Shown: positions 1 through 64,000 of the stretch, piece by piece
Numbering within the stretch: position 1 is the first letter of the stretch
How the letters are laid out: every line of letters begins with the position of its first letter
Sequence record: NC_100327.1
DNA length: 64,000 bases
Direction: 5' to 3' (one strand)
From: a phage
Made by a program: the position numbers and the translations under genes
Notes under the pieces: generated by a model
What the model was told of the DNA's origin: nothing
What the model saw: only the letters and a program-made list of their open reading frames with translations
The model's database searches: none

Positions 1-117
1 CAGTGTCCATGTTGTAGTACCTTTCTCAATAGCACATGTGAAACCCTTCTTCTCAAGTTCTGCACGGCGGTCGCGTGCTTCTTTACGAGTTTTGAAATGT
101 TCGTAGATGAAAATCAT
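1..117 (-). CDS. hypothetical protein, 3'-truncated by window edge (MIFIYEHFKTRKEARDRRAELEKKGF...)
   Basis: ATG at 117-115 with AAGGAG Shine-Dalgarno upstream; frame stays open to position 1. Confidence 0.45.
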   Translation of the reverse strand, partial: MIFIYEHFKTRKEARDRRAELEKKGFTCAIEKGTTTWTL

Positions 118-127
118 AGCTGTCTCC

Positions 128-2110
128 TTATTTGGTGTTATTCTTTGCGTCGATCAGTTCACGGTATTCAATCATAGCAGGAGTGTCCCAATATTTCAAG
201 CCCACATGCTTCAAAAGTGGATATTTCTTTTCCAATCTTGCAATATAGGCCTTCCCGCACTTGACTCGGTTGGCGATTAAGATTTTGGCACGATGATTTA
301 GCTCACTGTGCTTCCACGCGGTGTTACCTTCCCACTTGTGGAAATGTGGCCGATAATTTCCAAAATCTTGCATGGGGATAATTTTCCCTAATTGTCTATA
401 CAGGCTGTCATATGAAGTTTCATTTGCTGCGCGAGTCAGTAAGAATTTCCAGGCGTCCTCTTTCAACAAATGTTCCACATTTTTCTCTGTAACATACTGG
501 CAATCAGGATCAGTCCAAAGCAGACGAGATTCTGATACCAGGTACAGATCTTCCCCTTCAGGAATCTGGAGTGCCGCACGCACACGGTCATAATTTTGCT
601 GGTAGATGTTACTTAGCTGTCCCAGCCAACAACTTCCACGTTGGATATCACCCTCATAAGGAATGCAGTGCTTAATCTTCTTGAACTCTGCCTTAGTAAT
701 ACGCTCACGACGGAAGTAACCATCTTTCTCAAGTTTTTTAACCCAATACCCTGGCTCATAGTGAGTTTTTGTTTCACCTTTCTTTACAGGACGGCGAGGG
801 AGCTCTGATAACAATTTGACCGTATCTGCAAAGAACGGGTGGTGTGCCGCTTCTTTAAACTCTTCCATCAGATCCGTGTTACGGCAATAGAAAACGTTGC
901 GTCCGGTGATCTCGCTTAAGTAGTTACACTTATTTCGGTTATATTTGCCGTCTCCGTCGTTAAATACAAGGTATACACCTCGTAAGAACTCCGACTTTCC
1001 GTAACGAGCATAGCCTATGCGGCCTTTATTTAAGCCGCCAGCGAAAATTTCACAATCGCCTAAGTCGCCAAGCCCTGTTTCTTCCCAACGGTTCCACATA
1101 AAGTTTTTGCCGAAGATGTGTCCGAACACTCCACTGTTCTTCATCATCTCACGTGCTTCTGAGGATGTTTTTGCTGTCTCCAATTCCGCAACAACTTCTG
1201 CCCCACGAAGACGTATACCTTCTTTGACAAAGGCCTCCAGGCGATCCTGGAATCCACCATCGTCGTGCCCCTCTATGGTCCATTCGCGCCCAGGGTTAAT
1301 ATTGCAATCCCCGATAGGGATCTCTACACAGATTGCAGGGTAGTCTGTCAATGTTTCCAGAAACTTAGAGCGGTAAGGTTGGTGTCCCATCACCACACGG
1401 CTCTCATCAGAGCTGGTATAACCTTTCAGGATAGTCATTTTCCAACCATCTTTCTCGTAGCGATACTGCGCCTCAACCTTGTCACCTTCCAGCATCTTAC
1501 TGGTCATAGGGTCGGTAACGGTAAACGGAAACTTTGCATAGCGTAGGCATGACGCAATAGCAGTGCGATATTTCAGAACATGCTCTTTCTTAACATGGAA
1601 CTGAACTTTTACCCCGTTGTGCTCTTCAGTCTTTCGCTCGCGGATCTTGGTAACGTTTGGGATACCCTGATCCAAGAACAATAGATATGTGCTTTCAACA
1701 CCATTGTGCACACTGATAACATCGAAAGTGTCCACCATACTGAACGGAGCCTTTGAACCAACACCTTTATTACCTACCAGAGCGTTGCTGTTGCGCTTGG
1801 TTGACTCCCCGAGATTCATGAAAGTGTTGCGGACCATCTCTTCTGACATGCCCAATCCAACGTCCTGCACAAAGAAGTATGGTTCAAGGTCTGTAGGAGA
1901 GTGAATGATGATCGGTACATCACCCCGTCCAGACTCAACATGGGAGTCCACAGCATTGAAGATTGGTTCACGGCAGCTTGCCAGCACCTTATCTTCGTAA
2001 ATCCCTTTAATGATTAGCCCAAAAGTCTCTTTGTTCAGAGAAATTGAGCCCCTGGTGACCTCCATATTTCCGGTTAGTACTGCTTTAGTTTCATTACTGT
2101 TTACAATCAT
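128..2110 (-). CDS. GHKL-superfamily ATPase (Hsp90/MutL/MORC-like ATP-binding fold) with large uncharacterised C-terminal region
   Basis: 660-aa ORF; N-box EPIFNAVDSH, G1 box DVGLGMS, G2 box GNKGVGSKA within first ~130 aa; stop overlaps RBS of downstream gene. Confidence 0.6.
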   Translation of the reverse strand: MIVNSNETKAVLTGNMEVTRGSISLNKETFGLIIKGIYEDKVLASCREPIFNAVDSHVESGRGDVPIIIHSPTDLEPYFFVQDVGLGMSEEMVRNTFMNLGESTKRNSNALVGNKGVGSKAPFSMVDTFDVISVHNGVESTYLLFLDQGIPNVTKIRERKTEEHNGVKVQFHVKKEHVLKYRTAIASCLRYAKFPFTVTDPMTSKMLEGDKVEAQYRYEKDGWKMTILKGYTSSDESRVVMGHQPYRSKFLETLTDYPAICVEIPIGDCNINPGREWTIEGHDDGGFQDRLEAFVKEGIRLRGAEVVAELETAKTSSEAREMMKNSGVFGHIFGKNFMWNRWEETGLGDLGDCEIFAGGLNKGRIGYARYGKSEFLRGVYLVFNDGDGKYNRNKCNYLSEITGRNVFYCRNTDLMEEFKEAAHHPFFADTVKLLSELPRRPVKKGETKTHYEPGYWVKKLEKDGYFRRERITKAEFKKIKHCIPYEGDIQRGSCWLGQLSNIYQQNYDRVRAALQIPEGEDLYLVSESRLLWTDPDCQYVTEKNVEHLLKEDAWKFLLTRAANETSYDSLYRQLGKIIPMQDFGNYRPHFHKWEGNTAWKHSELNHRAKILIANRVKCGKAYIARLEKKYPLLKHVGLKYWDTPAMIEYRELIDAKNNTK

Positions 2111-2607
2111 TTATTGCGCTCCTTGTAGTAGATATGACTCCCGAATTGAGCTGTCCTCTGCATCTTTTTTGCCCATTTCGGTCGTACTTTGGTTGTATGG
2201 TAGTGTGTTGCTCCACCTGTTATGTCCATAGCCATGTATGCAACATGGTTGTTATTATAGACCTTTAGAAGCATCTTTGCAAGACTTTTAGCGTGATCCC
2301 ATGAATCTTTTTCTGTCACCTTAAAAGTTTTGCCGTGGTTTGTCCACGAAAACTGGTTAGGTTGGTAGACAATCTTTCTTATAGTGTCTGGGTATTTGGG
2401 GTGAGATTTCCTGTTTAGTGTGGCAAACCCTGATGCCAGCATACCCATCGTGCCATCCCCTCTAGCCTCCCTGTAGATATTGCATGCCAGAATGTTTTCC
2501 TTAGTATCTGAGGGCTTGCAAGTATGATATACTTTTTGTTTTGGTGCTGCAACAACAGGCAGCGATAAAAGTGCGCTCAAAATAATAGCAAAGATCTTAA
2601 TTTTCAC
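2107..2607 (-). CDS. secreted cell-wall hydrolase, SleB/Hydrolase_2-like (candidate endolysin)
   Basis: 166 aa; N-terminal hydrophobic signal or SAR-like segment MKIKIFAIILSALLSLPVVAA; NIYREARGDG motif typical of SleB-type hydrolases; GTG start preceded by GGAG. Confidence 0.5.
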   Translation of the reverse strand: MKIKIFAIILSALLSLPVVAAPKQKVYHTCKPSDTKENILACNIYREARGDGTMGMLASGFATLNRKSHPKYPDTIRKIVYQPNQFSWTNHGKTFKVTEKDSWDHAKSLAKMLLKVYNNNHVAYMAMDITGGATHYHTTKVRPKWAKKMQRTAQFGSHIYYKERNK

Positions 2608-2616
2608 AATGACTCC

Positions 2617-2644
2617 AAATAGAAAATCCCCGCCGAAGCGGGGG
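2617..2644 (-). terminator. rho-independent terminator (CCCCGC-CGAA-GCGGGG hairpin plus U-run on minus-strand RNA)
   Basis: GC hairpin 2627-2644 followed on minus strand by T-run (plus A-run 2622-2626); sits immediately before RBS of hydrolase gene. Confidence 0.6.
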
Positions 2645-2656
2645 AGGTCTTAGAAA

Positions 2657-3037
2657 TTAATCGTAGTGTGCCAAAATCTCTCCATCGTTGCAAGTTCCCT
2701 CTACAAAGTTATGAAGATTCATGCACTCATCTTGATAGAAGAATTTACCGCTTTTCAGCCGTAGGCCAAACAACTCCGCATCTCCACGATGGCAAGCCTC
2801 TACAAGTTCATAGATTTCATACGGCAACTCTCCGTCGTCATGGAAGAATCCAGCCTTATCGTTGACATAAATGAAGAAATAATCACTGCTATCGCAAGCG
2901 TCCAATATTTTAAACCAGATTTCATCTACATCTTTTTCTCGGATATCGATCACGCAAGTGGAGCTGCATTCGTACTCCTTCTCCGGCTCCTCGGTCAATA
3001 CCACCAGGTAGTTTCCCCGCTTACCTACTTTAGCCAT
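2657..3037 (-). CDS. hypothetical protein
   Basis: ORF 2657-3085 trimmed to ATG at 3037 (MAKVGKRG...) which has AAGGGGGG RBS and avoids overlap with upstream gene. Confidence 0.5.
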   Translation of the reverse strand: MAKVGKRGNYLVVLTEEPEKEYECSSTCVIDIREKDVDEIWFKILDACDSSDYFFIYVNDKAGFFHDDGELPYEIYELVEACHRGDAELFGLRLKSGKFFYQDECMNLHNFVEGTCNDGEILAHYD

Positions 3038-3047
3038 ACAACCCCCC

Positions 3048-4232
3048 TTAAGCTTTAGCCAAAATGGCGCTAAACTCTTCACCAAACTCTTTTACAATCT
3101 TCATCAGGTTTGGGTATGCTTTGATCAGCTGAGCAACAATCTTGTCACGCCCTTTACCGATAAGCAAGGCATTTCCTAAGGCATTAGGTTTCATCATCGC
3201 CATAAAGACTGAGAATACAAAATCTCGGTTCTCGTCCTTGAAGTTTTCCCAAAGGAAATCGAGGAAGTTTGCCACACAGCTGACAAGATCTTCGTCTGAG
3301 ATACTTGCATTTTCCATCATATTACGAATAGCGATACAACCTTCAGATCCAAGAATCCACAAAATGTCTGGCTGCTTAGGACCTACGTATTCTTTGCAGC
3401 CACCTGCCATAATCCGACCGATTTCCGGTAAATTGCGTTTCTTGGTGTGGTATGTCCAGATCTCTACCGCTGCAGTGTGACCAATAGCACCTTGCAGAAG
3501 AACACGGGCCATAGCGTCAGAAATAATACCGCTGTCAAAATCGTGCAAGATGTCAGATGCAGCAACCCAAGATCGTGGTGTGGCAAAAGATGGACAATTA
3601 ATCTCAGCCATAGCCTCATAATTATCAATAGCTGATGGAACTCTTTTCAGATACCCAATTACAGAGGAGTGAACCCCGTTGAGGAATGCGTAGTCCTCAA
3701 TAAACACCTCTGCATTGCTTGTAACCTCTACAATGATAAAACGGTTAGCCAGAGGGGCTTCGAGCGCCGAAAGAACCGCACCATCTGTAGAACGGTTACC
3801 CGCAGCCACAAAAACAGAACCCTTAGGGAATGCATAGGTGCCGCACTTGTGGTCAAGCATAATTTGCATTGCAACCTTTTGCAGGTAGTTATCTGCATGA
3901 GTGAGCTCATCCAGAAAGATAATTCCGCTCCAGTCAGGATCCGCAGGCCAAAATTCTGGAATTGCAAACACTGTACGTGTAGTTCCATCCGCTTCTACAG
4001 GGATAGGTAGCCCAGATAAGTCGGCAGGATCTTTATCTGACAGTCGCACGTCAACAAGGTTGTCATCTCGCTCACCGAACATATTATCAGCGATCTGCTT
4101 CATCACCTGGCTTTTACCCACACCCATTGGTCCCAAAATTAGGACAGATCGGCTATGACGTTGGGCAAACTGAATAATAGCTGGCAACTCACGGACAGTG
4201 ATTTGACCACTTTCGAATACGTTTCTTGACAT
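3048..4232 (-). CDS. MoxR/CobS-like AAA+ ATPase (AAA_5 family)
   Basis: 394 aa; Walker A GPMGVGKS, Walker B IIFLDELTHA, arginine-finger region AAGNRS; size and motifs typical of MoxR-type ATPases. Confidence 0.7.
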   Translation of the reverse strand: MSRNVFESGQITVRELPAIIQFAQRHSRSVLILGPMGVGKSQVMKQIADNMFGERDDNLVDVRLSDKDPADLSGLPIPVEADGTTRTVFAIPEFWPADPDWSGIIFLDELTHADNYLQKVAMQIMLDHKCGTYAFPKGSVFVAAGNRSTDGAVLSALEAPLANRFIIVEVTSNAEVFIEDYAFLNGVHSSVIGYLKRVPSAIDNYEAMAEINCPSFATPRSWVAASDILHDFDSGIISDAMARVLLQGAIGHTAAVEIWTYHTKKRNLPEIGRIMAGGCKEYVGPKQPDILWILGSEGCIAIRNMMENASISDEDLVSCVANFLDFLWENFKDENRDFVFSVFMAMMKPNALGNALLIGKGRDKIVAQLIKAYPNLMKIVKEFGEEFSAILAKA

Positions 4233-4501
4233 TAGTAAAAGTCCTCTACTTGTGTGTAAGTGTTTTCAAAGTTTTCCAAAACAGATATCACATCGAATCT
4301 GTCAATATCATACGTGACTCTCCAGTTGTACGCAACCCTTTCTGCTGTTGCCTCTTCTGGCGCTAGTCGTCTGCTGGCATAAAAGAGTGTTGGAGTACAC
4401 TTTCTTGCTTGCCCTCTAACTTTCCCATAATAATATCTGTGAATATCTTTGTCAAAATTTAACTCTTTTTCTGCACGAAGTTCATATTGCTGGTATAACA
4501 T
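4232..4501 (-). CDS. hypothetical protein
   Basis: 89-aa ORF in leftward early operon, stop overlaps start of ATPase gene. Confidence 0.45.
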   Translation of the reverse strand: MLYQQYELRAEKELNFDKDIHRYYYGKVRGQARKCTPTLFYASRRLAPEEATAERVAYNWRVTYDIDRFDVISVLENFENTYTQVEDFY

Positions 4502-4545
4502 CTCTACTACTCCTTAAGCAGCATCCTTGCCGCCATTCCTGCCCA

Positions 4546-4926
4546 CTAAAATGCAGTCCGAATCCAGACAAGGTTCTTATCTGCCCAATCATAGAGGCAA
4601 GTCATTGCACTATTGAATTGCTCACACGGAGGATAATCTTCTTCCATCTGGCGCATAGCAGAGCCTTGTGGGTAAAGCTCCCGTGCTGCAAACCACGCGT
4701 CGTAGTCATCAACGGTGTCGAAGTAGTATACAACATCCTCTAACTCAGGATCGAACTTTGAACTATCAGGATCCAGTTGTTCAGGGAACTTGGAGCGTAA
4801 CTTGCCAGCCACAATACTTGCCAACTCGCTAACATGCTTATTGTCCCACTCCACTAGCTTCCCATCTTCAGTGATGCGTCCTAACCACTGATCATGAAGG
4901 TCAACTGTTGTCTTCCACTGAGCCAT
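4546..4926 (-). CDS. hypothetical protein
   Basis: 126-aa ORF, co-oriented in tightly packed leftward operon. Confidence 0.5.
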   Translation of the reverse strand: MAQWKTTVDLHDQWLGRITEDGKLVEWDNKHVSELASIVAGKLRSKFPEQLDPDSSKFDPELEDVVYYFDTVDDYDAWFAARELYPQGSAMRQMEEDYPPCEQFNSAMTCLYDWADKNLVWIRTAF

Positions 4927-4928
4927 TA

Positions 4929-5186
4929 TCAGTCCACCTCTTCTTCTCGTTGTAGTTCAAGATACCCGTAGGTCTGGACATCTTGAAGGGTGTGGAACTC
5001 CCCCTCTGCCGCTAAGGCACGAACAACTTGGCACAAAACCTTATGAGGAACTTCATCCAAACCTAGATTCAGTGCAGGAAACACCTTATCTAAGTCAACA
5101 AAATAAACGAACTGTAGCTCACCAGCTTCAAAAGGTGTATCTTCAATAAACATCTTCTCGGCATTAGTCAAGATCTGCACTTTCAT
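4929..5186 (-). CDS. hypothetical protein
   Basis: 85-aa ORF, start/stop coupled to neighbours. Confidence 0.45.
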   Translation of the reverse strand: MKVQILTNAEKMFIEDTPFEAGELQFVYFVDLDKVFPALNLGLDEVPHKVLCQVVRALAAEGEFHTLQDVQTYGYLELQREEEVD

Positions 5187-5542
5187 TATTCTACCTCCTC
5201 TTCTTTTTCTTCGGCATTAGTTTCATGGCTACCCCACTCGGGAGTTTCCACCTCGATAGTAAACTCACGCACTACACGGTAATTGCCCATGAAGCGCTCT
5301 ACTTCGTCAAGGCTTATGGAGAGGCCATTGGCAACCAGGTCTGCAGCACCCTCTTCTACCAGGTAGTCCAGATTGGCTTCCAGAGCCTCAGGTTCAAACC
5401 CTGTCAATGCAATCAGATAACCTTCCCCTTCATCAGGGAGGACAATACAGCCCAATTGATTTTCTTTAAAAAGGCAGTGACCATCATTATTGATTGGGTG
5501 TTCATTGCAGTAAATAGCTGCACGATAAGTAACTTTAGACAT
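5186..5542 (-). CDS. hypothetical acidic protein (N-terminus MSKVTYRA encoded by the 29-bp inverted repeat)
   Basis: ORF trimmed to ATG at 5542-5540 preceded by AAGGAGA RBS; acidic C-terminal tail EEKEEEVE. Confidence 0.5.
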   Translation of the reverse strand: MSKVTYRAAIYCNEHPINNDGHCLFKENQLGCIVLPDEGEGYLIALTGFEPEALEANLDYLVEEGAADLVANGLSISLDEVERFMGNYRVVREFTIEVETPEWGSHETNAEEKEEEVE

Positions 5543-5547
5543 CGGTA
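5519..5547. repeat. 29-bp perfect inverted repeat, left copy (partner at 7381-7409)
   Basis: Reverse complement of 5519-5547 equals 7381-7409 exactly (TACCGATGTCTAAAGTTACTTATCGTGCA). Confidence 0.9.
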
Positions 5548-5555
5548 AGGTCTCC

Positions 5556-5834
5556 TTAGGCAATTGTCATTTTACATTCTTGAAATTTTAACACAAGACG
5601 GTGATTGTGTCTAGTGTCTAAAAAGATTTTTTCAACCATCAGGCACACGGTATAACCGTCCATCTTGTTGACAACAAAATCTCCAGGATGAGGGAGGATG
5701 TCTCCCGGATTGGGGAAACATAGTCCACTCAGAAAGGCATCGTCAGTGGTGGACTTAATAGATTTCCACACACTGTCTGCCTGAACATGTTCACCGACGT
5801 AATATACATTACCACATGCCTTCATCATAGTCAA
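5556..5834 (-). CDS. hypothetical protein
   Basis: 92-aa ORF; its stop overlaps the RBS of the downstream MSKVTYRA gene. Confidence 0.45.
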   Translation of the reverse strand: MTMMKACGNVYYVGEHVQADSVWKSIKSTTDDAFLSGLCFPNPGDILPHPGDFVVNKMDGYTVCLMVEKIFLDTRHNHRLVLKFQECKMTIA

Positions 5835-6730
5835 ACCCTCGCATAAATTAAACTTGTATCAGTATACTTCTTTAATGGGTAAATATCCTGTCCATAGATG
5901 CAATCATTAAACACCTCATCTACCCAAAGGCTACACTTATATCCCATCATTTCTAAAACACCCATCTCTTCTTCGGTAAACTTATCACCGCTCTTGCAAG
6001 ATGTCAATACCTCATTCTGAACTCTTGCTACCTCGAAGCGGTTATTGGCAATATCGCTATTGGCGATCAAATACTCACCTAGAGGGTGTGCGGCATTAAA
6101 GATGCACAGTGGACGGCTGACGTAATAGTCTCCAGGTGTATAAAAATTGTTGAGGTCTTTCACTAGAACATTCTTATCAGTCACTTCATTTATAACATCA
6201 TGCATATCGCACATCTTTATATGTTTGAGGATTCCATCCCCCATCACAAAATAAAAACTTGCTGAAACACTTTCGGCATAGATCTTACTAGATCCGTTGT
6301 AGTTGTATTTTACTCGGATGCTAACGGGGGTTTTTCCTGTCGCGTTAGCCATCATCCAAAGAAATGGCAGCTCATACTTCTCCTCTGAGGAAACAAAAGG
6401 TGAGGTAGCCAGAGATCGAAAACCTCCAGAGAAGTTGAAAGTTACAGAACCGCTCCGGCGGTATGATACCGCGTATTCTACTTTTATATCGACATACCCA
6501 TTGGAATAGGTGTGTCCTTCATTATCTAAATATGTCCACTTATCAGACCCAGATACCAATCTACGCTCAATAACCTTCATCACTATAGGAATTAATGGGT
6601 TGGTACAAACCGCTTTTGAAGTAGCTTTATCATCTAAAGCCTCGTAAATTGCAGAAAGGATGTCCCCAGCTGAAAGATTGGTTGTTATGTCCTGTTTCCA
6701 CCGCGTACTAAAACTGTTAAGATTTGCCAT
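5831..6730 (-). CDS. hypothetical protein
   Basis: 299-aa ORF, first gene of leftward operon; AGGAG RBS; downstream of promoter at 6771-6799. Confidence 0.55.
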   Translation of the reverse strand: MANLNSFSTRWKQDITTNLSAGDILSAIYEALDDKATSKAVCTNPLIPIVMKVIERRLVSGSDKWTYLDNEGHTYSNGYVDIKVEYAVSYRRSGSVTFNFSGGFRSLATSPFVSSEEKYELPFLWMMANATGKTPVSIRVKYNYNGSSKIYAESVSASFYFVMGDGILKHIKMCDMHDVINEVTDKNVLVKDLNNFYTPGDYYVSRPLCIFNAAHPLGEYLIANSDIANNRFEVARVQNEVLTSCKSGDKFTEEEMGVLEMMGYKCSLWVDEVFNDCIYGQDIYPLKKYTDTSLIYARV

Positions 6731-6770
6731 AAGTAAGTGCTCCTATGTTAGTTTTCTTTCGAATGGGTGC

Positions 6771-6799
6771 ACTATATTGTGGAGTTAGAGTAAAGTCAA
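6771..6799 (-). promoter_or_regulatory. sigma70-like promoter for leftward early operon (TTGACT-N17-TATAGT on minus strand)
   Basis: -35 is revcomp of 6794-6799, -10 is revcomp of 6771-6776, 17-nt spacer; ~35 nt upstream of the 5831-6730 start. Confidence 0.55.
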
Positions 6800-6812
6800 C
6801 ACGTTTTTGATG

Positions 6813-6841
6813 TTGACATCTGTTGAGACAATTGATAAGAT
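6813..6841 (+). promoter_or_regulatory. sigma70-like promoter for rightward early operon (TTGACA, 17-nt spacer, TG-extended TAAGAT)
   Basis: Consensus -35 TTGACA at 6813-6818; weaker -10 at 6836-6841 with TG at 6833-6834; back-to-back with leftward promoter so the two -35 boxes form palindrome GTCAACA-N9-TGTTGAC. Confidence 0.45.
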
Positions 6842-6872
6842 TTCTTCACTTACAGAGCACGAGAGACGACTC

Positions 6873-7850
6873 ATGAATCTTGAAAAATATTATACACCAG
6901 AAGAGTTAGAGCGCTTGCTCAAAAAATATAGACGCAAACAGAATAACGCACGGAAACGAGATATAGAGTTCGACCTGTCATGGGAAGAATACCTCCTATT
7001 TGGTAAAAAACTTTTAGGAGATGGAGTATGCGACTATACCCTTATACCTTTTGACATGCACACAGATGAAAACGGGCTGGGGAATCCTTTCTACCCATCC
7101 CTGGAGCGGATAGATGATGAAGGTCCTTATGCGGTTGATAACTGTTGTGTGGTGGGATTGAGATGCAACTCTCTAAAGGACTGTCTGGTAGATAAAAAGA
7201 CTGCAGTCTTGATTAAAGACGAAACTGATCGAAAAATTGTCCAGCAGATGATGCTCCACCTGAGCGAAGAGCGTATGGAGAAATTGAAAGGTGATTATAC
7301 TTTTGAAGATTTCATCTTGCAATATGGAACGGAAGAGGATAAACTAGCACTCTTTGACGAAGAAGAGGAGGAAGATATGCTACCGATGTCTAAAGTTACT
7401 TATCGTGCACCCAAGAAGCACATTTCCGACATTGTAAACGAGCCTATCACAGAAGAGATTGAAGAAATGACGCAACAGGTGCATGAAGAGGAAAAAGAGA
7501 CTCAGGAGGTCGAAGAGGAGCTTACAGAAGAGGTTCCTGCACTACCTGATGATGTTGAGATTGCCAAAGCTTACACTTTCTATTGTCAAACGTTCTACGA
7601 TGTAGGTATGAAAGTTGATCTGTCGTTCAGCCAATTTAAGAGTTCGTATATTCGCAAATGCTGTGCTTTAACTGGTGAACGTCTTGGAGCTGGACTTAAA
7701 CCCCTGTTGGTGACCGACTGGAATAAAGGTTTCACTAAAGGAAACTTTATGGTAGTATCTCCGATTATGGAGAAAGCTATGACAGATCTTATGAAGACCA
7801 CCCGCATGACAATGACCGAGTTGGCAGGTATTTTCAAACACGTTAAATAA
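6873..7850 (+). CDS. hypothetical protein; N-terminal part has a degenerate HNH-like motif, C-terminal part begins with the repeat-encoded MSKVTYRA after an internal SD-like sequence
   Basis: ORF 6807-7850 trimmed to ATG 6873 because 6807 lies inside the promoter; acidic linker DEEEEED; internal GAGGAGGAAGAT plus ATG at 7387 may mark a nested start. Confidence 0.45.
   Translation: MNLEKYYTPEELERLLKKYRRKQNNARKRDIEFDLSWEEYLLFGKKLLGDGVCDYTLIPFDMHTDENGLGNPFYPSLERIDDEGPYAVDNCCVVGLRCNSLKDCLVDKKTAVLIKDETDRKIVQQMMLHLSEERMEKLKGDYTFEDFILQYGTEEDKLALFDEEEEEDMLPMSKVTYRAPKKHISDIVNEPITEEIEEMTQQVHEEEKETQEVEEELTEEVPALPDDVEIAKAYTFYCQTFYDVGMKVDLSFSQFKSSYIRKCCALTGERLGAGLKPLLVTDWNKGFTKGNFMVVSPIMEKAMTDLMKTTRMTMTELAGIFKHVK
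7381..7409. repeat. 29-bp perfect inverted repeat, right copy (partner at 5519-5547)
   Basis: Exact reverse-complement match to 5519-5547. Confidence 0.9.
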
Positions 7851-7883
7851 TGACAGGGGCCAATGGCCCCTTCTGGAGTTTTA

Positions 7884-9344
7884 ATGGATAGCAGAAGTTC
7901 AGAAATCATTGCCTCGCAGAAAGATGATGCCCTGAGAATGTTGCAGGCTGCACGTATGTATCTCCTTGAAAAGCTGCCGTTTTATGGCACACTACTGTCA
8001 GGGTTGCAGTTCGTAGAAAACCACACATGGTGCTCCACCATGGCAACCGACCATAAACGCATCTATTACAGTCCTGAGTTCATTATGGGATTGGCTGATG
8101 AACGCAAGGCTATTCTTAAGGCTTCTCTAACTGACGAGCAGTTTGAGATGGCTGAAGTTTTCTATTCCCCAAAATCTGTGAAAGAGGTGGCCTTCCTTCT
8201 GTCACATGAGGTGGGGCATATTATCTGTGATCACCTAGTCCGTGGTAAAAGCTTTGAGCCGGAACTGTTCAATATTGCTTGTGATCACGTTATCAACACA
8301 GGCCTTGTGGTTGACTTTAGCAAACCTCCTTGTGTTTTCTTCCCGAAGGGGAAAAGCACTACGTTCCTGAAAGGTAAGCCTTTTGGCTTCTTAGCCAGCT
8401 GCTACTGCGACATGAAGTTTCATGGATGGATTGCTGAGAACGTTTATGCAGTTCTTGATAAGCAAAGAGATCAGAATAACGGTAAAAGTAAGAACGGTAA
8501 AGGTGAGAACTCTCAAAGTGATAAGCGACAAACCGATGATCGCATGAGTGGGAACGGTGGCACCAGTGATAATCTTGGAAAGGCTATGGGGTATGATCAG
8601 CCACAACCTGTAATCAGCCAATCTGATAAAGATCAGGCCATGCAGGACTCTGGTGATATGCTGGAGGCAGCAATGCAAGCGTCCGGAGGCCGTTGCCCTG
8701 AGGCGGTGCGTGAGTTTGTCAAGAACAGAGGTAAGCCTGTAATCAACTATATAGACATCATTAAGCAACGTATGTTGTCTAAAAGAAAGGCCGAACTGAC
8801 CTACAGAAAACCTGGTCGCCGATCTGGGTCTTTGACCAGCACAATGCGAAAAGTTGGGGCTATAAACAAGAACCAGCACGTTATTGTTCCTGGTCGTAAT
8901 CCGGAAAACACTATAGATATTGTGGTGGCTTTAGACGTTTCTGGCTCGATCTCTCAAAGAACTTTAAAGAAAATGTTCAATGAAATCACCGGATTGTGCA
9001 ATCTGTATAAAGAGTTTAAGGTTACAATGTTCTGTTGGTCAACTGAGGTTGGAGAGGTTAAAGTATACACTCGCGGCAACATAGACGAGATGGTCAACTA
9101 TGAGGTCCACTCAACATGGGGCACAACAGCTGCTTGCGTGTTCGAGTATCTGGATGCCAACATACCTAATGCAAAAGATGTCATCGTCCTGACCGACCTA
9201 TACTTTGAGCATAACTTTGAACAAAAGGTTGTTGACAACAAGTGGAAAAAGTACGATACTCTATGGGTCCTCACTGAGGGGTATAATAAAAATTATATCC
9301 CGAGCTTTGGGAAAACTGTGGAATTAATCGAGTACGCTAAGTAA
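7884..9344 (+). CDS. zinc-metallopeptidase-like plus von Willebrand A domain protein (DUF2201-like, typical partner of MoxR ATPases)
   Basis: HEXXH motif HEVGHIICDH in N-terminal half; C-terminal MIDAS-type VWA motif VVALDVSGSIS; start moved to ATG 7884 with GGAG RBS, outside the GGGGCC-AAT-GGCCCC hairpin at 7856-7870. Confidence 0.65.
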   Translation: MDSRSSEIIASQKDDALRMLQAARMYLLEKLPFYGTLLSGLQFVENHTWCSTMATDHKRIYYSPEFIMGLADERKAILKASLTDEQFEMAEVFYSPKSVKEVAFLLSHEVGHIICDHLVRGKSFEPELFNIACDHVINTGLVVDFSKPPCVFFPKGKSTTFLKGKPFGFLASCYCDMKFHGWIAENVYAVLDKQRDQNNGKSKNGKGENSQSDKRQTDDRMSGNGGTSDNLGKAMGYDQPQPVISQSDKDQAMQDSGDMLEAAMQASGGRCPEAVREFVKNRGKPVINYIDIIKQRMLSKRKAELTYRKPGRRSGSLTSTMRKVGAINKNQHVIVPGRNPENTIDIVVALDVSGSISQRTLKKMFNEITGLCNLYKEFKVTMFCWSTEVGEVKVYTRGNIDEMVNYEVHSTWGTTAACVFEYLDANIPNAKDVIVLTDLYFEHNFEQKVVDNKWKKYDTLWVLTEGYNKNYIPSFGKTVELIEYAK

Positions 9345-9359
9345 GAGAGGAGGTTATTT

Positions 9360-9623
9360 ATGGCAACAGAGTTAAAATTTGCATCAAACCGTAAAACTAA
9401 GAAGTATCTGTCCTCAGTAGCTCCAGGCACTGTGGTGATGTTTGTTGATGAACTTGGGGATGTGAATACAGCACTTGTTGTAAAATCACATCCTGCAAAC
9501 ATATATGTTGGGGTATTTGACCTGTTCAGAAAGGTGTTTGTAGAACTGCCTCACAGTTTGGTTGTTACAGAAATGGATGCCTGCATAGAAATTCTTGGCG
9601 AAGTTATGGTGGAGGAACAATAA
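9360..9623 (+). CDS. small protein, member 1 of four-gene tandem paralog family
   Basis: 87 aa; GAGGAGG RBS; shares MAT...K.KKK...GTVV...VK...F.L...ILGE pattern with next ORF. Confidence 0.6.
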   Translation: MATELKFASNRKTKKYLSSVAPGTVVMFVDELGDVNTALVVKSHPANIYVGVFDLFRKVFVELPHSLVVTEMDACIEILGEVMVEEQ

Positions 9624-9886
9624 TGGCTACCAGCATTGTATTCAATTCTAAGGTGAAGAACAAAAAGCGTGCAGACAGTTTTCCGTGTGGGACCGTGGTA
9701 AGTTGCGACGGAGACGGCATTCAAAACATAGTTATGATTGTCAAAACAGGAGAACATTGTGTGTGGGGGTTCGATTTAGAAAATAATGAGTTGTACGATC
9801 TGCCGCCAAACATGAAAGTTACAGAGCTTGACACCAAAATTACCATCCTTGGAGAGACAAGCTATTCAAAAGAAGGAGGAGAATAA
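9623..9886 (+). CDS. small protein, member 2 of tandem paralog family
   Basis: 87 aa; start overlaps previous stop; conserved CGTVV and ITILGE positions. Confidence 0.6.
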   Translation: MATSIVFNSKVKNKKRADSFPCGTVVSCDGDGIQNIVMIVKTGEHCVWGFDLENNELYDLPPNMKVTELDTKITILGETSYSKEGGE

Positions 9887-10149
9887 TGACCACAAAAATC
9901 ACTATCGCAGAACCGAAAGCTAACACTCAGCCTATCGAAAAGTTTAAGTGCGGTGAGGTGGTAACATTCACACCAGATAATGAAGATGCTAAGATTTTCG
10001 CAATGGTCACAGCTGAGTGGATGTGTGACAACACCACACAGGTTCTGCGTTTTGACACCTATCTTACCGATGAAATCAGGAACGACAAGATTGTGACTGG
10101 TGTGGATACTGAGATTGTTTTCTACAAGAGCTTTTTAGAGGGTTTCTGA
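9886..10149 (+). CDS. small protein, member 3 of tandem paralog family
   Basis: 87 aa; KCGEVVTF and downstream hydrophobic pattern aligned with members 1-2. Confidence 0.55.
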   Translation: MTTKITIAEPKANTQPIEKFKCGEVVTFTPDNEDAKIFAMVTAEWMCDNTTQVLRFDTYLTDEIRNDKIVTGVDTEIVFYKSFLEGF

Positions 10150-10150
10150 T

Positions 10151-10384
10151 ATGGCAAAAATTAGAAAATTATCTAGCAATCAGGTTGTGAAAGACTTCGA
10201 ATCTGGAGAGATTCTTTATGTTCGTGATGCAGATGACGAAGGTGAAGATCTCGTTATGTTGGTGGGGCACGCTGAGGACGGATGCATCCAAGCTGTTTTT
10301 CTTGAAACAGCTATGGTGCACTGGATAGAGCTGGACCTGAAAGCACGAAAACCTAAAGCAGAAATCCTGATTTACGAAGATTAA
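10151..10384 (+). CDS. small protein, member 4 of tandem paralog family (more divergent)
   Basis: 77 aa; GEILYV...LVMLVG pattern comparable with the other members. Confidence 0.5.
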   Translation: MAKIRKLSSNQVVKDFESGEILYVRDADDEGEDLVMLVGHAEDGCIQAVFLETAMVHWIELDLKARKPKAEILIYED

Positions 10385-10400
10385 CAAAAAGGAGATAGCC

Positions 10401-10850
10401 GTGTTGAGCAAACGTGAATGCGACAGCATTAGCCTGAATTCTTATAAGAAACAATGGTTTGGGGTGGAAGTTTGCCGACTGCGGCTAGGCTCCTACCTGA
10501 ACTTCGTTTATTATGAGAGTGACAGTCGTATCGTTTCTTATGAAGTGTTCTACACTAAGAACACATTCGAACTGCGCCGTAAAGTAGATGGCGGGAGAAC
10601 TACCACCCAGAATAATTGGGAAACTATTCTGCCTCCAGATGTTATAGGAAGTCCCCTGAATGTATCTGAAGATGAAAATCTTATGGTTCATGCTATGATG
10701 GGACTTGACAGCTTAGAGCTGGCAATCTATGATATGTCCATCGAAGCAGTTAAGCTGGACTACATCGAAAACACTTTAGAGGAAGGTATCAAGAAGTTTC
10801 TCAGTGAGAAATTAAAAGACCACTTTCATAAGGAGCTATATCTGTTATGA
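10401..10850 (+). CDS. hypothetical protein
   Basis: 149-aa ORF with AAGGAG RBS and GTG start. Confidence 0.5.
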   Translation: MLSKRECDSISLNSYKKQWFGVEVCRLRLGSYLNFVYYESDSRIVSYEVFYTKNTFELRRKVDGGRTTTQNNWETILPPDVIGSPLNVSEDENLMVHAMMGLDSLELAIYDMSIEAVKLDYIENTLEEGIKKFLSEKLKDHFHKELYLL

Positions 10851-11092
10851 AGACCCGTAAAGAACGTAACAAAATTTTACCTGGAGCTCTCGAACACCTG
10901 ATGAAGTGCAGATCTATTTGGCACTCTGCCAAGGAAGGGCAGAAGGTGGTTGTGGTTAGTGACAATACCAACCCGTTTGGAGATTATACCACCATGATGG
11001 CCCCATATGTCCGTGATGGCGTTGTAGAAGTGGTCCCTTACAACGGTTTGCATGAACGGCACTTTGAAAGCGCTTTGCTAGTGGAGCTATAG
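10847..11092 (+). CDS. hypothetical protein
   Basis: 81-aa ORF, start overlaps upstream stop. Confidence 0.45.
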   Translation: MKTRKERNKILPGALEHLMKCRSIWHSAKEGQKVVVVSDNTNPFGDYTTMMAPYVRDGVVEVVPYNGLHERHFESALLVEL

Positions 11093-11094
11093 TC

Positions 11095-11661
11095 ATGGCG
11101 GTCAATGTGGCTTACAACACAGGAAAGCTTGACAGAGACATTGGGTGTCTTGTCCTTTCAGATACAGAAGAGTATTGGGGTTATGGGTTGCTGTCAGACC
11201 CACACCCGAGCAACCTTGTATCAACAGTGCTATACCGCTACGACCCTGTGCCAACGGTACACGACAAAGACATTCACGACCTTCGGATCAAGTGTCTGGA
11301 AGATCTGCTGAACAATGGTTGCAACGATCTGCGGGTAGCCAAGGAGAAGCTTACAAACATTCACAAAGAGGAAGTGATGAGTACCCTCAGTAAAAGATCA
11401 GTGCACAAAAAGATGATGCTGAACTTTGCAATGGGTATCTACATGGATGGGTATAAGGGAGGGGATCCGATCCTCAAGCTTCGCTGCCCGACACTGTGGG
11501 AAAGAGTGGTTGACAGTAAGGACGGTACTGCCCTGCTCGAACTCCACACTGCAGGTTGGATTTGGCGGTATGTAGACGGATACCCTCTGTGGGCATGTGG
11601 ACCTGGGGAATTTGTTGACAGACCTAGCGCGGTGGTGGACTTACTATTGCAGTTTGAATAA
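11095..11661 (+). CDS. hypothetical protein
   Basis: 188-aa ORF in rightward operon. Confidence 0.5.
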   Translation: MAVNVAYNTGKLDRDIGCLVLSDTEEYWGYGLLSDPHPSNLVSTVLYRYDPVPTVHDKDIHDLRIKCLEDLLNNGCNDLRVAKEKLTNIHKEEVMSTLSKRSVHKKMMLNFAMGIYMDGYKGGDPILKLRCPTLWERVVDSKDGTALLELHTAGWIWRYVDGYPLWACGPGEFVDRPSAVVDLLLQFE

Positions 11662-11718
11662 AAAGGTGAGTTATAAGGTATTCATACACCTACCAACAAT
11701 ACAACAGGAGAGACTAAG

Positions 11719-11994
11719 ATGACGAAAGAAGAGGCCGACGTATTAGATTTTGCACTAGAGGCTACGCAGGAGGCTTTGGTGTTAGCTTGGAAAATGAACC
11801 AGCGTGCTGCAGAATGCAACCGCCGCATCAATGAGATCTTGGGCATGTCTATGTATGATTTCACCATGTATGCCGGAGAGATTCCTGAATTAACTGCCGA
11901 GATGAATGATCTTGACGATAAAATTAATATCATTCTGAAGACAGCAGAAACAACTCACCAAACCGCCCGTAAATTTATCAACGAGAAGGTGTGA
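11719..11994 (+). CDS. hypothetical protein
   Basis: 91-aa ORF, GGAGAG RBS. Confidence 0.45.
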   Translation: MTKEEADVLDFALEATQEALVLAWKMNQRAAECNRRINEILGMSMYDFTMYAGEIPELTAEMNDLDDKINIILKTAETTHQTARKFINEKV

Positions 11995-11996
11995 AT

Positions 11997-12461
11997 ATGG
12001 ACTACAGCTACTGCGGGGAAGAAGTCCCTTTTAATTACAGCAATCTTACCACGAGCAATCCATATGAGACTCGCCACGGCACGCACATCATTGCCATCGA
12101 CTTTGATGGAACGTTTAATGCGAGCCCTTTCATCTTCTCCAGCCTGATCAGGGATCTGAAGAAGGAGGGGTGGACAGTCTACCTTGTGACTTTCCGATTC
12201 ATTACTCAAGACAATGTAGACATTGAGTATTGGCGCAAGGAGCTCGATGTTGGTGTGTTCTACACAGGTGGTGTTCAGAAGGCAGCCTACCTGGCGCAGT
12301 TTGATATCTACCCAGATATCTGGATTGATGATTCTCCGGCATGTATTCCGGCTAAGAATCAGTTAGAGTTTGCAATGAAGGAGATTGAGTATAAGTCTGA
12401 GGCTAAGCGGAACGGATGGCCCTTTATTATTGAAGATTACCCAGATCCTGAACCGGAGTAA
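11997..12461 (+). CDS. HAD-superfamily hydrolase-like protein
   Basis: Motif I IAIDFDGT (DxDGT) near N-terminus and IWIDDS near C-terminus; ATG 11997 with AAGGTG RBS. Confidence 0.55.
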   Translation: MDYSYCGEEVPFNYSNLTTSNPYETRHGTHIIAIDFDGTFNASPFIFSSLIRDLKKEGWTVYLVTFRFITQDNVDIEYWRKELDVGVFYTGGVQKAAYLAQFDIYPDIWIDDSPACIPAKNQLEFAMKEIEYKSEAKRNGWPFIIEDYPDPEPE

Positions 12462-12466
12462 GAGCC

Positions 12467-12637
12467 ATGAGGCGAAGATATCATTACCTGATGTGGAAGT
12501 TATATCAAAATGCTGCCAAAGCCTATCATATCATGTTTGGCAATGACGATCACTACATCATGTTACATCTCACCGCTATTGAGCATCACAATGAGTGGAT
12601 TCATGCAATCGTGGCAGGTGATAAAGACTTTAAGTAA
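12467..12637 (+). CDS. small hypothetical protein (56 aa, below ORF-track cutoff)
   Basis: ATG at 12467 with GGAG 9 nt upstream; fills the otherwise non-coding gap; His-rich. Confidence 0.35.
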   Translation: MRRRYHYLMWKLYQNAAKAYHIMFGNDDHYIMLHLTAIEHHNEWIHAIVAGDKDFK

Positions 12638-12687
12638 AGTATACCTCAAAAACGTATAGTGCGGCTTTCTAGACGGAGACTGATTAA

Positions 12688-13068
12688 ATGTGCAAGTGTA
12701 AATCCTATAATTGGAAAGTGAAAGGTGCCAAGCATCCAAATGTTATCGTTGATGTGCCTAAAAATCTTCGTGACGGCAAAAAACGTGTGTGCCTTGATAA
12801 GTGTATGGCTAAGCCTATCATGAGTTTGTGGGCAGCAGGTTTGAAAACGCTAAACTGCTGCTGTGGTCATAACAAAGATATTCCAAGCATCATTATCCCA
12901 GAAGATGCAGATCCTAAAGCTTATGCCAAAATACTGACCCGCTATCCCAGCACCTTCCTGATCGGAAAATGGTGTCACGATGAACTCCAATGGTGGATAG
13001 CCTATGGTAGTATAGGCACTACTTTTGGCTTCCCAGCTTTGTCAGAGCGCTATGTCAAAGTGTCATAA
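12688..13068 (+). CDS. cysteine-rich hypothetical protein (possible zinc-binding)
   Basis: 126 aa with CxC, CLDKC and CCC clusters; GGAGAC RBS. Confidence 0.5.
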   Translation: MCKCKSYNWKVKGAKHPNVIVDVPKNLRDGKKRVCLDKCMAKPIMSLWAAGLKTLNCCCGHNKDIPSIIIPEDADPKAYAKILTRYPSTFLIGKWCHDELQWWIAYGSIGTTFGFPALSERYVKVS

Positions 13069-13077
13069 TAGAATTTA

Positions 13078-13095
13078 AGGCCTCAAACGAGGCCT
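13078..13095 (+). terminator. intergenic hairpin, weak terminator candidate
   Basis: AGGCCTC-AAAC-GAGGCCT stem-loop after the stop at 13068; no immediate U-run. Confidence 0.3.
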
Positions 13096-13172
13096 GTGCC
13101 TTCATAAATTTCTCCACCCTGTGCGATTGCCTTCCTGAATAAAATACCCTCTCAGATCTCTTAAAATTAAGC

Positions 13173-13201
13173 TTGACACCACCACCAGATCTATATATAA
13201 T
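13173..13201 (+). promoter_or_regulatory. consensus sigma70 promoter (TTGACA-N17-TATAAT)
   Basis: Perfect -35 at 13173-13178 and perfect -10 at 13196-13201 with 17-nt spacer, ~30 nt upstream of the 13230 start. Confidence 0.65.
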
Positions 13202-13229
13202 TCTCACCAACCAAACAGAGGAGATCGTC

Positions 13230-13637
13230 ATGGATAATCTTGCAGATGTAAATGTCGAAATTGTTAAACTAAAGTTCTTGGGCTTTCGAGACCCTTATTC
13301 TTTAACAGCCATACTAATGGATACTCACTTCACACCAGGTAAAGAGTACACTGCCTTCCGTTATATTTGCGGAGATCACGAATCAGCTTACAGTGTGAAT
13401 ACAAACCTCGGAGAGGGATATTTCATCAGAGATATCACAGATCACTTGTGGGGTATGTGGGAGTTGGTGGAGGAAGAGAATAAATCCCTTCCTAAAGAGA
13501 TTTGGGTGCACACCTTCCACACAGGTAAGTTTGGAGGTACGGAACATAAGTCTATCCACTATGATGAAGAAAGTGCCATCAAACAACAAGCTGTGCTTGG
13601 TGGATCTATAGAAAAATTTGTTAAATGCGAGGACTGA
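13230..13637 (+). CDS. hypothetical protein
   Basis: ORF 13173-13637 trimmed to ATG 13230 (MDNLADV...) with GAGGAG RBS; upstream part is the promoter. Confidence 0.5.
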   Translation: MDNLADVNVEIVKLKFLGFRDPYSLTAILMDTHFTPGKEYTAFRYICGDHESAYSVNTNLGEGYFIRDITDHLWGMWELVEEENKSLPKEIWVHTFHTGKFGGTEHKSIHYDEESAIKQQAVLGGSIEKFVKCED

Positions 13638-13640
13638 GAA

Positions 13641-13841
13641 ATGGCTGATTTTTGTAAAGATTGCTCTGAAGAGTTGTTTGGCTTTGACTGCAAAGATTTG
13701 GAAGGTCTGATCACTGAGGATCAGTGGAAGGAAGGCTATGCAGCACCTGTTATTTGTGAAGGTTGTGGCTATACCTATGTTGACCATAAAGGTAAGCGCG
13801 TCAAGCCGTCTGAAGATGGGGCATGTTGGGAGTATTACTAA
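13641..13841 (+). CDS. small zinc-ribbon-like protein
   Basis: 66 aa with CxxC (CKDC) and CxxC (CEGC) pairs. Confidence 0.45.
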   Translation: MADFCKDCSEELFGFDCKDLEGLITEDQWKEGYAAPVICEGCGYTYVDHKGKRVKPSEDGACWEYY

Positions 13842-13845
13842 CTAT

Positions 13846-13879
13846 AAAAAGAAAGGGGCCGTTTGGCCCCTTTTTATTT
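13846..13879. terminator. bidirectional rho-independent terminator between convergent early and late blocks
   Basis: GGGGCC-GTTT-GGCCCC hairpin 13855-13870 flanked by A-run upstream and T-run downstream. Confidence 0.75.
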
Positions 13880-13888
13880 ACCCCCTTG

Positions 13889-16800
13889 TTAACGAGAAAA
13901 GGTTGCGTAGGCTTCTAGACGATACTGCTGGTCACCAGGGAACATAACACCTATAGAGGCTGTCCCTAGAATCCTGCCTTCCTTTCCAGACTCCATTCTG
14001 AACCCTACCCATCCTGAACTCCTTGCAGCCTCGATGTTGTCGCTATACCCGAAAGTGGCAAGATCGTCAACACCAGCCCCAAACAGCAACTGAAGCTGAC
14101 TTCTCGGAAGCCCTATAATTTCAGGAATATACGCACCAAAGTACACCATCTGCCCTACCTTAGGACCGCTGCCGTACTCCATCGGTTTGCTTGTAGAGAA
14201 AGTCTTCATACCAGAAGTACCTGCCGGATTAGGGTATGCCCCATTTGTTGCTGTACCTATCCACATTCTCCACTGTGGTGCCATCTGTTTGACAGTAAAA
14301 GATGTTGAAGACGTTTTGCGCCCTGCATCATCAGTAACTACAAACTTTATGGTGACATTCCCAGTAGCTTTAAATGTTACCAGCCCTGTGGCAGCATCCA
14401 CTGTTGCAATGTTGGTATTACTACTTTCCCAAGTCTTTCTAATACCGGATACGTTGGAAGGGGTAATAGAAGGTTCCTGCATCTGCAGTTTACCACCCAC
14501 AATCCCTATGCCGTTACCTGGATTATACAGCACACCAACCTCGTCTACAATGTTCCCTGCTTTGAGACTATACTTCCTTGAGAAGTTGTAGGTTCCGTTA
14601 TAAGTGTGTGTCCCTGAGAAGGTGACATCTGCCTTCCCGTAAGAGATGCAAACCAAAGCATACTTCCTGTCAGGCAACGTTTCTCCAGTCTCTGGGTGAG
14701 TTTTACCCACCTGGAACACGCTCGGGTCAGTAGAGTCGTGACTATCGCTAATGGAGCTTGGACCTCCCATCAACTGTGACAAACAATTCCTTACCCATGT
14801 CCAGTTATTATCACTGGAGAAGTCCACAGTCAAATCAAACACAACCCACTCATTCGGCTTCCACACAGGTGTTGCAATGGACTTGCCTACACCACCTCCT
14901 TGGAGTGTTGCCGACTGTTCGGTGATCAGGGCCGCATAGGCCAGAGTCCCTAAACTCAGAGTCTGGCTTGCTGTCCTCACTACCTTAGAATCAGCATCTG
15001 TGAAGTTGTTGATGATTTGGAATGTGCCATAAGTGTTTTTACAGGTAATTCTGGCGTTCAGCGTGTCAATCTTCCTCACATCTGCCATAGCAGTGTTAGA
15101 CACAGAGAAGTCAGAAGCTTTAGCTGAGTTTGCCGCAACAGCAGGATCAACGTTAAGAGTTGCGTTGAACTGACAGGCAGGGGTAACCAGCAGCTTGTTA
15201 TCACCTATTTGCTTCCATGAAATACTTTGGACAGGTAGATTCCATTTAATACCTGAGAAAACTTTAGCAACCCTTGGCCCCAAAGCTCCAGTCCTGTTGT
15301 CTTTACAGCACATAGACATGGTGATCGTTGACGGAGTTGCCTGACCGAACAATTCCTGTGCTTTTGCAGAGGACATAGTGTAGAAATTGTCCTTAACAAA
15401 CTCATCAGCGGCTAAAGATCCGTCAGCCCTCCACCACTGCACCTGGTACCCGGTCTTATCCCAGCCACCGACCTGCTTCAGGTCTTCCCAGGAGATTTCC
15501 AGATCCCCAGTGGTAGGGTTGATTGCAGCAGCCCCTGGTGTTCCAGAGGACCATAATGGGATATCGAACCACGCTGGTTTAGCAGACTGCACTGCGCTGG
15601 GACCTATTGCGGCAGCAAGTTGCTGGCCCATCAATACGCGAGCATCTTTCACCAGACCCCACTCGATCATAGACCCAGAGTAACCTTCTTTCTTGTAGGC
15701 TGAGGATCCGTTCAAATGGATGAGTCGGCTTGTGCCAAAGTTATGTGCTCCACCACCGTTGTCGTCTGCAAAATTGGTTATGATTCTATCCCTGATATTT
15801 TTCCATGCCCTGCCCCCAATCTCATAGTCATGGTCATAACATCTTTGCAGTGTTGTCCAGCAAATGATCGCCATCCTTCTACCATCGCTGAATCCAAAGG
15901 CCTGATCGTTAAGCTCTCTCCACAAGTAGCAGTTAGTGGTCCACATGGCCCTATGAATGTTAAACCAGTTTATAGATTTGGCTGAGTTGTCCCACTGAGT
16001 CCCAGGTAATTCAGGCCATACTGCATTAACCAGCATGTCTTCTGTTCCTGCATCAACCAAGAACCCTCTTACCTTCTTACCCATGCCTACCCTATCTTTT
16101 GCAATCCAACTGCCAAACAATCTCAGTTTTGGACCATAGACAACATCTTCCGGATGCTCAAAAGAAATATATTTTAGGTATATTGTAGGGTCACCATAGG
16201 TGCCATCACAAACAGCTTTGTGCATGTTCTCGCCAAGGTCTAGACGAAGTCCTGTTACAACTTTAGATGTGTCGGTGAATTTGTCTGTTAAATCAAACTC
16301 ATACCACCACCAACCTGCACCCAACAATACTTTCTTACAACGCTGTGCATCTGTATCAGATATTCTCTTATCACCTGCAAAAGGCGAGTCAGCAAACTGA
16401 TAGTGCAGAGCAATCTCAAAAGGATGTGTGGATGTCCCGTTTTCTGCAAGAACTTGTTTACCTATTAAGTCGCACTTAATGATCATCACAACACGTTTGT
16501 ACCCGTTTGTTACCGGAATTTGCATAGACATGGATGTCCCGTCCATGTTTGATCTCAGTGCAGTCATGATGATATAAGGGTCAACGGCATTGCCCAGAGT
16601 CTCAGGACCGGGGATTATCTTATACTTCTTGACCTGCCCCATGATGTAGTCACTTGCGTAAGTTGCCGCATTCAAGCAAGATCCCCCACCAGGTAACTCA
16701 CCAGGTCCCCAGAAAAATGCGCCGTAACAGTTGTAGAACCACTTGTTAGGATCGTATTTATTCTTGAAGGTCTGAACCTCGTTGGCCTGTTTTGTCAAGA

Positions 16801-19525
16801 AAACCTGCGTGTCTGTGAAGATTGCAGGGTTTACTCTCGCCTGTCTTGGAGGGTAACCTGTAGTTTGGTTAAACCACAAATTACAAGAGTAATCCCTCAT
16901 ATAGTCATAATCAGAGTATTTGTTTACATCTTCGTTCCAACACATGTTTAGGTTGGTACCGCCCATGCATACAATATATTCTGCGACATACTTATCACTT
17001 CTGGTAGGAATACCTATGAACCATCTGTTAACAGGCTCATCCCAAGCTGTGCGCTCATCTTTAACGCAGATAGCAATCCAGTCATGTGTTCCTGTTTTCT
17101 TGCACACATCTCGCTTCATACCATAGTAGAACTCTTTAGTATCCGGCTCAGGTGCATTTATCAGGTAACTCCATGCCTGATTTGCATAAGTTCCATTGGT
17201 GCGTGGATCATGATCAAAGGCATACATGATGATCCTTTCCCCACCAAGATGTTCGCCAAGAGTAACTTTGACATTCACATCGCCGTAACCGTTGCGAACA
17301 ACATCCATATTATCAATAGAGATACCTCTGGGCGTGTAGGCAATTTTCAGCGAGTTATCTTCACTAGTGCCGCCAAGTGTAATCCCTATGTTGTTTGTTG
17401 TCCCGTCGACATATCTTACTGTAGCTTCCCAGCGTATTCCGAAATATCCTGCATCATGGCTGACAATTTTCAGTGTACGAGCCCCAGAGCTAGGTTTTCC
17501 AGGATCAGGCCAAGGATCTGGATGTTCATGGACAGTCAACGATGTTCCGTTTTGCTCGTTGACCTGCAACATTTTACCGCCTCTGCCGTTAGGGTTGAAC
17601 TCCCACAAGGCTTGTGTTTTCACAACATTGTCATACGTGGTACGTCTCTGATCGTAGATCTCTTGAGTCACATCGTAGGTTACAGACCCGGCATCCATTC
17701 TATGGAGTCGTACCATATACGATGTATCGCCTTCTACAACAGGTTGAGCTGCGTTAAGCCCGAAGTATACAGTATCGTTGACATGGAACTGTTTGTTTCT
17801 ACCGACAGTATGCCACTTGCCGTTGGACGGATACGCAGGAACTATGGTGTTCCAGTTCAAAGTTCTTGTCGTATGGGTTCTGCCTGTGCCATGCTTGTCA
17901 TGATAGGTTATTTTTACAGAGTACAGGCCACGTCTGTTAACATTTCTGTTATACTGGGTAACAACAACTTCGTTGGCCCCACCGTGGTTCCAGTTGGTGG
18001 AGAATTGGTAATTTGCATCTGTAACAACCGTACCTGCAGCATTTACCAACTCAATCTTGTCAATAATGAACGTAGCCCCCTCTGGCTGAGGCTTCAATTT
18101 CATCTTGACCGTGTCACCAATGTAGATATTGCTAACACTACTAACACCATTAACGTCGAAAATATCATCAACGCCCCAACTGTCTACTGGGACATTTTTA
18201 TACCAATTCTCAGGAACCTCTGTGAACCCCTGACTATTAAGTCTGCCGCCAAACAGGTTATTAGAGCCTGCAAAACTTCCCCTTGGGATGCCTGACCACC
18301 AAAGTTTGCCATTAACAACAGTAAAGGTCCCTAAGAAACCTTCTCTGTGGATACCCTGGAAATAAACACTTTCTGTCCAGCTTACTGGCATCCGTTGCTC
18401 GACGTATTTAGCCGTAGCCAGAGCCTGATAGTGAATAAAATTAGCCCTAGGACTGTTGTTTGCAGATTGTGCACCAATATCATTGCACAGATTGCGAGAG
18501 AAGCCACGATACTGTTTGGTGCCATTATTGAAGAAAATGCCACTTGTGCCGTATCCACGAGCCATTATCACCTCATGGGTGTAGGTGATATTTAAGGAAC
18601 GCCATGTGTCATCTCCCCAGACGTCTTGCCCGTAGAATACGTTAACAAGCTGTTGGTCATCAGGTTTGTGCATCCTTTCTGTGGCTATAATTGCACCATT
18701 AGGTCCACACATGAACCCTTTCCATGTCTCGCCCACCGGGATGCCTTTAAACTGGTCAAGAGTCACATGCTCGGCTGGATAAACTAGTGTGTTTTTGCTG
18801 TTATTTCTTAAGAAATCGTAACCTGCAATCCAGAATCCGTTAGGACCACCAAAAATAACCGAGTTGTCATGAACTTCACAATTAATTCTTGGATTTTTCC
18901 AAGGACCTGTCTCTGGACTTTCAGATGTTTCACCGATCTTAACTGGAGTAGCGTGTTGACTTTTGTCAACATGAAGAGAGCCGTAAGTATTATTGCCAGA
19001 GCCGTACAGGTGAAGCATACCATCAGCCTCTGGTGCAGCAATTACCCACACTGTATTGTTTACGCCACCCATTACTTCAACAAGTCTCTCAGGATGGGTG
19101 TCCAAATGCAACCCTGTTACGATCTGTTCCGGCAAAGGTGTCCACTCTCTGACACAAACATCGTTTCCACCTGCTGCCTCCGATCCGATAAGACCAGCTG
19201 TGCAACCAATATAGAAAAATTTATTATCGAATGTGCGGATTACAAATGCACGGTCAGCTCTCCAAACATGGTCTACGTTCCAAGCTGCCTCATTAGGATA
19301 GTTTATTGTATCAAGATCTCCAGTCCGACACTCTCCGAACCTATTATAGCCAGTAATATTAAGCTGACCATCATCAAAAAGTATAGCTAAGCTATTTACA
19401 TAGGATACTGTGTTGCTTGTACCATCACTGTTGTCTATTGGGTATGACAGAACAGCAAGTTCCTTAATTCCACCCCTCTTATCGAGGAAATGACGACCAA
19501 GTTTTAGCAAAGGGATTGGAAGCAT
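13889..19525 (-). CDS. giant virion-associated protein (1878 aa) with C-terminal bacterial Ig-like domain; putative adhesin or tail fibre
   Basis: Single uninterrupted ORF; Big_2-like segment IATVDAATGLVTFKATGNVTIKFVVTDDAG near C-terminus; lies at distal end of tail-fibre block. Confidence 0.6.
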   Translation of the reverse strand: MLPIPLLKLGRHFLDKRGGIKELAVLSYPIDNSDGTSNTVSYVNSLAILFDDGQLNITGYNRFGECRTGDLDTINYPNEAAWNVDHVWRADRAFVIRTFDNKFFYIGCTAGLIGSEAAGGNDVCVREWTPLPEQIVTGLHLDTHPERLVEVMGGVNNTVWVIAAPEADGMLHLYGSGNNTYGSLHVDKSQHATPVKIGETSESPETGPWKNPRINCEVHDNSVIFGGPNGFWIAGYDFLRNNSKNTLVYPAEHVTLDQFKGIPVGETWKGFMCGPNGAIIATERMHKPDDQQLVNVFYGQDVWGDDTWRSLNITYTHEVIMARGYGTSGIFFNNGTKQYRGFSRNLCNDIGAQSANNSPRANFIHYQALATAKYVEQRMPVSWTESVYFQGIHREGFLGTFTVVNGKLWWSGIPRGSFAGSNNLFGGRLNSQGFTEVPENWYKNVPVDSWGVDDIFDVNGVSSVSNIYIGDTVKMKLKPQPEGATFIIDKIELVNAAGTVVTDANYQFSTNWNHGGANEVVVTQYNRNVNRRGLYSVKITYHDKHGTGRTHTTRTLNWNTIVPAYPSNGKWHTVGRNKQFHVNDTVYFGLNAAQPVVEGDTSYMVRLHRMDAGSVTYDVTQEIYDQRRTTYDNVVKTQALWEFNPNGRGGKMLQVNEQNGTSLTVHEHPDPWPDPGKPSSGARTLKIVSHDAGYFGIRWEATVRYVDGTTNNIGITLGGTSEDNSLKIAYTPRGISIDNMDVVRNGYGDVNVKVTLGEHLGGERIIMYAFDHDPRTNGTYANQAWSYLINAPEPDTKEFYYGMKRDVCKKTGTHDWIAICVKDERTAWDEPVNRWFIGIPTRSDKYVAEYIVCMGGTNLNMCWNEDVNKYSDYDYMRDYSCNLWFNQTTGYPPRQARVNPAIFTDTQVFLTKQANEVQTFKNKYDPNKWFYNCYGAFFWGPGELPGGGSCLNAATYASDYIMGQVKKYKIIPGPETLGNAVDPYIIMTALRSNMDGTSMSMQIPVTNGYKRVVMIIKCDLIGKQVLAENGTSTHPFEIALHYQFADSPFAGDKRISDTDAQRCKKVLLGAGWWWYEFDLTDKFTDTSKVVTGLRLDLGENMHKAVCDGTYGDPTIYLKYISFEHPEDVVYGPKLRLFGSWIAKDRVGMGKKVRGFLVDAGTEDMLVNAVWPELPGTQWDNSAKSINWFNIHRAMWTTNCYLWRELNDQAFGFSDGRRMAIICWTTLQRCYDHDYEIGGRAWKNIRDRIITNFADDNGGGAHNFGTSRLIHLNGSSAYKKEGYSGSMIEWGLVKDARVLMGQQLAAAIGPSAVQSAKPAWFDIPLWSSGTPGAAAINPTTGDLEISWEDLKQVGGWDKTGYQVQWWRADGSLAADEFVKDNFYTMSSAKAQELFGQATPSTITMSMCCKDNRTGALGPRVAKVFSGIKWNLPVQSISWKQIGDNKLLVTPACQFNATLNVDPAVAANSAKASDFSVSNTAMADVRKIDTLNARITCKNTYGTFQIINNFTDADSKVVRTASQTLSLGTLAYAALITEQSATLQGGGVGKSIATPVWKPNEWVVFDLTVDFSSDNNWTWVRNCLSQLMGGPSSISDSHDSTDPSVFQVGKTHPETGETLPDRKYALVCISYGKADVTFSGTHTYNGTYNFSRKYSLKAGNIVDEVGVLYNPGNGIGIVGGKLQMQEPSITPSNVSGIRKTWESSNTNIATVDAATGLVTFKATGNVTIKFVVTDDAGRKTSSTSFTVKQMAPQWRMWIGTATNGAYPNPAGTSGMKTFSTSKPMEYGSGPKVGQMVYFGAYIPEIIGLPRSQLQLLFGAGVDDLATFGYSDNIEAARSSGWVGFRMESGKEGRILGTASIGVMFPGDQQYRLEAYATFSR

Positions 19526-19573
19526 TGTGTTCTCCAGATAAGAAAACCGCCCCGTCAGGAGCGGTTAGATATA

Positions 19574-21319
19574 TTAACGTTGTGCAATTACTACGTCTAC
19601 AATATCACCAACACCACAATACGTTAATTGCAGCAAGGTAACACTGTTAGCCTTGTTGTTAATAACAGGTGTTGCCGACAGGATAGCATACTTATCGTGC
19701 AAAGTCACGTTGTGACCTACAGCATCCTGAATGACATAGATAACTGCAGTGAATGGATAAGGTTTATCTTCCGCTGATGTCCCAGGCCACTGTCCTATTG
19801 TAAAATCCCCTTTCGCGTGGACAACATACATGCTGGCCTGCCCGTTAGGTGTCCATGTCCCACTGGACGCGTCAACCTCCTCTAAGTCAAAATCTACCTT
19901 TCCTGCGTGGAAAGTAGGGGCAGTAATGGTTTTACCCGCCTCAATTTCTTGAGAGGTGGTTATCTTACCACTGGAGTTAATGCCATTACAGACAAAGTTG
20001 ACATTAGAGAAGTCTGGCAGCCACCCGGTCACTGTGCCGGATATTTCAAGGTTGTGAAGGTAGGTGGTGCCAGTCCCTGCGGCGTTTAAACTAACATCTC
20101 CATTTACCTGCAAGTTTCTGGTAATGTTGCAGTTTTCAGAGTTTGCAGTTGTTGCAGTTAAAGTGGTGGTGGTTAGCTCGGTAATTGTACCTTTATTGGC
20201 TGTAAGCCCTTCTCCTTCAAAAGTTGCACGCTCATTGACTCTTAGAGTATTCAGAGCTATATTTTGGATAGAGGCTGTACCTCGAATAACTACAGACCCG
20301 CCAACCTCCAAATCGCCATTTATCAATGCATCACCCGTGCTTTCAATATAGCTAGGGTAGATCATGGTGCCATCGACAGAGTATGTTATCCCTGTAACGG
20401 TACCTGTCACCTCAAGGTTCTTAACCCTGGTGGTCCCATCGACCTGCAATGTCGGTTCGGTTGCTGCCTTCATGGCATTACCACGAATGTACACGTAGTC
20501 AAAAAAGTTATTACCCAGACCATCAAAATGCACATCGTTATTATTGGCCACTGGTTTCCCAGAAGTTATAGTGTCAGCTATAACCCTGTGGGTGGACACT
20601 TCATGAGGTTGCAGCTCTGTACTTCTCCAGTCTGCATGCTTAGGATCGCTCCACGCAAAAGTAAGTGTAGAAGTATTTGCCGTGAGGATTAGATTCCTAA
20701 AGCGTGCAGTAGAATCTGCCCCATTAACAGGTCCATGTAAGGTAAGGGTGCCACCAACTATAGTGTTAGCGAGTTCTGTAAGACCTTTTACCACCAAAGA
20801 CCCTACAGTAACTTTCATCCCCTCCATGGCTTTAAATATGCTATCAACATAGTCAACAACAAACTCTGTGTTTGCTATGGACTCTGACTTATCGTCCATT
20901 GGAGGTGTAGGTACTCGTGGGTCACCTTCGAACCTCGGGCTGTTAAGTTTTGCGTAGTATTTTGCCATTACTGCAGAGTCGGTATATAATCTCCAGTTTG
21001 GAGATTGTGAAGGATCTGCTGGCATTCTAACCGGGTTAGATTTTGATGCTGCGGGAGCGTACCACCACTGAGGGCCTGTGTCCCCTTTAAACTCGTACAG
21101 CTGGTTAAAAACTGTTGTGGATGCACCATACGCCCAAGGGATCGGTGGCGTTTTAAAATAAAGGTTGTCAAGCATGGCTTTTCGTACCGTAGGGATGGTG
21201 GTCCCATCCTCTACGACAACTTCATCCACAGCGTTACCGTTGACAACCAAGTGCAAACGTTCAGAATCAACAATTACTTGATCTACCGCCTGCTCAAAGC
21301 TTGTCATGTCTTGCGCCAT
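19574..21319 (-). CDS. tail fibre or tailspike protein
   Basis: 581 aa, Gly/Thr/Asn/Val-rich repeats typical of beta-helical fibre proteins; inside tail-fibre gene block. Confidence 0.5.
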   Translation of the reverse strand: MAQDMTSFEQAVDQVIVDSERLHLVVNGNAVDEVVVEDGTTIPTVRKAMLDNLYFKTPPIPWAYGASTTVFNQLYEFKGDTGPQWWYAPAASKSNPVRMPADPSQSPNWRLYTDSAVMAKYYAKLNSPRFEGDPRVPTPPMDDKSESIANTEFVVDYVDSIFKAMEGMKVTVGSLVVKGLTELANTIVGGTLTLHGPVNGADSTARFRNLILTANTSTLTFAWSDPKHADWRSTELQPHEVSTHRVIADTITSGKPVANNNDVHFDGLGNNFFDYVYIRGNAMKAATEPTLQVDGTTRVKNLEVTGTVTGITYSVDGTMIYPSYIESTGDALINGDLEVGGSVVIRGTASIQNIALNTLRVNERATFEGEGLTANKGTITELTTTTLTATTANSENCNITRNLQVNGDVSLNAAGTGTTYLHNLEISGTVTGWLPDFSNVNFVCNGINSSGKITTSQEIEAGKTITAPTFHAGKVDFDLEEVDASSGTWTPNGQASMYVVHAKGDFTIGQWPGTSAEDKPYPFTAVIYVIQDAVGHNVTLHDKYAILSATPVINNKANSVTLLQLTYCGVGDIVDVVIAQR

Positions 21320-21328
21320 GATTTCTCC

Positions 21329-21595
21329 TTAAGCTTTTTGCTCTTCGTTTTTAACGTGGTCAGGGTGCTGGCAACCCCACCGGAGCGAGATGAATTTGCT
21401 AATAAGCTGGGGGCAAGCTACTGAAGGCGCGTATATCCACGCATACCATTCAGGAAGCGTATCATTATACCCCATATGAATAAACACCCCAGTCATCACC
21501 GCCATGCCTATGTTCGACCATAGCTTAGTTTGGGACACTTTCGTAGGGTCATCAGATGCCGCAACCAGTCCCCATAAAAACTGAGTTAGTTTCAT
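21329..21595 (-). CDS. small membrane protein (holin-like topology)
   Basis: 88 aa with two to three hydrophobic segments and charged C-terminus. Confidence 0.3.
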   Translation of the reverse strand: MKLTQFLWGLVAASDDPTKVSQTKLWSNIGMAVMTGVFIHMGYNDTLPEWYAWIYAPSVACPQLISKFISLRWGCQHPDHVKNEEQKA

Positions 21596-21606
21596 TTACC
21601 CTCTTT

Positions 21607-22650
21607 TTAAGCATAAGATATAGTGATCCATTGACCATTTACAAGTTTTTGGATAGCACCTGTCCAGTAGTCACCTTGATAAGGGTGTTTATAAGCGTAG
21701 TTACCAGAGCACATCACATGCCCAGGGTAGACTCTTGACTCTCTGTAGGTGGTTTTGAAACGGTTTGCTATCCTTACATCATCAACCCCTCTGCTAGGCA
21801 TAGGAATAGTAAGGTTACCACTACTGTCTGCGCCGTTACCATTTACCCTGCGGACCACGTTTCTTCCACCAACTGTTGCGTATTGGCCCCTGACGGTTTC
21901 ATCGTTACAATCAACTCTTCCACCTATTTGAGCGCTTCCGCAGGATTGTTGTCCATTAATAGTGGCTCTTGGTATCGTGACCGCATTGGCATTTGCAGAG
22001 GAACTTTTTGCATCGTTGCATTCAAGATTCCCTTGGATAGCCAGTCTTGCACGGTTGGCAGTTATAGCATTGAGCTTCATAGCCGAAAACACAGGCTGCC
22101 CACCAGAAGGTTGAAATCTCCAACGGAACCCGTCTATTTGGTGAGAAGGATCATCAAGGTCTGTGCCGTCAGCACCACCGATGTTGTCCATAATCCAGAA
22201 ATCCATCGTCGTCTTGTCTGGAGTTATGGTGGTATATATTGCCGCATTGTCTGTTGACGCAGATGCAAACTCGATTCTTTGAAGACCTAAAGTTTGAGTC
22301 TGAGTCATTATGTCTCCAGACTTGTCAATATATAGATCGTCCATTTCTTCAGGCGAGTATACATTGAGAACTTGACGTGCAGCAGCTTTGTCTGGAACGT
22401 CTGCTAGATTATTAGTGACCCTTAAGAATCTATTATCCCATCCTGGGACAACATCTTCTGTTAGATGCTTTAACCACGCAGAAAGCATGTGAAGTTCAAA
22501 GTTAACAACTTCACATGCCACTCTTTGTGTCATATCCCAACCTTTCAATCTCTCTTCTTTTTTTGGTTGAGACTTATTCAACTCTCCCGTATTTTCAAGC
22601 ACAACATCCTGATTGGCCCAAATATCAAGAGGGATAACTGGTTTAGTCAT
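21607..22650 (-). CDS. tail fibre protein, paralog B
   Basis: 347 aa; N-terminal IWA...GW motif typical of side-tail-fibre baseplate-attachment domains; C-terminus LQKLVNGQWITISYA shared with paralog at 23665-24705. Confidence 0.6.
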   Translation of the reverse strand: MTKPVIPLDIWANQDVVLENTGELNKSQPKKEERLKGWDMTQRVACEVVNFELHMLSAWLKHLTEDVVPGWDNRFLRVTNNLADVPDKAAARQVLNVYSPEEMDDLYIDKSGDIMTQTQTLGLQRIEFASASTDNAAIYTTITPDKTTMDFWIMDNIGGADGTDLDDPSHQIDGFRWRFQPSGGQPVFSAMKLNAITANRARLAIQGNLECNDAKSSSANANAVTIPRATINGQQSCGSAQIGGRVDCNDETVRGQYATVGGRNVVRRVNGNGADSSGNLTIPMPSRGVDDVRIANRFKTTYRESRVYPGHVMCSGNYAYKHPYQGDYWTGAIQKLVNGQWITISYA

Positions 22651-22739
22651 CGCGTTCTCCTGAGAAAATTCCTTAGGACTATTTTAACACTTTAGAGAAC
22701 AAAATGCAAGAACGGAGTCCTTTCCGTTCTGACCTTTGT

Positions 22740-23054
22740 TTACCTTTTACTATGCTCTACGAGCATGTGCAAAATCTTTTGTACATCAGCTCGGATACCG
22801 GAGACATCTGTCCTGACATCCTGCTTAAGGTCGTTAATATCGGCCTCTAGCTTGCTTAACCGGGTCTCGATAACGGAATCAAGTTTATCTTTTGTAACCA
22901 TACTGTTTTTCACTAAGATGAGGTCTTTCTCCAGTTCATCCAACCTCTTGGAAATGCCTTTCCATTTGGTGTGCCACTGGTTGAAAGCCCATACACAGAT
23001 CGGGACAACGGTACCCATGCAGATACCGTACAATGCCGCCAAATCCAACTCCAC
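22740..23054 (-). CDS. membrane-anchored coiled-coil protein
   Basis: 104 aa; N-terminal hydrophobic helix then heptad-like charged region. Confidence 0.35.
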   Translation of the reverse strand: MELDLAALYGICMGTVVPICVWAFNQWHTKWKGISKRLDELEKDLILVKNSMVTKDKLDSVIETRLSKLEADINDLKQDVRTDVSGIRADVQKILHMLVEHSKR

Positions 23055-23065
23055 AACACCTCCTC

Positions 23066-23650
23066 TTAGAGGGTAGGTCGCTCCGGGAAGAAAATGTCAG
23101 GGGCTTTAGATGTATCTATTTCAAGAAGTTTTACCCTGTACATTTTCAAATCTCTGATGTTACGTTTCTGGTCATCAGTAAGATCATATTCAAGGTCAAT
23201 CATGTCTTGATAGGCACCAATTCTAGCAGTAGCCCAAGCAAGTTCTGTCTCTATGACACCCTCTGCCTGTTGAACAAAGAATTCATTGTCTGTGACAAAT
23301 TCATCACCAACTAAACGCAAAGCGTCGTGGTGAAGCATAATGTTTTCTGGTACCTCTTCTTTTTTGGCGATAACCACACGAAGACCTGGAGCAGGCCATA
23401 AGGCATCAGGTTCTTCTGTAGATGTCTTAAGAATTCCCTTTTCGTCAACAAGTAGGAAGATACAACCCGGATTTTCTTGTCGTAATGTTCTTGACTGCAC
23501 ATACCAATCGCCATCATCATTACGTAAAAAATACCCAGTGTATGCGGTGTAGTCCTCAACCTCTTGAGGGGTCAGCTCTTTGGTTTCCTTGTTGGCGTGG
23601 TATTCGCCAGATCCCGGTTGGTAAAGTTTAAACTCTTGGAGTATTTTCAT
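23066..23650 (-). CDS. tail fibre assembly chaperone (Tfa-like)
   Basis: 194 aa directly downstream of a tail fibre gene; C-terminal segment resembles conserved C-termini of Tfa/gpG/Mu U-type chaperones. Confidence 0.5.
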   Translation of the reverse strand: MKILQEFKLYQPGSGEYHANKETKELTPQEVEDYTAYTGYFLRNDDGDWYVQSRTLRQENPGCIFLLVDEKGILKTSTEEPDALWPAPGLRVVIAKKEEVPENIMLHHDALRLVGDEFVTDNEFFVQQAEGVIETELAWATARIGAYQDMIDLEYDLTDDQKRNIRDLKMYRVKLLEIDTSKAPDIFFPERPTL

Positions 23651-23664
23651 GCTAGTCCTCCGAT

Positions 23665-24705
23665 CTATGCATAATTAACAGTGATCCATTGACCATTTAC
23701 AAGTTTTTGTAAAGGTCCTGCCCAGTAAGTTGAACCACGCATCTCTTTTTTGTCACCGAAATGCCAGCCTGTGACAACGTAGCCATTGCGGATTGGAGAC
23801 TCAGAAACGCCGTCCACAAGTCTTGCACCGATTCTGATGTCTTGCACACCTGTCTGCGGGATAGTGATCGTTACATCACCGTTACCGTTAGCCGTCACCC
23901 CGTTCACAGAGCGCACCACATTTCTGTTACCGACAACACAGTGCTGGCTTCTTACAACCATACTGTCACAACTTGCACCACCATTAACATATACTGACCC
24001 AGCCGTCAACTGACTAGCCACATTACAGTTGGTGAATGTTGCGGTATTGCTGATAGTAAGGTTATTGCACCTCATGTTATCGACAACTTCAACATTGCCT
24101 ACCACTTTCAACAGCGCACGGTTAGCCGTGATCGCGTTAAGGTACATCAAAGTGAACTCCGGATTAATATCCGGTTGAGTTGGCTGGAATCTCCAACGAA
24201 ACGCATCTATTGTAGATGTGCCACCATCATCAAACGCCCCAGTATTATCACTTAACCCAAAGTCGAGAGTTGTCTTATCTGGGCCAATAGTTGTCTCTAT
24301 CCAAGCCTTATCTGTCTCGGCAGCTTTAAAGTTGATACGTTGCAAACCCAATGGGCCTGTCATTGTATCACCTGTAACTTTTACATACCTGGCGTCTGCC
24401 TCTTCCTTAGTAATAATCCCAAGGTTTCTACGGGCAACAGGAATGTTCAAAAGATCACTCAAGTTATTATCACGTACCAGATAACGGCCTTCTTGAGCGG
24501 GGATCTGCTCGTCAGCAATGTATTTTGCCCAAGTTCCGAGCATATTGAAAATATAGTTAAGTTCTTCACATGAGGGCTTTTGACCAAGATCCCAACCTTT
24601 TCTCCACAAATCATCAATCGGGCGTAGCCTGTTCTGTCTGTGGGTGTTAGGCAGAACCTGATCCTCCTCTGCCCAAATCTCTAATGGAAAACTAGGTTTT
24701 GACAT
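23665..24705 (-). CDS. tail fibre protein, paralog A
   Basis: 346 aa; N-terminal EIWA...KGWD motif and C-terminal LQKLVNGQWITVNYA shared with paralog B, divergent middle. Confidence 0.6.
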   Translation of the reverse strand: MSKPSFPLEIWAEEDQVLPNTHRQNRLRPIDDLWRKGWDLGQKPSCEELNYIFNMLGTWAKYIADEQIPAQEGRYLVRDNNLSDLLNIPVARRNLGIITKEEADARYVKVTGDTMTGPLGLQRINFKAAETDKAWIETTIGPDKTTLDFGLSDNTGAFDDGGTSTIDAFRWRFQPTQPDINPEFTLMYLNAITANRALLKVVGNVEVVDNMRCNNLTISNTATFTNCNVASQLTAGSVYVNGGASCDSMVVRSQHCVVGNRNVVRSVNGVTANGNGDVTITIPQTGVQDIRIGARLVDGVSESPIRNGYVVTGWHFGDKKEMRGSTYWAGPLQKLVNGQWITVNYA

Positions 24706-24717
24706 TTTATCTCCTGA

Positions 24718-26790
24718 TTATGAGAAGTCTGGCGGGACAACATCTTCTACATACCCTTTCAGAGCAACCTGCCCCATATGAAGCACGGTAGAATCTCTAG
24801 CGGTAACAGTGATGCTGTCAGACATTACTTGCGGGTATGCCCACACATACTGTTTTACCTCAGGGTATCTATACTCTATAGTTGCCATGTTTCCGCAAAT
24901 ACATCTCCATAAAAATTCTTGGTAATTCCTAGTTGGGTCGTAACCATATACCGGAGCAAGCTCTTTACTAGGAACGAACCCTGTAAGGTATTGTATTTCA
25001 GACGGTTGCCAACCTAACTTAACGATAGGTATGTTTACAGACTCTTTTGCCTTTTCAATACCTCCCTGCATCACCCAATCGTAGCACTCGGTGCAGAAGA
25101 AATCAAGAGCACCTGCTTCCTTTTTATATTGGTCAGCAAGGTTAAGCTTTTGCGTAAGCTCGGTTTCCATAATGGTTGGGAAAAACAGCAGAGCTGTCAT
25201 CTGAGCTGATGCAGCGTGTGCCTTTATTGCCTTTGAAATAGCAGCAATACGAGCGCCAAGCTTACCACGACAAAATGCTACATACTTATCGTAAACACCG
25301 CCAGTTTTAGGATCGTCAATAGTCCCAATATCTAATGCATACTCGCCTGTCTCATCATAAAACGCCTGTTTTGTAGGGTAATCATAAATACAAGGTCTAC
25401 GAGTATCGGTATTGTACCACCACCACGGTTCACCAACCTGCATAATCACTGGCAGGTTGTTTCTCATAGCGGCTGATGCAAAATTCTTAAATACTGCAGT
25501 AAGGAAATTCATACCCTCTTCAATGGTTGGAGACAGGAGGTAGCTACAAGGTGTATACCCTGTTTTAGCGTAGTTATCGTTCCAGTCTCTTTGGGTCCAT
25601 TCCAACGGGCAGGCATCGCTGAAAAGCTCAAAACTTACAGATTGCATAACGTCGAAGTTATGTCGTTTGGCATTGTACATAAAATCATCATGCCATTTAT
25701 AAGCTGCAGCGTTTAGCGCTCCTGTTCTGTTTATAGACCATTGGGTTCCTGACCATGTGTAGTCATAATAATGACTCATACCAACATAATGGTTTATGGT
25801 TCCGGTATAGCCCAGACGCTTGATATTGTTCAACACCCTTAAAGGGGACACGTTCCACATATCGTCATATGCGGTGCAGATCCCAACGTCGTGCTCTCTC
25901 ACCTGGATATTATTAAGTTGCATCATTTTCCAGCCTGTGTCTGGCTGAAGCAGATCTAGGCGCAACTCACACTCTACATTTTCCGTTCTTGGATCTGTGC
26001 TATTACTTACCCAGTCTTTAGGCATAAGTGGTATTAAAATCCTTCTCACCTGCCGAGGATCAACACCCATCATGTTGTTGTTCTGGTCCATCCCGACGCA
26101 GTCCTCAAAATCAATATGAATTTCTGCAACATTTTTATCCTCTGAGATGCTGACAGCATATTGAGCTAAAGGAACATAGATGATTGTGCCATCAACAAGG
26201 TCTACAGTCATAATCATCTTTTCAGGAGTGGAGAAGTTGCTGGCGTTGGTTATTGACATTCTGAACCAAAGCTTGGTGTTTCTCATCTCATAGTGATCAT
26301 CAAACCCAATACCGAAATGGTCATACTTGTCAACTGTTTCCCAAATGCACCCAGCCATACCTCCATATGTTCTTGACACTAAACGGTTAATACAACAGTT
26401 GTTATCTGCAACAATACAGGTACTTTCAGTCTGCTGAGTGGTTGTAACCCAATATCTTGGGTGAAACATTCTCTCCTCAACAGTATCCCAAGATATCCTG
26501 TCAAGATTCTCATCTGAAACTATTGTACATTTCGCCCTTTGTGTTCCAATCATCACTCCTTGAGATTTTGATGAAAACTCCATAAAGAAGCTTCTTGGCA
26601 ACCTGTTGGGTAATTTGTCAACAATTTCCACTGGGATCTCAATACTGGTTGCCCCAACTGGGATAGTTACATCGCCCTCAACATGATCATAATCTCTACC
26701 AGGAACGGCAGTATCCTGAACTGTGCGGTAATGAAACTGTGCAGCCATTGTAGAGTAATCACGGTAAGGTTTAAAAACAGCTGTTGCCAT
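24718..26790 (-). CDS. tail-associated protein with N-terminal Calx-beta-like domain and possible enzymatic domain
   Basis: 690 aa; GRDYDHVEGDVTIPVGATSIEIPVEIV resembles Calx-beta motif; Trp/Tyr-rich C-terminal domain. Confidence 0.4.
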   Translation of the reverse strand: MATAVFKPYRDYSTMAAQFHYRTVQDTAVPGRDYDHVEGDVTIPVGATSIEIPVEIVDKLPNRLPRSFFMEFSSKSQGVMIGTQRAKCTIVSDENLDRISWDTVEERMFHPRYWVTTTQQTESTCIVADNNCCINRLVSRTYGGMAGCIWETVDKYDHFGIGFDDHYEMRNTKLWFRMSITNASNFSTPEKMIMTVDLVDGTIIYVPLAQYAVSISEDKNVAEIHIDFEDCVGMDQNNNMMGVDPRQVRRILIPLMPKDWVSNSTDPRTENVECELRLDLLQPDTGWKMMQLNNIQVREHDVGICTAYDDMWNVSPLRVLNNIKRLGYTGTINHYVGMSHYYDYTWSGTQWSINRTGALNAAAYKWHDDFMYNAKRHNFDVMQSVSFELFSDACPLEWTQRDWNDNYAKTGYTPCSYLLSPTIEEGMNFLTAVFKNFASAAMRNNLPVIMQVGEPWWWYNTDTRRPCIYDYPTKQAFYDETGEYALDIGTIDDPKTGGVYDKYVAFCRGKLGARIAAISKAIKAHAASAQMTALLFFPTIMETELTQKLNLADQYKKEAGALDFFCTECYDWVMQGGIEKAKESVNIPIVKLGWQPSEIQYLTGFVPSKELAPVYGYDPTRNYQEFLWRCICGNMATIEYRYPEVKQYVWAYPQVMSDSITVTARDSTVLHMGQVALKGYVEDVVPPDFS

Positions 26791-27476
26791 TAACCCTCCT
26801 GTCTAGTTGCGTTTACTGTAATACTTTCACAATAAATGGTTGTGGTGTCCCAATCAGGTCTTACGTCAGGAACATATAGCAAAGTAGCCAGCCCACCAAC
26901 TCCGAATTGGTTTTCTTCCCACACTGATCCGAAGCCCAGAGCTGTAGAGTCCCCTTCAAAACCAAAAGCTTGCCCTTGCGATTCTGTAAGACGCAAATGA
27001 CAAGGCAATGGTAGCATATCTAAGATCTGATCGATAGACTGCAATATGTCAAAGCAAGTTTTTCTAATATTTATGTCAAACCTGAAGTTGTCTCCTTTCC
27101 ACGTATCGAAATTGTCTCTTCCGAACAATTGTCGCAAGGTGGAGATGACATCTTCGCGAGTCCCGCCCCTTGATGCTGCGGCCTGCTGAATAATTAGTGT
27201 GGCACGAAAATCAGCATCTGAAAGTCCATTCCTAAGAATACCAAGTTGATTACCAACTTCGTCAAGGTATCTTCCGCTGGCATTGTTAAGCAATCTTCCT
27301 TCAGCCAAACCTACCAGCATCTTATCAACATCCTCCAACCTTTTAAGGTATACGGTTAAGAATGTGACTAAATTAACCTTCTCAGCCAGAAAATCTCCAG
27401 GTAGGTAGTCAAGACCTCCCTGAACAAAATCTGGCAGAGTGTGGATGTGGTTAACATCCGACTTAATCTCTGCCAT
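26790..27476 (-). CDS. baseplate protein (gpI-like position)
   Basis: 228 aa immediately downstream of J-like wedge gene; position-based. Confidence 0.35.
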   Translation of the reverse strand: MAEIKSDVNHIHTLPDFVQGGLDYLPGDFLAEKVNLVTFLTVYLKRLEDVDKMLVGLAEGRLLNNASGRYLDEVGNQLGILRNGLSDADFRATLIIQQAAASRGGTREDVISTLRQLFGRDNFDTWKGDNFRFDINIRKTCFDILQSIDQILDMLPLPCHLRLTESQGQAFGFEGDSTALGFGSVWEENQFGVGGLATLLYVPDVRPDWDTTTIYCESITVNATRQEG

Positions 27477-27487
27477 ATCTCGACGCC

Positions 27488-28978
27488 TTAAATAGTTTGT
27501 TGGAAAGTTATATTACTTTCGTCGAGGTCAAACACCTCGGTCATGTTCGCAACAATATCGTTTGTAGTGTAAGCTTCATCAGAAGCTCCTACGGATTTAA
27601 CTTGAATTACCAGTCTATTAAATCTGCCTATTGACACAGCAGCGGATGCAGCACCGACCAATTGGATATTGTATAACGTATCTGCAACATCCAGTCCGTT
27701 AACAACCTGCAAAAGAGCCTCTACAATGGCATCTTTTTCGGTTGTGGAAAGCGCAGCACCGGAGTAGGTAATTCTTACATCCAAGCGGTAGGTATTTGCC
27801 TTGGAGTAATAAATTCTTTCAGTTTGACCGTCAGATGTAGTGACATCGTAGAAAATATTACCATAAGTCCTGTTCGTACAGGCTATAGTTTGGTAAAGTG
27901 CTTGGCAAATGTCCTCCGTTGCACCACCAAACACAACCACTTGGAACTTGTAAGGAGGTATACCTTTAGCATCAGTTTTATCAGTGTTGTTGGAGAACAC
28001 TCTCACTTTCTCAACACCTTTCACCTCGCTTACAGCGCTAAGGATTGCAGGACGGGTAGCCTTCGATGTTAACTGTTTTGTGCTGGAAGCTCTTAAGCGA
28101 TACTCTGAGTCTTTCTCAACATCCCTGCCCTCATTGAATCTTTCTCTGTTGGTAAGCTTGATAAATCCACTGGGAGTAGGTGACATTGTTGTCACGGTTT
28201 CTGCCTCTCTTGACAGCTCACCAGCCTCGTTAGCGATAACATCTAGGGTGATAGTTCTTTCCCCTACAATCGGAGATACTCTGAAATCTACCCTACTATT
28301 AAGTCCAACTTGATCAAGATTCGAATTGTACCCTATCCACAACGTTCCTGTCAACATATCGATCTGAATCAAATCGTCGTTCAACAGGGTTGTATTATCG
28401 ACAATGAACTGCTTAATCTCTCCGTAAAAGCTTGGCAGATCAGAGGAGTCCAGAGACTTATCTGTTAAAACCAGACTTTTTGTTTTGATACTTCCATCTG
28501 TCTGGTTGGTGATTTGAAAGTTGTATTTACCAATCCTTAGGTCTGGAGCATTTATTCTGTGGGCAATAAGATTCCCTGCCACCTGCACATCATTGCTAAG
28601 AACAAAGTTGCCACTATCCAGCGTATAAGTTTTGGAATCATAAATCATATTGTACGGCACAGTTGTGTTGATTGTCAACTGGCAGGTACCTGATGATTTA
28701 GAACGGCCTCTTCGGTAAATACCCTGTCTTCCAAGAAGCTCATCCAGGTAAATACCTTCTGCCCCATACAGCGTCTGTGATGCGTATACAGATGCTGCCA
28801 TAAGAATAAGTTGATACTCTCGCTCGTTGAAGATAGTGGTCAGCTTATCTGCAACGGAGTTACTCTGTACGTTGAAGTTTTCGCCAAAAGCACGGATCAG
28901 GCTTTGCTTAGTTTCAACGATTAGGTCATTTAGGGTTGGTATAACGAAACCAGCCTCTGTCAATCCATACTTAGCCAC
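27488..28978 (-). CDS. baseplate wedge protein (baseplate J-like)
   Basis: 496 aa; size and gene order match P2 gpJ/T4 gp6-type wedge subunits. Confidence 0.4.
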   Translation of the reverse strand: MAKYGLTEAGFVIPTLNDLIVETKQSLIRAFGENFNVQSNSVADKLTTIFNEREYQLILMAASVYASQTLYGAEGIYLDELLGRQGIYRRGRSKSSGTCQLTINTTVPYNMIYDSKTYTLDSGNFVLSNDVQVAGNLIAHRINAPDLRIGKYNFQITNQTDGSIKTKSLVLTDKSLDSSDLPSFYGEIKQFIVDNTTLLNDDLIQIDMLTGTLWIGYNSNLDQVGLNSRVDFRVSPIVGERTITLDVIANEAGELSREAETVTTMSPTPSGFIKLTNRERFNEGRDVEKDSEYRLRASSTKQLTSKATRPAILSAVSEVKGVEKVRVFSNNTDKTDAKGIPPYKFQVVVFGGATEDICQALYQTIACTNRTYGNIFYDVTTSDGQTERIYYSKANTYRLDVRITYSGAALSTTEKDAIVEALLQVVNGLDVADTLYNIQLVGAASAAVSIGRFNRLVIQVKSVGASDEAYTTNDIVANMTEVFDLDESNITFQQTI

Positions 28979-29049
28979 GTCACTCCTCCGGTATGAAAAT
29001 CTCTACAAGGTATTTTACCAAATTTTGTAACAATAGTCAATCTGAGCAT

Positions 29050-29076
29050 AAAAATAAACCCCGCCGAAGCGGGGCT
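29050..29076 (-). terminator. rho-independent terminator
   Basis: CCCCGC-CGAA-GCGGGG hairpin with U-run on minus strand, just downstream of stop at 29084. Confidence 0.6.
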
Positions 29077-29083
29077 TTAAAGG

Positions 29084-32000
29084 TTAGTCGTGAGACTCGT
29101 TCCAAGGTCCCTGGAAGCTAGAGTTTGAACGACTTACTATCACAGTAGGACAGGAAATTGTGACACCTGTCACGCTCGACGTTGACCACGGTGTGTAAAT
29201 CTCGATAACAATGTCTATAGTTTGTTCACCAAGACCTGTTATCCCTACCGCACACATGCCGTTGTTGTCGTTAAAATACTTCTTGCCAGCAAGGATCTGA
29301 TGACCAGCTATCCATGCATTCAGTTGGGAGCTGGCAAGAGTACCATTCAGTTTAAAGAAGAATGTTACGTTCTTACCCTGACCTGAAACGTTATCTACGT
29401 ATCTCCACCTCCAACGGCAAACCCTTTGCTGGGAGTTATATACTGGAGCACAATCCCCGTAAGTCCTGTGTGCAACAATTGCACCTTCGAACTGGTTAGC
29501 ACGGATAACAGAAGCTTCTACACGACCACGGAAGGTACCTCCGGTTGCATCTATGGTGCCCCTAAAGCTACCATTATTGGCATAAACATCCCCACGGAAG
29601 GTACCACTAGTGGCGTTAACTGCCCCTGTGAAGTTACCAGAACTAGCGTTGATGTTGCCTTTCACCCACACATCCATAAATTGGGCGTGCCCGTTCTTGT
29701 TAATATACCAACCGTATTTATGGTACCCGTTGCCATCGTAGTTGTTTGACGAAATTTCTTGTGCAATCTTAGCAGAGGAGATCGTGCCATTCTCTATAAA
29801 AGCGTCTTTCAAGAACGCTTGGTTGTTCTTGATTGCGAAAGCAAGGGTTGCTGTTCCATTGCCAGGGTTGTATACCGCAAAATTGTTTGCGCTAACCATG
29901 AAGTAGGATTGAACTTGGCCTCCAGACCCTTCCATCCCCAACTGAATACCTGCAACATATTTATTCCCTGCGGAGTCTACCTGTATTTTTGTGCCCCATT
30001 GAGCATTTACTTTACCCTCTAAGTCGGTTACAGCCTTAGATGTTGTAGCTACTGCAGCCCTGATCTCAGACACATCCCCAACATCATCAATGATCTCCTG
30101 CTTAGCAACAGCAAGTTCTTGACGAATAGCTGACGCTGTGCCGTTGATAAGGTCCACAGTGGCTTTATTGGTATCGGAAATTGTAGCATCCAGCGCTGTT
30201 TTTGTGGAGGTCAGTTTTCCATCCAAAGCATCAATCGCTTGCTTGTTGGTAGAAATCTCCCCACGTGCAGAAGTTATCTGCTCTGACAGTGCAGATGTTT
30301 TCTGATTCAACAAGTCAGTGGTGGCCTTGTTGGTATTGGCAATCAAGGTGTTGAGGTCAGTTTTTGCGGTAGTTATCTTGCCGTCAAGGGTGGTATAGTT
30401 TTTAGATACCGTCGCGTTTGTCTGACTAATCTTTTGATCCAGAGTTTCAGATGTCCTGTTCAAAAGATCCACAGTGGCCTGGTTAGTGCTCAAGATGCTT
30501 GCGTCAAGTTCTGTTCTCTGAGTATTGATCTTACCATCCAGAGTTTTATCTCCGGCTAAATACCCGCTCTCAACTCCCTCTATCTGCTCTACCAGCTCAC
30601 CTTTGGCGGCAACCAATTTCTCATCTAAAGCCTCTGTCTTTTTGTTCAGAAGATCAGTAGTTGCTTTATTGGTTGTCTCAATCAGGGATGCCAATCTTCC
30701 ACTTTCAGTGTTCAGATCGTTGGTGAACTTGTTCTGTGCAGCAACAAGTTTCCTATCCAGCGCTGTGATATTGCCATTGACATCCTCAAACTTCTGAGTT
30801 GTCTCTGTAACTACCGCACCTATTCTGTCTCCAAGTTGCTGGAATGCCTCATCTACCCTACCATCCATGTACCTGTTAAGTTCTGTGACACGATTTTCAA
30901 CCTCTTCAATAGAGGAATCCAAAGTGCTCATCAACTCTTTATAAGTTTCTGTCTTTTTGAATTCAGCATCTATCTGAGGCATCAAATCCTCAATAGAGGT
31001 GTAGCAGCGTGCAGCGCATTCTACAAACTGAGAACTACCAAAAGCGTTTGTGGTTCGAATATACCAATAATAAACCTTATCGTTCTGCAGACCTTCAGAT
31101 GTCCAAGTTGAACCAACACCCATACGGGTGGCGTTTGAAGTAACGGTTGCATCACTGGTGTCGGGCAACCTTGTCATACCGGATGTCCAAAAGTCATACT
31201 GGGTGCTAACACTTGCTAAATCCCTACTATGCGGAATCAAGGTGATAGCAAAGTATCCTTGCTTAACCTCTACAGAAACCGGAGCTTCAGGTGCCTGAAT
31301 GTTAAACTCACAATACGCTTCTGGAGATACACCACCTTTATAAGATGTTGCAACAACAGTGGCTGTGTAGGAACCTTTAGTCAGACCTTCAACACGGACA
31401 AACTGCTCAACTGTCTGTGCTGTCCAAACAATCTCTCCGTTCTTTCTTACCTGCACAATATTTTGAGCGTAAGTCCCAACGTTGTCCCAGGCCAAAACAC
31501 CGTGAGTTACTTCCCCAGCTTGGAGAACGGAGTATCTGAAGTTTTGCGGCTGAGCTACACCGGACGGGGATATCGGAATATCTACATCGCCGGAATCCGG
31601 AAGTTGCCCTGTGGCATCATTCCACTCTTTAGCATCTTGACGAAGTTTTACCTTGACACCGCCCTTTTTGGTGAACTCCCATTCAAGAACCCTCATTTCT
31701 TGGCCCACGATACCAATACTTGGGAGGTCCATTGTAACATAACGGCCAGGCTTAAATTTAAAACCTCGCATATTGCAGGTGACTTCAATAATCCTGCCAG
31801 CTCTAGCACGTCTTAGGAAGATTGCAGAAACACGCTGAGCTTGATAAGGACTGGTAACAAAGCGATAATCTATATCGATTATCTTTCTTTCTCCATCCTT
31901 CTCTACCCACTCTGGGACAAATACTGATGGAAAATCTGTTTCAGAATACCCTTTAGTCGGACTGGTGAATCTGCCAGTTATTGTGTTGGATCTTTTGTCA

Positions 32001-32923
32001 AACGAGGCTTCCGGATAGATCTTGACCTCACCACAGACACAGTCCTCACTCAGTGTCATTGTTGCCGGACCATAATATGCACCTACCAGCAGTCCATACT
32101 TACCAGCTACATAGCTGAGATCTGCACCACAAGCTTTCAGCATTTCTGCCATAATACTTGCTGGGGCCTCATCCATATCGAACTCGCCATTAATGGTGTA
32201 ACGGCGCTCACTGGTTCCGTCTGCGTTTTTTACCGCCTCGTCGCATATGTTGGCAGCCTCCTTGAAGGACTCCCAGTTGATGGTTTCGTCAGGACATTTA
32301 AGGTACGTTCTTAAATAGTCTAGGATCACCAAGGCAGCGTTATTGGTGTACACCTCTTTACTGATACGAGGATCATAGCATTTTTTACCAATCTTGACGA
32401 GTGTAACGTTTGGCAACCCAAAAGGAAACTTGTTAGGGTCAAACCTGAAGCTGGCACGTAGCCAACTGATCCCTCTACCTATCATGTCAGGTGACCATGA
32501 TGGGCAGTGTGTACCCATGAAAGGATCAGATGTTTTTCTGTCGTTATGTAGCTCCCACGATACCAGATCTCCATACGAGGAAATAGGATTACCGTCGATA
32601 AGTATATCTTCTATACCTTCCAGAGGGTGATTGGCAAGAACAATAGCACAATGGAGGGTTCTGTCGCTATCCTGCTCCAAAAACGCAAGCAATCCAGATG
32701 TGCGTGTCTTTCCATACACTACAGAGCAAGGTGCAGCAGAAGATCTGAGAAGCTTTTGTCTATCTTGCTGACTTCTGTAAGATTTGTTGCCCTCAAAAAT
32801 CTTATCCAAAGTTCTGGTGGTCACAGTGTTCAGGCTGTCAGCCAGAGCTGCCTTGGATGCGTTCCAGTCATAACTTGAAGATCTTGCAGAAGCAACGATG
32901 TTATCAATCATTGCAATTGGCAT
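29084..32923 (-). CDS. large tail fibre or tail tip protein with FN3-like domains, long coiled-coil repeat region and Gly-rich C-terminal repeats
   Basis: 1279 aa; ~35-aa degenerate repeats (D..K..T..T.LD..I..TN.AT.DLLN) spanning roughly residues 640-960; C-terminal GTFRG repeats. Confidence 0.55.
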   Translation of the reverse strand: MPIAMIDNIVASARSSSYDWNASKAALADSLNTVTTRTLDKIFEGNKSYRSQQDRQKLLRSSAAPCSVVYGKTRTSGLLAFLEQDSDRTLHCAIVLANHPLEGIEDILIDGNPISSYGDLVSWELHNDRKTSDPFMGTHCPSWSPDMIGRGISWLRASFRFDPNKFPFGLPNVTLVKIGKKCYDPRISKEVYTNNAALVILDYLRTYLKCPDETINWESFKEAANICDEAVKNADGTSERRYTINGEFDMDEAPASIMAEMLKACGADLSYVAGKYGLLVGAYYGPATMTLSEDCVCGEVKIYPEASFDKRSNTITGRFTSPTKGYSETDFPSVFVPEWVEKDGERKIIDIDYRFVTSPYQAQRVSAIFLRRARAGRIIEVTCNMRGFKFKPGRYVTMDLPSIGIVGQEMRVLEWEFTKKGGVKVKLRQDAKEWNDATGQLPDSGDVDIPISPSGVAQPQNFRYSVLQAGEVTHGVLAWDNVGTYAQNIVQVRKNGEIVWTAQTVEQFVRVEGLTKGSYTATVVATSYKGGVSPEAYCEFNIQAPEAPVSVEVKQGYFAITLIPHSRDLASVSTQYDFWTSGMTRLPDTSDATVTSNATRMGVGSTWTSEGLQNDKVYYWYIRTTNAFGSSQFVECAARCYTSIEDLMPQIDAEFKKTETYKELMSTLDSSIEEVENRVTELNRYMDGRVDEAFQQLGDRIGAVVTETTQKFEDVNGNITALDRKLVAAQNKFTNDLNTESGRLASLIETTNKATTDLLNKKTEALDEKLVAAKGELVEQIEGVESGYLAGDKTLDGKINTQRTELDASILSTNQATVDLLNRTSETLDQKISQTNATVSKNYTTLDGKITTAKTDLNTLIANTNKATTDLLNQKTSALSEQITSARGEISTNKQAIDALDGKLTSTKTALDATISDTNKATVDLINGTASAIRQELAVAKQEIIDDVGDVSEIRAAVATTSKAVTDLEGKVNAQWGTKIQVDSAGNKYVAGIQLGMEGSGGQVQSYFMVSANNFAVYNPGNGTATLAFAIKNNQAFLKDAFIENGTISSAKIAQEISSNNYDGNGYHKYGWYINKNGHAQFMDVWVKGNINASSGNFTGAVNATSGTFRGDVYANNGSFRGTIDATGGTFRGRVEASVIRANQFEGAIVAHRTYGDCAPVYNSQQRVCRWRWRYVDNVSGQGKNVTFFFKLNGTLASSQLNAWIAGHQILAGKKYFNDNNGMCAVGITGLGEQTIDIVIEIYTPWSTSSVTGVTISCPTVIVSRSNSSFQGPWNESHD

Positions 32924-33360
32924 TAATACCTCCAGACATCAACAATGATAGAATCTTTCATGTCGAACATAAAGACCCCTTTATCACCTTTCGCCCAAAT
33001 CTGGTTGTTCCAGAACACACCAGCGGTGAGCCCGTTCAGACCTTCGAAAATAACAATATCGCCACGCTGAACCTGTTTAGGAGTATCCAGTCGAGTCATA
33101 AAGAGATCAAAAATAGTAGGCAGGTGTGTAGTTTTGAAACGAAGCATGCACCATCTTTTGCTTTCCAACTCTGTTTTATACGTTCCTTCGAAGTTGGAAA
33201 GAAAATCTGTTCCGTATTGGGCATCAACACACTTAGCCGCAAAGGTGCAACAATCGTGGAATCCCCATTCAAAAGGTATGGTGGCCTCTTCGTCAAACAC
33301 TTTCCACAATCTTTCTTGCCAATCCACTAAACGAGGGTGTGTGCTCATTAAACCTCCCAA
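32923..33360 (-). CDS. tail-associated protein, possible Cys/His peptidase
   Basis: 145 aa with FHDCC motif; adjacent to large fibre gene; weak inference. Confidence 0.3.
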   Translation of the reverse strand: MGGLMSTHPRLVDWQERLWKVFDEEATIPFEWGFHDCCTFAAKCVDAQYGTDFLSNFEGTYKTELESKRWCMLRFKTTHLPTIFDLFMTRLDTPKQVQRGDIVIFEGLNGLTAGVFWNNQIWAKGDKGVFMFDMKDSIIVDVWRY

Positions 33361-33914
33361 ATGATCGGGCGGCTCGCCACCTGATCCACATATTTAAAAA
33401 ATCTGTCATTATCGTTTCTTGAGCTGTGGCTTTCCTCCGTGTACCGATAAGGAAAACCTCTTAACCAACTGTTGAAGATGGAAGAGATGGATATGGACAA
33501 AGCACTATTCTCACCTGTCTGAATAGCCATATCTGTTATAAGGCCGTCAAACAAGCCATTAGTTGTGACAGGTAGACCATTCTCCATAGCGGTAATGTAC
33601 AACGTGGCACGACAACCAGAATACTCCGTCTTCAGCAGATCACCCACATACTTAGGATCAAACCCGTTCAATGTTGCTACCACAGATCCGAAGTTGGTGG
33701 CATCTTTCTCAGACACAGCAGTTAATGTTGCTGATCCCCCTATCCCTATAAAATGTTGCCCCTCAATTACTACAACACCAGTGCCTGAGCACACCCTGAC
33801 AGTTCCTGTCGGTAGCTCCAGCTTTGCAGCAATTAAGATCTCAACACCATCAAGCTCCAGCTTTTCAAGAAATAAATTATCTAATGGCGCTCTGATCATC
33901 TTAGAAATCCTCAA
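33348..33914 (-). CDS. minor tail protein
   Basis: 188-aa ORF in structural operon. Confidence 0.35.
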   Translation of the reverse strand: MRISKMIRAPLDNLFLEKLELDGVEILIAAKLELPTGTVRVCSGTGVVVIEGQHFIGIGGSATLTAVSEKDATNFGSVVATLNGFDPKYVGDLLKTEYSGCRATLYITAMENGLPVTTNGLFDGLITDMAIQTGENSALSISISSIFNSWLRGFPYRYTEESHSSRNDNDRFFKYVDQVASRPIIWEV

Positions 33915-34491
33915 AGAAGTTGATAACTATATTATCCCCTTTTTGCATAGCATCGACTTTTTGCTTAATTTTATAAATATCTCTGATATGAAACCTACCC
34001 TTCGGGGATTGAGTTATTATCTTCATAGTGTCCCCTGCGGCAATAGGTTTTCTAAGTCTTGGAGATATGCTTATAACAGCAGACCCAACACCATCGCTAC
34101 GCACTGGAGCTGTTACCACTTTCAATTCATCATTGACAGATATTTTATCCCCAGCTCTGGCTATGTCTCTGTTTGGCTCCCACCCAACCGTCTTCAAAAA
34201 ATCGTCGTTACCAGTAGGCCCAAGGGCGATTGGCTCATTAGCTGTAACTGAGTGACCGTAAGTTTTAATAAGAAAGATGTTTCCATCTTTATACACCTGA
34301 TCAACAAAGCTCTTAAGCTCTAACAACTGTGACTCGCTGATATTAGAGACCGTCAAAGTGCCTTTCCAATTAGGTGTGGCATAGGTTACTTTTTGCGTTT
34401 TACCTGTAAACGGACTTTTAAACGTAACAATATCTGCCAGCAGCTCCAATCTAATATCTGGAAGGTATCTAGGCCTTTCCCATAAAAACAT
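33901..34491 (-). CDS. minor tail protein
   Basis: 196-aa ORF in structural operon. Confidence 0.35.
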   Translation of the reverse strand: MFLWERPRYLPDIRLELLADIVTFKSPFTGKTQKVTYATPNWKGTLTVSNISESQLLELKSFVDQVYKDGNIFLIKTYGHSVTANEPIALGPTGNDDFLKTVGWEPNRDIARAGDKISVNDELKVVTAPVRSDGVGSAVISISPRLRKPIAAGDTMKIITQSPKGRFHIRDIYKIKQKVDAMQKGDNIVINFFEDF

Positions 34492-34552
34492 TGTGCCTCC
34501 GGGTTAAACAATCATGATAGTTATTTTACCAGATTTTGAGTTAATACGCAAT

Positions 34553-34583
34553 ACAAACAAAAAGCCCCCGCCGAAGCGAGGGC
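34553..34583 (-). terminator. rho-independent terminator
   Basis: GCCCTCGC-TTCG-GCGGGGGC hairpin on minus RNA followed by UUUUUGUUUG, downstream of stop at 34591. Confidence 0.55.
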
Positions 34584-34590
34584 AAAACAG

Positions 34591-37500
34591 TTACTTCAAT
34601 TTCTCTTGCAACCCAGTAACAACCTCTGTCAATTTTTTAACCTGCTCCTCAAGGGCGGTTATTTTATCATCCTGTTCCCTGCAAACCTGGACAAGCAAGC
34701 CTGTTACAGCTGCGTAATCCACGCTGTAGAATCTTTCCTCTGTTATCAAAGGAGTTCCATCTTGATCAGGGTTTGGGATTTCCTTTCTTTGCACGAAAGA
34801 GCTAACCGCTTCCGGCAGAGCTTCAAGCACTTCTTGTGCTATAACACCTGCATAAGGCATACCGTTCTCTTTAAGAGTGTAAGTATAACCCTTCATCTTC
34901 CGGATAGCTTCTAACGCATCAGGAATAACAGCTATGTTATCTTTCAGGTCTCTGTCAGAACTCTGATTGACAGATGTGCAATTCACAGCGCCGTTTACAG
35001 AAAGATATCTTGATTTATCCGGCAAGGTACCGCAATGCCATACCCAATTTGATTGAGACTCGTCAAGAACCTTAAACTCTAACACGTTTGGACGATCTCC
35101 TGTGCTGCCGTTACCCCAATAATACATATGGGCGGCATTAGCAGGCATGTTGCCACCGTTATTAGTAACATGGCTTCCAGAAATATACACCTTTAACTCT
35201 GGGGTTGGTATTTCCCCTTCTGGGGTTGTTCCTCCATACCTGAAGCTAACACCATTACCACCTGTTTGGGTCCACGGGCCCCAAGTGAAGACCTGTTTCA
35301 CCATATTCCCATAACGTGTGAATCTATCGCCATGGTAGGTAATATACTCTTGAACACACCCATTACCGTTATTGGCGTTATTTTGCAACACAATAAGTGT
35401 TCCGGCCTCATTTACGGGATAATGACGATCATATGTTGCATCATTATTTGCAGGCTGATGGTAAATACCTTCCCACAATCCGTGATAGGTGTTAAGGTCT
35501 GAAGAACCAAGACCTTGACCCCTGTGTTGCATGGCCTTATTCCAGGGATGGTGATTACCACCTTCTATAGACCTGGTGTATAAGTTACTTTGTCTGCCAG
35601 CAATCTGGAAAGCGTAGTTTCCCGAGAATCCTACAGATAAACCTCCTACAACCATGGTGTCTTGTGGACCGTTAACATTACCAGCCATTATTTTTGACGG
35701 GTTATTAGGCCCGAACTGGTTGTTCCAGTCTCCACCAGTATGACATACAAAACCACCTGGGGCTGAAAAAGTACCATCCTTATTGAAGTTGTAGAATCTA
35801 TGAGCTGTGCCCACAACATCTCGAACAATAACTTGACCAGCCTCTGGAGTAGACCTGAACTCTGCTTGACCTTTAAGGCCAGCACCATTACCGCATTTAG
35901 AGGTAAACGTGCCGTTAGTTAGATCCTCTGTTCCATCTGATGCACACTGGAATCCTGCGTTAGAGAATAGCGCCTTTCTAGGACCACTGTAGCACAAATA
36001 GTCAAAACCGTCAGCCCATAGCTCTACTTTAGGCATGTTCATTTTGCTCATTATCGCATAGCGTTCAGCAGTGCCTACATAGTGCCACTGTGTGCCGCCG
36101 CCAGTGTAGAACCCAGAGGTACCTTTGAAGTCAACAATAGGTCTGGTGTTGGTATTGTTATCTCCGAGAACAGCCAGATTTAAATCTGCTGACTGGAGAG
36201 GTGCAACGAACTTAACACCGTCCTGATTGTCTGTTACAGAGCCAACCTGGTAATCTTGCTCCCTGGTAAACACCTCGACAACATTTCTACTTGCGTATAT
36301 GCTGACAGGGAAAGCACGCGCCTCTGCATAGAAAGCAACATATTCTTGTTTACCCCTTGTTGGAGCAACCATCCCAAGAAGTGCTTTTTCATTCTGGTAG
36401 AAATTTACTACCCCGTAGAAAGAGTCTCCTCTGTCTGTCCAACCACCAGTTCTATAGTGACACTGTAAGGTAGCACAGTTCATAGGGTCATTTCCAGATG
36501 ACGATCTGGTAACTATGGTAATATCAGTACCAGTTGCTGGAGCATAGTACGGATCTGTTCTAACGATGATCGGGTAGTATTTCCCATCTTCCATCCCTGC
36601 GGTTCTTGGCAGTGTTAAGAAGTCTTTCACACCTGCTGCTATAGGAACTTTGAACAGATTCTGAGCATCTGCTAGAGTTGTAGCCCCGGTGCCACCTGCG
36701 GCTTGAGGTAGAGGTTCCCACTTGGCCTTCCGGTTGTTATAAACACCCCATTCCAGAGTGCCGTTACCGGATTCGTCCATCCCGCCATCCCAGATAACCA
36801 TCTTGGCGGCTTTCTTAGATCCCCAGAAGCCTCTTTCTGCTCCTGAACTACGTATCCACTCTCCAAGTCCCCAGTTTGTCAGCTGACCAGTAAGATCCCC
36901 AACCTGCATGTATTTAGGGCAGTCTAATACACCGTCTTCGCGGAAACCCAAATATCTATGAGTTTCAGATCCTTTTGCACCTTTGTGGAGGTGGATTGTC
37001 AACCAAGCCTTATTGTCGTTTCTTACCTCAGAGTAGATCCTATATCCATGCTCAAGGACACCGTCAGCGCTGTATTTGTCCCCGTTAACAATACCGGATG
37101 CTGACTTAACATCAGCAGAACTTTGAGACAGGTAAAGGTGCCCGAAGGTAGGAGAATTTCTAGACCCGAGACCGATGTGCGATCTAAAGGTATCATCGTT
37201 ACGAGGTCTAACCATCGGCTGCCATGCAGTCCACTGATTTGTGTTGGCCTGATAGGTTCTCAAATACCAAACATCTACGTTAGAGAATGGGTAGTATTCC
37301 TGACGACAACCTGTACCGCCGTTAGCATTGTTCTGCCAAACAATCAAGTGACCAGCACCAGAACCTGCAGGGTAACCATTTGCCTCAGTTGCATAAGCAG
37401 TCATCGGCTGGTAGTATACACCATCCTGATTACCAGTCAAGTTATTGATATTGAAATTTGGCTCAAGGGCTGCACGTTGCTTATAGAAAGCACCGATATT

Positions 37501-38403
37501 GATACGGACTCCAGCGGCATCTCTAGCCCCTGTGCCGCCTTGCTCTATAGCAAGAGGTTGCCACGAAGCTGTTTGTTGGTTCCACATACCCCAACGGCCT
37601 GTTGCATCAAGCTGCAAGTACCCTGCCGTATTTAAATCATCTCCAGCACGGATAACTGTTCTTGTTGGGTTGTTTGCCTCTAGGCGTTTAAATTCATCAC
37701 GAAGTGCTATTCTTTTCGTTGTTGCTACACCGTTGGTTACTGCAATGGTGTACATGGCTCCGGTGGTAGCGCCACGGAAAATACCATCAACAGTTGTAGT
37801 ATCACGGCGAGATACCACACCGTTCAGAAATTTTTCACCAGCTGCTACAGAAGGGTAGTTGGTGGTTCTTCCCTCTTCAATAACTGCAGGGCCAACAAAG
37901 TTATCAAGGTGAATAACATCGCCTACGGTGTGCACTGTACCAAAATCTACACGCTGTGCAAGTGCTTTAGCATCGTTAGCTGTCTGAACAGTAACATCCA
38001 TTACATCCTGGACAGACTGCCCTTCGGCTGTCATGATCATAGATGCGCCAATGGTAGATTCCAGCTCCTCCCTTAAGGACGGGTCAGTATATACCATCCA
38101 TGCAGCGTCAGTAATCCCACCATCAGCGTACGGTGAAGACAGTGCAGGAACAGTGTGCGGAAATTCGCCTTTCCAACGCAGGTAGAGGTCTTCCTCTTCG
38201 AAGTAGGCAAAATCCATTGGGCCGTTTAACTTACCACCTTCCTTAAAGGAGATTACATGAGAAACAGTCCCATCCACATGGACAACATCGCCAATTTTTA
38301 CACGACGGGTCAGGTCTGGTTGCTGAACAACCAGGTAATCATCCTCTGTCACTGCGGTAGTGGCAGGAAGAGATTCAATTCTGACAACTTTAATATCAGC
38401 CAT
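34591..38403 (-). CDS. long tail fibre with C-terminal intramolecular chaperone (peptidase S74-like autoproteolytic domain)
   Basis: 1270 aa; C-terminal SDRDLKDNIAVIPDALEAIRKMKGYTY... matches the conserved Ser-Lys region of self-cleaving fibre chaperone domains; N-terminal ~90 aa paralogous to 41038-41706. Confidence 0.65.
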   Translation of the reverse strand: MADIKVVRIESLPATTAVTEDDYLVVQQPDLTRRVKIGDVVHVDGTVSHVISFKEGGKLNGPMDFAYFEEEDLYLRWKGEFPHTVPALSSPYADGGITDAAWMVYTDPSLREELESTIGASMIMTAEGQSVQDVMDVTVQTANDAKALAQRVDFGTVHTVGDVIHLDNFVGPAVIEEGRTTNYPSVAAGEKFLNGVVSRRDTTTVDGIFRGATTGAMYTIAVTNGVATTKRIALRDEFKRLEANNPTRTVIRAGDDLNTAGYLQLDATGRWGMWNQQTASWQPLAIEQGGTGARDAAGVRINIGAFYKQRAALEPNFNINNLTGNQDGVYYQPMTAYATEANGYPAGSGAGHLIVWQNNANGGTGCRQEYYPFSNVDVWYLRTYQANTNQWTAWQPMVRPRNDDTFRSHIGLGSRNSPTFGHLYLSQSSADVKSASGIVNGDKYSADGVLEHGYRIYSEVRNDNKAWLTIHLHKGAKGSETHRYLGFREDGVLDCPKYMQVGDLTGQLTNWGLGEWIRSSGAERGFWGSKKAAKMVIWDGGMDESGNGTLEWGVYNNRKAKWEPLPQAAGGTGATTLADAQNLFKVPIAAGVKDFLTLPRTAGMEDGKYYPIIVRTDPYYAPATGTDITIVTRSSSGNDPMNCATLQCHYRTGGWTDRGDSFYGVVNFYQNEKALLGMVAPTRGKQEYVAFYAEARAFPVSIYASRNVVEVFTREQDYQVGSVTDNQDGVKFVAPLQSADLNLAVLGDNNTNTRPIVDFKGTSGFYTGGGTQWHYVGTAERYAIMSKMNMPKVELWADGFDYLCYSGPRKALFSNAGFQCASDGTEDLTNGTFTSKCGNGAGLKGQAEFRSTPEAGQVIVRDVVGTAHRFYNFNKDGTFSAPGGFVCHTGGDWNNQFGPNNPSKIMAGNVNGPQDTMVVGGLSVGFSGNYAFQIAGRQSNLYTRSIEGGNHHPWNKAMQHRGQGLGSSDLNTYHGLWEGIYHQPANNDATYDRHYPVNEAGTLIVLQNNANNGNGCVQEYITYHGDRFTRYGNMVKQVFTWGPWTQTGGNGVSFRYGGTTPEGEIPTPELKVYISGSHVTNNGGNMPANAAHMYYWGNGSTGDRPNVLEFKVLDESQSNWVWHCGTLPDKSRYLSVNGAVNCTSVNQSSDRDLKDNIAVIPDALEAIRKMKGYTYTLKENGMPYAGVIAQEVLEALPEAVSSFVQRKEIPNPDQDGTPLITEERFYSVDYAAVTGLLVQVCREQDDKITALEEQVKKLTEVVTGLQEKLK

Positions 38404-38438
38404 TCTTTCTCCTGAAAGGGGGCAAACAGCCCCCTATG

Positions 38439-41036
38439 TTAAAGGTACAATCCACGGTATTGAGCATAAAGGCCCAGACCGCGAAGGATTTCGCCAGAGT
38501 GATAGCCAACCGGATCAGAAACTGCCCAGCAGCCGTTTAAAATATTATCCCCATTAATGAAGTGGTGCTTTTGCAGTAGCTTCACACAGGCTTCTACAAC
38601 AATATCTATTTGAGGTATTGTCTCTGAATACCCGCACAGACCTAGCCAGCAGCAACCTGCAAGCCATTCACCTACCACCCACATCCTGTCTCCTCTGTCC
38701 TGATAAGAATATCCCCCAGAGGTGTTAAAGTCTGTAGGCAGATTTCCTGAATGAGATGACTGGAATCTGTTGAGGAACCATGCCCATTTCTGGCAGAACA
38801 GGAATAGTCTTTCATCAACAGGTTCTTTATGTTTCTTGAGCTCATATATTGTGCGGCACGCAGCAACAAAAGATCTTGACTGGAGCTTAGAGTTATCTAC
38901 CATCTCCCACCAACCAGTCAACCCTTCATTGCCTCTTTGCCATACATAACGTGAGGCAACTGGACCCTCTGTCTTAAATGTATTATTATACCAGACTTGA
39001 GCGTCATACAGAAAGCCTATTGTATTTGACAATCTATGGCGATCTATGTTTTCTGCACCCATGCAGTAGACTGCTGGGTATTGCATGCCAGGGTAGGGCC
39101 AATTTGGCTTTTCCTCTAAGAGATAGTTTTCCTTATCTATCACCTTTCCGGCAGGGAACACACCCGGTGTGTGCCTGTATGCACCTTGCTTGTAGTTTCT
39201 GACATAGCAATCTCCAACCTTAGCGGTTGATTCTGTCTTGCTTGCCATCCATACACTAAACCAGATTAGATAAGCATCCCTATCTGCAATATAGAATTGC
39301 GGCAGCGTGTTGACGCAATATAGATCAAACAAGCCATTACCTATCTGCCTGTCGCTTAGGCTGAAATCCACAGAGGTGAGCCCCTTAGGATTAGCAAAGA
39401 AAGGTTTAATCTCTTCTTCGGTGTGATGAGGTTGTGTCGGATCTAGTTTGAAATCTCCTAGAGTAAGAGTTTCTGTTATCCATTGTCCATTAGTGGCATA
39501 TAGATCAGCATACCATAACCACCTGTCTTTGTCAAGAAATTTGACCCTTACCATCTCATCATCTGATCGATAAGTTACTGAGTTTAAAGAAATCTCTCTT
39601 CCAAAATTGAAAGTTACTTTACCTCTTGCTATATTACAACGGGTGAAGTTGTCAGAGTGGTTGTAAATGTCGGTATCATACTGCATACTGACACTAGCGC
39701 CACCGCTCACGGCAATGTTTTCCTCTTTAGGTAAGAGATACGGATTACCGTCTTTACCAACCACCTCTACGAAATCGGTAACCTTGGCAACTATTTCTGT
39801 TACCTCTGCCCCTCCAAAAGGAACCCCTATCCTGTACTGTTTTTTGTTATTGTTGCCATCATTAAGGATGAAATGTGGCTGGAACAGAACCCCTTCTCCT
39901 CCGAAATTCATAACAATTTCAGCATCTCTGCCTATTTTGTATGTAGTCCCTTTTTGGATTATTTCGCAAGGCTGGCGTGCGTTCATTCTAAAATTGATAT
40001 ACCCGTCACTGTCCCTGCTCATGACAGGAACTGTTCCTGCAACAAGACAAGTACCATCTGTAAACGGTGCCTTAATCAACGTGGTCTTTCTAAACAGTTT
40101 GTCGTAGGCGTTTATATCACTGAAATTAAGCAACTTGTTGTAAGACTGTTCAAACGCGGTGTAATACTTTTCCTCACCTGTTAAGGTGTAGAGTTGATAA
40201 CAAGCGTCACACCACATCTCTTCCCCGTCCAACTCTGGGGCTTGATTATCTGCAACCACGTTTATAGGATTTACAATTACAGGCGATCCTGCAGGTATCA
40301 CCGATCCACCCTGCTCTTGGGGTAATCTTACACAATAGGTCACCTTGTGGCTGCCTGTAACACCCTTATCTTGTAATTGGATTGTGCCGAACTCTACAGA
40401 CGTATGACCACTGTCGGCTATGCTACCGTTAGCCCAATAGCGGTTACCATCCCATGCTATATACCACTCAACCCACCAACTTAATCCAGATGTTGTCCAA
40501 TCTGGGTTAGCATCTGTGCCGCCGTAAACATCAGCGTCTACAGTGTTTCTTCCTAACACACCGTTATATGCTTGGAAGGCCTTGTCCAGGTATTCTCCCC
40601 ATGTCGGAGATCCAGCTGGGATTTTTCCTCTACCGTTAGTAAAAGACACCACCACATCTTTAAACCCACCATGTGATGGGACCCCGTCTGTGGATAGAGG
40701 GTAGTGGGACAATCTTTGCATTTTACTTTCTACAGCATATGCGCCCAGAAGATGACTATTGTAAGCTTCCCAAGCATCTTTTGCCCTATCCAGATAGAAA
40801 TCGCTTTTCGATGCCCTGTATGCTTCAATGTATCCCAGAATCAACACAGCTTGGGACTCATGCATTGCCCAATCATTATTTATCTTATTACCTGCCCACC
40901 CTGCAGCTATAAGACCATCAGGGTTTACTAGCTTATTTTGTGTAGGGGTGTTGGTAATACCTGTGTTGTTATCGAGGCACTTCCTGTGCCCCTCAATCAT
41001 CTGAAATACGTTATCAATGTTGTGTTGAATACGCAT
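38439..41036 (-). CDS. tailspike-like protein, putative polysaccharide depolymerase
   Basis: 865 aa, aromatic-rich, no fibre-like repeats; between fibre-adaptor gene and long fibre gene. Confidence 0.4.
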   Translation of the reverse strand: MRIQHNIDNVFQMIEGHRKCLDNNTGITNTPTQNKLVNPDGLIAAGWAGNKINNDWAMHESQAVLILGYIEAYRASKSDFYLDRAKDAWEAYNSHLLGAYAVESKMQRLSHYPLSTDGVPSHGGFKDVVVSFTNGRGKIPAGSPTWGEYLDKAFQAYNGVLGRNTVDADVYGGTDANPDWTTSGLSWWVEWYIAWDGNRYWANGSIADSGHTSVEFGTIQLQDKGVTGSHKVTYCVRLPQEQGGSVIPAGSPVIVNPINVVADNQAPELDGEEMWCDACYQLYTLTGEEKYYTAFEQSYNKLLNFSDINAYDKLFRKTTLIKAPFTDGTCLVAGTVPVMSRDSDGYINFRMNARQPCEIIQKGTTYKIGRDAEIVMNFGGEGVLFQPHFILNDGNNNKKQYRIGVPFGGAEVTEIVAKVTDFVEVVGKDGNPYLLPKEENIAVSGGASVSMQYDTDIYNHSDNFTRCNIARGKVTFNFGREISLNSVTYRSDDEMVRVKFLDKDRWLWYADLYATNGQWITETLTLGDFKLDPTQPHHTEEEIKPFFANPKGLTSVDFSLSDRQIGNGLFDLYCVNTLPQFYIADRDAYLIWFSVWMASKTESTAKVGDCYVRNYKQGAYRHTPGVFPAGKVIDKENYLLEEKPNWPYPGMQYPAVYCMGAENIDRHRLSNTIGFLYDAQVWYNNTFKTEGPVASRYVWQRGNEGLTGWWEMVDNSKLQSRSFVAACRTIYELKKHKEPVDERLFLFCQKWAWFLNRFQSSHSGNLPTDFNTSGGYSYQDRGDRMWVVGEWLAGCCWLGLCGYSETIPQIDIVVEACVKLLQKHHFINGDNILNGCWAVSDPVGYHSGEILRGLGLYAQYRGLYL

Positions 41037-41037
41037 C

Positions 41038-41706
41038 TTAGATAGCTCCTGCGATAATCAGTGCCCCGTACCAAGTTAACCCGTTGTCGTAGGTTTCCAA
41101 CTTGAAAATGTCTGTTGCACCAGCTGTAAATGTTAGGATAGGATCTCTTCCGTAGGACCATTTAACATTATCAGGCCAATAGACTTTGTTGCCGCCAGAG
41201 GTCTGAGTAATGCATACGGTTATAGTTCTCGCCACCCCTTCAAGACCTTCTGTTTGATTTTCAAAAGAGATTGTGGTATTTGAAGTTAGTCGAACCTTAA
41301 AGGTATCCGCAACTTCAAGATCCATATCAAGCTGACCACCGATAGATCCGTAATCAACTATTCTGCCAGAAGAAGTTGCAGCAAGCTCACCAAAAACAGA
41401 CCAGGCATTTGCAGACACGCCCCCAGCACCCTCTACAGTGGAGTCTGGTAGGATTATTTTAGGATAATCCCCGTTCCACGTGTAGTAGCGCTTAGTCTCT
41501 GGGTCATAAGCAAAGTCCTTCTTGCTCTTAAGATAACCACCCTCTGTGAAATAGACTATCTTAGTAATACTAAGATCGTTGACAACATCGTCAATCTTAG
41601 CCTTTCTTGTCCCATCAGTCTGGTTGACAACCAAGAAGTCATCACTCAGGACTGTTTCTGCATCTTCAAGATCTGGAATTGGTATTGTAGGATAAGCTAC
41701 AGCCAT
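41038..41706 (-). CDS. tail fibre/spike adaptor protein sharing N-terminal attachment domain with the long tail fibre
   Basis: 222 aa; N-terminal LSDDFLVVNQTDGTRKAKIDDVV...FTEGG...DFAY aligned to N-terminus of 34591-38403. Confidence 0.5.
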   Translation of the reverse strand: MAVAYPTIPIPDLEDAETVLSDDFLVVNQTDGTRKAKIDDVVNDLSITKIVYFTEGGYLKSKKDFAYDPETKRYYTWNGDYPKIILPDSTVEGAGGVSANAWSVFGELAATSSGRIVDYGSIGGQLDMDLEVADTFKVRLTSNTTISFENQTEGLEGVARTITVCITQTSGGNKVYWPDNVKWSYGRDPILTFTAGATDIFKLETYDNGLTWYGALIIAGAI

Positions 41707-41715
41707 GATTTCTCC

Positions 41716-42432
41716 TTAGTTAACATCAATAGCACGACCAGACTGGTTGGCAATAGCCTCATCATTGGAGGTAGCAATAACACCAGAGTATTCGCGCTCA
41801 TCTGGAGCAAGCGTCCAGGTATTGCGGTTAATGGTTTGTTCTGCCTCAGTCATCAGCAGATCTTTATCCTGAGTCAACAGAGAGCCTACAGGGATCGGGT
41901 TTTCCATCTCAGGACCAGCATACTGGTTCCACCATGTGGCATCTCCGGTTCTAGGTAATCTGAAGTTGATCAGGTAGTACAGTTTATTAGCCCACTTAAT
42001 CCAACCCTCATCATCACAGAGAGAGGTTGTCCCAGAATCAGGTTGTGGGTAGGTGAACTGATCAAGACCTACGAAAGCCAGCCTTACAATCTCGTTCTCT
42101 TTGGTAACAACCTCAAAGAACGCTTGGTATGTTCTCGATCTTCGGTCCATGGTAGACTGGAAGTTTATGATGTTTAGCACATCCGGCTCTTGTCTTGCCA
42201 CTTCCATAATCTTGTTATCAAGAACAGTCTTCATGACCTTCTTACTGAGAAAGTCCATATAAGGGAAGCCAAACAGTTCGTCAAAGTACCAGCTCCCCTT
42301 CCACGTATTAAACCTCATCCACAAGCGCTGGCGCAGACTTACCTGGTTTGAATCTATCAACTCAAGACCTTTGTCTATCGCCAAATCGCCTGTCTGTGGG
42401 TCCATCAATATATCACTATAAAGCGTAGCCAT
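41716..42432 (-). CDS. baseplate protein
   Basis: 238-aa ORF between spike and fibre-adaptor genes; positional. Confidence 0.35.
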   Translation of the reverse strand: MATLYSDILMDPQTGDLAIDKGLELIDSNQVSLRQRLWMRFNTWKGSWYFDELFGFPYMDFLSKKVMKTVLDNKIMEVARQEPDVLNIINFQSTMDRRSRTYQAFFEVVTKENEIVRLAFVGLDQFTYPQPDSGTTSLCDDEGWIKWANKLYYLINFRLPRTGDATWWNQYAGPEMENPIPVGSLLTQDKDLLMTEAEQTINRNTWTLAPDEREYSGVIATSNDEAIANQSGRAIDVN

Positions 42433-42444
42433 GAAAGCCCTCTA

Positions 42445-43122
42445 TTAGTGCGGTCCACTTGTCTCGCCATCAGGGCAAGAGTGGGTATGACCTTTATATT
42501 CTGCATAGAATGAATCCAAATCCACGCCAGCAGCAGTTATAATTCTACCAGATGGGTCTATTGTAGCACCATTCATTCTGATATTCCCATCCACAGCAGC
42601 TCGCAAATTGGCAGCCCCGTTAGTGAAAGAAAACTCCCCGCTGCTGTCGCACCGTAATGTCCCACCAGGTGTTTGAAGCTCAAAATCGCCAGAAGGTGTC
42701 AGTTTAAAATAAACCCTATCATTCCATAACTCTACATTATCAGGATCGATCTGTAAGGCGTTTGAGTCTGAATGAACAGAGGTGATTGCCCACCCTGGAA
42801 ACAGGCCGTGAGTTTGTTGATCGTCGTTATTGTTTTCATTTCTCTCTGAAAACTGCAATCCTACAACATCTCCAGCCTTAATAGGGAGTGTTAACCTTGC
42901 CTTTCCGCTGTTTGCAGACATCACCTGAATTGGAACGTCATAGATAAGAGGGTATCTCTCCACATCTCCGTCATCAAACGTAGTTTCAGCTATTGGCTGC
43001 ACGGCTGCAGAAGGTATACTGTAGTCAACACTGACAACTCTGGCCCTGATACTGGTGTGGTAGTCCCTCATTATTTTTTCTATAAAGGATCTTACAGCAG
43101 CATCTTTCCTATTTATTGCCAT
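42445..43122 (-). CDS. baseplate central spike (gpV/gp5-like) with metal-binding tip
   Basis: 225 aa; C-terminal GHTHSCPDGETSGPH resembles His/Cys apex motif of P2 gpV-type spikes. Confidence 0.5.
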   Translation of the reverse strand: MAINRKDAAVRSFIEKIMRDYHTSIRARVVSVDYSIPSAAVQPIAETTFDDGDVERYPLIYDVPIQVMSANSGKARLTLPIKAGDVVGLQFSERNENNNDDQQTHGLFPGWAITSVHSDSNALQIDPDNVELWNDRVYFKLTPSGDFELQTPGGTLRCDSSGEFSFTNGAANLRAAVDGNIRMNGATIDPSGRIITAAGVDLDSFYAEYKGHTHSCPDGETSGPH

Positions 43123-44126
43123 TATACCTCCTCAGTTTTGTCAACAACTCCACCCACTGTTTCCCCAAGGCCAAGCTCTGTAGTGTAATCACCTCCTTCT
43201 ATGGTGCCCTTATGATGCACCGTGATCACCTTATAGAATCCTGTATATTGCTTGCTTTTAAGGTAAATGGTGGACTCTGGGAGGATAGCTCCGTTAAGGC
43301 ATGTGGTTACAGTAAGGCCAACATCCTCTCTCGGGTTTTTCTTTTTCTTTTTAGATGTCGAACCACCTTTGGCAGCAGCTTTAGCTTTTCGTTTTTTAGC
43401 AGGTTCTGGATTTTTAGGGGTAGGAGATCCGTGCATCCCAGACTCTGCACTTATTTCAAACACAGAGTCTTTGAACCTTTTTCCAACCTTGGTCCAATAC
43501 AAAGCCCCATCCTGAACGCTAAATGTTGAGTTAGTCAGCCTTGCAAACCTGCGGAGGTTCTCTGCAGTGTTTCCAGAGAAAGCCATAGAGTATTGCAAAG
43601 TCTGGTTTCCAAAACCAACAACCCTACCTTTTGGCAAGTTCATATCCTTCAGTAGATCATTAAGCACAGAGTTCAGAGGTGTGCCTTTCTGATAAGATCT
43701 TGTGCTTTGGCACTTAATGATGTTCTCAGTACCATCCCCAAAGATGAACTTAGTTTTTCTGGTCGGACCTTCCCATCTGTCTTCAACAAACTCCACAGTT
43801 CCGGAGAATATCAACTGGTTCTCATTATCATAGCCAGCTTCAAACATAACTGCAAGGGCATCAGCCTGATGCATATCCAAATAGTTAACTGTATCGTCAG
43901 ATAGGTTGTAAACTGTCACATAACCTTTGTTTGGCTCTTTGGTATTGTCCTTTTGTATGTCAAACTCTATATTGGCAGCACCAGTGTCCGAGCTAACTTC
44001 ATAAACTCCGGAATCACTCTCCCCTTTCTTTTCAACAGATTTTGGGATATTGGTTTTTGATTTGCCGCCATGTTCTACAGGACGACCAAACAATAATCGC
44101 CATGTTCTACGTCTGTACTCTGCCAT
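43122..44126 (-). CDS. baseplate hub-like protein
   Basis: 334 aa with Lys-rich low-complexity insert; immediately upstream of spike gene. Confidence 0.35.
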   Translation of the reverse strand: MAEYRRRTWRLLFGRPVEHGGKSKTNIPKSVEKKGESDSGVYEVSSDTGAANIEFDIQKDNTKEPNKGYVTVYNLSDDTVNYLDMHQADALAVMFEAGYDNENQLIFSGTVEFVEDRWEGPTRKTKFIFGDGTENIIKCQSTRSYQKGTPLNSVLNDLLKDMNLPKGRVVGFGNQTLQYSMAFSGNTAENLRRFARLTNSTFSVQDGALYWTKVGKRFKDSVFEISAESGMHGSPTPKNPEPAKKRKAKAAAKGGSTSKKKKKNPREDVGLTVTTCLNGAILPESTIYLKSKQYTGFYKVITVHHKGTIEGGDYTTELGLGETVGGVVDKTEEV

Positions 44127-44506
44127 TATTCTAACCCTTGCTGTTCCTTGTAAAGATCAACCGGGGTGCCGTATACAAGTTGTAGCTCAGATCTCGCCCC
44201 AAGGTTATATCTTCCAACCCTGCCCCAATATTGATCGTCTTTAAACGACAGCGCCATCAGTCTACCTTTCGGTAAATCATCTCTGTAATGCAGTCCGTCT
44301 AAAATATCTTGACAAGCTGTTACTTTTCTAGTTACTAAAGGGCTGTCACCTACTGGACCAAGAGATAACCACCAGGACTCATCCCTCTCATTCCATTGCA
44401 TACGCATTTCATACGTTTCGTTGTCTAAAACAACACGCATGGTTTGGTCAGGAAAGCCGTCAATGTCCCACACAAAGGTTATTATGCACCAATCTTTAAG
44501 CTCCAT
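44126..44506 (-). CDS. tail/baseplate-associated hypothetical protein
   Basis: 126-aa ORF translationally coupled to neighbours. Confidence 0.35.
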   Translation of the reverse strand: MELKDWCIITFVWDIDGFPDQTMRVVLDNETYEMRMQWNERDESWWLSLGPVGDSPLVTRKVTACQDILDGLHYRDDLPKGRLMALSFKDDQYWGRVGRYNLGARSELQLVYGTPVDLYKEQQGLE

Positions 44507-44518
44507 TATACGCTCCCC

Positions 44519-45403
44519 TTATTTCCCGTTAACTTTGTTGTAGTTTCCCTGCTCAGATGGGACTATGGTAGAAGGTCTTCCATATTCCTGATAATACCAA
44601 TCCGCAGCCGATTGGGTAACACCGTTTTCATCTGTCCACATCATAGACTTGTATGGCTGCCACTCCTCTGCAGCGTTTGTGGATGCAGTGTCTGCGAATG
44701 CTCCTGTGTCCCTCTTGTTACCTACGTTACTACCATTCTTACAGTCGTTGACAGCACCTTTTTGCTGGGTTTTGCCTACTTTCTTAGGATTGCTGTATAC
44801 AGTTGCATTAACAACCTTATTCAAGTAGAATGTGCGGAACTCTGTAAGCTCTACATCAAACACCATTGCAGCGCCTTCACCAACAGACTTGTTGGCAGAA
44901 AGACTGGTTATGATGTAGTTCTCAAGAAGTCTCTCCTCGGTAACCAAAGAAACCAACTGTCGCTTATTGATAATCTCAGTCAAAGCCTCCAATGCAGCGC
45001 CTGGTCGCATAGATGCTGCAGGGTTTTTAGAGTCAGTATTCCTGTCAATGTAGTTTTGCTCATAAATTATGTGTGGGGATGTATTTACCCTACCAGTAAA
45101 AGAAAATACACCATCTTTAATTACAGCGTGGTCTGACAGGGTAGATTTATCTTCCACCGCAAACCCAGTCTTATCAACAGAATGTTTGAAAGAGTAATTC
45201 TCAACCTGATCGAAGATAATGGCAAGATCGTTAGTAAAGTTTTTACCCTTCATCTCCGTATTGCGACCGCCATAGTTAAGACCGCTGACAAACATAGTGT
45301 ACTTTACATCGCTTTCAGTTTGCTGCTCTGCCTTTTCAGCCTTTGGAGATTTAACCTCTTGAGGCTTGTACAGGTCTTTTTCATCAACTATATTGCTTGG
45401 CAT
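44519..45403 (-). CDS. tail protein (hypothetical)
   Basis: ORF trimmed to ATG 45403 (MPSNIVDEK...) with GGAGAGG RBS. Confidence 0.4.
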   Translation of the reverse strand: MPSNIVDEKDLYKPQEVKSPKAEKAEQQTESDVKYTMFVSGLNYGGRNTEMKGKNFTNDLAIIFDQVENYSFKHSVDKTGFAVEDKSTLSDHAVIKDGVFSFTGRVNTSPHIIYEQNYIDRNTDSKNPAASMRPGAALEALTEIINKRQLVSLVTEERLLENYIITSLSANKSVGEGAAMVFDVELTEFRTFYLNKVVNATVYSNPKKVGKTQQKGAVNDCKNGSNVGNKRDTGAFADTASTNAAEEWQPYKSMMWTDENGVTQSAADWYYQEYGRPSTIVPSEQGNYNKVNGK

Positions 45404-45470
45404 AACCTCTCCAGGACACTCCGATACCATCTAGATATTGTATCATAAAATAGCCGTTTTTACAACACCG

Positions 45471-45496
45471 ATAAAATAAAGGGGGCCGGAGCCCCC
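45471..45496 (-). terminator. rho-independent terminator
   Basis: GGGGGC-UCCG-GCCCCC hairpin followed by UUUAUUUUAU on minus RNA, downstream of tape-measure stop. Confidence 0.55.
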
Positions 45497-45507
45497 TGCA
45501 CAGTTTA

Positions 45508-47844
45508 TTACCAAAGGTCGGTAGACATGAAGTTGATATCTTTATTGTTCTCCCACTCAAGTTTTGCATCAAATATTTTGTTAAACTCACCCTCATCTAT
45601 TGAAATCGTGATTTTCCCATCACTGATCTCTAAAGGTAGCATTTCCATAGTTCTTAATTGAGAAGCAAAACCAGGGCCACCCGGCAACGGAAGAGTCCCG
45701 CCCGGTAAGGTGTCCAAAGGATTAACAAACCCGTTACCTCCCGATATGATATCTTTGCGAATCATATCGCTGATAGTATCCAGCTGCTGATTTCTTTCAC
45801 TTAGTGGGTTGTAACGGTCATTAAATAATTCCCCGGCGCTTAGTATTGTACCGATAATGCCCAGCTTACCGAGCAGACCAACTTTGCCACCAGGTGTCTT
45901 GAGGCCACCTCCACCTTTTCCTGCCGGAGCTCCACCACCAGATCCTTCTGTAGTAGCGGCACCCGCTGCTCCAGCTGCACCTCTTAGAGAGTTAAGGAAT
46001 TTAAAGGTTTTTACAAGCATGGATGCCATGACAAAACCTTTTGTTAGGGCGTTGACTACCAGCATGATGGCAGCAGCAAACCCTGCCCATTTAGCATAGC
46101 TAAAGGTGTCATGAAGCTCTTCAGAATATTCCTTCGTCTTAGCTGTTATGAATCCCCATTTAATCCCCCATTCAAGGAAAAACATGCGGATCTTGACTAT
46201 AGTGTTGTTTAGTTCACCAACTACCCAGTTAAGGCCTCTCACAAACCCGCTAACAAAATCACCAGAGGCATCCCACACAAATTGCAGAGTCTCACCCGTG
46301 CGGATCAGTGTATAATAGAACTCTGTTAGTTCGTCAGACCAACGGGTGAACAGTTTCTGACGAGTCAGTTCGATGAAGGTTTTCAGTCTGTTTTCTGCCA
46401 GCACGTTAGACTTCTGCATTCTTTCATAACCAGCTGCAGATGCCTCGTTCATGTACTTAGCCACATACTTCATGATCTTGGCTGTTTTAACCTCACCTTT
46501 CTTCATCATGTCCATGAACTGATCCATGGAGAGTTCAGAAAGACCAAAAGCCTCTTTGGTGGCCTTGATAAAAGGTTCGTATGCACCAGGCAATGCTTCA
46601 GCAAGTTGTTGCTTCAGTTCTTCGGACATTACTTGTCCTTTCCCAAGCATCTGTTGGATTGCCATAATACCGCGCTGGTATTTTACCTCATCGGCACCAT
46701 AAGCAGCAGCATACTGTGAGTATGCAGAAAACAGCTCATGCACTTCCTGATTTGTCATCTGGTTTTTGGCGTTTACCGACATCTGGGCGTAACCTTGAAG
46801 ACCAGATTTGAGATCAAAACCAAGACGCATAGCCTCTTGCTGGACAAACGCAACCTCACTGTTGGCTTTGTTTGGATCTCCAGTAACAGCAGTAAGAGCA
46901 GCACTTGCCCCCTCCATCATGTGACCGGATCTGTTAACCGCAGCAAATCCAGAAAAAGCTGTATACGCAGCTGTTGCATTAATAACAGATCTACGTAAGT
47001 CTCTCATGGCATCGCCTAGTGTAAGCGTTTGGCTGGTGGCGCTTTTAAACCCAGACTGCAGCGCTGACAGGTGGGCGTTAAAGGTTGACTTCTTCATCTC
47101 CCCGCGAGCAAACCTGGACTCTAACTCTGAGTATCCTGGCAAGCTTCCACGGAATCCGGCCCCATACTTGGCAGAAAGTCTTATCGCGGAGTTGTAGAGG
47201 TGGGTTCTCCTTGCCTCACGATCCGACATAAGCCTATTATCCATACCAGCTTTACTGTCTCTTCTTAGCTGTCTATGATAACGATTCATAGCGGCTGTCT
47301 GAGCTTTCACAAGGTTAGGGTCGGAAGCTACACCACCCATATTAGGGTTACCGGGGATATATTTGAAAGCTTTGGCATTAGCCAGAACTCTTGCCTTAGG
47401 TGCCTTATAACCGCCGTAAGACACTGGTGCAGATTTGGCAGCCTTTTTGGCCTCTTTAGCTTGCTGCTGGTAGAACTTACGCATCCTAGCCATTTCTGGA
47501 TTTTTAGCGGTAAGATTACCTACAGCTTGTTTACGTCTCGCATTCTCCCTACGTTCTATTGCAGCCCTTACTGCAGCCTCTTTCTTGGCCTGTGCTACGC
47601 TCTCTCTGTGCAGTTTAGCATTTGCCTGAGATTGCTGTCTGGCAACCCTCTGCATTGTCTGCTGGGTTTTAACAGCTACCGCCTGCCATCTACTCATGGG
47701 GTTGGCTGAGTTAAAATCCTCGCCCAGTTTCCTGAACTCCCTCCCAATACTGCGAATTTTCTCTACAGCTTTTTTGTAGGAGGAGTTCTCTATCTCAAAG
47801 CCAATCTTGTTGACTGTTGTGGCAACTATTTTGTTTGTAGCCAT
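45508..47844 (-). CDS. tail tape measure protein
   Basis: 778 aa, helical Ala/Gln/Lys-rich N-terminal half, Gly-rich C-terminal region GAAGAATTEGSGGGAPAGKGGGG; follows tube-chaperone genes. Confidence 0.7.
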   Translation of the reverse strand: MATNKIVATTVNKIGFEIENSSYKKAVEKIRSIGREFRKLGEDFNSANPMSRWQAVAVKTQQTMQRVARQQSQANAKLHRESVAQAKKEAAVRAAIERRENARRKQAVGNLTAKNPEMARMRKFYQQQAKEAKKAAKSAPVSYGGYKAPKARVLANAKAFKYIPGNPNMGGVASDPNLVKAQTAAMNRYHRQLRRDSKAGMDNRLMSDREARRTHLYNSAIRLSAKYGAGFRGSLPGYSELESRFARGEMKKSTFNAHLSALQSGFKSATSQTLTLGDAMRDLRRSVINATAAYTAFSGFAAVNRSGHMMEGASAALTAVTGDPNKANSEVAFVQQEAMRLGFDLKSGLQGYAQMSVNAKNQMTNQEVHELFSAYSQYAAAYGADEVKYQRGIMAIQQMLGKGQVMSEELKQQLAEALPGAYEPFIKATKEAFGLSELSMDQFMDMMKKGEVKTAKIMKYVAKYMNEASAAGYERMQKSNVLAENRLKTFIELTRQKLFTRWSDELTEFYYTLIRTGETLQFVWDASGDFVSGFVRGLNWVVGELNNTIVKIRMFFLEWGIKWGFITAKTKEYSEELHDTFSYAKWAGFAAAIMLVVNALTKGFVMASMLVKTFKFLNSLRGAAGAAGAATTEGSGGGAPAGKGGGGLKTPGGKVGLLGKLGIIGTILSAGELFNDRYNPLSERNQQLDTISDMIRKDIISGGNGFVNPLDTLPGGTLPLPGGPGFASQLRTMEMLPLEISDGKITISIDEGEFNKIFDAKLEWENNKDINFMSTDLW

Positions 47845-47855
47845 GGTTTCCTCAT

Positions 47856-47893
47856 AATAAAAAGGGCCAGATCCCAGAAAAGGAATCCGGCCC
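47856..47893 (-). terminator. strong hairpin plus U-run immediately upstream of tape-measure RBS (attenuator-type terminator)
   Basis: 12-bp stem with G-U pairs only on the minus transcript, then CCCUUUUUAUUAUGAGGAAACC-AUG. Confidence 0.45.
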
Positions 47894-47898
47894 TTAGA

Positions 47899-48147
47899 TT
47901 ATCCTCTCCTGCGCTTAGCTTTCGCAGCAGCTGCGGCAGCCTTCTGCTCCCGCTCCATTTCCCTGTTTTGGACGGTATCTAGGAATTCTTCGATATCAAG
48001 ATACTCACAGAGCTTCAGGAAATACGCCATATCTGCAAGATTTAGCGATTCAAAATTTTCCCCTTTGAAATTCTTGAGCACCCTACACCAAAGAAAGTCG
48101 AACCAGTTGAGTGAACTGTTCTTGGCTGCCCACTCACTGGCCCTCAC
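47899..48147 (-). CDS. possible frameshift extension of tail assembly chaperone (gpT-like part) or separate small protein
   Basis: 82-aa ORF in -1 frame relative to chaperone, frame open across the chaperone stop; gene order tube-chaperone-extension-tape measure. Confidence 0.4.
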   Translation of the reverse strand: MRASEWAAKNSSLNWFDFLWCRVLKNFKGENFESLNLADMAYFLKLCEYLDIEEFLDTVQNREMEREQKAAAAAAKAKRRRG

Positions 48148-48158
48148 AACAACCTTGC

Positions 48159-48632
48159 TTATTCCTGCTCTTCCGGAGTCTGATCCAGGTTGTTCACCTG
48201 CTGAATCATACCCATCTGCTGTAACATCTCCAGAAGGCTTCCTAAACCGTCTTGTGTGAAAAAACAGCCGTAGTTAACCTCCAGAACCTTACCTGCCAGC
48301 TTAATCATCTCCAGCAGATGCCCTGCAAACACAACATCTGGGTTAAGCTTATCCACACCATCTACGGTAATATCTTCGAACAAGATTTTAAATAACTCTT
48401 CAATAGAGCTATCATCAAGTTCTTGGAACAGGTAAGCCAGAGCAGTAGGAAGGACCTCTGCCATATTCTGACCACCAGAGATAATAGATCCACCGATAGC
48501 ACCTAGCGGGACAGCCACAATCTTACCGATTTTAGGCATGTTTTTCATTGCTTTCATCGGTCCCCAGTGGGTGATCACAAAGTTGTGCCCTGCTAAATCA
48601 ATCTCTGTTGTAGGTCTAAAGTTTATAGCCAT
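48159..48632 (-). CDS. tail assembly chaperone (gpG-like)
   Basis: 157 aa, acidic C-terminus, between tube and tape-measure genes. Confidence 0.5.
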   Translation of the reverse strand: MAINFRPTTEIDLAGHNFVITHWGPMKAMKNMPKIGKIVAVPLGAIGGSIISGGQNMAEVLPTALAYLFQELDDSSIEELFKILFEDITVDGVDKLNPDVVFAGHLLEMIKLAGKVLEVNYGCFFTQDGLGSLLEMLQQMGMIQQVNNLDQTPEEQE

Positions 48633-48744
48633 TTTATAGCATCCTTATTAGTCATGTTGTGCACCATATTTGTGTATTTTACCATGATTATGGTGCATTG
48701 TCAATTTAACCTTTCAAGCAATTCAAGAACGTGTGTCAAAACCA

Positions 48745-48776
48745 TAAAAGCAAAAAGCCCCACCCGAAGGTGAGGC
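48745..48776 (-). terminator. rho-independent terminator after tube gene
   Basis: GCCUCACC-UUCG-GGUGGGGC hairpin followed by UUUUUGCUUUUAU on minus RNA. Confidence 0.55.
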
Positions 48777-48794
48777 TTATGCTAAAGTGTGCCC

Positions 48795-49268
48795 TTAGAT
48801 AATACCTGCAAGACCTGCGAGGCCAGTAAGAGCACCAGTGATGTTATCACGGTTGAGCCATGCATCCAGAATACCGATATCCCAGTCCAGCTGACCTACT
48901 TCGGTTCCGTAAGTCAGGTCAGGCTGTTTCTGGATCCAACCAATTGTGGAAATACCAGGACCCTGGCTACCTTCCAGCAGAACTGGGAAGAATACCAGAC
49001 CAGTAATCGATGCCTGTTTCTGCCAGTCAGAAAGGTAAGCGTTCCATACAGAAGTGTTCTGCAAAGATACAGTCATAACACCAGATTGGTTACGAGACAG
49101 GGCCGCAGACATTTCGCCATCCACACCGACGTGAGGGTAGATGTTGTCTTCGTTTCTTGAAACAACGATCTTGGTGTCAGCAGCGAAGCCAGTGACACGC
49201 TGCTGCATCAGGTACAGTTTGACCTTTTTAGGGTCATACGCATAAGGAGTTAAAATTTGAGTTTCCAT
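48795..49268 (-). CDS. tail tube protein
   Basis: 157 aa directly downstream of the putative sheath gene. Confidence 0.5.
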   Translation of the reverse strand: METQILTPYAYDPKKVKLYLMQQRVTGFAADTKIVVSRNEDNIYPHVGVDGEMSAALSRNQSGVMTVSLQNTSVWNAYLSDWQKQASITGLVFFPVLLEGSQGPGISTIGWIQKQPDLTYGTEVGQLDWDIGILDAWLNRDNITGALTGLAGLAGII

Positions 49269-49278
49269 CTAGTCTTCC

Positions 49279-50655
49279 TTATTCAGTCATTGCAACAGCA
49301 TTGGTGGATTTAGAACCAACTTTGTCCAGAAGAACGTTGATCCGGATACGAACGAAGTGCAGGGCGTTGTTATACACCAGTTCCACTTTCACACCTTCCA
49401 GAACACGAGCAGCCAACTGATTGGTTGGGATTTCTGCACGTTTAGGAACTGTGATGATCGGGTCGTAGAATACATTATTGTCTTCGTCGAAACCTGTCAG
49501 GATCGCACCATTCTTAATGCCAGTGTTGATTGGGTTGTTCATCAGGACAGACTTGATAACCGGAAGATCATCATCAGACATCTTCATGCTTAAACCCATG
49601 TTGGAGCGACGATGCATGTACCCAAACATAGATTCTTCAGATCTGAACTTGATCCAGTGTGCAAAACGAATAGCGTCTGCATACTGACCTGAAGCACACT
49701 TACCTTCCCAGAAAGCGCCAACACCGTTAATCATTCTGTAGAAGTTAACGTGGTTTTCCCAAATAGCCATACGCTGAGTTAAAGTCAGAGACGGTGCAAT
49801 CACACCTGGCATCTGTTTTAAGTGCAAGCTGTCGCCGTAAGACGGATCGTTGGATGCCATAGCACCTATGATACCACCCTCCGGGAAGTCCTTATCTGCG
49901 CGAGGATCGTACATGCCGACACTGTCATATTGTGCAGCTTTCAGTTTGGTGGCGATGTTATTATCTTTACCAGTCACATCTTCTGCAGTAGAGTAGACGT
50001 GCAGCTTGTAGTTGGCCTGAGCCCACTTAGCACATGCTTCAATGTCGGTGTGGTCTTCATGGCACAGGAAGTACCAATTGTCCCGCTCAGCATTGATCTT
50101 ATCAACTACTGTAGAAGGTTTTTCAGCATTGGCGATATTTTTAATTGTATAGTTACCAGTATGATAACCTACAGTGCAGTCACCAGTGATGGTGATAACA
50201 CCGTCTTCAGCCGCTACAGTGATATCGTCCAAGTTATCATCTGCTTCGATTTTAGTCTTCATGGACTCTGCGATCTGAGTTGCAGCTGTCCCACCAGAGA
50301 TAGGAACTATCAAAGAGGTATTGTAGCCACCTTTTGCAATAGTCATTACTACATCGGTATCAGCTGCGGCAGCAATACCTTTAAAATCTACAGTGGTTTT
50401 TTCTTTGGCCTGTCTGCCGATCATAACATATTGTGGAGGGAATACACCACCAAAAGCTTTTGCTGCAAACTCATACGCTGCAGAGCCTTGTGCGAAACCA
50501 TCTTCCACCATCTGATCCAGCTCCGCATATACGCGAGCTCGCTCAGTAAAGTTGTTGTGGATAGCGATGAACAGGGGAGTTTCGAAACCTACAGTGTCAA
50601 TAGGTTGGGTTCCGAGGTTAACTGTAACATCTACCACTTTATCTAAATATGGCAT
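49279..50655 (-). CDS. tail sheath protein (putative)
   Basis: 458 aa, positioned sheath-tube-chaperone-tape measure as in contractile-tail phages. Confidence 0.5.
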   Translation of the reverse strand: MPYLDKVVDVTVNLGTQPIDTVGFETPLFIAIHNNFTERARVYAELDQMVEDGFAQGSAAYEFAAKAFGGVFPPQYVMIGRQAKEKTTVDFKGIAAAADTDVVMTIAKGGYNTSLIVPISGGTAATQIAESMKTKIEADDNLDDITVAAEDGVITITGDCTVGYHTGNYTIKNIANAEKPSTVVDKINAERDNWYFLCHEDHTDIEACAKWAQANYKLHVYSTAEDVTGKDNNIATKLKAAQYDSVGMYDPRADKDFPEGGIIGAMASNDPSYGDSLHLKQMPGVIAPSLTLTQRMAIWENHVNFYRMINGVGAFWEGKCASGQYADAIRFAHWIKFRSEESMFGYMHRRSNMGLSMKMSDDDLPVIKSVLMNNPINTGIKNGAILTGFDEDNNVFYDPIITVPKRAEIPTNQLAARVLEGVKVELVYNNALHFVRIRINVLLDKVGSKSTNAVAMTE

Positions 50656-50727
50656 TTGTTTCCTCTTAATATCTGTGCACGGATATCAAACACGCAGTGT
50701 AATCATTACACTACACAATTATAACGA

Positions 50728-51279
50728 TTACTGACCACTGTCTGTAACCGATTTATCAGAATTGGGTGAAGGGAAGTGTGTGGTTATTTCAGCCTTAATT
50801 CCCTGAAGATCCTCAAAAGCCCCAATGTCTGTCTCAACAAACCTTACGTTAAATGTCAGCATTACCGTGGCTCTATTTTCATACGTCTGCTTATTCAACG
50901 GCACTCTTTGAGGTGAGATTGTTGAATTGTTAGAGTAGGCAAAGCACGATCCCAGAGGGAAATACTTGTCATAAAACATTGGAAGGTTTATTGCTTGCAA
51001 TACTCTGCTAAGTGCAGCATATGCCCTGCCGCGATAAGCTGTTAACAGATAAGTAACAGTGTAACTGTGGGTGACGTAAGCATTACCTTCCGCATCTTGA
51101 AACTCATTATCTTCCCAAGTGGTGGGATTGATCGCCAGGGTTTGCAAAAGTACAAACTCACCTTCCGGCTTCGGTATGGTAGAGCTTTCTGCCAGAACTA
51201 CAGTTCTTCCTGTGGCAACCTTGACAAGCTTAGCGATGGTTGTTTCAAGATCAGAAAAAACTTTTTCGAAAGCTTCCAT
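50728..51279 (-). CDS. tail completion / neck protein
   Basis: 183-aa ORF between head and tail modules. Confidence 0.35.
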   Translation of the reverse strand: MEAFEKVFSDLETTIAKLVKVATGRTVVLAESSTIPKPEGEFVLLQTLAINPTTWEDNEFQDAEGNAYVTHSYTVTYLLTAYRGRAYAALSRVLQAINLPMFYDKYFPLGSCFAYSNNSTISPQRVPLNKQTYENRATVMLTFNVRFVETDIGAFEDLQGIKAEITTHFPSPNSDKSVTDSGQ

Positions 51280-51704
51280 CAGTTTTCTCCTTCAGGCTCT
51301 TCTACCACAAAAAATCTATATCTTCCACCACCAGACGTGACATAAGCATCACATTTTAAAACGGTAAACCACTTCAGGTCACCACGGATGTCGGGCAGTT
51401 GAATTTGATCAGCCATTGCATATGTTCCTTCGTCTGGACTATACAACTTGGTTGAGGAGTAAACTGTAAAAGCCTCGTACTGTCTGTCACCCTCAGGATT
51501 TATCTGGGAGGAGTAATCTTTAGCTGCCCTTCCTGTCAACGGCTGCACAACACACTCTAAGACATCAAACTCTTCATACTCAAGTTCTAACCCCTCGTTA
51601 GCAAAAGGACCACCAACTGTTTTGTTATACACTCTGTGGCGACCTTTGAATGTTTTACGGGGTATTAGCCTGTTCTTTCCTATCAGCTTATAACCTGCTG
51701 CCAC
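51279..51704 (-). CDS. neck / head-tail joining protein
   Basis: 141-aa ORF, start overlaps downstream gene. Confidence 0.35.
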   Translation of the reverse strand: MAAGYKLIGKNRLIPRKTFKGRHRVYNKTVGGPFANEGLELEYEEFDVLECVVQPLTGRAAKDYSSQINPEGDRQYEAFTVYSSTKLYSPDEGTYAMADQIQLPDIRGDLKWFTVLKCDAYVTSGGGRYRFFVVEEPEGEN

Positions 51705-51713
51705 TCAACCCCC

Positions 51714-52190
51714 TTATTTTTGCTGTCCAATTTTAAAGGTTGCAGATTCCAGCAGCACATCGTAATGCCGCATAGCCTCGTTGAAGCCCTTCTCTTGTGC
51801 CCACTGCTCACTAACAGTAGGGTTACTAAACTGACCAGCCTCAATAACAAACTGGATAGCTTTGGCCCCTGTGTCCCCCATCTGCTTAAGAATAGCCTCT
51901 GCACTTGATCCTCTAGCCATAGCTCTCAACAATTTTTCTGTCAAGGTCTGTAGTTGAGTGCTGTGAAATGCAAAAGCTGTCTCCATGAAATTGCGAACAG
52001 GCAGCCCGTTCCAACCGAAGTTGTGAATGGCTGCCAATGTTGCCATATTTAAGCCTGACGGGTGAGGTTCGTCATAAAAGCCGTAGGTTATTGTTTTACT
52101 TTCAAGTCTCACAAGTTCTTTGTAGAAGCGATCTAAACGCTTTAGGTTGAACCTTGTTTGACATTTAACCTTTAGCATTATATCCCTCAC
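51714..52190 (-). CDS. head-tail connector protein
   Basis: 158-aa ORF in connector region. Confidence 0.35.
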   Translation of the reverse strand: MRDIMLKVKCQTRFNLKRLDRFYKELVRLESKTITYGFYDEPHPSGLNMATLAAIHNFGWNGLPVRNFMETAFAFHSTQLQTLTEKLLRAMARGSSAEAILKQMGDTGAKAIQFVIEAGQFSNPTVSEQWAQEKGFNEAMRHYDVLLESATFKIGQQK

Positions 52191-52231
52191 TAATGTATTT
52201 TACCACAAAGATACATCAAAAGCAACAATTT

Positions 52232-52852
52232 TTAAAAACTGCGTTTGCGTCTTGGGTGGCGAGGAGGTTGGTTATTTAGACCGCTGATAGGTGTAATCCC
52301 CTGGACATCGAACGGTCCGTTGCTGTTTTCATTAAATTTAACCCGAATTCCTTCGTCTACACGAACACCACCAATGATAATCATTCTGCTGTAAGCATCT
52401 AGCTCAGAATCTACATAGTCTGGGTGTGCCAGCAGCCAATCAAGGAAATCCTTCCATTGGGCGTAGGAAGATCCACCACGAATCTCTATGGTCTCATCAC
52501 CTATTTTTTCCAGACGGGAAGTTATACTTGCATTACCGCTGGACACTTCCTGCATCATCAGCCACCGCACAAGCTGCACAAGCACATTGTACTTAAGTAG
52601 AGGTAGCTTATCAGGATCTGCCGGATAATTTAGTTTCAACTTCTCCATGTCAAGGAATGTTTTAATTACCTCATCAGGGAGGGTTTCCTCATCAACATTG
52701 CCAAGCAACAACCTCATAATATTAATAAGAGGTTGGTCTGGATCAGGTTCCGGAGGTACAGGATCTTCTTTTGGTGGTTCTTCTGGGGTATCGACTACAC
52801 CATCATGGTTAGGCGGTGACGGGATAATCTCTTCATCTTCATACCATGCCAT
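52232..52852 (-). CDS. head-tail adaptor-like hypothetical protein
   Basis: ORF trimmed to ATG 52852 (MAWYEDEE...) with GAGGT RBS, downstream of hairpin at ~52870-52900. Confidence 0.4.
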   Translation of the reverse strand: MAWYEDEEIIPSPPNHDGVVDTPEEPPKEDPVPPEPDPDQPLINIMRLLLGNVDEETLPDEVIKTFLDMEKLKLNYPADPDKLPLLKYNVLVQLVRWLMMQEVSSGNASITSRLEKIGDETIEIRGGSSYAQWKDFLDWLLAHPDYVDSELDAYSRMIIIGGVRVDEGIRVKFNENSNGPFDVQGITPISGLNNQPPRHPRRKRSF

Positions 52853-52911
52853 TTGAAAATACCTCGTAAAAATAAAGCCCCATTCCTGATTTGGAAGGGG
52901 CCTTAACAAAA

Positions 52912-53757
52912 TTATGCCAGTGCAGCCTCAAAATCTTTCATCATATTTTGGAAAGTTTTTGCCTTACTTAAGATAACACCGTGCTCTTTGGCGAAGGTTT
53001 GGAGTGCATCTTTTGAACCACTTTTGTCATCTTCGTTGTTAAGAGCTGCGGCCTGCTGCAGTATGGCATCAACATCACTGCGAGAAGATCTTGATTCTTG
53101 TGCCTGTTCAGGATCCTGCTCAGTGCCTCCCGGTGCAGCCGGATCTGGGGATTCTCCACCCCCACCACCTGGTTCAGTAGGACCTACAGGTGGCTCCGGC
53201 TCTGGTTCAGGCAGTGGAGCTACCGTAGAAACCAGCCCAAGATTTACAACCTGAGAACGTTTCTTAGGCCACTCGATGGTGAAAGTTTGGGTATCTTCTT
53301 CATAAACAATGTTGCATTGCTCATCGTTTATGGTCACTTTTTTAGGCATACCTTCAGGGTCCCACAGATGGCCCTCTGCCACGGAAACTTTGAAAGCAGC
53401 ATCTACCTCTTTAAACACTGACGGAGTGAGTGTAATATTGACATCCCCGCTTTGCAGTGTTAAAGTGCTTTCATCAAGGTTCTCTGTGAAGAACAGAAGA
53501 ATAACACCCATACGGATAGTTGAAATACCAGTATCAATTGGCAGGCCTGTGTGTTTTGCAATCTTCTCGAAGAAGTCTACAATCGTTCTACATGGATAGT
53601 GAACACTGCCGATAACGAATTCTGTTGGTGGCAGCAGGGCTGATAAACCAACATTGATTTCTGGATTATATTGTGCTAAAAATTGATAAAAACTTAACTG
53701 ATTGTTGAAAACTCTTAATAGAGGATCATACTCAACTGGGTAGACGGTTCGCTTCAC
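52912..53757 (-). CDS. structural protein with Pro/Gly-rich linker
   Basis: 281 aa; PLPEPEPEPPVGPTEPGGGGG linker; first gene after MCP terminator. Confidence 0.4.
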   Translation of the reverse strand: MKRTVYPVEYDPLLRVFNNQLSFYQFLAQYNPEINVGLSALLPPTEFVIGSVHYPCRTIVDFFEKIAKHTGLPIDTGISTIRMGVILLFFTENLDESTLTLQSGDVNITLTPSVFKEVDAAFKVSVAEGHLWDPEGMPKKVTINDEQCNIVYEEDTQTFTIEWPKKRSQVVNLGLVSTVAPLPEPEPEPPVGPTEPGGGGGESPDPAAPGGTEQDPEQAQESRSSRSDVDAILQQAAALNNEDDKSGSKDALQTFAKEHGVILSKAKTFQNMMKDFEAALA

Positions 53758-53781
53758 GGGACACTCCTGTTAAACCCTAAT

Positions 53782-53815
53782 AAATAAAAAAGGGGAGGGG
53801 GAGAACCCCCTCCCC
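53782..53815 (-). terminator. strong rho-independent terminator after major capsid gene
   Basis: 10-bp GGGGAGGGGG/CCCCCUCCCC stem, AGAA loop, then UUUUUUAUUUAUU on minus RNA. Confidence 0.7.
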
Positions 53816-53839
53816 ATATGGGATGAATCACCTCAGTGA

Positions 53840-54850
53840 TTATTCACCACCTTTCAGAGTTGCTTTAACAACCAGCTCTGGACGGGTGTTAACTGCCAGC
53901 ATGGAAGTTTCAGATTCAATCTTCTCTTCACGCAGGTATGCAGAGTGTTTATACCACATGTACAGTTCCTGTGCTGGAGTGTTTGCTTCGTTAACATCGT
54001 CTGCCGGAGCAAAGTGCAGCTGGAACATCTGATCAATACCCATCGGCAGAATGCGAGCTTCTTTCTTAGGAATATTGCCAGAGATATCTTCGATAAAGGT
54101 GATACCTTTATGCTCAAACACACGGTATACGCTGTCTTGACCGCCAGCACCCAGACGGCGACGCAGAGGTTCCTGAGCAGAGCCGTAATAGGTATATGCC
54201 AGTTCTACCAGCGGGTGATGGGTAATAGCACTGAAGAACTCTGGTGAGCACAGGGCTACAATACGATAGCCAGCTGCGTTATCGCCAGCTTGCAGCGCGA
54301 TGTGCAGACGAGCTTCTTCCAGAACCTCCATAGGATCCTGATCTGCTTTTGCAGGGTCAATCTCAACAGACTTCTGAGACACACCCCACAGAGTGTAGTA
54401 GTCATACTGACAGGTTGTGTCACCAGGTGCATAGGATTTACCCAGAATAGCCTGGAACAGCGCTTTCTCACGCAGTGCTTCATGAGAAACACGGATACGG
54501 CGAACAACGCGGGTTACTACATCCTGAACAGTTTTCGGAGCATCTGGAGTGAAGTAACGACGGAAGTTCTGAACATCTGCTGCGGTGATGCCTTTGTCCA
54601 GAGGGAAGAACGGGATGTTCAGGTTTTTAACCTGAGCACGTTCACTACCAACGTAGTTACGCTCACCACCACGACGGCGTGCCGGAATATCGGTTACAAC
54701 TTCATCAACACGCTCAATCTGAGCAATTGTTGAGGTGCCGAGACGGGTTTCGAACAGATCCATACCAGTAATCAGTCGGAATTGACGCGGAACAAGGTCC
54801 AGAGTAGCACCTAAATCAACAATGCCAAATTCATCTTTACGAGTAATCAT
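53840..54850 (-). CDS. major capsid protein (lambda gpE-like family)
   Basis: 336 aa; preceded by decoration, scaffold, protease and portal genes; followed by strong terminator. Confidence 0.65.
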   Translation of the reverse strand: MITRKDEFGIVDLGATLDLVPRQFRLITGMDLFETRLGTSTIAQIERVDEVVTDIPARRRGGERNYVGSERAQVKNLNIPFFPLDKGITAADVQNFRRYFTPDAPKTVQDVVTRVVRRIRVSHEALREKALFQAILGKSYAPGDTTCQYDYYTLWGVSQKSVEIDPAKADQDPMEVLEEARLHIALQAGDNAAGYRIVALCSPEFFSAITHHPLVELAYTYYGSAQEPLRRRLGAGGQDSVYRVFEHKGITFIEDISGNIPKKEARILPMGIDQMFQLHFAPADDVNEANTPAQELYMWYKHSAYLREEKIESETSMLAVNTRPELVVKATLKGGE

Positions 54851-54898
54851 TTATTTCTCCAAAGTAAAACTTAAATATTTTCCCGAACAATTTAGGAC

Positions 54899-55288
54899 TT
54901 ACTCTTCACCAAGAGTCTGGACGTGAACTTTGTTACCCAGAGCTTCCAGCTTTTCAATAACAGCCTGCTTAGCTGCTTCACCGTTAGACCCCAGCAGCTT
55001 ATCTTTTGCAAAGGTAACACCGTGAACTGCAACAACCAGTTTATATTTCTGACCTGTTTGCAGAGGCTCAGCAAGATGAACTTTTCCTGCATCTTTTACC
55101 AAAGCTCGGTCTACAAGAACACCATAAACGTCTGAGCCATCATCGTTAGCGATAGTGCCAGTTTTTGTTACAACAGTACCAGCATGGTGGTGCTCTGTCA
55201 GTGTAATTTCCATCTCTTTAAAATTGTAGCCAGCATCGCTAGAATCAACTTTGCCGAGCACGATATCAGAATATTGAGCGGTAATCAT
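54899..55288 (-). CDS. head decoration protein (gpD-like)
   Basis: 129 aa between scaffold and major capsid genes. Confidence 0.5.
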   Translation of the reverse strand: MITAQYSDIVLGKVDSSDAGYNFKEMEITLTEHHHAGTVVTKTGTIANDDGSDVYGVLVDRALVKDAGKVHLAEPLQTGQKYKLVVAVHGVTFAKDKLLGSNGEAAKQAVIEKLEALGNKVHVQTLGEE

Positions 55289-55308
55289 TTATTTCCCCCG
55301 TTAATGTC

Positions 55309-56286
55309 TTATTTGGTAGATTCTGCACGTGCACGAGCAAGTGCTTTTGCAACGTTTTCAGCAAGAATTTCTTCTGCGGATTTTGCAATATCATCCACAA
55401 CAGGTTCGCCATCATTACCATGTTCAGTGGTGGCAAACTCTTCTTTAGTTTTATGCACCTCTGCTTCCAGCTCTTCAATTTTTGCTTGAGCTTTCTCCAG
55501 CATAGCTACGATAGGTTCGTTAGCTTTTTCCAGCATGAAGTCAACCAGGGTTGCATGATCTTCTTCACCAACAAAGCTTAAAGCTTGAGCCTTAGTCAGC
55601 ATTTTAGCTTTTTCAACTTCAACCTGGGCCTTGATGATTTCTTCAGCTTTACTCTGGGTTGCTTTCAGCTCTTCTACTTGCTTCAGCAGATCCAGATACT
55701 CTTTAGTTTTGGTTACGTCCACCGGATTCTCCTCGGTATTTGCGGATTTTGCAACATCATCCACCTCGGTAGTTTTATCCACCTCAGCAGGTTCCTGTAC
55801 CGCCTTGATCAGGTTCCCTTCTTTATCGAAGAGATCAGCGGTTACTTGTTCAAAAATCTGTTGTGTTTTTAACAGGCTGTACTGATCTGCCACACTAAGC
55901 TGCTTGCCTTCTTTTGCAGCTTTATGAATGGTCACGTTATCACAACGCTCTTCCAGCCATGCAATACAAGACTCTGCGTCAGCTTGCGCCCATTCCCAAT
56001 CAGGATGCTCTTTAGCCCAAGCCTCCTCTTCAATCTCAAAACCAAGCATGTGTGCAAGTGCTTTAGCATCATCATACCACATATCGAAGAAACGACGCAG
56101 GTATTCTTCAAAACTAAGCTCCACAGTAACTTGGCGAAGTGCCTTAACAATATCGTCTGTTAACTGCTCAGGCTTAAGATCACTCTTCATCAAAAGAGAT
56201 ACAGGTCTGTTGTTAGCGCTATAGCCTTGCGCCTTATGGCACAGGGCAATCCCCTTCTCTTTAATAGTAATCGTTTTTTCAGACAT
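55309..56286 (-). CDS. capsid scaffolding protein
   Basis: 325 aa, acidic and coiled-coil rich (EELKATQSKAEEIIKAQVEVEKAK); located between protease and decoration genes. Confidence 0.55.
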   Translation of the reverse strand: MSEKTITIKEKGIALCHKAQGYSANNRPVSLLMKSDLKPEQLTDDIVKALRQVTVELSFEEYLRRFFDMWYDDAKALAHMLGFEIEEEAWAKEHPDWEWAQADAESCIAWLEERCDNVTIHKAAKEGKQLSVADQYSLLKTQQIFEQVTADLFDKEGNLIKAVQEPAEVDKTTEVDDVAKSANTEENPVDVTKTKEYLDLLKQVEELKATQSKAEEIIKAQVEVEKAKMLTKAQALSFVGEEDHATLVDFMLEKANEPIVAMLEKAQAKIEELEAEVHKTKEEFATTEHGNDGEPVVDDIAKSAEEILAENVAKALARARAESTK

Positions 56287-56717
56287 TATTCATTGCCCTC
56301 TTCTACAACACTGATCCCGAAGTTTACGTTGGTAATTTCACCAGTTTCTTCATCAACATTACCTGTTGCCTGAATGCTTAGGCCACCAACAATGCCAGCC
56401 TTCTTAGCTTCCCATAATTCAGGATTATTGTATTTAACTTTAGCAACCCAAGAGCCAGCCTTGATGACCTGCTCAGTGCCAATTACTACAACATCAAACT
56501 CTTCTTGAATCCACGTCTTTTCAATAGTGAAAGCATCTGTAGAGGTCAAGTGAAAAAGGTTTTCAGAAACTAGGCCTGCGGCGTATGCTGCGTCCCAGTT
56601 ATCTTTAGCCTTTTTGATGGTGTCTTTACTCATCCACTCACCGTGAGCATCTTTAGTGTCAGGTTCGTAGATGATTTCGTAGGAAATCATTTCTTCCTGT
56701 GGCATCTTATTCCCCAT
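56286..56717 (-). CDS. prohead protease, XkdF-like (peptidase S78-like)
   Basis: ORF trimmed to ATG 56717 to limit overlap with portal; IYEPDTKDAHGEWMSKDTIKKA resembles XkdF-type N-terminal motif; stop overlaps scaffold start. Confidence 0.45.
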   Translation of the reverse strand: MGNKMPQEEMISYEIIYEPDTKDAHGEWMSKDTIKKAKDNWDAAYAAGLVSENLFHLTSTDAFTIEKTWIQEEFDVVVIGTEQVIKAGSWVAKVKYNNPELWEAKKAGIVGGLSIQATGNVDEETGEITNVNFGISVVEEGNE

Positions 56718-56772
56718 GTGGATTATTTTATCACGCCAAAGGAGGTTTTGCAACCCCCTGTGTTGATAATTT

Positions 56773-58329
56773 TTAATTTTCCATGTTGGATATGGAATTA
56801 TCTCTGGTTGATGATATTTTAGAAGTGCCGTTTCCAGTGGATCCTGCAGCCATTCCATCACCAGCCCTACTGATGTCCTGGCCCAAGAGCTTCATCAGCT
56901 CTTCCTGATCCATGTCCTCGTCAAATCTTTCATCAAACCCGCCTACTTCAAGAATCTTATTAATTACTGCAGGAGTTTTTGGCAAGTAACCTACAGCACC
57001 GATCCTCTGGACAAACTTGGAGAAGCTCTCCATGTCCACTTCTTCGATCAGACCAGGTTTCAGTTTAGGCATATCATCATCTTCAAGGATGATACCATTC
57101 AATGCCAGAAGCTGTGGGATAAGATCTTTATTGAAGGCCTCAGTGATAATATCTATATCACGCTGAACAAAATGACCATGGATAGACTGTTTTGACTCAG
57201 ACAGAGAGAAAGATCCGACGTTATCGTTACCGAGGTTAATAAAGCCAGCACCGAAACGGTCAAGAATCGCCTTCTTACGGGCATCAATCAAATCTTTAGT
57301 GGAATACTGCTTACCCATACCGTCAACCCCCTTCAGGGTCATGGAGTAAAGCTCTTTACCAGACTTATCTCTATCAGACGGAAGTATAAAGAAACTTTGC
57401 TCACCACTATGGGCGTTTGCTGCGTCAAGCATAAGGTCTGCAACCATTCTCCCTTCCATTGAATTCGGGTCAATGCTGGCCTTGTTCAAAATATTGGAAG
57501 GAATTTTCAGCTCAAGCACACCACCAAGGTCTTTGGAACAGCCAACAACCTCAAGGTTTTCAATCAGAACTTTCTCACGGAAAGATCTGTAGCAACCTAT
57601 CATTGGCGACACACCTGCAGGGTTAGATTCTGTTCCTGACAGAGTCATGAGCATAAGCTTTTTAGCAGGGATGAAAATTTCAGGCTCATTAAAGCCTTTT
57701 GAAGGCATTGCAGCAAGAGGTCCAGCCCAGCGTGCATTCTGAGTGTTTAGAAATGCATTAGGTGACTGATAAATACCTGTCAGTGTTCTACTATTCTTGT
57801 CAAAGACAAACGGCTCTGATCTGGACAAACTGGCCTGAGGTCGGAATGCAATTTTATCAATAAGAAGCATCCCGGCATATTTACCTTCTTTCTCTCTGCG
57901 GTATACTTTCTCAAACAGTGAAAAACCATACTCGTTAAAGGTAGCTGCGCTTCTTGCAATATCTCGAAGAGTTTGTTGGTTTGCCAAATTACGCAAAGAA
58001 TACTCTATAAGCTCGGCAGCTTTCTTAGAGTCTTCACTTTTAACATTATAAAGGATCTTAAAATCATTGAATGCTTTCGTGATGAAAACATACTTTGTAT
58101 CTAAGGCAGTAGCAACTGTGGAATCACATTTCATAGTCTCCACTGTAGCAATCAGCTGAGGCCAACGCAATTCCTCAACCATCATAGATTGCGATTCTGC
58201 CATAATTTGGGAAAGTGCGCCAGAACCGATCTCACTCATACGAACATTATGAGTTGGTGCGCCTGCGTTCCCAGATTTATTCACAGTTTTGGCTGTGGCG
58301 TTGTGTTTCCTGCGGTTCTTTTTGGACAC
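56773..58329 (-). CDS. portal protein
   Basis: 518 aa, immediately downstream of terminase large subunit and upstream of protease/scaffold/capsid genes. Confidence 0.7.
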   Translation of the reverse strand: MSKKNRRKHNATAKTVNKSGNAGAPTHNVRMSEIGSGALSQIMAESQSMMVEELRWPQLIATVETMKCDSTVATALDTKYVFITKAFNDFKILYNVKSEDSKKAAELIEYSLRNLANQQTLRDIARSAATFNEYGFSLFEKVYRREKEGKYAGMLLIDKIAFRPQASLSRSEPFVFDKNSRTLTGIYQSPNAFLNTQNARWAGPLAAMPSKGFNEPEIFIPAKKLMLMTLSGTESNPAGVSPMIGCYRSFREKVLIENLEVVGCSKDLGGVLELKIPSNILNKASIDPNSMEGRMVADLMLDAANAHSGEQSFFILPSDRDKSGKELYSMTLKGVDGMGKQYSTKDLIDARKKAILDRFGAGFINLGNDNVGSFSLSESKQSIHGHFVQRDIDIITEAFNKDLIPQLLALNGIILEDDDMPKLKPGLIEEVDMESFSKFVQRIGAVGYLPKTPAVINKILEVGGFDERFDEDMDQEELMKLLGQDISRAGDGMAAGSTGNGTSKISSTRDNSISNMEN

Positions 58330-58351
58330 AAGCTTTACCCCTCAAAACAGT

Positions 58352-58381
58352 ATAACAAAATAGCCCTCGTGTTAGAGGGCT
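58352..58381 (-). terminator. hairpin with U-rich tail between terminase and portal genes
   Basis: AGCCCUC-N6-GAGGGCU stem followed by AUUUUGUUAUA on minus RNA. Confidence 0.35.
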
Positions 58382-58431
58382 AGTATCTCCGATTACTCTA
58401 TTCTACCACATCTAATTAAGATTGGCAACAC

Positions 58432-59217
58432 TTAGATAAAACGCTTGAACATAGAAGGTGATGAGATTGATGGAATCACACAAGGAAGTGCTACCTCCTC
58501 TTTCTCCAGGAAATTAATCGCAGAAGCTACACAGTCAGCCCAGTCGTCTTTTCTGTTAAATGTTGATCTTTCCCCGTTGAATTTTTCAAGTTCGGTCAGA
58601 AATGCTTCCAGAGTATCAGGATGGAAACTGGATTTTACAATCCTTACCATTCCTTGTTGGGCAAGATTGGCAAAAGGTGAGAACCTTGTCAGTTTAGACT
58701 TGTTGGAAGGCATTGGGTCTTCTTCAACCCTAAACCCTTCGGCGAGCAAGGATCTGGAGGAGGTTAAGAACTCACTCTTACCTGCCTGACCGGGGTCCAC
58801 AGAGAATACGATTATACAATCATCACCATCAAACTGCGCCTGTTTCCTGATGATCACATCTCGTTCACCAGCCTTTTTACAGAACTTGCCTTCCAGACCT
58901 GTGGAATACCTCCCGTCATCCACGTTCTCAGGACAATAATCACCGGACAGGTAATAAAAGCCGTCGCTATCTTTACTTACCTTAACACTGGCGGTAAAGT
59001 CAGGAAATTTATTACCGGAAGTTCTCTCGGTTCCTGCCTTATCCCATGCCCTGCAAGATACTGACCCAAGAGGTACTCTATCGGCATCACGAAGGAAAGA
59101 TCTTTGAAAATAGTTTGCACCCTCAGGCTTTGCAAACCAGTTACCATGGAGAAGCTGAGCTTTTTCCAGCTCTGGTAGACCTTCGAGGAAAGCAAGGTAT
59201 TCTGGGTTGTCTCTCAA
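58432..59217 (-). CDS. terL: terminase large subunit, exon 3 (C-terminal nuclease domain); 5' boundary approximate
   Basis: 261-aa frame with RNaseH-like nuclease motifs; separated from upstream terminase fragment by intron 2. Confidence 0.7.
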   Translation of the reverse strand: MRDNPEYLAFLEGLPELEKAQLLHGNWFAKPEGANYFQRSFLRDADRVPLGSVSCRAWDKAGTERTSGNKFPDFTASVKVSKDSDGFYYLSGDYCPENVDDGRYSTGLEGKFCKKAGERDVIIRKQAQFDGDDCIIVFSVDPGQAGKSEFLTSSRSLLAEGFRVEEDPMPSNKSKLTRFSPFANLAQQGMVRIVKSSFHPDTLEAFLTELEKFNGERSTFNRKDDWADCVASAINFLEKEEVALPCVIPSISSPSMFKRFI

Positions 59218-60211
59218 ACAGACAGGATTATCGAATCCTTATATTCAAAGGTGGTCGCAACACCACCCTCCGCACCATTACGTGCTGCTGCATGTTACCA
59301 TGCAGAGTAGACTATATCACCACCCATCTCAGGGTGCTTCGCTTTTCGAGCGCCATAAGCTTGCGCCCTACTCCCTCTCGGGATAGTCGTTGAACTACAT
59401 TACCAATCGTAATTGTTTGAAATATAGGTGTAAGTCTTACGGTCTTTTATTCCTTTAACAACACTAAAACTTACTCCCCACTTCTTAGCTATTTTATTTA
59501 CACACAAAACCCTATCACTAAGATCCTCGCAGATACCTATTATCTTGTGCTCACTTATCCTATTAGAGGTTGGCACTTTTCTAAAGTTAAACTCTTTAGA
59601 AATATCTGGGTATACTGAGCCATTCTTTATACCACTTACAAGTGGTTGATTGACACCAAACATTTCACAAATGTCTTTTACCCTTGCACCTTGCTCTAAC
59701 AGCCTACATATTTCAAGAGCAGTGGCATCATCTAGGGACCTGTATTTATTGACATAGTCCTTTTTAAGTCCCATTTCATGAGCGTGATGTGTGTTTTCCT
59801 CAGGCGTTGTCCACTCAAGGTTCCATGCGGCGTTATTCAACTTATTACCATCCAGGTGGTTTACTTGAGTTTTCACGCTGGGATTATCATTATCAACAAA
59901 AGTCATAGCGATAACTCTATGGACTAGCACTTGGAACTTTTTCCCGCCCTCGCACAAAGTGACCATAGCATAGCCAGTCTTTTTCTGCACATTAGGATGG
60001 AGGAATTTATTAGAATACAGACTGTAAATTCTGCCATCGTATGTAGCACAATAATGATTGTAGCCTAAAAAGCCTAAATTTCTCATTTCAAACATCTCCC
60101 TACTACAGGTTCGGAAGGGTAATTATAGCTGCTGATTGTCCGTTTAGCAATCGGATTTTCCAGCAATTAACGAAGTTATTCGACGTGCATTTCTGCACGA
60201 AGCCACTATCA
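59218..60211 (-). mobile_element. group I intron 2 in terL, carrying an HNH homing endonuclease ORF; boundaries approximate
   Basis: Minus-strand core elements P-like AATTGCTGGAAA (plus 60153-60170), Q AATCAGCAGC (60128-60137), R GTTCAACGACTATCC (59381-59395), S GATATAGTCTAC (59307-59318). Confidence 0.7.
59400..60095 (-). CDS. HNH homing endonuclease (intron-encoded)
   Basis: 231 aa; HNH motif VNHLDGNKLNNAAWNLEWTTPEEN; ORF sits between Q and R elements of intron 2. Confidence 0.75.
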   Translation of the reverse strand: MFEMRNLGFLGYNHYCATYDGRIYSLYSNKFLHPNVQKKTGYAMVTLCEGGKKFQVLVHRVIAMTFVDNDNPSVKTQVNHLDGNKLNNAAWNLEWTTPEENTHHAHEMGLKKDYVNKYRSLDDATALEICRLLEQGARVKDICEMFGVNQPLVSGIKNGSVYPDISKEFNFRKVPTSNRISEHKIIGICEDLSDRVLCVNKIAKKWGVSFSVVKGIKDRKTYTYISNNYDW

Positions 60212-60499
60212 TTTAATGGTTGCGCCTATAAACGAGAATGACAACGGTCTTGGCTTGATCTCCACACCCAGTCCGTTAACCGTGGTGTATTTCTCTATCA
60301 ACTCTTCTTTAGAGTCTCCCCAGATAAATTCACCGTCGCGTCGGATAAAATATCTTTTCTTACCGCATTTCTCCGGATCTGGATACCCTTCATCGTCCAA
60401 CCACCATCTAACCAGTTTGGCAAGCATGTGTTCTGAATCGGGGTTACAGCTGATAACCATTCTTGATGGATACTTTGACTGAGATCGCAGACGAGACAT
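60209..60499 (-). CDS. terL: terminase large subunit, exon 2 (middle segment); both boundaries approximate
   Basis: 96-aa frame flanked by intron core elements on both sides; frame open upstream of first ATG; stop at 60209 probably intronic. Confidence 0.55.
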   Translation of the reverse strand: MSRLRSQSKYPSRMVISCNPDSEHMLAKLVRWWLDDEGYPDPEKCGKKRYFIRRDGEFIWGDSKEELIEKYTTVNGLGVEIKPRPLSFSFIGATIK

Positions 60500-61415
60500 C
60501 AGGTAGTCTATCTGCTCCCATTCGAACTGTGTCGTTTATGTTCGGGCAAGGTCGCTAGTCTTGCCCCGCCATTTTCAGGCAGCTGCATGTCTCCATGCAG
60601 ACCAGACTATATCTTATGAATGTGCAAATACTCTGCCGCTCTAAGAATAGTTTCCTCATCCTCTTGGAAGAAACCTAAAGCTCTGTTGCATTTATCACAA
60701 AGCAACCCTCTTACAGCACCAGTTTTATGGTCATGATCAACACAAAAGAAATCTCTGTACCCTTGCGTCCTATACTCATCAAGAGATATTCTACAAATGG
60801 CACACTTATGATCTTGATCTGAGAGTAGACGATAGTATTCATCTTTTGTTATGTGAAATTTCTTCTCAATCTGATAAAACTTTTCACACATCTTACACCT
60901 GTTCGTAACCAGATATACTTTACCATAGTCACGTTTTGTGTAAAAACTATCAGCGAGCATACTTTCATGACAAGATTTGCATTCAAAAAGTTCACCTTTC
61001 TTCAGCAAGTCTTGAATAAATAATGCTGCGTCATCTCTCTTAACCATATTTTTGTTTCTACGAGATCCACCATTCCTGTAGTACATATAGCATTCCTTGC
61101 ATGTACCTGAGTATCCATCCTTGCTCTTAGATGATAAAAAGAAATCATCAATAGGTAGAACTCTTTGGCAATCCATACATTTTTTAGTATTACACATTCA
61201 CCCTCCCGTTTCGAATCGCTTGATTCTACGTCTTTCGACTAGTCGTTGAACGTTCATCCTCTCGGATGCTTCGCTGCGGATTATCTAAATTAACACACTG
61301 TTACCATACCTTCGATCTCTCTTCGAAGCCTCTATCATGTTACCATGACAGGTTGGTGGTGTCAATAATAAAGATTTCCCCGCAATTAGGGAGGTTTTAC
61401 GAGAGCTACAAATTA
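60500..61415 (-). mobile_element. group I intron 1 in terL, carrying an Endonuclease VII-like homing endonuclease ORF; boundaries approximate
   Basis: Minus-strand core elements P AATTGCGGGGAAA (plus 61375-61387), Q AATCCGCAGC (61273-61282), R GTTCAACGACTAGTC (61237-61251), S AAGATATAGTC (60605-60615, overlapping ORF stop). Confidence 0.75.
60607..61197 (-). CDS. Endonuclease VII-like (T4 gp49-type) homing endonuclease (intron-encoded)
   Basis: 196 aa; N-terminal CxxC zinc cluster; signature DHDHKTGAVRGLLCDKCN; C-terminal codons coincide with the intron S element. Confidence 0.7.
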   Translation of the reverse strand: MCNTKKCMDCQRVLPIDDFFLSSKSKDGYSGTCKECYMYYRNGGSRRNKNMVKRDDAALFIQDLLKKGELFECKSCHESMLADSFYTKRDYGKVYLVTNRCKMCEKFYQIEKKFHITKDEYYRLLSDQDHKCAICRISLDEYRTQGYRDFFCVDHDHKTGAVRGLLCDKCNRALGFFQEDEETILRAAEYLHIHKI

Positions 61416-61841
61416 ACCCTCATCGAAGCAAACCATGGTGTACTCAAGCCCCTGATGGTTAAGCTTATCTTGTACATACTCCATATGGCAGTATTTTACA
61501 ACAGCTCCCTTTTTGCTTCTATCCCACTTACCAGTGTTCGGATCAAACCGTGGAAAAATGAACTTATGATCCTTCTCTCTGAACTTTGGCTTAATGTTTT
61601 CAGGCAGATCACTATAAATAGCTACTGCTTTAGGCCATAGTCCACCCTCACCTTCCAACTGTGGGGTTGTTCTTCGGAACATAACCACAGAGCTGTGGGG
61701 GTCATCAATAATTTTAAGTGGCATCAACTGCAAGAGGAACGACTTGCCAGACCCTGCGGCACCGCCGATTACCAAAATATCTGCATCGTTTTCTAGGATC
61801 ATCTTCTGCTTTTCAGAACACGGTCCGTAAATCTTAGACAT
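61413..61841 (-). CDS. terL: terminase large subunit, exon 1 (N-terminal ATPase domain); 3' boundary approximate
   Basis: Walker A VIGGAAGSGKS, Walker B-like MVCFDEG at the end, then in-frame TAA followed by intron P element. Confidence 0.75.
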   Translation of the reverse strand: MSKIYGPCSEKQKMILENDADILVIGGAAGSGKSFLLQLMPLKIIDDPHSSVVMFRRTTPQLEGEGGLWPKAVAIYSDLPENIKPKFREKDHKFIFPRFDPNTGKWDRSKKGAVVKYCHMEYVQDKLNHQGLEYTMVCFDEG

Positions 61842-62128
61842 TAACCTCTCTCCTTTGGAAACAGTGTTCTAATATAGTCTTGCAAAATGATCAATTTAGC
61901 TCTATCATTGCTACAAGACAGATTATTATCCCTCATAATGCCAGAATTCACTGCATCTGGCGCACCTTTCTTCAAAGGCATAGCTTTAGCAGGTGGTTTC
62001 ATGGCACCTTCCGGGGGTTTAACAATCAACCTTCCTACATCCGGAGGGTCAATCTTGTATTCTCTCTCAACGCTGGTTGCACACCCACATAATAACAAGC
62101 ACACAATAAACAGTGTAGCAACTCTCAT
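61841..62128 (-). CDS. o-spanin (outer-membrane lipoprotein, Rz1-like)
   Basis: 95 aa; lipobox LLCGC after signal peptide; proline-rich mature region; immediately downstream of i-spanin. Confidence 0.55.
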   Translation of the reverse strand: MRVATLFIVCLLLCGCATSVEREYKIDPPDVGRLIVKPPEGAMKPPAKAMPLKKGAPDAVNSGIMRDNNLSCSNDRAKLIILQDYIRTLFPKERG

Positions 62129-62523
62129 CTACCCTCCTGATTAATACTCTCATTATAAATATCTATAAGCTGATCAGGGAGTGTTGACTTCTTACCCTCA
62201 GGTGACTGGAGGTAAATAATCTGCTTTTCTTTACCTGCCTTCTCAGCCATATTTAATTTATCCTGTAGATCAGAAAGGGATTTTTCAAGGTTTTTAACCT
62301 CCTCTGCGTGGCCCATTTTAATTTTGTCGGCCTGCTTTTGTTGCTGATCAAGGATCCGTTCCCACTTTAACTCTGTTGCTGACACACCTTCTTGGTAGGC
62401 ATCATTAAGCTTAGAGTTAAACCAATACACGGCCCCAAGATAAGCTGTACCTATCGCAGCTGCAAAAACTAAACCTTTTATGATCCCTCTATACCTGCTC
62501 AGCCATGTTAAAACTGAAATCAT
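62125..62523 (-). CDS. i-spanin (inner-membrane, Rz-like)
   Basis: 132 aa; N-terminal transmembrane helix IIKGLVFAAAIGTAYLGAVYWF then coiled-coil periplasmic domain; 4-nt overlap with o-spanin. Confidence 0.55.
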   Translation of the reverse strand: MISVLTWLSRYRGIIKGLVFAAAIGTAYLGAVYWFNSKLNDAYQEGVSATELKWERILDQQQKQADKIKMGHAEEVKNLEKSLSDLQDKLNMAEKAGKEKQIIYLQSPEGKKSTLPDQLIDIYNESINQEGR

Positions 62524-62539
62524 TTTAAGGCTCCAGAAA

Positions 62540-62575
62540 CGAAAAAACCCCGCAGCTATACAGCTAACGGGGCGG
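62540..62575 (-). terminator. rho-independent terminator
   Basis: GC-rich hairpin containing AGCUGUAUAGCU palindrome followed by UUUUUUCG on minus RNA. Confidence 0.5.
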
Positions 62576-62628
62576 GTTAAAATTGAGTAACCTAAATAGA
62601 TCGAAACTAACTAAAAGGAGACTAATAC

Positions 62629-62898
62629 TTATCGAGGCACTCGGTGGATGATTCTAACAGTAACTGCATTTTCATTCATCAAGTATGCATCTACATCTCT
62701 GTAAATATAAAACTTCTGCTCACTATCAACAACACAAGCTACCGCCCCTTCAGAGTTGTCTTCAAAAAAGACCACCACTGCATCGCAGCTGAGTTCATGA
62801 TATGACTCTCGAAGATTTACAGCCAGAGGATTGAAATCGTCACGAAAATCTACGGTATGGGTTGGATTTACACGCTCTACAATTTTAAGTGTATACAT
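62629..62898 (-). CDS. hypothetical protein
   Basis: ORF 62629-62988 trimmed to ATG 62898 (MYTLKIVERV...) with AAAGGAAC RBS; longer form would overlap tRNA-Pro. Confidence 0.45.
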   Translation of the reverse strand: MYTLKIVERVNPTHTVDFRDDFNPLAVNLRESYHELSCDAVVVFFEDNSEGAVACVVDSEQKFYIYRDVDAYLMNENAVTVRIIHRVPR

Positions 62899-62944
62899 TT
62901 TAAAGGTTCCTTTTGTTTGTATATGTTTAAAGTATAACTGAAAG

Positions 62945-63021
62945 TGGTCTCCACGGAGTGATTCGAACACTCGACCTCCTGATCCCAAATCAGGCGCTCT
63001 ACCAAGCTGAGCTACGCGGAG
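62945..63021 (-). tRNA. tRNA-Pro (anticodon UGG), CCA encoded
   Basis: Manual fold: 7-bp acceptor CUCCGCG/CGUGGAG, D-arm GCUC...GAGC, anticodon loop UUUGGGA, T-arm GUCGAGUGUUCGAAUCACUC. Confidence 0.7.
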
Positions 63022-63032
63022 TATTTATTATT

Positions 63033-63107
63033 TGGTGGCCCTGGGTGGAATTGAACCACCGTCTGGCGATTATGAGTCGCTTGCTTGAACCTTCCAGCTA
63101 CAGGGCC
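63033..63107 (-). tRNA. tRNA-Met (anticodon CAU; initiator, elongator or lysidine-Ile not distinguishable), CCA encoded
   Basis: Acceptor GGCCCUG/CAGGGCC, anticodon loop CUCAUAA, T-arm GGUGGUUCAAUUCCACC. Confidence 0.6.
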
Positions 63108-63108
63108 A

Positions 63109-63184
63109 TGGTGCTGATGGCAGGACTTGAACCCGCAACCTATTGATTACAAATCAATTGCACTACCGATTGTGCTACATCAGC
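63109..63184 (-). tRNA. tRNA-Thr (anticodon UGU), CCA encoded
   Basis: Acceptor GCUGAUG/CAUCAGC, anticodon arm AUUGA-UUUGUAA-UCAAU, T-arm GCGGGUUCAAGUCCUGC. Confidence 0.7.
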
Positions 63185-63191
63185 AAAAAGG

Positions 63192-63288
63192 TGCTAGGTG
63201 ATGGAATCGAACCACCTATGTATTCAACGACTACCTCGTCTATTTTCAGGATTAAAAATCCTCGCCCTTGCCAAAGGGCTTACCTAGC
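63192..63288 (-). tRNA. atypical tRNA-like element (97 nt; possible UUU anticodon, oversized variable region); may be a pseudo-tRNA
   Basis: Perfect 7-bp acceptor GCUAGGU/ACCUAGC, D-arm GCCC-UUUGGCAA-GGGC, canonical T-arm GGUGG-UUCGAUU-CCAUC; ~30 nt between anticodon-like hairpin and T-arm; CCA not fully encoded. Confidence 0.35.
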
Positions 63289-63386
63289 TCAGTATGTTGA
63301 CCATGTTGCTAGTCGGCGATGACGACTGTAACATTTGATAATCCGGTTCTGCTTCCGACTTTCGCTTAATTACAAGGTCAACAATG

Positions 63387-63477
63387 TGGCGGAGAGTAAT
63401 GGAATCGAACCATCATCGAGTCATCCTCAACGGGACGGTTTTCAAGACCGCTTGAGCACCATTGCTCCCTACCCTCC
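63387..63477 (-). tRNA. tRNA-Ser (anticodon UGA), long variable arm, CCA encoded
   Basis: Acceptor GGAGGGU/ACUCUCC, anticodon arm GCGGU-CUUGAAA-ACCGU, long variable arm, T-arm GAUGG-UUCGAUU-CCAUU. Confidence 0.65.
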
Positions 63478-63591
63478 TTTATAAATTATACTGATAATGA
63501 CACTGATTTTCGAGCAGTTAGTGACTAGTATAAACGACGATAAATATCAATGCCATTATCTGTATTATTTATGCATCTAAAAATATAAATT

Positions 63592-63678
63592 TGGTGGGGA
63601 GTGGTGGAGTCGAACCACCCGAGTCGCAATGACAATAGATTTACAGTCTACACCGCTACCTCTACGGGATAACTCCCC
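63592..63678 (-). tRNA. tRNA-Tyr (anticodon GUA), long variable arm, CCA encoded
   Basis: Acceptor GGGGAGU/ACUCCCC, anticodon arm GUAGA-CUGUAAA-UCUAU, T-arm GGUGG-UUCGACU-CCACC. Confidence 0.65.
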
Positions 63679-63682
63679 AATT

Positions 63683-63757
63683 TGGCACCCCGTACTGGAC
63701 TCGAACCAGTGTCAACGGCTTAGAAGGCCGCTGCTTTATCCACTAAGCTAACAGGGC
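63683..63757 (-). tRNA. tRNA-Arg (anticodon UCU), CCA encoded
   Basis: Acceptor GCCCUGU/ACGGGGU with G-U pairs, anticodon arm GCGGC-CUUCUAA-GCCGU, T-arm ACUGG-UUCGAGU-CCAGU. Confidence 0.65.
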
Positions 63758-63815
63758 ACTGGGTGGCTTTCTTTTACACCTTAGCCGCCAGAAAAGGTGG
63801 GAGACCATGTTTACA

Positions 63816-63844
63816 ATATTACACTGTTAAGCAAAGTTTGTCAA
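63816..63844 (-). promoter_or_regulatory. sigma70-like promoter upstream of tRNA cluster (TTGACA-N17-TAATAT on minus strand)
   Basis: -35 is revcomp of 63839-63844, -10 is revcomp of 63816-63821; ~60 nt upstream of first tRNA. Confidence 0.5.
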
Positions 63845-63853
63845 GAAAATATT

Positions 63854-64000
63854 TTAGCTATTGCTAACAGGTTGTATTTCTGTGGTAAATGGCATAAAAG
63901 GTGCTGGTTTTTCAGCCTCTTCTACTACCACCTCTTCCTCTTCACCAAACATCTCATCATATTCTTCCTGCATTCGGTCTGCCTTATCAAGAACATACTC
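63854..64000 (-). CDS. hypothetical protein, 5'-truncated by window edge (acidic C-terminus ...EYDEMFGEEEEVVVEEAEKPAPF...)
   Basis: Open frame from window end to TAA at 63856-63854 on the minus strand. Confidence 0.4.
   Translation of the reverse strand, partial: EYVLDKADRMQEEYDEMFGEEEEVVVEEAEKPAPFMPFTTEIQPVSNS

Follow-up and report, generated by a model that had tools for sequence, protein, structure and literature searches.

The rII loci are among the most famous in genetics, and to our knowledge no structure of RIIA or RIIB has been solved. The presence of a GHKL ATPase domain in rIIA has already been published. The rIIAB locus has been described as "long-known yet poorly understood" (PMC8594841). 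Phage T4 needs rIIA and rIIB only on hosts that carry lambda RexAB, where transposon insertions in both genes become depleted (bioRxiv 10.1101/2025.11.20.689424). Data on the mutant phenotype, in which lysis is rapid and lambda RexAB excludes the phage, were found for T4 and Bas37 only (PMC8594841; bioRxiv 10.1101/2025.11.20.689424), and our literature search found no experiment on any Vequintavirus rIIA. RIIB by itself activates bacterial gasdermin/CARD defence systems (PMC10312443).

Here, we analysed a stretch of phage DNA of 64,000 nucleotides (NC_100327.1; hereafter the window), near the start of which an open reading frame of 660 codons plus stop (128–2110, minus strand; ATG start, TAA stop) had been described, from the letters alone, as an unassigned and possibly novel protein. 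The reading frame was confirmed and the novelty was not. Over its first 4.3 kb, the window showed 100% identity with Escherichia phage nimi (MN850626.1; Vequintavirus, rV5-like), in which the gene is nimi_130 and is labelled "RIIA protector from prophage-induced early lysis", and more than 100 related records were 97–100% identical to the same 4.3 kb. The BASEL phages Bas49 and Bas57 label the gene pair "membrane integrity protector rIIA" and "rIIB", and Bas49 (EmilHeitz) is identical in sequence across this part of the window. The protein matched PHROG 612 (RIIA) from end to end (residues 1–656 against profile positions 1–722 of 725, E = 2.2e-124, 418 bits), a profile that T4 rIIA, the founding member, matched with E = 9e-250. 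Direct comparison with T4 rIIA by BLASTP gave 28% identity over residues 1–198 (E = 3e-21), and hhalign with an rV5-type family profile aligned residues 1–317 with residues 1–310 of T4 rIIA (probability 99.9%, E = 9e-37). Homologues were detected by tblastn in 2,642 phage records, from hosts that included Escherichia, Klebsiella, Vibrio, Pseudomonas, Streptomyces, cyanobacteria and others, and most of the records sampled from this set annotated the gene as rIIA. We conclude that the open reading frame is almost certainly the rIIA gene of a Vequintavirus (an rV5-like myovirus), an identity with which every test result was consistent; it is already known, being annotated as rIIA in an identical public genome, and its family is very common. 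Separately, 16 GenBank records named "Campylobacter phage" (host Campylobacter jejuni; e.g., MG065635.1, C12) were 97–99.7% identical to positions 1–4300 of the window; these records carry no annotation and their host labels look doubtful.

The three GHKL motifs recognised in the sequence-only reading proved to be real and lay in a GHKL (Bergerat-fold) ATP-binding domain at residues ~27–190 (1541–2032, minus strand). Motif I was REPIFNAVDSH (E48, N52 and D55), motif II was DVGLGMS (D83, G85 and G87) and motif III was GNKGVGSKA (G113, G116 and G118); every one of these residues was invariant among 30 rIIA homologues, and Pfam HATPase_c_3 matched residues 50–147 (E = 1.8e-8; 34.9 bits, cut-off 25). 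A second, transducer-like and beta-rich domain followed at residues ~191–285 (1256–1540, minus strand) and held the invariant pair R275-E276 (within NPGREW), with residues ~190–290 representing the transducer domain of GHL-type ATPases. These results show that the first ~290 residues constitute a two-domain GHL-type ATPase module in which all ATP-binding and catalytic motif residues are kept; the fold of this module and the conservation of its ATPase residues, like the family membership above and the linkage to rIIB below, are regarded as demonstrated. With rIIA alone as the query, a PDB sequence search returned only noise (E ≥ 0.07). When the family profile was used instead, the PDB search matched only Hsp90-family and other GHKL N-domains, the nearest solved relatives, at E = 4e-9, being N-domains of the Hsp90 family, whose catalytic and lid motifs lined up with those of rIIA, in agreement with the GHKL structural call that had been made from the letters.

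Hsp90 is thus the nearest relative of rIIA, a proximity that would suit an Hsp90-like chaperone folding or remodelling phage or host clients during takeover. We consider such a chaperone highly unlikely, as the C-terminal match to Hsp90 was not significant. Membership of HtpG/Hsp90 itself was rejected, with the NCBIfam HSP90 model reaching 18 of the 455 bits that its cut-off requires and the C-terminal region giving no significant match. Whole-protein matches to housekeeping families (HtpG, a topoisomerase subunit) were looked for, and none was present. For GyrB/ParE type II topoisomerase subunits, Pfam returned no Toprim domain at E ≤ 1 and residues 285–660 gave no topoisomerase match, and for MutL the C-terminal dimerisation/endonuclease domain was absent.

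These domain searches also bear on an alternative in which rIIA would be a GHL ATPase clamp that works on DNA or the nucleoid (in the manner of the MORC, MutL or topoisomerase modules). It would tune the replication or transcription of the phage jointly with RIIB, which would be a transcription factor, and the Rex and lysis phenotypes would follow indirectly. The fold relatives of rIIA include proteins that act on DNA, and rIIB has been proposed as a transcription factor. However, the best sequence and fold matches were to Hsp90/TRAP1 and not to DNA enzymes, searches of rIIA for DNA-binding domains, Toprim and MutL C-terminal domains included, were negative, and the database records annotate rIIA as membrane-integrity protection, so that we judge a DNA-directed clamp unlikely. 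The best overall explanation is, with high confidence, that the protein is the rIIA of a Vequintavirus, with an N-terminal ATPase module, and that it probably acts with RIIB as an accessory factor. No transmembrane segment was predicted in rIIA (highest 19-residue Kyte-Doolittle mean, 0.83); the protein has no hydrophobic segment and therefore any contact of rIIA with the membrane would be peripheral or made via RIIB.

The remaining part of the protein is an rIIA-specific C-terminal region at residues ~286–660 (131–1255, minus strand), consisting of a helical linker, an alpha/beta domain, a beta domain and a C-terminal helical bundle. The sequence-only reading had held that the last ~500 residues match nothing; this was correct for residues 285–660 with respect to Pfam and solved structures, where nothing was found, and incorrect for residues ~190–290, which are the transducer, and for PHROG 612, which covers the protein from end to end. 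C-terminal fragments alone matched PHROG 612 colinearly (E = 6e-35 for the last 460 residues, 8e-20 for the last 360 and 9e-11 for the last 210), a profile that may itself include rV5-type members, such that equivalence with the C-terminus of T4-type proteins leans on the profile together with local structural similarity. In Foldseek comparisons, the C-terminal region matched rIIA of T4-like and other phages with E = 9e-9 to 1e-3 and TM-scores of 0.2–0.45, low values that are unsurprising where flexible links join several domains, and rIIA was the sole protein family among the significant C-terminal matches that carried a name. In a nine-sequence search, a family HMM of residues 318–660 had no significant direct similarity to T4 rIIA (E = 0.24), and the extreme C-terminus showed weak signs of colinear similarity to a further two types of rIIA (E ~1e-3, or 3e-4 with a sub-segment HMM). 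Together, these observations make it likely, while not proving, that this region is equivalent to the C-terminus of T4 rIIA. The C-terminal ~375 residues have an rIIA-specific architecture with fast sequence divergence and no solved relative.

The downstream gene, which had been noted to run off the window, is rIIB (nimi_129, "rIIB protector"; PHROG 609); translation of its part in the window gave its first 39 codons (1–117, minus strand; ATG at 117–115). It lies directly 3' of rIIA on the same strand and starts 10 nt past the rIIA stop; direct reading of the stop (128–130) and the 10-nt spacer (together 118–130, minus strand) revealed an AAGGAG ribosome-binding site overlapping the stop. The proposed translational coupling of rIIA to this gene was upheld insofar as the two genes are close enough to be compatible with it; their codons do not overlap, and the tightest coupling was instead with the upstream gene, which encodes a SleB-type cell wall hydrolase of 166 aa (2107–2607, minus strand; Pfam Hydrolase_2, E = 2e-19; PHROG 938 endolysin) and whose TGA overlaps the rIIA ATG as ATGA. 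In the full record, RIIB has 401 aa and matched PHROG 609 with E = 2.2e-60, the RIIB profile covering only residues 132–375 of the Vequintavirus protein, and a moderately hydrophobic stretch was present at residues ~95–113 (Kyte-Doolittle mean, 1.77). The N-terminal ~130 residues of Vequintavirus rIIB differ and resemble two ~40-residue repeats, and residues 8–42 gave a sub-threshold match to the SPOR domain (E = 0.003).

Both genes belong to a leftward run that comprises a MoxR ATPase, a small open reading frame, the SleB-like hydrolase, rIIA and rIIB. The MoxR-type AAA ATPase (394 aa; 3048–4232, minus strand; PHROG 1297, E = 2e-110) is located three genes upstream of rIIA. The HIDEN-SEQ study reportedly showed that the Vequintavirus Bas54 requires its MoxR ATPase, bas54_0063, to counter the predicted defence system DS-28 (bioRxiv 10.1101/2025.11.20.689424). 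The window MoxR gene is very probably the same gene as bas54_0063, because its orthologues carry the tags _0063 in Bas49 and _0062 in Bas57.

Several other features of the window were recorded. Three abutting genes (nimi_142 to nimi_144; 9360–10149, plus strand) have an identical length of 264 bp, and two of them fall in the same VOG; the three look like tandem paralogues and lie downstream of two annotated anti-sigma factor genes. The gene nimi_155 (13889–19525, minus strand; 5.6 kb, about 1,878 aa), annotated "hypothetical protein", adjoins the large lateral tail-fibre gene block. A tRNA cluster (62945–63757) contains six ordinary tRNAs (Pro, Met, Thr, Ser, Tyr and Arg) and an odd tRNA-like gene of 99 nt (63190–63288, minus strand), to which ARAGORN gave no assignment, reading it either with a 4-base anticodon "atcc" or as Gln(ttg), in which case it would have a 5-nt "intron" and a long extra arm; it scored 35.5 bits with the Rfam tRNA model, just over the gathering score of 29.

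With regard to mechanism, our model is that rIIA would bind ATP and close into an N-terminally dimerised clamp, as in Hsp90, GyrB, MutL and MORC, with the invariant R275 of the second domain as a candidate gamma-phosphate sensor. ATPase activity and dimerisation are here extrapolated from the family, and by that analogy we give an ATP-driven dimer clamp about an even chance of being correct. Soon after infection it would, together with RIIB, play a dispensable, accessory part by shielding the cell from abortive-infection systems (of the host or of a prophage) that would abolish its membrane potential if unopposed, so that the cell stays productive. Specificity for a partner or target would come from the variable C-terminal region. 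This part of the model follows the role of T4 rIIA/rIIB versus lambda RexAB; on the same analogy, an anti-defence role for rIIA in the Vequintavirus phage may just as readily hold as fail. RexAB affected only 2–3 phages in the phenotyping of the BASEL collection (PMC8594841), a very narrow range, and therefore wild-type phages are uninformative as to RexAB being the target that matters in this case.

The opposite direction had also been suggested, namely that the phage could have co-opted a MORC-like GHKL defence gene, here rIIA, for superinfection exclusion or defence. The best PADLOC matches to models of defence-system proteins were not significant (E = 0.005–0.02, 11–13 bits; top match 12.6 bits at E = 0.005), the family is found under the name rIIA in ~2,640 phage records, and T4 rIIA genetics point to counter-defence and not to defence. 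Membership of a known defence system was rejected, and we regard co-option as extremely improbable. Under the preferred reading of rIIA as an accessory ATPase partnered by RIIB, a further, speculative extension, which we hold to be rather doubtful, is that the divergent C-terminal ~375 residues could form a specificity module against a host defence other than RexAB, and that the run of MoxR, SleB-like, rIIA and rIIB genes could be a Vequintavirus anti-defence cluster. If true, the rIIA family at large would be built on a modular plan, with exchangeable anti-defence adaptors fitted to a conserved GHKL-plus-transducer ATPase "engine".

The interest that remains lies in how the rII family as a whole works and is not particular to the locus in the window. 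For that family, the present model offers a concrete picture, in which a GHKL-plus-transducer module with Hsp90 as its nearest relative and an invariant R275/E276 is joined to a C-terminal region without solved relatives, and it specifies testable mutants.

Compared to T4, the Vequintavirus rIIA was alike in matching PHROG 612 over its full length, in being homologous over residues 1–317, in sharing the same GHKL motifs and in being followed by rIIB on one strand. At the level of the fold, its C-terminal architecture was probably also common to the T4-like phages 44RR2.8t, KVP40 and RB43. T4 rIIA differed in being longer (725 aa versus 660 aa), in showing BLASTP identity limited to the N-terminal ~200 residues and in having no detectable direct sequence similarity with the C-terminal ~345 residues of the Vequintavirus protein. 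T4 rIIB is shorter than its 401-aa Vequintavirus counterpart, which has a different N-terminal part, and the neighbouring genes are the MoxR ATPase and SleB-like hydrolase here, whereas in T4 they are rIIA.1 and topoisomerase gene 60. The Hsp90 family (HtpG, TRAP1 and GRP94) is also among the closest known systems. The GHL and MORC modules (the 43-kDa fragment of GyrB/ParE, the MutL N-terminal domain, MORC2/3, SMCHD1 and Topo VI-B) had 9–15% identity to rIIA, which, unlike those proteins, lacks Toprim, MutL C-terminal, CW and coiled-coil domains and was unmatched by defence-system models.

What the first reader, a model, noticed from the sequence alone, without database searches (positions are those of the whole stretch)
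2107..2644. Secreted SleB-like hydrolase sits behind a terminator and far from the spanins; no holin evident
The only recognisable cell-wall hydrolase has a cleavable-looking signal or SAR-like N-terminus. It lies in the early region about 59 kb from the spanin pair (61841-62523), and no convincing holin accompanies either. A rho-independent terminator ends only 10-15 nt before its RBS, so its expression may depend on terminator read-through or antitermination. That would be an unusual lysis-timing arrangement.
Basis: partly seen in the sequence, partly recalled or inferred. Interest (0 to 1): 0.45.

Follow-up and report, generated by a model that had tools for sequence, protein, structure and literature searches.

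The report
Secreted accessory wall hydrolase of rV5-like phage
The gene is the already-annotated SleB-type, signal-peptide-bearing cell-wall hydrolase (gp2) of rV5-like coliphages, sitting behind a published terminator; it is not the phage's only lysin, because a classic lambda-type endolysin lies just outside the window, so the arrangement is ordinary for this phage group.

Summary
The sequence observation is correct. Window 2107-2607 (-) encodes a 166-aa Hydrolase_2/SleB-fold enzyme with a Sec signal peptide. A GC hairpin plus U-tract (2617-2643) abuts its GGAG/GTG start. The spanin pair lies 59 kb away, and no holin-like gene is in the window.

The window is an rV5-like Vequintavirus, 100% identical to phage nimi over the first 8 kb. 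The gene is rV5 gp2. The terminator is rV5 t003, published in 2013. The signal peptide and the dispersed lysis genes were described for the subfamily in 2020.

These phages carry a cytoplasmic lambda-R-type endolysin (rV5 gp89, nimi_3, LysECP26, shown lytic in vitro) outside the window. They also carry a separate 2-TMD holin candidate (gp129).

Most likely gp2 is an accessory periplasmic lytic transglycosylase kept at low dose. The hairpin immediately before the ribosome-binding site and a GTG/TTG start codon recur across several genera, with different stem sequences. Its stop codon overlaps the rIIA start. In sister genera a small 2-TMD protein sits between it and rIIA.

Its biological role is untested. 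Already known; low interest.

The parts
2107..2607 (-). SleB-like (Hydrolase_2) cell-wall hydrolase gene, 166 aa, GTG start; orthologue of rV5 gp2 / nimi_131
   Evidence: ORF. Pfam PF07486 E=2e-19. PDB SleB hits. AF2 model plus Foldseek to 4f55/4fet. PHROG 938. Annotated as cell wall hydrolase in nimi and rV5. Among 4 Vequintavirus genomes I counted 11 synonymous and 1 conservative change by hand on the alignment.
2548..2607 (-). Codons 1-20: Sec-type signal peptide MKIKIFAIILSALLSLPVVA, predicted cleavage A20|A21
   Evidence: Sequence. KD hydrophobicity 2.34 over residues 3-21. pLDDT is about 50 for residues 1-20. Equivalent signal peptides ending in a small residue at -1 (VLA|K, SFA|K, SHA|T, AQA|E) occur in seven of the eight homologues compared. 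The cleavage itself is inferred.
2467..2469 (-). Codon GAG for Glu47 in the YREARGDG motif, the predicted catalytic glutamate
   Evidence: Aligns with the Glu of SleB YGESRGEP in 4f55/4fet. Invariant in 9 phage homologues and in 10 database homologues. That this Glu is catalytic in Bacillus SleB is from my own knowledge.
2613..2616 (-). Shine-Dalgarno GGAG, 5 nt before the GTG start
   Evidence: Read directly from the sequence.
2617..2643 (-). Intrinsic terminator (rV5 t003): CCCCGC-UUCG-GCGGGG stem-loop plus an interrupted U-tract AUUUUCUAUUU
   Evidence: Published as t003, dG -16 kcal/mol. Annotated by ARNold in phage Gotham. A hairpin holds the same position, with different stem sequences, in Seuna-, Mydo-, Avuna-, Certre- and Pakpunavirus. 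The 66-nt intergenic RNA folds at -18.7 kcal/mol, z=-2.1.
2657..3037 (-). Upstream gene (rV5 gp3 orthologue, 126 aa, acidic, no signal peptide); its transcript would end at the terminator
   Evidence: phrog_12370, unknown function. It has no homologue next to SleB in other genera.
128..2110 (-). rIIA gene; its ATG overlaps the hydrolase TGA (ATGA) and it has its own AAGGAG SD inside the hydrolase 3' end; rIIB follows beyond the window start
   Evidence: rIIA/rIIB of the rV5-like phage EdH4 are functional against RexAB.
2254..2282 (-). Promoter-like TTGCAA-N17-TATAAT inside the hydrolase gene, about 145 nt before the rIIA ATG (function unproven)
   Evidence: Promoter-like hits in sister genera lie at non-orthologous positions, so this could be a chance match or a by-product of coding constraint.
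61841..62128 (-). o-spanin (lipoprotein, lipobox LLLCGC)
62125..62523 (-). i-spanin (N-terminal TMD plus coiled coil), next to the terminase gene

Best explanation
The gene is the rV5 gp2 orthologue: a small SleB/CwlJ-family (Hydrolase_2) lytic-transglycosylase-type peptidoglycan hydrolase.

How it probably works:
- It is made as a precursor with a classic Sec signal peptide.
- It is exported, cleaved after Ala20 and released into the periplasm as a basic enzyme of about 146 aa. Glu47 is the catalytic residue, and a Cys30/Cys42 pair may form a disulfide.
- It is not the phage's main endolysin. That role belongs to the cytoplasmic lambda-R-type lysin encoded outside the window, which works with an unidentified holin (candidate gp129) and the spanins next to the terminase.
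- gp2 is the first gene of a gp2-rIIA-rIIB block in the leftward early/replication unit.
- Its dose is kept low in two ways. Transcripts from upstream promoters must read through a leaky intrinsic terminator that abuts its RBS. Translation then starts at a weak GTG codon (TTG in most other genera).
- At this low dose the enzyme nicks or remodels the sacculus from the periplasmic side and so assists host lysis, without causing premature lysis.

Shown here: family, fold, conserved catalytic Glu, signal-peptide features, the hairpin, the non-ATG start and the gene order.

Inferred: export and cleavage, the disulfide, partial termination, low dose, and the contribution to lysis.
For: Identity:
- The first 8 kb of the window is 100% identical to phage nimi and 97-99% identical to other Vequintavirus genomes.
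- The gene is annotated as cell wall hydrolase or SleB in nimi and rV5.

Family and fold:
- Pfam Hydrolase_2 match.
- Sequence match to SleB 4f55/4fet.
- An AF2 model that matches only SleB catalytic domains in the PDB.
- Invariant Glu47, plus Arg49, Asn65, Arg66, Gln85, Ser87 and others.

Export:
- Seven of the eight homologues compared keep an n-h-c signal peptide ending in a small residue at -1, although the sequences diverge; the Pakpunavirus homologue has an uncharged hydrophobic N-terminus instead.
- The protein is not flagged as MS-detected in rV5 virions.
- The CB7 homologue has a predicted signal peptide and was toxic when expressed in E. coli.

Not the main endolysin:
- nimi_3 matches lambda lysozyme 1am7 at E=3e-49.
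- rV5 gp89 was called the 'obvious lysin'.
- LysECP26 from an rV5-like phage was purified and lytic.
- LL12 gp90 is the annotated endolysin.
- The second lysin differs between genera: lambda-R type here, the modular gp146 in PVP-SE1 (abstract), and a T5-type peptidase in CB7. SleB is present in all genera.

Dose limitation:
- Terminator t003 lies directly before the RBS.
- A hairpin with a U-rich tail holds the same position, with different stems, in five Vequintavirinae genera and in Pakpunavirus.
- The start codon is GTG or TTG in 9 of 12 lineages examined. Only 9 of 86 annotated nimi genes start with a non-ATG codon, and only 1 of 86 with TTG.
- No promoter fits between terminator and gene, and rV5 has no predicted promoter until P231.
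- The downstream rII genes are nevertheless expressed and functional in EdH4, so transcription must pass the hairpin or start inside the gene.
Against: - No expression, export, activity or knock-out data exist for this protein in any rV5-like phage. The 'toxic on expression' report is 'data not shown' and concerns a homologue about 47% identical in a different genus.
- A muralytic enzyme secreted from early times should be dangerous to the phage. Low dose is my inference, not a measurement.
- The U-tract is interrupted and starts with A. In one divergent metagenomic relative (L018) the hairpin has no U-tract at all. The element may therefore be mainly an RNA-stability or processing hairpin.
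- In phi92-like and phAPEC8-like phages the gene has its own sigma70-like promoter after the hairpin. In T5-like phages there is no hairpin. The attenuator design is therefore not universal.
- The assignment to 'early' rests only on gene orientation and neighbours.
- Nothing shows that the enzyme contributes to lysis rather than to some other periplasmic function.
Confidence: 0.55

Rival explanations
1. One reading: gp2 is the phage's effective endolysin. It is exported without a holin through Sec. Lysis timing is set by read-through or antitermination at the upstream terminator.
For: - It is the only muralytic gene in the window.
- It is the only muralytic gene conserved in every Vequintavirinae genus.
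- PHROG 938 and several GenBank records call homologues 'endolysin'.
- No holin has been positively identified in rV5-like phages.
Against: - A canonical lambda-R-type endolysin is present in the genus, and a family member is experimentally lytic.
- gp2 sits among early/replication genes upstream of rIIA-rIIB, not among late genes.
- No antiterminator is known in these phages. The 'anti-termination protein' label in PMBT16 falls on the Srd-like anti-sigma gene.
- Spanins and a 2-TMD holin candidate exist elsewhere in the genome.
Confidence: 0.1
2. gp2 is a SAR (signal-arrest-release) endolysin. It is tethered to the inner membrane by an uncleaved N-terminal domain and released when a pinholin or other event collapses the membrane potential.
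For: - It has a hydrophobic N-terminus.
- In sister genera (Mydo-, Seuna- and Certrevirus, and metagenomic locus L018) the next gene encodes a small 2-TMD protein that resembles a pinholin or class II holin.
- The Pakpunavirus homologue has an uncharged, anchor-like N-terminus.
Against: - The h-region IFAIILSALLSLPVV has no Gly, 10 of 17 residues are strongly hydrophobic, and it is only about 15 residues long. A helix-breaking Pro and a VVA|A cleavage motif follow it.
- Seven of the eight homologues compared keep a signal-peptidase-type cleavage motif.
- From my own knowledge, SAR domains such as those of P1 Lyz and phage 21 R are rich in Gly/Ala/Ser and lack a signal-peptidase site.
- No 2-TMD partner is adjacent in Vequintavirus.
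Confidence: 0.05
3. gp2 has a periplasmic role unrelated to final lysis. Possibilities are sacculus remodelling to allow cell enlargement, damage to envelope-spanning structures or exclusion of superinfecting phages, or production of anhydro-muropeptide signals. It is co-expressed with the rII membrane-integrity proteins.
For: - It lies in the early/replication unit and overlaps rIIA at ATGA.
- It co-exists with a separate canonical endolysin in several unrelated large virulent phage groups: Vequintavirinae, T5-like Demerecviridae and Stephanstirmvirinae.
- The SleB-(2-TMD)-rIIA-rIIB order is conserved.
- Design features point to low expression.
Against: There is no direct evidence for any of these roles. 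Toxicity of the CB7 homologue fits a plain lytic activity equally well. The SleB/rII linkage is absent in Certrevirus, T5-like and phi92-like phages.
Confidence: 0.25
4. The hairpin is not a working terminator or attenuator for gp2. It only stabilises the 3' end of the upstream mRNA or the 5' end of a processed gp2-rII mRNA, and gp2 is expressed at ordinary levels.
For: - The U-tract is interrupted and begins with A.
- L018 has the hairpin without a U-tract.
- Essential replication genes downstream have no predicted promoter of their own before P231, so most transcription may pass the hairpin.
- The intergenic fold is only modestly better than shuffles, z=-2.1.
Against: - It was predicted as a terminator independently by ARNold/MFOLD in rV5 (dG -16) and in Gotham.
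- The stem has 6 GC pairs and a UUCG loop.
- A U-rich tail is retained in six of the seven phage lineages examined that carry a hairpin abutting the RBS; the divergent metagenomic locus L018 has none.
- It co-occurs with weak start codons.
Confidence: 0.2

Closest known systems
Escherichia phage rV5 gp2 'SleB / cell wall hydrolase' (ABI79074.1) with terminator t003 (Kropinski et al. 2013, PMC3606486)
   Same: It is the same gene: 166 aa, about 99% identical, with the same neighbours (gp3 upstream, rIIA downstream with an overlapping stop/start). The terminator sequence CCCCGCTTCGGCGGGGATTTTCTATTT is identical.
   Different: Nothing of substance. The paper gave no function and did not discuss the signal peptide or the link between terminator and gene.
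CB7_83, the SleB-like hydrolase of Pectobacterium phage CB7 (Certrevirus; Buttimer et al. 2020, PMC7344957)
   Same: It is the orthologue within Vequintavirinae. It has a predicted signal peptide, co-exists with a second endolysin, and lies far from the spanins next to the terminase. It was reported toxic in E. coli.
   Different: The Certrevirus representative examined here (POP17) is about 47% identical. In CB7 the gene is followed by an overlapping 2-TMD candidate class II holin, and CB7 has no rIIA/rIIB. Here rIIA follows directly and no small membrane protein is present.
Bacillus SleB spore-cortex lytic transglycosylase, catalytic domain (PDB 4F55, 4FET)
   Same: Same Pfam family and fold, and the catalytic-Glu motif Y-x-E-[AS]-R-G is conserved.
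   Different: Identity is about 21-24%. The phage protein lacks the N-terminal PG-binding domain of Bacillus SleB. The substrate of Bacillus SleB, muramic-delta-lactam cortex (my own knowledge), does not exist in E. coli. The phage protein has a Sec signal peptide for the Gram-negative periplasm.
Signal-peptide (secreted) endolysins such as Lys44 of Oenococcus phage fOg44, and SAR endolysins such as P1 Lyz and phage 21 R (my own knowledge)
   Same: All are muralytic phage enzymes that reach the wall through the host Sec system rather than through a holin hole.
   Different: Those enzymes are the phage's main lysin and are expressed late. gp2 co-exists with a canonical cytoplasmic endolysin and sits in an early unit. 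Its N-terminus is of the cleavable type (as in Lys44), not the SAR type.
Dispersed lysis genes of phage T4 (e, t, rI, rIII, pseT.3/pseT.2 spanins, rIIA/rIIB) (my own knowledge)
   Same: In both, the endolysin, holin, spanins and rII genes are scattered over a large virulent myovirus genome. In both, delayed-early genes are reached by read-through of early transcripts.
   Different: T4 has no secreted SleB-type hydrolase next to rIIA.

Membership tests
SleB/CwlJ cell-wall hydrolase family (Pfam PF07486 Hydrolase_2) | Sequence matches the family HMM above the curated threshold | tested here: met
   70.4 bits against a gathering score of 27, E=2e-19, covering profile positions 2-100 of 100.
SleB/CwlJ cell-wall hydrolase family (Pfam PF07486 Hydrolase_2) | SleB catalytic-domain fold | tested here: met
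   AF2 model with pLDDT 88 and pTM 0.80. The only significant PDB matches are 4f55 and 4fet, at TM 0.72-0.79 normalised to the target and rmsd 2.7 A for 4fet.
SleB/CwlJ cell-wall hydrolase family (Pfam PF07486 Hydrolase_2) | Conserved catalytic glutamate | tested here: met
   Glu47 in YREARGDG aligns with the Glu of YGESRGEP in 4f55/4fet and is invariant in two alignments. Its catalytic role in SleB is from my own knowledge.
SleB/CwlJ cell-wall hydrolase family (Pfam PF07486 Hydrolase_2) | Lytic transglycosylase activity on peptidoglycan | not testable with these tools
   Needs purified protein and muropeptide analysis (1,6-anhydroMurNAc products).
Bacillus-type SleB germination enzyme (full-length architecture) | N-terminal peptidoglycan-binding domain preceding the catalytic domain | tested here: not met
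   Only 166 aa. The single Pfam hit is Hydrolase_2 at residues 51-161. Residues 1-20 are a signal peptide and residues 21-37 a short linker.
Canonical holin-dependent endolysin | Cytoplasmic accumulation (no export signal) | tested here: not met
   An N-terminal n-h-c signal peptide with a VVA|A site is present, and seven of the eight homologues compared have an equivalent one.
Canonical holin-dependent endolysin | Placement in a lysis cassette or late unit, next to a holin | tested here: not met
   The neighbours are gp3 and rIIA in the leftward early/replication unit. No small 2-3-TMD ORF occurs anywhere in the window.
SAR endolysin | Weakly hydrophobic N-terminal TMD rich in Gly/Ala/Ser, without a signal-peptidase site | tested here: not met
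   The h-region has 0 Gly and 6 of 17 Ala/Ser residues; 10 of 17 are Leu/Ile/Val/Phe. A Pro and a VVA|A motif follow. A signal-peptidase-type cleavage motif is kept in seven of the eight homologues compared. The criteria themselves are from my own knowledge.
SAR endolysin | Release from the membrane and activation on depolarisation | not testable with these tools
   Needs fractionation with and without an energy poison.
Secreted (signal-peptide) endolysin | Cleavable Sec signal peptide on a muralytic enzyme | tested here: met
   Sequence features only. SignalP was not available and cleavage is not demonstrated.
Secreted (signal-peptide) endolysin | Being the enzyme responsible for host lysis | tested here: inconclusive
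   A separate, experimentally lytic lambda-R-type endolysin exists in the genus. No genetics exist for gp2.
Rho-independent (intrinsic) terminator | GC-rich hairpin immediately followed by a U-tract | tested here: met
   Six GC pairs, a UUCG loop, and a tail AUUUUCUAUUU with 8 U in 11 nt. Published as t003 with dG -16.
Rho-independent (intrinsic) terminator | Conservation of the structure, rather than the sequence, at the same position | tested here: met
   Different stems (CCCCGC, AGCCCC, AGGCTCAG, AGCCCGCC) and different loops lie directly before the SleB RBS in 6 genera. One divergent relative lacks the U-tract.
Rho-independent (intrinsic) terminator | Termination in vivo or in vitro, and its efficiency | not testable with these tools
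   No transcriptome of a Vequintavirinae phage was found.

The most novel reading that the evidence does not exclude
SleB, a small 2-TMD protein, rIIA and rIIB may form an ancestral accessory lysis-control module of Vequintavirinae. In this reading, a Sec-secreted transglycosylase is kept harmless by very low dose (attenuator hairpin plus GTG/TTG start) and by an energised membrane. The rII proteins guard that energised state. The module would give holin-independent or backup lysis, or early sacculus remodelling. The rV5 genus would have lost the membrane partner and would run the enzyme alone, translationally abutted to rIIA.
Probability: 0.2. Interest if true: 0.5.

Novelty: already known. 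Interest (0 to 1): 0.22.

Why it matters
For the scan, this is a cautionary case. The 'only hydrolase, no holin, odd timing' reading came from seeing 64 kb of a genome of about 137 kb, with the canonical endolysin roughly 10 kb beyond the window's end.

A small open question remains. Several unrelated groups of large virulent phages of Gram-negative hosts (rV5-like, PVP-SE1-like, phi92-like, T5-like) keep a secreted SleB-type hydrolase in addition to a conventional endolysin, and nobody has tested why. In Pakpunavirus, which also carries it, I did not check for a second endolysin.

The conserved hairpin before the RBS and the rare TTG/GTG start suggest that its dose matters. If so, these are simple handles for experiments and for engineering lysis timing in therapeutic rV5-like phages.

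Tried and rejected
1. A second lysin inside the window. tblastn with the nimi lambda-R-type lysin and its neighbouring 68-aa membrane protein found nothing. Pfam on ten large tail/baseplate ORFs found no hydrolase domain.

2. A holin in the window. The hydrophobicity scan of 78 ORFs picked out only the SleB signal peptide, the two spanins and a 104-aa single-TMD coiled-coil protein among the tail-fibre genes. No small membrane ORF is embedded at the SleB/rIIA junction.

3. A conserved gp3-SleB two-gene module, tested because rV5 gp3 resembles T5.083. gp3 has no homologue next to SleB in eight other loci. Rejected.

4. A disrupted SleB gene in phage PMBT16, which would have argued for dispensability. 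The DNA is intact, and the split annotation comes from missing the GTG start. Rejected.

5. An 'anti-termination protein' annotated near the locus in PMBT16. The label falls on the Srd-like anti-sigma gene 11. It is not evidence for antitermination.

6. Sequestration of the SD and start codon by flanking pairing in the read-through RNA. The fold is only weakly better than shuffles (z=-2.1), and the flanks are not conserved in other genera. Not pursued.

7. An internal promoter for rIIA inside the hydrolase gene. A 10/12 match exists. Matches in sister genera are at other positions, and some overlap conserved codons (TGG ACA for the W-T of the SWT motif). Left as unproven.

8. Transcriptome or functional data for Vequintavirinae gp2. 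Literature searches found none. CRISPRi-ART has been applied to EdH4, but only to the capsid and rII genes.

9. Rfam found nothing in the intergenic region; the only hits in the window are tRNAs.

Full report
**What is there.** The minus strand of window 2107-2607 carries a 166-codon ORF starting with GTG. Its product matches Pfam Hydrolase_2 (PF07486) at 70 bits against a cutoff of 27. It also matches the catalytic domains of Bacillus SleB (4f55, 4fet) by sequence.

An AlphaFold2 model built on ten homologues (pLDDT 88) matches only those two SleB structures in the PDB, at TM 0.72-0.79 normalised to the target. Glu47, in the motif YREARGDG, aligns with the Glu of the SleB motif YGESRGEP. It is invariant in two independent alignments.

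Residues 1-20, MKIKIFAIILSALLSLPVVA, have the charged start, hydrophobic core, helix-breaking Pro and small -3/-1 residues of a Sec signal peptide. The model has low confidence there.

Directly upstream on the same strand lie four elements in order:
- a hairpin CCCCGC-UUCG-GCGGGG at 2643-2628;
- a tail AUUUUCUAUUU at 2627-2617;
- GGAG at 2616-2613;
- the GTG start at 2607.

The stop codon of the hydrolase overlaps the ATG of rIIA (ATGA at 2107-2110). rIIA has its own AAGGAG ribosome-binding site.

**Where the window comes from.** The first 8 kb is 100% identical to Escherichia phage nimi and 97-99% identical to more than a hundred other Vequintavirus (rV5-like) genomes. The gene is nimi_131, which is rV5 gene 2, annotated 'cell wall hydrolase / SleB'.

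The terminator is listed in the 2013 rV5 paper as t003, with the identical sequence and dG -16 kcal/mol. It is also annotated in phage Gotham.

The rV5 paper places genes 10-1-238-164 in one leftward transcription unit. This unit holds the replication genes. Between t003 and the t232/P231 region the paper predicts no promoter.

The window covers less than half of a genome of about 137 kb. About 10 kb beyond its far end, nimi encodes a 162-aa 'lysin', nimi_3. This protein matches phage lambda lysozyme 1am7 at E=3e-49 and has no signal peptide.

The rV5 paper calls the orthologue gp89 the 'obvious lysin'. It proposes gp129, a 78-aa protein with two TMDs and a charged C-terminus, as the holin. 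LysECP26 from an rV5-like phage is 98% identical to the rV5 endolysin and was purified and shown to lyse Gram-negative cells. The LL12 announcement lists an endolysin (gp90) and spanins (gp65/66) and states that the holin could not be identified.

tblastn confirms that the lambda-type lysin is absent from the window. It is present in about 90 Vequintavirus records at 80% identity or more, with a more divergent allele in others.

So the phage has a conventional cytoplasmic endolysin. The wide scatter of its lysis genes has been described for rV5, LL12 and CB7. From my own knowledge, it is also the classic T4 arrangement.

**What the hydrolase is likely to be.** tblastn finds SleB-like genes in 1,334 phage records. 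These include all Vequintavirinae genera, the phi92-like and phAPEC8-like Stephanstirmvirinae, T5-like Demerecviridae and Pakpunavirus.

I compared eight representatives plus metagenomic relatives. Three points emerged.

- *Export signal.* All but the Pakpunavirus homologue have an N-terminal signal peptide ending in a small residue at -1 (VLA|K, SFA|K, SHA|T, AQA|E), although the peptide sequences differ. Two cysteines of the mature N-terminus (Cys30, Cys42) are kept in Vequintavirinae and Stephanstirmvirinae. Both features fit a cleaved, soluble periplasmic enzyme.
- *Not SAR-like.* The h-region has no glycine and is dominated by Leu/Ile/Val/Phe. That does not resemble a SAR domain.
- *Not a virion protein.* rV5 gp2 carries no 'MS evidence' tag in the virion proteome table.

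The CB7 paper had already noted several of these points: the orthologue has a signal peptide, it is conserved in every genus of the subfamily, it was toxic when expressed in E. coli (data not shown), and it co-exists with another endolysin.

The second endolysin differs between genera. It is lambda-R type here, the modular gp146 in PVP-SE1 (abstract of PMC3352856), and a T5-type peptidase in CB7. The SleB-type gene is the constant one. That argues for a role of its own rather than simple redundancy.

**Expression design.** A GC-rich hairpin with a U-rich tail sits immediately before the SleB ribosome-binding site in six genera:

| Genus | Stem-loop | Tail |
|---|---|---|
| Vequintavirus | CCCCGC...GCGGGG | ATTTTCTATTT |
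| Seunavirus | AGCCCC...GGGGCT, loops TTTCTT or TACCCT | TTTTAATTT |
| Mydovirus | AGCCCC...GGGGCT, loop GCAAT | TTTTAATTT |
| Avunavirus | AAGCCCC...GGGGCTT | ATTTGTCT |
| Certrevirus | AGGCTCAG...CTGGGCCT | TTCTTATTT |
| Pakpunavirus | AGCCCGCC...GGCGGGCT | TCTTTGTCT |

The stems and loops differ while the position is kept, which points to selection on the structure.

The start codon is GTG here. It is TTG in Seuna-, Mydo-, Avuna-, Justusliebig- and Phapecoctavirus and in the metagenomic locus L018. Among 86 annotated nimi genes only nine start with a non-ATG codon, and only one with TTG.

No sigma70-like promoter fits between the hairpin and the gene. Together these features suggest that the enzyme is deliberately made in small amounts, by read-through of a leaky terminator and inefficient initiation.

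There are caveats.
- The U-tract is interrupted.
- A divergent relative (L018) keeps the hairpin without a U-tract.
- phi92-like and phAPEC8-like phages place a TTGCAA-N17-TA(C/T)A(A/C)T promoter after the hairpin.
- T5-like phages have no hairpin.
- The downstream rIIA/rIIB genes are demonstrably functional in the rV5-like phage EdH4. Transcription must therefore pass the hairpin, or start inside the hydrolase gene, where a 10/12 promoter match lies at 2282-2254.
- I found no transcriptome for any member of the subfamily.

**Gene order.** In Mydovirus, Seunavirus, Certrevirus and the metagenomic contig, SleB is followed by a small protein of 51-76 aa with two hydrophobic segments. This gene is often unannotated. 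The CB7 authors proposed it as a class II holin. rIIA and rIIB follow it, except in Certrevirus, which lacks them.

In Vequintavirus and Avunavirus this small gene is absent and rIIA follows at once. The ancestral block may therefore have been hydrolase, small membrane protein, rIIA, rIIB. Whether this reflects a functional module is unknown.

**Verdict.** The feature is real, but it is the published gp2/t003 of rV5-like phages. The claim of an unusual lysis-timing arrangement rests on not seeing the canonical endolysin outside the window.

My best reading is an accessory, Sec-exported, dose-limited lytic transglycosylase that helps to weaken or remodel the sacculus. Family, fold, signal features, hairpin and gene order are shown. 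Export, attenuation and function are inferred.

A non-lytic periplasmic role is a serious rival. Main-endolysin and SAR readings are unlikely.

Interest is low. The one open point worth an experiment is why so many large virulent phages keep this second, secreted hydrolase under apparently tight dosage control.

Noticed in passing
window 58432-61841 (-): The large terminase gene is split into three coding pieces (61413-61841, 60209-60499, 58432-59217) by two insertions. Each insertion carries an endonuclease-like ORF (60607-61197 and 59400-60095). Phage nimi has an uninterrupted 1548-bp terL, which shifts spanin coordinates by 1149 bp relative to nimi. rV5 and LL12 are reported to have terminase introns. 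Rfam gave no group I intron hit at gathering threshold.
   Followed up: partly
window 22740-23054 (-): A 104-aa protein with one N-terminal TMD and a long coiled coil (phrog_5345, unknown function) lies among the tail-fibre genes and is annotated 'tail fiber protein' in nimi. Its architecture resembles an i-spanin or a holin/antiholin-type membrane protein.
   Followed up: partly
L006 3452-3607; L005 about 3465-3626; L009 3423-3611; L018 3583-3813: A small protein with two hydrophobic segments (51-76 aa; phrog_24442 or phrog_10205) lies between SleB and rIIA in Mydo- and Seunavirus and in a metagenomic relative, and directly after SleB in Certrevirus, which lacks rIIA. It is unannotated in many GenBank records. 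In PVP-SE1 the annotated gene 244 appears to be in a different frame from the conserved membrane ORF.
   Followed up: partly
window 63190-63288 (-): ARAGORN calls an odd 99-nt tRNA with a four-base anticodon (atcc) inside the seven-tRNA cluster. Rfam scores it weakly as a tRNA (35.5 bits). nimi annotates it as 'tRNA-OTHER'.
   Followed up: no
window 9360-10149 (+): Three consecutive 87-codon ORFs of identical length (9360-9623, 9623-9886, 9886-10149) look like tandem paralogues. Two of them share VOG5597 in nimi.
   Followed up: no
GenBank MG0656xx 'Campylobacter phage' records (e.g. MG065635.1, MG065662.1): Sixteen to twenty records labelled Campylobacter jejuni phages are 98-99.6% identical to rV5-like coliphage DNA across the window. 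This suggests mislabelled or contaminating coliphages.
   Followed up: no
L013 (PMBT16) 2107-2555; other Pharokka/PHANOTATE-style records: The hydrolase gene is mis-annotated as two short ORFs because the GTG start is missed, although the DNA is intact. The same record labels the Srd-like anti-sigma gene 'anti-termination protein'.
   Followed up: yes
nimi MN850626.1 1875-2363 and homologues (outside the window): The lambda-R-type endolysin is much more variable within Vequintavirus (alleles at about 100%, 88% and 51% identity) than the SleB-type hydrolase, which is at least 95% identical in 115 records. In nimi an HNH endonuclease gene overlaps its 3' end.
   Followed up: partly

What the first reader, a model, noticed from the sequence alone, without database searches (positions are those of the whole stretch)
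3048..9344. MoxR-type AAA+ ATPase and metallopeptidase-VWA partner encoded on opposite sides of the divergent early promoters
The ATPase at 3048-4232 has MoxR-family features and the protein at 7884-9344 combines an HEXXH zinc-metallopeptidase motif with a C-terminal VWA domain carrying the D-x-S-G-S metal-binding motif. MoxR ATPases normally work with a VWA partner and in bacteria the two genes are usually adjacent. Here they are about 3.6 kb apart on opposite strands, each the distal member of one of the two divergent early operons. That placement suggests coordinated early expression from a shared control region; the function of such pairs in phages is unsettled.
Basis: partly seen in the sequence, partly recalled or inferred. 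Interest (0 to 1): 0.6.

Follow-up and report, generated by a model that had tools for sequence, protein, structure and literature searches.

The report
Split phage MoxR ATPase–peptidase/VWA gene pair
Both genes are real, but they are the already-annotated rV5 copy of a two-gene module (a MoxR-type ATPase plus a zinc-peptidase/VWA partner, like phage N4 gp24/gp25) that is common in large phages and bacteria, has no known function, and was split in this phage lineage by an old inversion.

Summary
The window is an rV5-like Vequintavirus, 100% identical to Escherichia phage nimi over 3000-9400. Both genes sit at the stated coordinates. The ATPase (3048-4232, minus strand) has a complete AAA+ motif set, and its model is closest to the MoxR ATPases NorQ and CbbQ. 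It misses Pfam's AAA_3/AAA_5 cut-offs itself; relatives at 31-34% identity pass them. The partner (7884-9344, plus strand) is DUF2201_N + DUF2201, with HEVGH and a complete MIDAS site.

Comparative genomics strongly supports that they are a pair. Homologues are adjacent (ATPase first) in N4 (gp24/gp25), PEV2, 121Q, Certrevirus, an Aeromonas phage, 66 of 68 informative viral contigs and many bacterial loci. The split occurs only in the Vequintavirus, Avunavirus, Seunavirus and BIS47-like clade. It fits an inversion of the ATPase block with a breakpoint between the two genes.

The "distal member" claim is wrong for the peptidase gene, which is second of about 15, and only approximate for the ATPase. 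Early timing is predicted from promoter-like sites, not shown. No functional study was found.

The best mechanism is an ATP-driven MoxR hexamer working through the VWA domain, with the zincin cleaving a bound protein. Known, annotated genes with an open function: modest interest.

The parts
3048..4232 (-). MoxR-type AAA+ ATPase gene (394 aa; phrog_1297; N4 gp24-like).
   Evidence: ORF. PHROG match 2e-110. Invariant in the 34-sequence alignment: Walker A G37/G39/K40/S41, Walker B D108/E109, N146/R147, N163/R164, P219/R220. AF2 model has pLDDT 83; it shows a beta-hairpin at 76-89 that I read as the helix-2 insert and a small hairpin at about 129-134 before beta4. Top fold matches are NorQ, CbbQ2, cso-CbbQ and CHU_0153. 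The family profile hits Midasin AAA modules at 2.6e-10.
4110..4133 (-). Walker A motif GPMGVGKS of the ATPase.
   Evidence: invariant G/G/K/S.
3906..3917 (-). Walker B motif FLDE of the ATPase.
   Evidence: D108/E109 invariant.
4427..4455 (-). Candidate internal sigma70-like promoter (TTGACA-17-TATTAT, 11 of 12 matches). It lies 195 nt upstream of the ATPase start, inside the small gene 4232-4501.
   Evidence: A consensus match only.
2628..2643 (-). Intrinsic-terminator-like hairpin (CCCCGCTTCGGCGGGG followed by a T-run). It ends the leftward unit one gene after the ATPase.
   Evidence: Annotated as a terminator in the Murica and Gotham records.
6771..6841 (.). Back-to-back divergent sigma70-like promoters. 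The minus-strand site is 6799-6771 and the plus-strand site is 6813-6841. Their -35 boxes form the inverted repeat GTCAACACGTTTTTGATGTTGAC at 6795-6817.
   Evidence: PhagePromoter predictions in the Gotham record. A similar GTCAACGCTTGAC core occurs in Av-05. Activity and timing were not shown.
7855..7871 (.). GC-rich palindromic hairpin (AGGGGCCAATGGCCCCT) between the first rightward gene and the peptidase-VWA gene. It could be a weak terminator or attenuator, or an RNA-stability element.
   Evidence: Annotated as a terminator in the Murica record. The T-tail on the plus strand is poor.
7884..9344 (+). Zincin-VWA partner gene (486 aa; DUF2201_N + DUF2201; phrog_1314; N4 gp25-like).
8205..8234 (+). 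Metal-site motif HEVGHIICDH (HExxHxxxxH). The conserved N..A.D...N helix follows at aa 130-138.
   Evidence: H108/E109/H112/H117/N130/A132/D134 are at least 90% conserved and N138 is invariant. HExxH is present in all 16 phage-type sequences shown in the alignment and in 140 of 146 top family representatives.
8934..8948 (+). MIDAS motif DVSGS of the VWA domain. T414 and D438 complete the site.
   Evidence: D351, S353, S355, T414 and D438 are invariant in 39 sequences.

Best explanation
The two genes are the Vequintavirus copy of a widespread two-gene module. One gene encodes a MoxR-type AAA+ ATPase (N4 gp24-like). The other encodes an adaptor-effector protein with an N-terminal HExxH zincin domain fused to a C-terminal VWA/MIDAS domain (DUF2201_N + DUF2201, N4 gp25-like).

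Ancestrally the genes are adjacent and co-transcribed, ATPase first. In the common ancestor of Vequintavirus, Avunavirus, Seunavirus and BIS47-like phages, an inversion with a breakpoint between them put the ATPase block on the other arm of a divergent promoter region.

Inferred mechanism, by analogy with NorQ/NorD and CbbQ/CbbO:
1. The ATPase forms a hexamer.
2. The hexamer engages the VWA domain of the partner.
3. The MIDAS metal binds an acidic residue of a target protein.
4. ATP hydrolysis remodels the partner or target so that the attached zincin domain can cleave it. This would make the pair a two-component ATP-dependent protease or remodeller.

The module would be made soon after infection from host-RNA-polymerase promoters, alongside host-takeover and DNA-metabolism genes.

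Shown: gene identities, motif integrity, fold class, conserved linkage, and the rearrangement. Inferred: physical interaction, proteolysis, the target, and timing.
For: Identity:
- Pfam, PHROG, fold and profile results.
- All catalytic motifs of both proteins are intact and conserved.

Linkage:
- Adjacent, same-strand homologues in N4 gp24/gp25, PEV2 gp33/gp35, 121Q 563/564, CR9 gp126/127, Aeromonas phage 4L372D 078/077, a 578-kb jumbo-phage contig and 150-185-kb phage contigs.
- 66 of 68 informative IMG/VR loci retrieved with the ATPase alone have the partner downstream, gap 58-563 nt.
- Two bacterial contigs and 46 of 66 informative bacterial loci show the same arrangement.
- Genus-level counts of phage records with each gene are nearly the same: Escherichia 213 against 215, Pectobacterium 26 against 26, Cronobacter 17 against 17.
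- The two proteins diverge in parallel.

Inversion:
- The homologous HD-phosphohydrolase-to-ATPase block is on the same strand as the partner in CR9 and on the opposite arm in Av-05 and SSE121.

Mechanistic analogy:
- The top fold matches are NorQ in complex with the NorD VWA domain.
- The NorQD paper proposes that its 'finger-in-pore' VWA-AAA+ interaction is general for AAA+ proteins that partner with VWA-domain proteins (PMC13036017).

Selection for catalysis in phages:
- Phage copies keep HExxH, whereas a bacterial (Campylobacterota) clade has lost it.
Against: - There are no experimental data on this pair in any phage or bacterium in the searchable literature.
- The window ATPase misses the Pfam cut-offs for MoxR families.
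- The zincin domain has no solved structural relative in the hit lists. It has only weak sequence links to M48 and SprT-like families, so protease activity is a motif-based inference.
- A whole bacterial clade keeps the module with a dead HExxH, and 19 bacterial ATPase loci lack a DUF2201 neighbour. Peptidase chemistry is therefore not essential to every version.
- Characterised MoxR-VWA pairs mostly insert metals or remodel proteins rather than degrade them.
- Separate transcription units here would allow the two genes to be regulated independently.
Confidence: 0.55

Rival explanations
1. The pair is a non-proteolytic maturation or metal-insertion chaperone. As with NorQD, CbbQO, CobST or BchID, it would remodel a phage or host metalloenzyme, for example one of the nucleotide-metabolism enzymes encoded nearby, to load or exchange a cofactor. 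The HExxH domain would bind metal or act as a structural adaptor rather than as a protease.
For: - The closest solved relatives of the ATPase are NorQ and CbbQ.
- The VWA domain matches NorD, BchD and Midasin.
- The module repeatedly sits beside pyrimidine and DNA-metabolism genes: dCTP deaminase in N4, thymidylate synthase in 121Q and in uncultured phages, dCMP deaminase in 4L372D, and thymidylate kinase and HD phosphohydrolase in Av-05 and CR9.
- A bacterial clade keeps the module without HExxH.
Against: - HExxH plus the downstream His/Asp is kept in the phage-type sequences checked and in 140 of 146 top family representatives. That argues for catalysis.
- The neighbourhood link to nucleotide metabolism may only reflect the general content of early and middle regions.
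- No candidate client enzyme is conserved across all lineages.
Confidence: 0.2
2. The pair is a host-takeover or counter-defence protease. It would be an ATP-dependent protease aimed specifically at a host protein, such as a defence, nucleoid or transcription factor, and would be dispensable on permissive laboratory hosts.
For: - It sits in a region of small takeover-type genes, next to an Srd/anti-sigma-like gene (6873-7850) and an rIIA-like gene.
- It lies close to sigma70-like promoters.
Against: - The module is conserved across unrelated phage groups with very different hosts, and in free-living bacteria. That points to a generic rather than a host-specific target.
- Neither protein matches any PADLOC model, and no anti-defence literature was found.
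Confidence: 0.15
3. The two genes have become functionally uncoupled in Vequintavirus, and each now acts alone or with another partner. On this view the split reflects loss of the partnership.
For: - They lie on opposite strands, 3.65 kb apart, each with its own nearby regulatory candidates: a promoter at 4455-4427 and a hairpin at 7855-7871.
- Some bacterial ATPase homologues lack a DUF2201 neighbour.
Against: - The split has been stable across at least four genera at 45-53% protein identity. Both genes are always retained, and all active-site motifs are intact.
- No other VWA gene turned up near the ATPase among the ORFs scanned with Pfam in 128-13,637.
Confidence: 0.07
4. The pair is a virion-assembly chaperone, like the Acidianus two-tailed virus MoxR/VWA pair p618/p892 that acts in tail development.
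For: - That archaeal phage-tail assembly system is listed among studied MoxR-vWA systems in PMC7159879.
- In 121Q the pair is flanked by genes annotated as structural.
Against: - In rV5-like, N4-like, Certrevirus and 4L372D genomes the pair lies in the early, replication or nucleotide-metabolism region, not in the structural module.
- The ATV partner, as I recall it, has no zincin domain. This was not tested here.
Confidence: 0.03

Closest known systems
Escherichia phage N4 gp24 / gp25 and their homologues in N4-like phages (e.g. PEV2 gp33/gp35)
   Same: - Same two families: an AAA_5/MoxR-type ATPase and a metallopeptidase-vWFA protein.
- Function is listed as unknown in both cases.
- Both lie among early, middle or replication genes.
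   Different: - In N4-like phages the genes are neighbours on one strand; here they are split across a divergent promoter region.
- Identity is only 27% (ATPase) and 21% (partner).
- The Vequintavirinae partner carries about 40-100 extra residues: insertions before the HExxH and a low-complexity linker at aa 200-228.
NorQ/NorD and CbbQ/CbbO (MoxR 'CGN' group with VWA partners)
   Same: - These are the best structural matches of the ATPase model.
- The MIDAS site is intact.
- The expected mode of action is a hexamer engaging the VWA domain (PMC13036017).
   Different: - NorD and CbbO have no HExxH peptidase domain. They remodel a metalloenzyme (cNOR, Rubisco) rather than cleave it.
- The phage ATPase has an extra helical C-terminal region of about 150 residues.
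- No client enzyme is known.
Bacterial MoxR-type ATPase + DUF2201 operons (COG3864-type 'predicted metal-dependent peptidase')
   Same: - Same domain architecture and gene order.
- The family is very large: 33,913 cluster representatives at E<=1e-3.
   Different: - The genes are adjacent in bacteria.
- The Campylobacterota clade has replaced HExxH by N[GAS]xMH. At least two of its members (L146, L177) carry a related upstream gene of about 450 aa.
- These operons are also uncharacterised.
FtsH, and Cdc48 with Wss1 (an AAA+ motor coupled to a zinc metalloprotease)
   Same: The functional analogy proposed here: an AAA+ ring delivers or remodels a substrate for an HExxH protease. This rests on general knowledge.
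   Different: - FtsH is a single membrane-anchored polypeptide of the classical AAA clade.
- Here the motor is of MoxR type, the protease is on a separate VWA adaptor, and no threading function is known for MoxR proteins.
- No homology of the protease domains is shown beyond the weak M48 and SprT-like hits.
CobS/CobT- and BchI/BchD-type chelatase pairs (also found in cyanophages)
   Same: An AAA+ ATPase plus a VWA/MIDAS partner. BchD is among the VWA fold matches.
   Different: - No CobT, CobS or Mg-chelatase family hit for the window proteins. Only 1 of 34 ATPase family members touches Mg_chelatase, weakly.
- The partner has a zincin domain that chelatase D/T subunits lack.

Membership tests
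MoxR-type AAA+ ATPases (Pfam AAA_3 PF07726 / AAA_5 PF07728; helix-2-insert clade) | A complete AAA+ catalytic set: Walker A, Walker B, sensor 1, arginine finger and sensor 2. | tested here: met
   GPMGVGKS and FLDE were verified. G37/G39/K40/S41, D108/E109, N146/R147, N163/R164 and P219/R220 are invariant in 34 homologues. Assigning N146, R164 and R220 to sensor 1, the Arg finger and sensor 2 is my reading by position.
MoxR-type AAA+ ATPases (Pfam AAA_3 PF07726 / AAA_5 PF07728; helix-2-insert clade) | Sequence score above the curated family threshold. | tested here: not met
   For the window protein, AAA_5 scores 16.7 bits against a cut-off of 22. There is no AAA_3 hit and no NCBIfam hit. Homologues at 31-34% identity carry AAA_3/AAA_5. 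Among the 34 family members, 18 match bpMoxR, 15 AAA_5 and 13 AAA_3 at E<=0.01. A bacterial homologue passes the cut-offs.
MoxR-type AAA+ ATPases (Pfam AAA_3 PF07726 / AAA_5 PF07728; helix-2-insert clade) | A fold closest to solved MoxR proteins, with a helix-2 insert and a pre-sensor-1 hairpin. | tested here: met
   Ranks 1-17 in Foldseek against the PDB are NorQ and CbbQ2. cso-CbbQ and CHU_0153 also match. The model has a hairpin at 76-89 between beta2 and beta3 and a small hairpin at about 129-134 before beta4. The family profile hits Midasin AAA modules at 2.6e-10.
MoxR-type AAA+ ATPases (Pfam AAA_3 PF07726 / AAA_5 PF07728; helix-2-insert clade) | A VWA-domain partner encoded beside it. 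| tested here: inconclusive
   A partner exists but is 3.65 kb away on the other strand in this genome. It is adjacent in nearly all relatives.
MoxR-type AAA+ ATPases (Pfam AAA_3 PF07726 / AAA_5 PF07728; helix-2-insert clade) | Hexamer formation, ATPase activity, and stimulation by the partner. | not testable with these tools
   This needs biochemistry or cryo-EM.
DUF2201_N + DUF2201 zincin-VWA proteins (N4 gp25-like) | Both Pfam domains above the gathering score, in N-to-C order. | tested here: met
   DUF2201_N scores 99.1 bits (cut-off 23.2) and DUF2201 44.2 bits (cut-off 26.4). All 39 aligned members match both domains.
DUF2201_N + DUF2201 zincin-VWA proteins (N4 gp25-like) | The HExxH(x4)H ... 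N.A.D...N metal-site signature. | tested here: met
   HEVGHIICDH lies at aa 108-117. Conservation is shown. 140 of 146 top representatives have HExxH.
DUF2201_N + DUF2201 zincin-VWA proteins (N4 gp25-like) | A complete MIDAS site (DxSxS, T, D) in a VWA fold. | tested here: met
DUF2201_N + DUF2201 zincin-VWA proteins (N4 gp25-like) | Peptidase activity. | not testable with these tools
   No solved structure or assay exists for the family. There are only weak sequence links to M48 (18 of 39 members, best 8e-4) and SprT-like families.
CobT/CobS- or BchD/BchI-type chelatase | Family-level sequence match to CobT/CobS or Mg-chelatase subunits, and no peptidase domain. | tested here: not met
   Neither window protein gives such a Pfam or NCBIfam hit. 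The partner carries a conserved HExxH domain.
vWA-MoxR ternary conflict systems (Kaur et al. 2020) and known anti-phage defence systems | A third VMAP, beta-propeller or FtsH-type component, or a match to defence-system models. | tested here: not met
   PADLOC gives no hit for the partner and only sub-threshold P-loop hits for the ATPase. No third conserved component is seen in phage loci. The bpMoxR hits among family members are weak (best 9.6e-6).

The most novel reading that the evidence does not exclude
The MoxR-type ATPase and the zincin-VWA protein together form a previously uncharacterised class of two-component ATP-dependent protease. At least four unrelated groups of large lytic phages (Vequintavirinae, Schitoviridae, Rak2/121Q-like and other jumbo phages, and uncultured 150-185-kb phages) would make it early in infection to cleave one conserved cellular or phage protein. 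Vequintaviruses would then show that the two subunits need not be co-translated from one operon.
Probability: 0.3. Interest if true: 0.6.

Novelty: already known. Interest (0 to 1): 0.3.

Why it matters
The module is one of the few gene pairs of unknown function shared by several major groups of large virulent phages and by many bacteria; the family has more than 33,000 cluster representatives.

If its role were worked out, it would assign a function to N4 gp24/gp25, which the N4-like genome papers seen here list as function unknown. It would also test whether MoxR-VWA machines can drive proteolysis rather than only metal insertion or remodelling.

The rV5-type split is practically useful. Each gene can be knocked down separately, without polar effects on the other, in a phage (EdH4) for which CRISPRi-ART knock-down already works (PMC11879866).

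As a discovery, though, the pair is already annotated in public rV5-like genomes. The unusual placement has an ordinary explanation: an inversion.

Tried and rejected
- Single-sequence searches of both proteins against PDB sequences gave only P-loop-level or noise hits.
- NCBIfam gave nothing above cut-off, and PADLOC gave nothing.
- The search for related loci with the partner alignment failed because it had no stretch conserved enough. I switched to the ATPase alignment.
- The word-indexed profile search for the partner found only 38 proteins. The exhaustive search showed that the family is in fact huge.
- Literature searches found no functional study. The terms tried were DUF2201, COG3864 and PF13203; MoxR with rV5; Schitoviridae with vWFA; N4-like with gp24/gp25; and rV5 early transcription. 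The CRISPRi-ART paper covers EdH4 and N4 but reports nothing on these genes.
- I looked for a conserved third component. An upstream gene of about 450 aa is shared by the two Campylobacterota loci compared, but it is unrelated to the upstream gene in another bacterial locus and has no counterpart in phages.
- CobT-type chelatase identity was considered and rejected.
- Enrichment of sigma70-like sites in 1-14 kb is modest: 11 of 31 strong sites in 22% of the window. It does not prove an early region.

Full report
**Where the window comes from.** Positions 3000-9400 are 100% identical to Escherichia phage nimi and 99.8% identical to phage Murica. 121 phage records match, nearly all Vequintavirus (rV5-like myoviruses). 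The ATPase protein is 100% identical to that of the type phage rV5, where it is already labelled 'MoxR ATPase'. The partner is labelled 'metallopeptidase', 'putative metallopeptidase' or 'VWA-like domain containing protein' in several records. In others it is wrongly labelled 'anti-sigma factor', 'HNH endonuclease' or 'tail protein'.

**Checking the observation.**
- Both ORFs exist.
- For the partner, the 7884 ATG is the credible start. It has GGAG 5 nt upstream, whereas the 7863 ATG lies inside a GC hairpin.
- The quoted motifs are in place: HEVGHIICDH at 8205-8234, DVSGS at 8934-8948, Walker A GPMGVGKS at 4110-4133(-) and Walker B FLDE at 3906-3917(-).
- The partner is a clear member of DUF2201_N + DUF2201 (E 4e-28 and 2.5e-11, both above Pfam cut-offs).
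- The ATPase reaches no Pfam or NCBIfam cut-off (AAA_5 16.7 bits against 22). 'MoxR-family features' therefore needed independent support.

**Is the ATPase MoxR-type?**
- It has more than 5,700 detectable relatives. Those at 31-34% identity over about 85% of the length carry AAA_3 (the MoxR family) and AAA_5.
- Of 34 aligned family members, 18 match bpMoxR, 15 AAA_5 and 13 AAA_3.
- A profile of the family hits the AAA modules of Midasin (2.6e-10).
- In the 34-sequence alignment the following are invariant: Walker A G37/G39/K40/S41, Walker B D108/E109, N146/R147, N163/R164 and P219/R220.
- The AlphaFold2 model (pLDDT 83, pTM 0.78) has a beta-hairpin at 76-89 between beta2 and beta3, and a small hairpin before beta4. 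I read these as the helix-2 insert and the pre-sensor-1 hairpin.
- Ranks 1-17 against the PDB are NorQ (free and bound to the NorD VWA domain) and CbbQ2. cso-CbbQ and the MoxR protein CHU_0153 also match.
- I accept it as a divergent MoxR-type ATPase, noting that the threshold-based membership test fails for this particular sequence.

**The partner.**
- In 39 homologues D351, S353, S355, T414 and D438 are invariant, giving a full MIDAS site. H108, E109, H112, H117, N130, A132 and D134 are at least 90% conserved.
- The model (pLDDT 81) has a helical N-terminal domain, a disordered low-complexity linker (aa 200-228), and a C-terminal alpha/beta domain.
- The N-terminal domain found no solved relative in the lists. 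Sequence-level cross-hits are weak: Peptidase_M48 in 18 of 39 members (best 8e-4), SprT-like in 3, and the minigluzincin MJ1213 and HtpX/BepA at E 0.02-0.4.
- It is not CobT-like.
- The family is very large, with 33,913 50%-identity cluster representatives at E<=1e-3 and 15,310 at <=1e-30. Of the 146 best new representatives, 140 keep HExxH and 143 keep DxS[GA]S.

**Are the two genes a pair?** This is the strongest result. In every other lineage sampled, the two homologues are neighbours on one strand with the ATPase first.

| Source | Genes or result |
|---|---|
| Phage N4 | gp24/gp25, annotated 'similar to S. coel. protein 1/2' |
| Pseudomonas phage PEV2 | gp33/gp35, one small gene between |
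| Jumbo phage 121Q | 563/564 |
| Certrevirus CR9 | gp126/gp127 |
| Aeromonas phage 4L372D | 078/077 |
| 578-kb jumbo-phage contig | adjacent |
| 150-185-kb phage contigs | adjacent |
| N4-like contig | adjacent |
| Bacterial contigs | adjacent |

- I retrieved 80 IMG/VR loci with the ATPase profile alone and searched them with a partner HMM. 68 were informative, and 66 of those have the partner immediately downstream (gap 58-563 nt). The two exceptions are a Vequintavirus contig and a Klebsiella BIS47-like contig, both with the split layout. These loci are dominated by one uncultured clade, so they are not 66 independent events.
- In bacterial genomes (mostly Campylobacterota MAGs, but also a complete Sulfurovum chromosome and an Arcobacter isolate), 46 loci have the adjacent partner, 14 are cut by contig ends, one has it upstream, and 19 have none within about 5.8 kb.
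- tblastn against cultured phages finds the partner in 656 records and the ATPase in 820, with near-identical per-genus counts.
- Identities of the two proteins fall in parallel across lineages.

**How the split arose.**
- The split layout is shared by Vequintavirus, Avunavirus (Av-05), Seunavirus (SSE121) and BIS47-like phages, at 45-53% protein identity. It is therefore old and stable.
- In Certrevirus CR9 the rightward arm reads: promoter region, HD phosphohydrolase, three small genes, ATPase, partner.
- In Av-05 and SSE121 the homologous HD gene (50% and 57% identity) and the ATPase lie in the same order from the promoter region, but on the leftward arm. The partner stays on the rightward arm, behind an Srd/HNH-like gene.
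- This is what an inversion of the HD-to-ATPase block gives, with one breakpoint between the ATPase and the partner.
- All outgroups have the adjacent state, so adjacency is inferred to be ancestral.

**Transcription signals in the window.**
- The 142-bp region 6731-6872 holds two sigma70-like sites back to back (10 of 12 matches each). Their -35 boxes form the inverted repeat GTCAACACGTTTTTGATGTTGAC.
- Av-05 has a similar GTCAACGCTTGAC core with a TTGACA-17-GATACT rightward site. SSE121 has TGTTGACA-17-GATAAT.
- A related TGTTGAC(N17-19)TATAAT motif was proposed as the early promoter of Certrevirus (PMC7344957).
- The leftward unit has eight genes before a good terminator at 2643-2628, and the ATPase is the seventh. 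It overlaps the stop of the preceding 89-aa gene (ATGA at 4232). It also has a strong promoter-like site 195 nt upstream (4455-4427, 11 of 12 matches).
- The partner is the second rightward gene, preceded by the hairpin at 7855-7871 and followed by about 13 more plus-strand genes, to the hairpin at 13852-13873.
- Early timing is plausible. It is unproven for rV5-like phages. The overall count of promoter-like sites is close to the shuffled expectation.

**Mechanism.**
- MoxR-family ATPases typically act with VWA partners. Recent NorQD structures show a VWA 'finger' inserted in the ring pore and ATP-driven twisting of the partner to remodel the client. [quoted passage not shown]
- By analogy I infer that the phage ATPase hexamer engages the VWA domain of the partner, that the MIDAS site binds an acidic residue of a client, and that ATP hydrolysis positions or unfolds the client for the fused zincin domain.
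- The phage sequences always keep HExxH. The Campylobacterota bacterial clade has replaced it with N[GAS]xMH while keeping the downstream His and Asp. Catalysis therefore seems to be under selection in phages, but it is not intrinsic to every version of the module.
- The main rival is a non-proteolytic metal-insertion or maturation chaperone. It is favoured by the NorQ/CbbQ resemblance and by the recurrent neighbourhood of pyrimidine and DNA-metabolism genes.
- Neither the client nor the activity can be decided with these tools.

**Novelty and interest.**
- The genes, their domain content and the pairing (as N4 gp24/gp25-like genes) are already in public annotation and in genome papers.
- I did not find stated elsewhere that the Vequintavirus arrangement is a secondary split of an otherwise adjacent cassette. 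This is an ordinary rearrangement rather than a new regulatory design.
- The function of this very widespread module remains unknown, which gives the finding some value as a target for experiments.
- I rate it 'already known', with interest 0.3.

Noticed in passing
window 5519-5547 (-) and 7381-7409 (+): A perfect 29-nt inverted repeat (TACCGATGTCTAAAGTTACTTATCGTGCA), with none expected by chance. It brackets the divergent promoter region. On the minus arm it covers the start codon and first 8 codons (MSKVTYRA) of gene 5186-5542. On the plus arm it encodes the same peptide in frame inside the Srd/HNH-like gene 6873-7850, with an SD-like GAGGA upstream. It is present in Murica and Gotham but not in the Av-05, SSE121 or CR9 loci. 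It may be an internal start, a shared translational operator or a recombination site.
   Followed up: partly
window 6873-7850 (+): The first gene of the rightward arm has no Pfam hit. It matches PHROGs labelled HNH endonuclease, endonuclease VII, 'decoy of host sigma70' and 'Srd anti-sigma factor'. It is conserved at the same position in Av-05 and SSE121 and has an acidic low-complexity middle section.
   Followed up: partly
window 9360-10149 (+): Three consecutive 87-aa ORFs lie directly after the peptidase-VWA gene. The first two are clear paralogues (38% identity), and the third is more distant (18%). None has a Pfam hit.
   Followed up: partly
window 62945-63757 (-): A cluster of seven tRNA genes (Pro, Met, Thr, Ser, Tyr, Arg). 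It includes a 99-nt tRNA-like gene that ARAGORN reads with a four-base anticodon 'atcc' (63190-63288).
   Followed up: no
public records matching window 3000-9400: 16 records are named 'Campylobacter phage' (15 list host C. jejuni) and match this E. coli rV5-type region at 90% identity or more; the one listed, phage C12, is 99.6% identical. The host attribution looks doubtful. Separately, the partner gene is variously mis-annotated as HNH endonuclease, anti-sigma factor, tail protein, membrane protein or 'T4-gp25-like'.
   Followed up: no
L101-L178 (bacterial loci), e.g. L177 4593-8043 and L146 4559-6948: Campylobacterota carry close relatives of the ATPase (35-42% identity). Their DUF2201 partner has lost HExxH (N[GAS]xMH instead). 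In the two loci compared (L146 and L177), a related repeat-rich gene of about 450 aa with no Pfam hit precedes the ATPase. 19 loci, including the complete Sulfurovum sp. CS9 chromosome, have the ATPase but no DUF2201 gene nearby.
   Followed up: partly
window 128-2607 (-): Downstream on the ATPase strand lie a SleB-like cell-wall hydrolase with a signal-peptide-like N-terminus (2107-2607, Hydrolase_2 2e-19) and a 660-aa rIIA-like protein with a GHKL ATPase domain (128-2110, HATPase_c_3 1.8e-8). The rII genes of the related phage EdH4 were shown to counter Rex exclusion (PMC11879866).
   Followed up: no
L003 1592-8591 (578-kb phage contig): In a jumbo-phage contig the ATPase and DUF2201 pair lies among proteostasis genes (HSP20, ClpS, ClpP) and a T4-type RNA ligase. 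This is a possible hint that the module belongs with protein quality control in that phage.
   Followed up: no

Follow-up and report, generated by a model that had tools for sequence, protein, structure and literature searches.

Beck and Warren reportedly set out, in 1988, a classification of divergent promoters that includes back-to-back pairs. The junction described here, which separates genes 10 and 11 in an rV5-like coliphage, shares with the back-to-back sigma-70 class its outward-facing promoters, abutting upstream regions and non-overlapping transcripts, and differs from that class only in a 13-bp gap between the -35 boxes and in the TG that flanks each of them. Tn10 tetR/tetA with TetR and Escherichia coli bioA/bioBFCD with BirA are operator-controlled divergent pairs, and the likeness to them lies in a dyad within a divergent promoter region, at which one dimer could affect both directions. 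In those systems, however, the operator is sequence-specific in its own right, has a known regulator and shows conserved symmetry, whereas the dyad at the gene 10/11 junction coincides with the -35 boxes, loses its symmetry in relatives and is unique in the window, by which we mean the whole 64-kb stretch of DNA analysed here. A further type, the symmetry-driven bidirectional promoter attributed to Warman et al. in 2021, is said to share one symmetric -10 region between both directions, with starts about 18 bp apart. There, too, divergent transcription arises from the symmetry of promoter elements, but at the gene 10/11 junction it is the -35 boxes that are symmetric, each direction has its own -10 element and 84 bp separate the predicted starts. 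Assignment to this type was considered and rejected, as the two -10 elements stand apart at 6771-6776 and 6836-6841.

The pair itself has a described counterpart in phage rV5, where the sites between genes 10 and 11 were called bidirectional promoters (Kropinski et al. 2013, Virol J 10:76, PMC3606486) and where, in the genome layout given in that paper, the gene 10/11 gap is one of two divergent gaps. Its Table S4 lists P010 (6636..6681, minus strand, TTGACT...TATAGT) and P011 (6685..6713, plus strand, TTGACA...TGATACGAT), which are predictions from sequence just as they are in the window. The passages retrieved from that paper and this table (PMC3606486) make no mention of the inverted repeat. 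As a prediction, then, the promoter pair is already known from rV5, and the value of what follows lies mainly in annotation: the rV5 prediction is confirmed in another isolate and gains comparative support from 19 genomes.

The analysed DNA and its relatives

The window derives from an rV5-like coliphage of the genus Vequintavirus. A megablast search with positions 5800-7900 retrieved 117 phage records, all Vequintavirus, among which nimi and CarlMeissner were each 100.0% identical over the interval. Both were also 100% identical to the left end of the window (1-3000); at the right end (61000-64000), the best match was 99.1% (nomo and rV5_ev146), with nimi diverging there. The window is thus very close to deposited genomes but matches none of them throughout, as a mosaic or an undeposited isolate would. 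The junction was aligned across 19 Vequintavirus sequences sharing 84-100% identity, and pieces of the nimi genome were used as separate proxies for the genome outside the window, without being joined to it. A pattern scan of IMG/VR for the junction element returned one further contig.

A conserved pair of back-to-back promoters

Both promoters sit in a 142-bp gap between the divergent open reading frames 5831-6730 (minus strand) and 6873-7850 (plus strand), each facing the first gene of its unit. The leftward promoter, TTGACT-N17-TATAGT, was read directly from the minus strand at 6799..6771 (seen from the plus strand as ACTATA, 6771-6776, and AGTCAA, 6794-6799) and agrees with the sigma-70 consensus at 5/6 positions of the -35 box and 5/6 of the -10 box (10/12 together), across a 17-bp spacer. 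Its -35 box (6794..6799) was invariant in 19/19 aligned sequences, and its -10 box (6771..6776), which corresponds to rV5 P010, was identical in 18/19, the exception being TACAGT in Aya. From promoter geometry, transcription would start at an A at 6764 on the minus strand, 7 nt past the -10 box, giving a predicted leader of 34 nt to the gene 10 ATG at 6730. Direct reading also places a Shine-Dalgarno sequence, AGGAG, at 6740..6744 on the minus strand, where a ribosome binding site is annotated in phage Murica.

The rightward promoter, TTGACA-N17-TAAGAT with a TG extension, was likewise read directly, from the plus strand at 6813..6841. Here the -35 box (6813..6818; rV5 P011) agrees with the consensus at 6/6 positions and the -10 box (6836..6841) at 4/6, again 10/12 across a 17-bp spacer, to which the TG of an extended -10 element (TGn, 6833..6834) is added. 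The -35 box and the TG were both invariant in 19/19 sequences, the latter within a spacer that varies around it, and only position 3 of the -10 box varied (A in 12 sequences, C in 7). The predicted start, once more an A 7 nt past the -10 box on geometric grounds, lies at 6848 on the plus strand, 84 bp from its leftward counterpart at 6764, and would leave 25 nt of leader before the ATG at 6873. Every base quoted for the two promoters in the initial annotation, including the N17 spacers and the TG extension, proved correct on direct reading, and a consensus scan found both sites independently at 10/12 each.

Adding 128 to the published rV5 coordinates yields the window coordinates, identifying the same gene 10/11 junction. 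The two pairs are orthologous, with TTGACT-17-TATAGT on the minus strand and TTGACA-17 with a TG-extended -10 on the plus strand in both. The -10 box of P011 is TACGAT in rV5 and TAAGAT in the window; the other promoter elements match. Among public records, GenBank DQ832317 (rV5) annotates P11 as 'Sigma70-type promoter; P11', and the record of phage Gotham (MT682716) carries both promoters as PhagePromoter predictions at the equivalents of 6771-6799 and 6813-6841.

Sites scoring at least 10/12 were more frequent in the window than in dinucleotide-preserving shuffles (37 vs 16 +/- 4), and shuffled versions of the 142-bp intergenic region carried such a site on both strands in 0.08% of cases. 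Across the 19 sequences, 2/26 columns varied in the four hexamers and the TG, compared with 24/32 in the two spacers (Fisher p = 2e-7) and with 51/116 in the remaining intergenic columns (p = 3e-4). Fixed elements separated by freely varying spacers are the signature expected of working promoters, and both sites are therefore more than chance occurrences. As E. coli sigma-70-type promoters, they have the appropriate hexamers and spacing, stand before the first gene of a unit and are conserved above their surroundings. The proposal that back-to-back divergent sigma-70 promoters head two early units is thus borne out by position, by conservation and by prior publication for rV5. On these sequence grounds we take the two promoters to be real and conserved, and from them we infer the start sites, the early timing and recognition by sigma-70. 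Our search for mapped start sites, timing, polymerase-binding data or transcriptomes of Vequintavirus found none in the searchable literature, and the sole RNA-seq paper naming Vequintavirus had sequenced a T5-like phage.

Between the -35 boxes, 6/13 columns varied among the 19 sequences, with a tract of five T residues (T5, 6804..6808) constant in 19/19. Read from the leftward promoter, this tract is AAAAA at about -44 to -40, and may weakly suggest a proximal tract resembling an UP element for that promoter.

Genes 10 and 11 and the start of gene 11

Gene 10 (5831..6730, minus strand, 299 aa) is the first gene of the leftward unit. Its product belongs to PHROG 12338, of unknown function, and returned no Pfam match; tblastn found the gene only in the 117 Vequintavirus records. 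The label 'alpha 1-3 fucosyltransferase' that it bears is unsupported. Gene 11 (6873..7850, plus strand, 325 aa), the first gene of the rightward unit, encodes an Srd-like 'anti-sigma / HNH' protein of which residues 3-324 align to profile positions 2-286 of PHROG 3118, with weaker matches to Srd and sigma70-decoy families and no Pfam match. In the rV5 paper, its authors suggested that the Srd-like protein may help in the switch from early to late transcription (Kropinski et al. 2013, PMC3606486).

An open reading frame start at 6807 falls inside the promoter region, and it had been suggested from the sequence that the gene begins at 6873 instead; codon-position statistics, alignment to homologues and PHROG profiles, and the majority of annotations all agree with the later start. 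Variable columns between 6807 and 6872 were spread over the three codon positions (10/10/6) without third-position bias, while between 6873 and 7172 they numbered 12/3/43 (p = 1e-10). Alignments with distant homologues begin at residue 1 or 2 of the product that starts at 6873. The in-frame TTG (6807), ATG (6810) and TTG (6813) were considered as starts and rejected, both because the codon-position test spoke against them and because they are lost among relatives: 9/19 genomes have AGG or AGA in place of the ATG at 6810, and two lack the TTG at 6807.

Murica, Gotham, FV3 and most other records place the start of gene 11 at the equivalent of 6873, the rV5 record at that of 6915, and nimi (MN850626, CDS nimi_140) at the ATG at 6810. 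A start at 6810 puts 63 nt of promoter, comprising the rightward -35 box, spacer and -10 box, inside the coding sequence. In V18 and Alma, an indel falls near the beginning of gene 11, and the coding sequence is annotated from some 150-180 nt further on; the indel could reflect either an error of sequencing or a genuine frameshift.

An inverted repeat made of -35 boxes

The inverted repeat GTCAACA-N9-TGTTGAC is present at 6795..6817, with arms at 6795-6801 and 6811-6817 that hold the two -35 cores, as the initial annotation described and as direct reading confirmed. Its symmetry ends with the 7-bp arms and extends no further in either direction. Of the seven bases in each arm, five belong to the TTGAC core and two to the TG just ahead of the -35 box. 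Two divergent TTGAC cores necessarily read GTCAA...TTGAC, which makes 5/7 arm positions automatic and the palindrome unremarkable. The remaining two positions are also commonplace: among promoter-like sites in the window and the nimi proxy pieces, TG precedes TTGAC in 24/77 (31%), compared with a dinucleotide background of 7.2% (p = 5e-10), and in Table S4 of the rV5 paper (PMC3606486) the same holds for 8/26 published promoters. In agreement with this preference, the heptamer TGTTGAC on its own is enriched (25 occurrences vs 11.5 expected), and 'tgTTGAC' is the commonest form of the -35 region in this rV5-like phage genome. At a TG frequency of 31%, about 10% of back-to-back pairs would form a 7-bp dyad.

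In the 19 aligned sequences, the dyad was complete (7/7) in 11, reduced to 6/7 in six and to the bare cores (5/7) in two, while the 9-nt spacing between its arms was free of indels throughout. Aya, in which both arms have changed symmetrically (C:G to T:A at 6800/6812), was considered as a case of covariation; this was rejected because two other genomes carry that left-arm change without compensation, and because no sequence in the set is more diverged than Aya. A search of the 64-kb window for further copies, such as a regulon would have, found none with up to two mismatches, and with up to three it gave 4 matches vs 3.9 expected. A perfect everted copy, TGTTGAC-TTTT-GTCAACA, lies at 18954-18971 inside a 1878-aa open reading frame on the minus strand (13889-19525), and is probably a product of chance or coding constraint.

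As a single strand, the repeat folds into a hairpin of -5.4 kcal/mol (z = -1.4), and 18/200 shuffles folded as well as this. An intrinsic terminator flagged by a scan on the minus strand (6817..6795) was rejected, as the structure has three G-C pairs and ordinary energy, and lies upstream of both predicted starts and between divergent genes.

Other divergent junctions

A second divergent junction, outside the window at nimi 133996-134118, contains TTTCAA-gtg-TTGACA at 134048-134062, so placing -35 boxes back to back 3 bp apart. Homologues of the Srd-like gene 11 product, 37-40% identical, occur in Seunavirus, Mydovirus and Avunavirus, and in these other genera of the Vequintavirinae the Srd-like gene again stands at the head of a divergent junction, facing away from a gene other than gene 10. 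The strong promoter of the Srd-like gene there is TTGACA-17-(A/G)ATAAT (11/12) in SPLA5a, KpS8 and EC152, and TTGACA-16-GATACT (10/12) in Av-05. An inverted -35-like hexamer stands 3 bp from the TTGACA of the Srd-like gene (AATCAAgtaTTGACA, AATCAAgggTTGACA, AGTCAAcgcTTGACA); SPLA5a and KpS8 each have a clear leftward partner, but in Av-05 and EC152 the partner is ambiguous, the best one on the minus strand lying elsewhere. The gap between -35 hexamers is thus 13 bp at the gene 10/11 junction vs 3 bp elsewhere, a curious difference of exactly 10 bp. Abutting -35 boxes recur, but the spacing of their half-sites differs, which argues against a specific site for a dimer.

The annotated nimi stretches offered one DNA-binding candidate, nimi_202, a protein of 116 aa that is encoded outside the window and annotated as a putative transcriptional regulator, with an HTH_36 score of 24.5 bits vs a Pfam cut-off of 25.

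What the control region is likely to be

We consider it highly probable that the gene 10/11 control region consists of two independent sigma-70 promoters placed back to back, with the inverted repeat as a geometric by-product. The leftward promoter, starting near 6764, would drive a unit that runs from gene 10 into rII and the replication genes, and the rightward promoter, starting near 6848, would drive a unit that opens, at 6873, with the Srd-like gene 11. Unmodified E. coli RNA polymerase would probably read both soon after infection. Two 'tgTTGAC' boxes that point apart would necessarily read GTCAACA...TGTTGAC, and no dedicated operator would be involved. The promoter pair is ordinary, and its palindrome is what two outward-facing -35 boxes look like when they stand side by side.

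It had been proposed at the outset that one dimeric protein occupying the palindrome could switch both early operons at once, and this part of the initial annotation did not hold up: the TG is common, the symmetry is lost in 8/19 sequences, the element is a single copy and other junctions are spaced differently. An operator on which a dimeric protein of phage or host covers both -35 boxes, switching both early units off (or on) together, seems to us very unlikely. It would account for a perfect 7-bp dyad that spans both boxes, for the unbroken 9-nt spacing in 19 genomes and for the symmetric double change in Aya, which is what an operator would predict, and nimi does encode a small putative transcriptional regulator with sub-threshold helix-turn-helix matches. 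However, with 5/7 arm bases given by the -35 cores and the other two by a TG found before 31% of TTGAC sites, no symmetry extends beyond the promoter elements; the dyad is not kept up in relatives, being imperfect in 8/19 and reduced to bare -35 cores in 2; there is no second copy in 64 kb, and matches with three mismatches occur at the level of chance; the other divergent junctions have 3 bp, not 13, and so do not share a half-site geometry; and nothing ties the weak helix-turn-helix protein to the junction site. At the opposite extreme, it is extremely improbable that one or both sites are non-functional look-alikes of the consensus and that genes 10 and 11 are transcribed from elsewhere. 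Each site does score just 10/12, with imperfect -10 hexamers (5/6 and 4/6), promoter-like sites are common in the genome and 16 of this quality are expected by chance in the window. Yet the position and orientation are correct within a divergent gap of 142 bp, two such sites would arise together by chance with a probability of about 1e-3 or less, substitutions saturate the spacers but leave the hexamers and TG conserved, and the rightward promoter is conserved across genera.

The adjacency of the -35 boxes might be functional in itself, with two polymerases coupled either by competition for overlapping DNA upstream or by mutual stimulation through negative supercoiling that arises between the divergent transcripts, and with the helical register kept at 3 or 13 bp; we regard this as very unlikely. 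In its favour, a 3-bp layout is found both at nimi's second junction and ahead of the Srd-like gene in Seunavirus and Mydovirus, the 13 bp seen here exceed it by 10 bp, and none of the 19 sequences departs from the T5 tract that lies between the boxes. Against this, the sample is small, clear in three junctions and ambiguous in Av-05 and EC152, and compact intergenic regions of phages would yield adjacent -35 boxes without selection for coupling. Also very unlikely is that abutting -35 boxes are a selected architecture of the Vequintavirinae in helical register (3/13 bp), which would couple the early units through two polymerases or through one symmetric protein on the tgTTGAC dyad, possibly with feedback of gene 11 on sigma-70. 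Were coupling to occur, this control region could serve as a compact natural model of how back-to-back promoters interact, but nothing here requires coupling, and two independent promoters remain our preferred reading.

Labels and hosts in public records

Public labels for gene 11 vary between anti-sigma factor, HNH endonuclease and anti-termination protein, and the PHROG families that it matches are labelled HNH endonuclease, Srd and sigma70 decoy. Overall, the functional labels of genes 10 and 11 in public records look unreliable. As to host names, 16 records named 'Campylobacter phage' match positions 5800-7900 of this E. coli Vequintavirus at ~90% to >99% identity, and one of them, A147, is marked UNVERIFIED with C. 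jejuni as host, which suggests contamination or misattributed hosts among the Campylobacter-named records.
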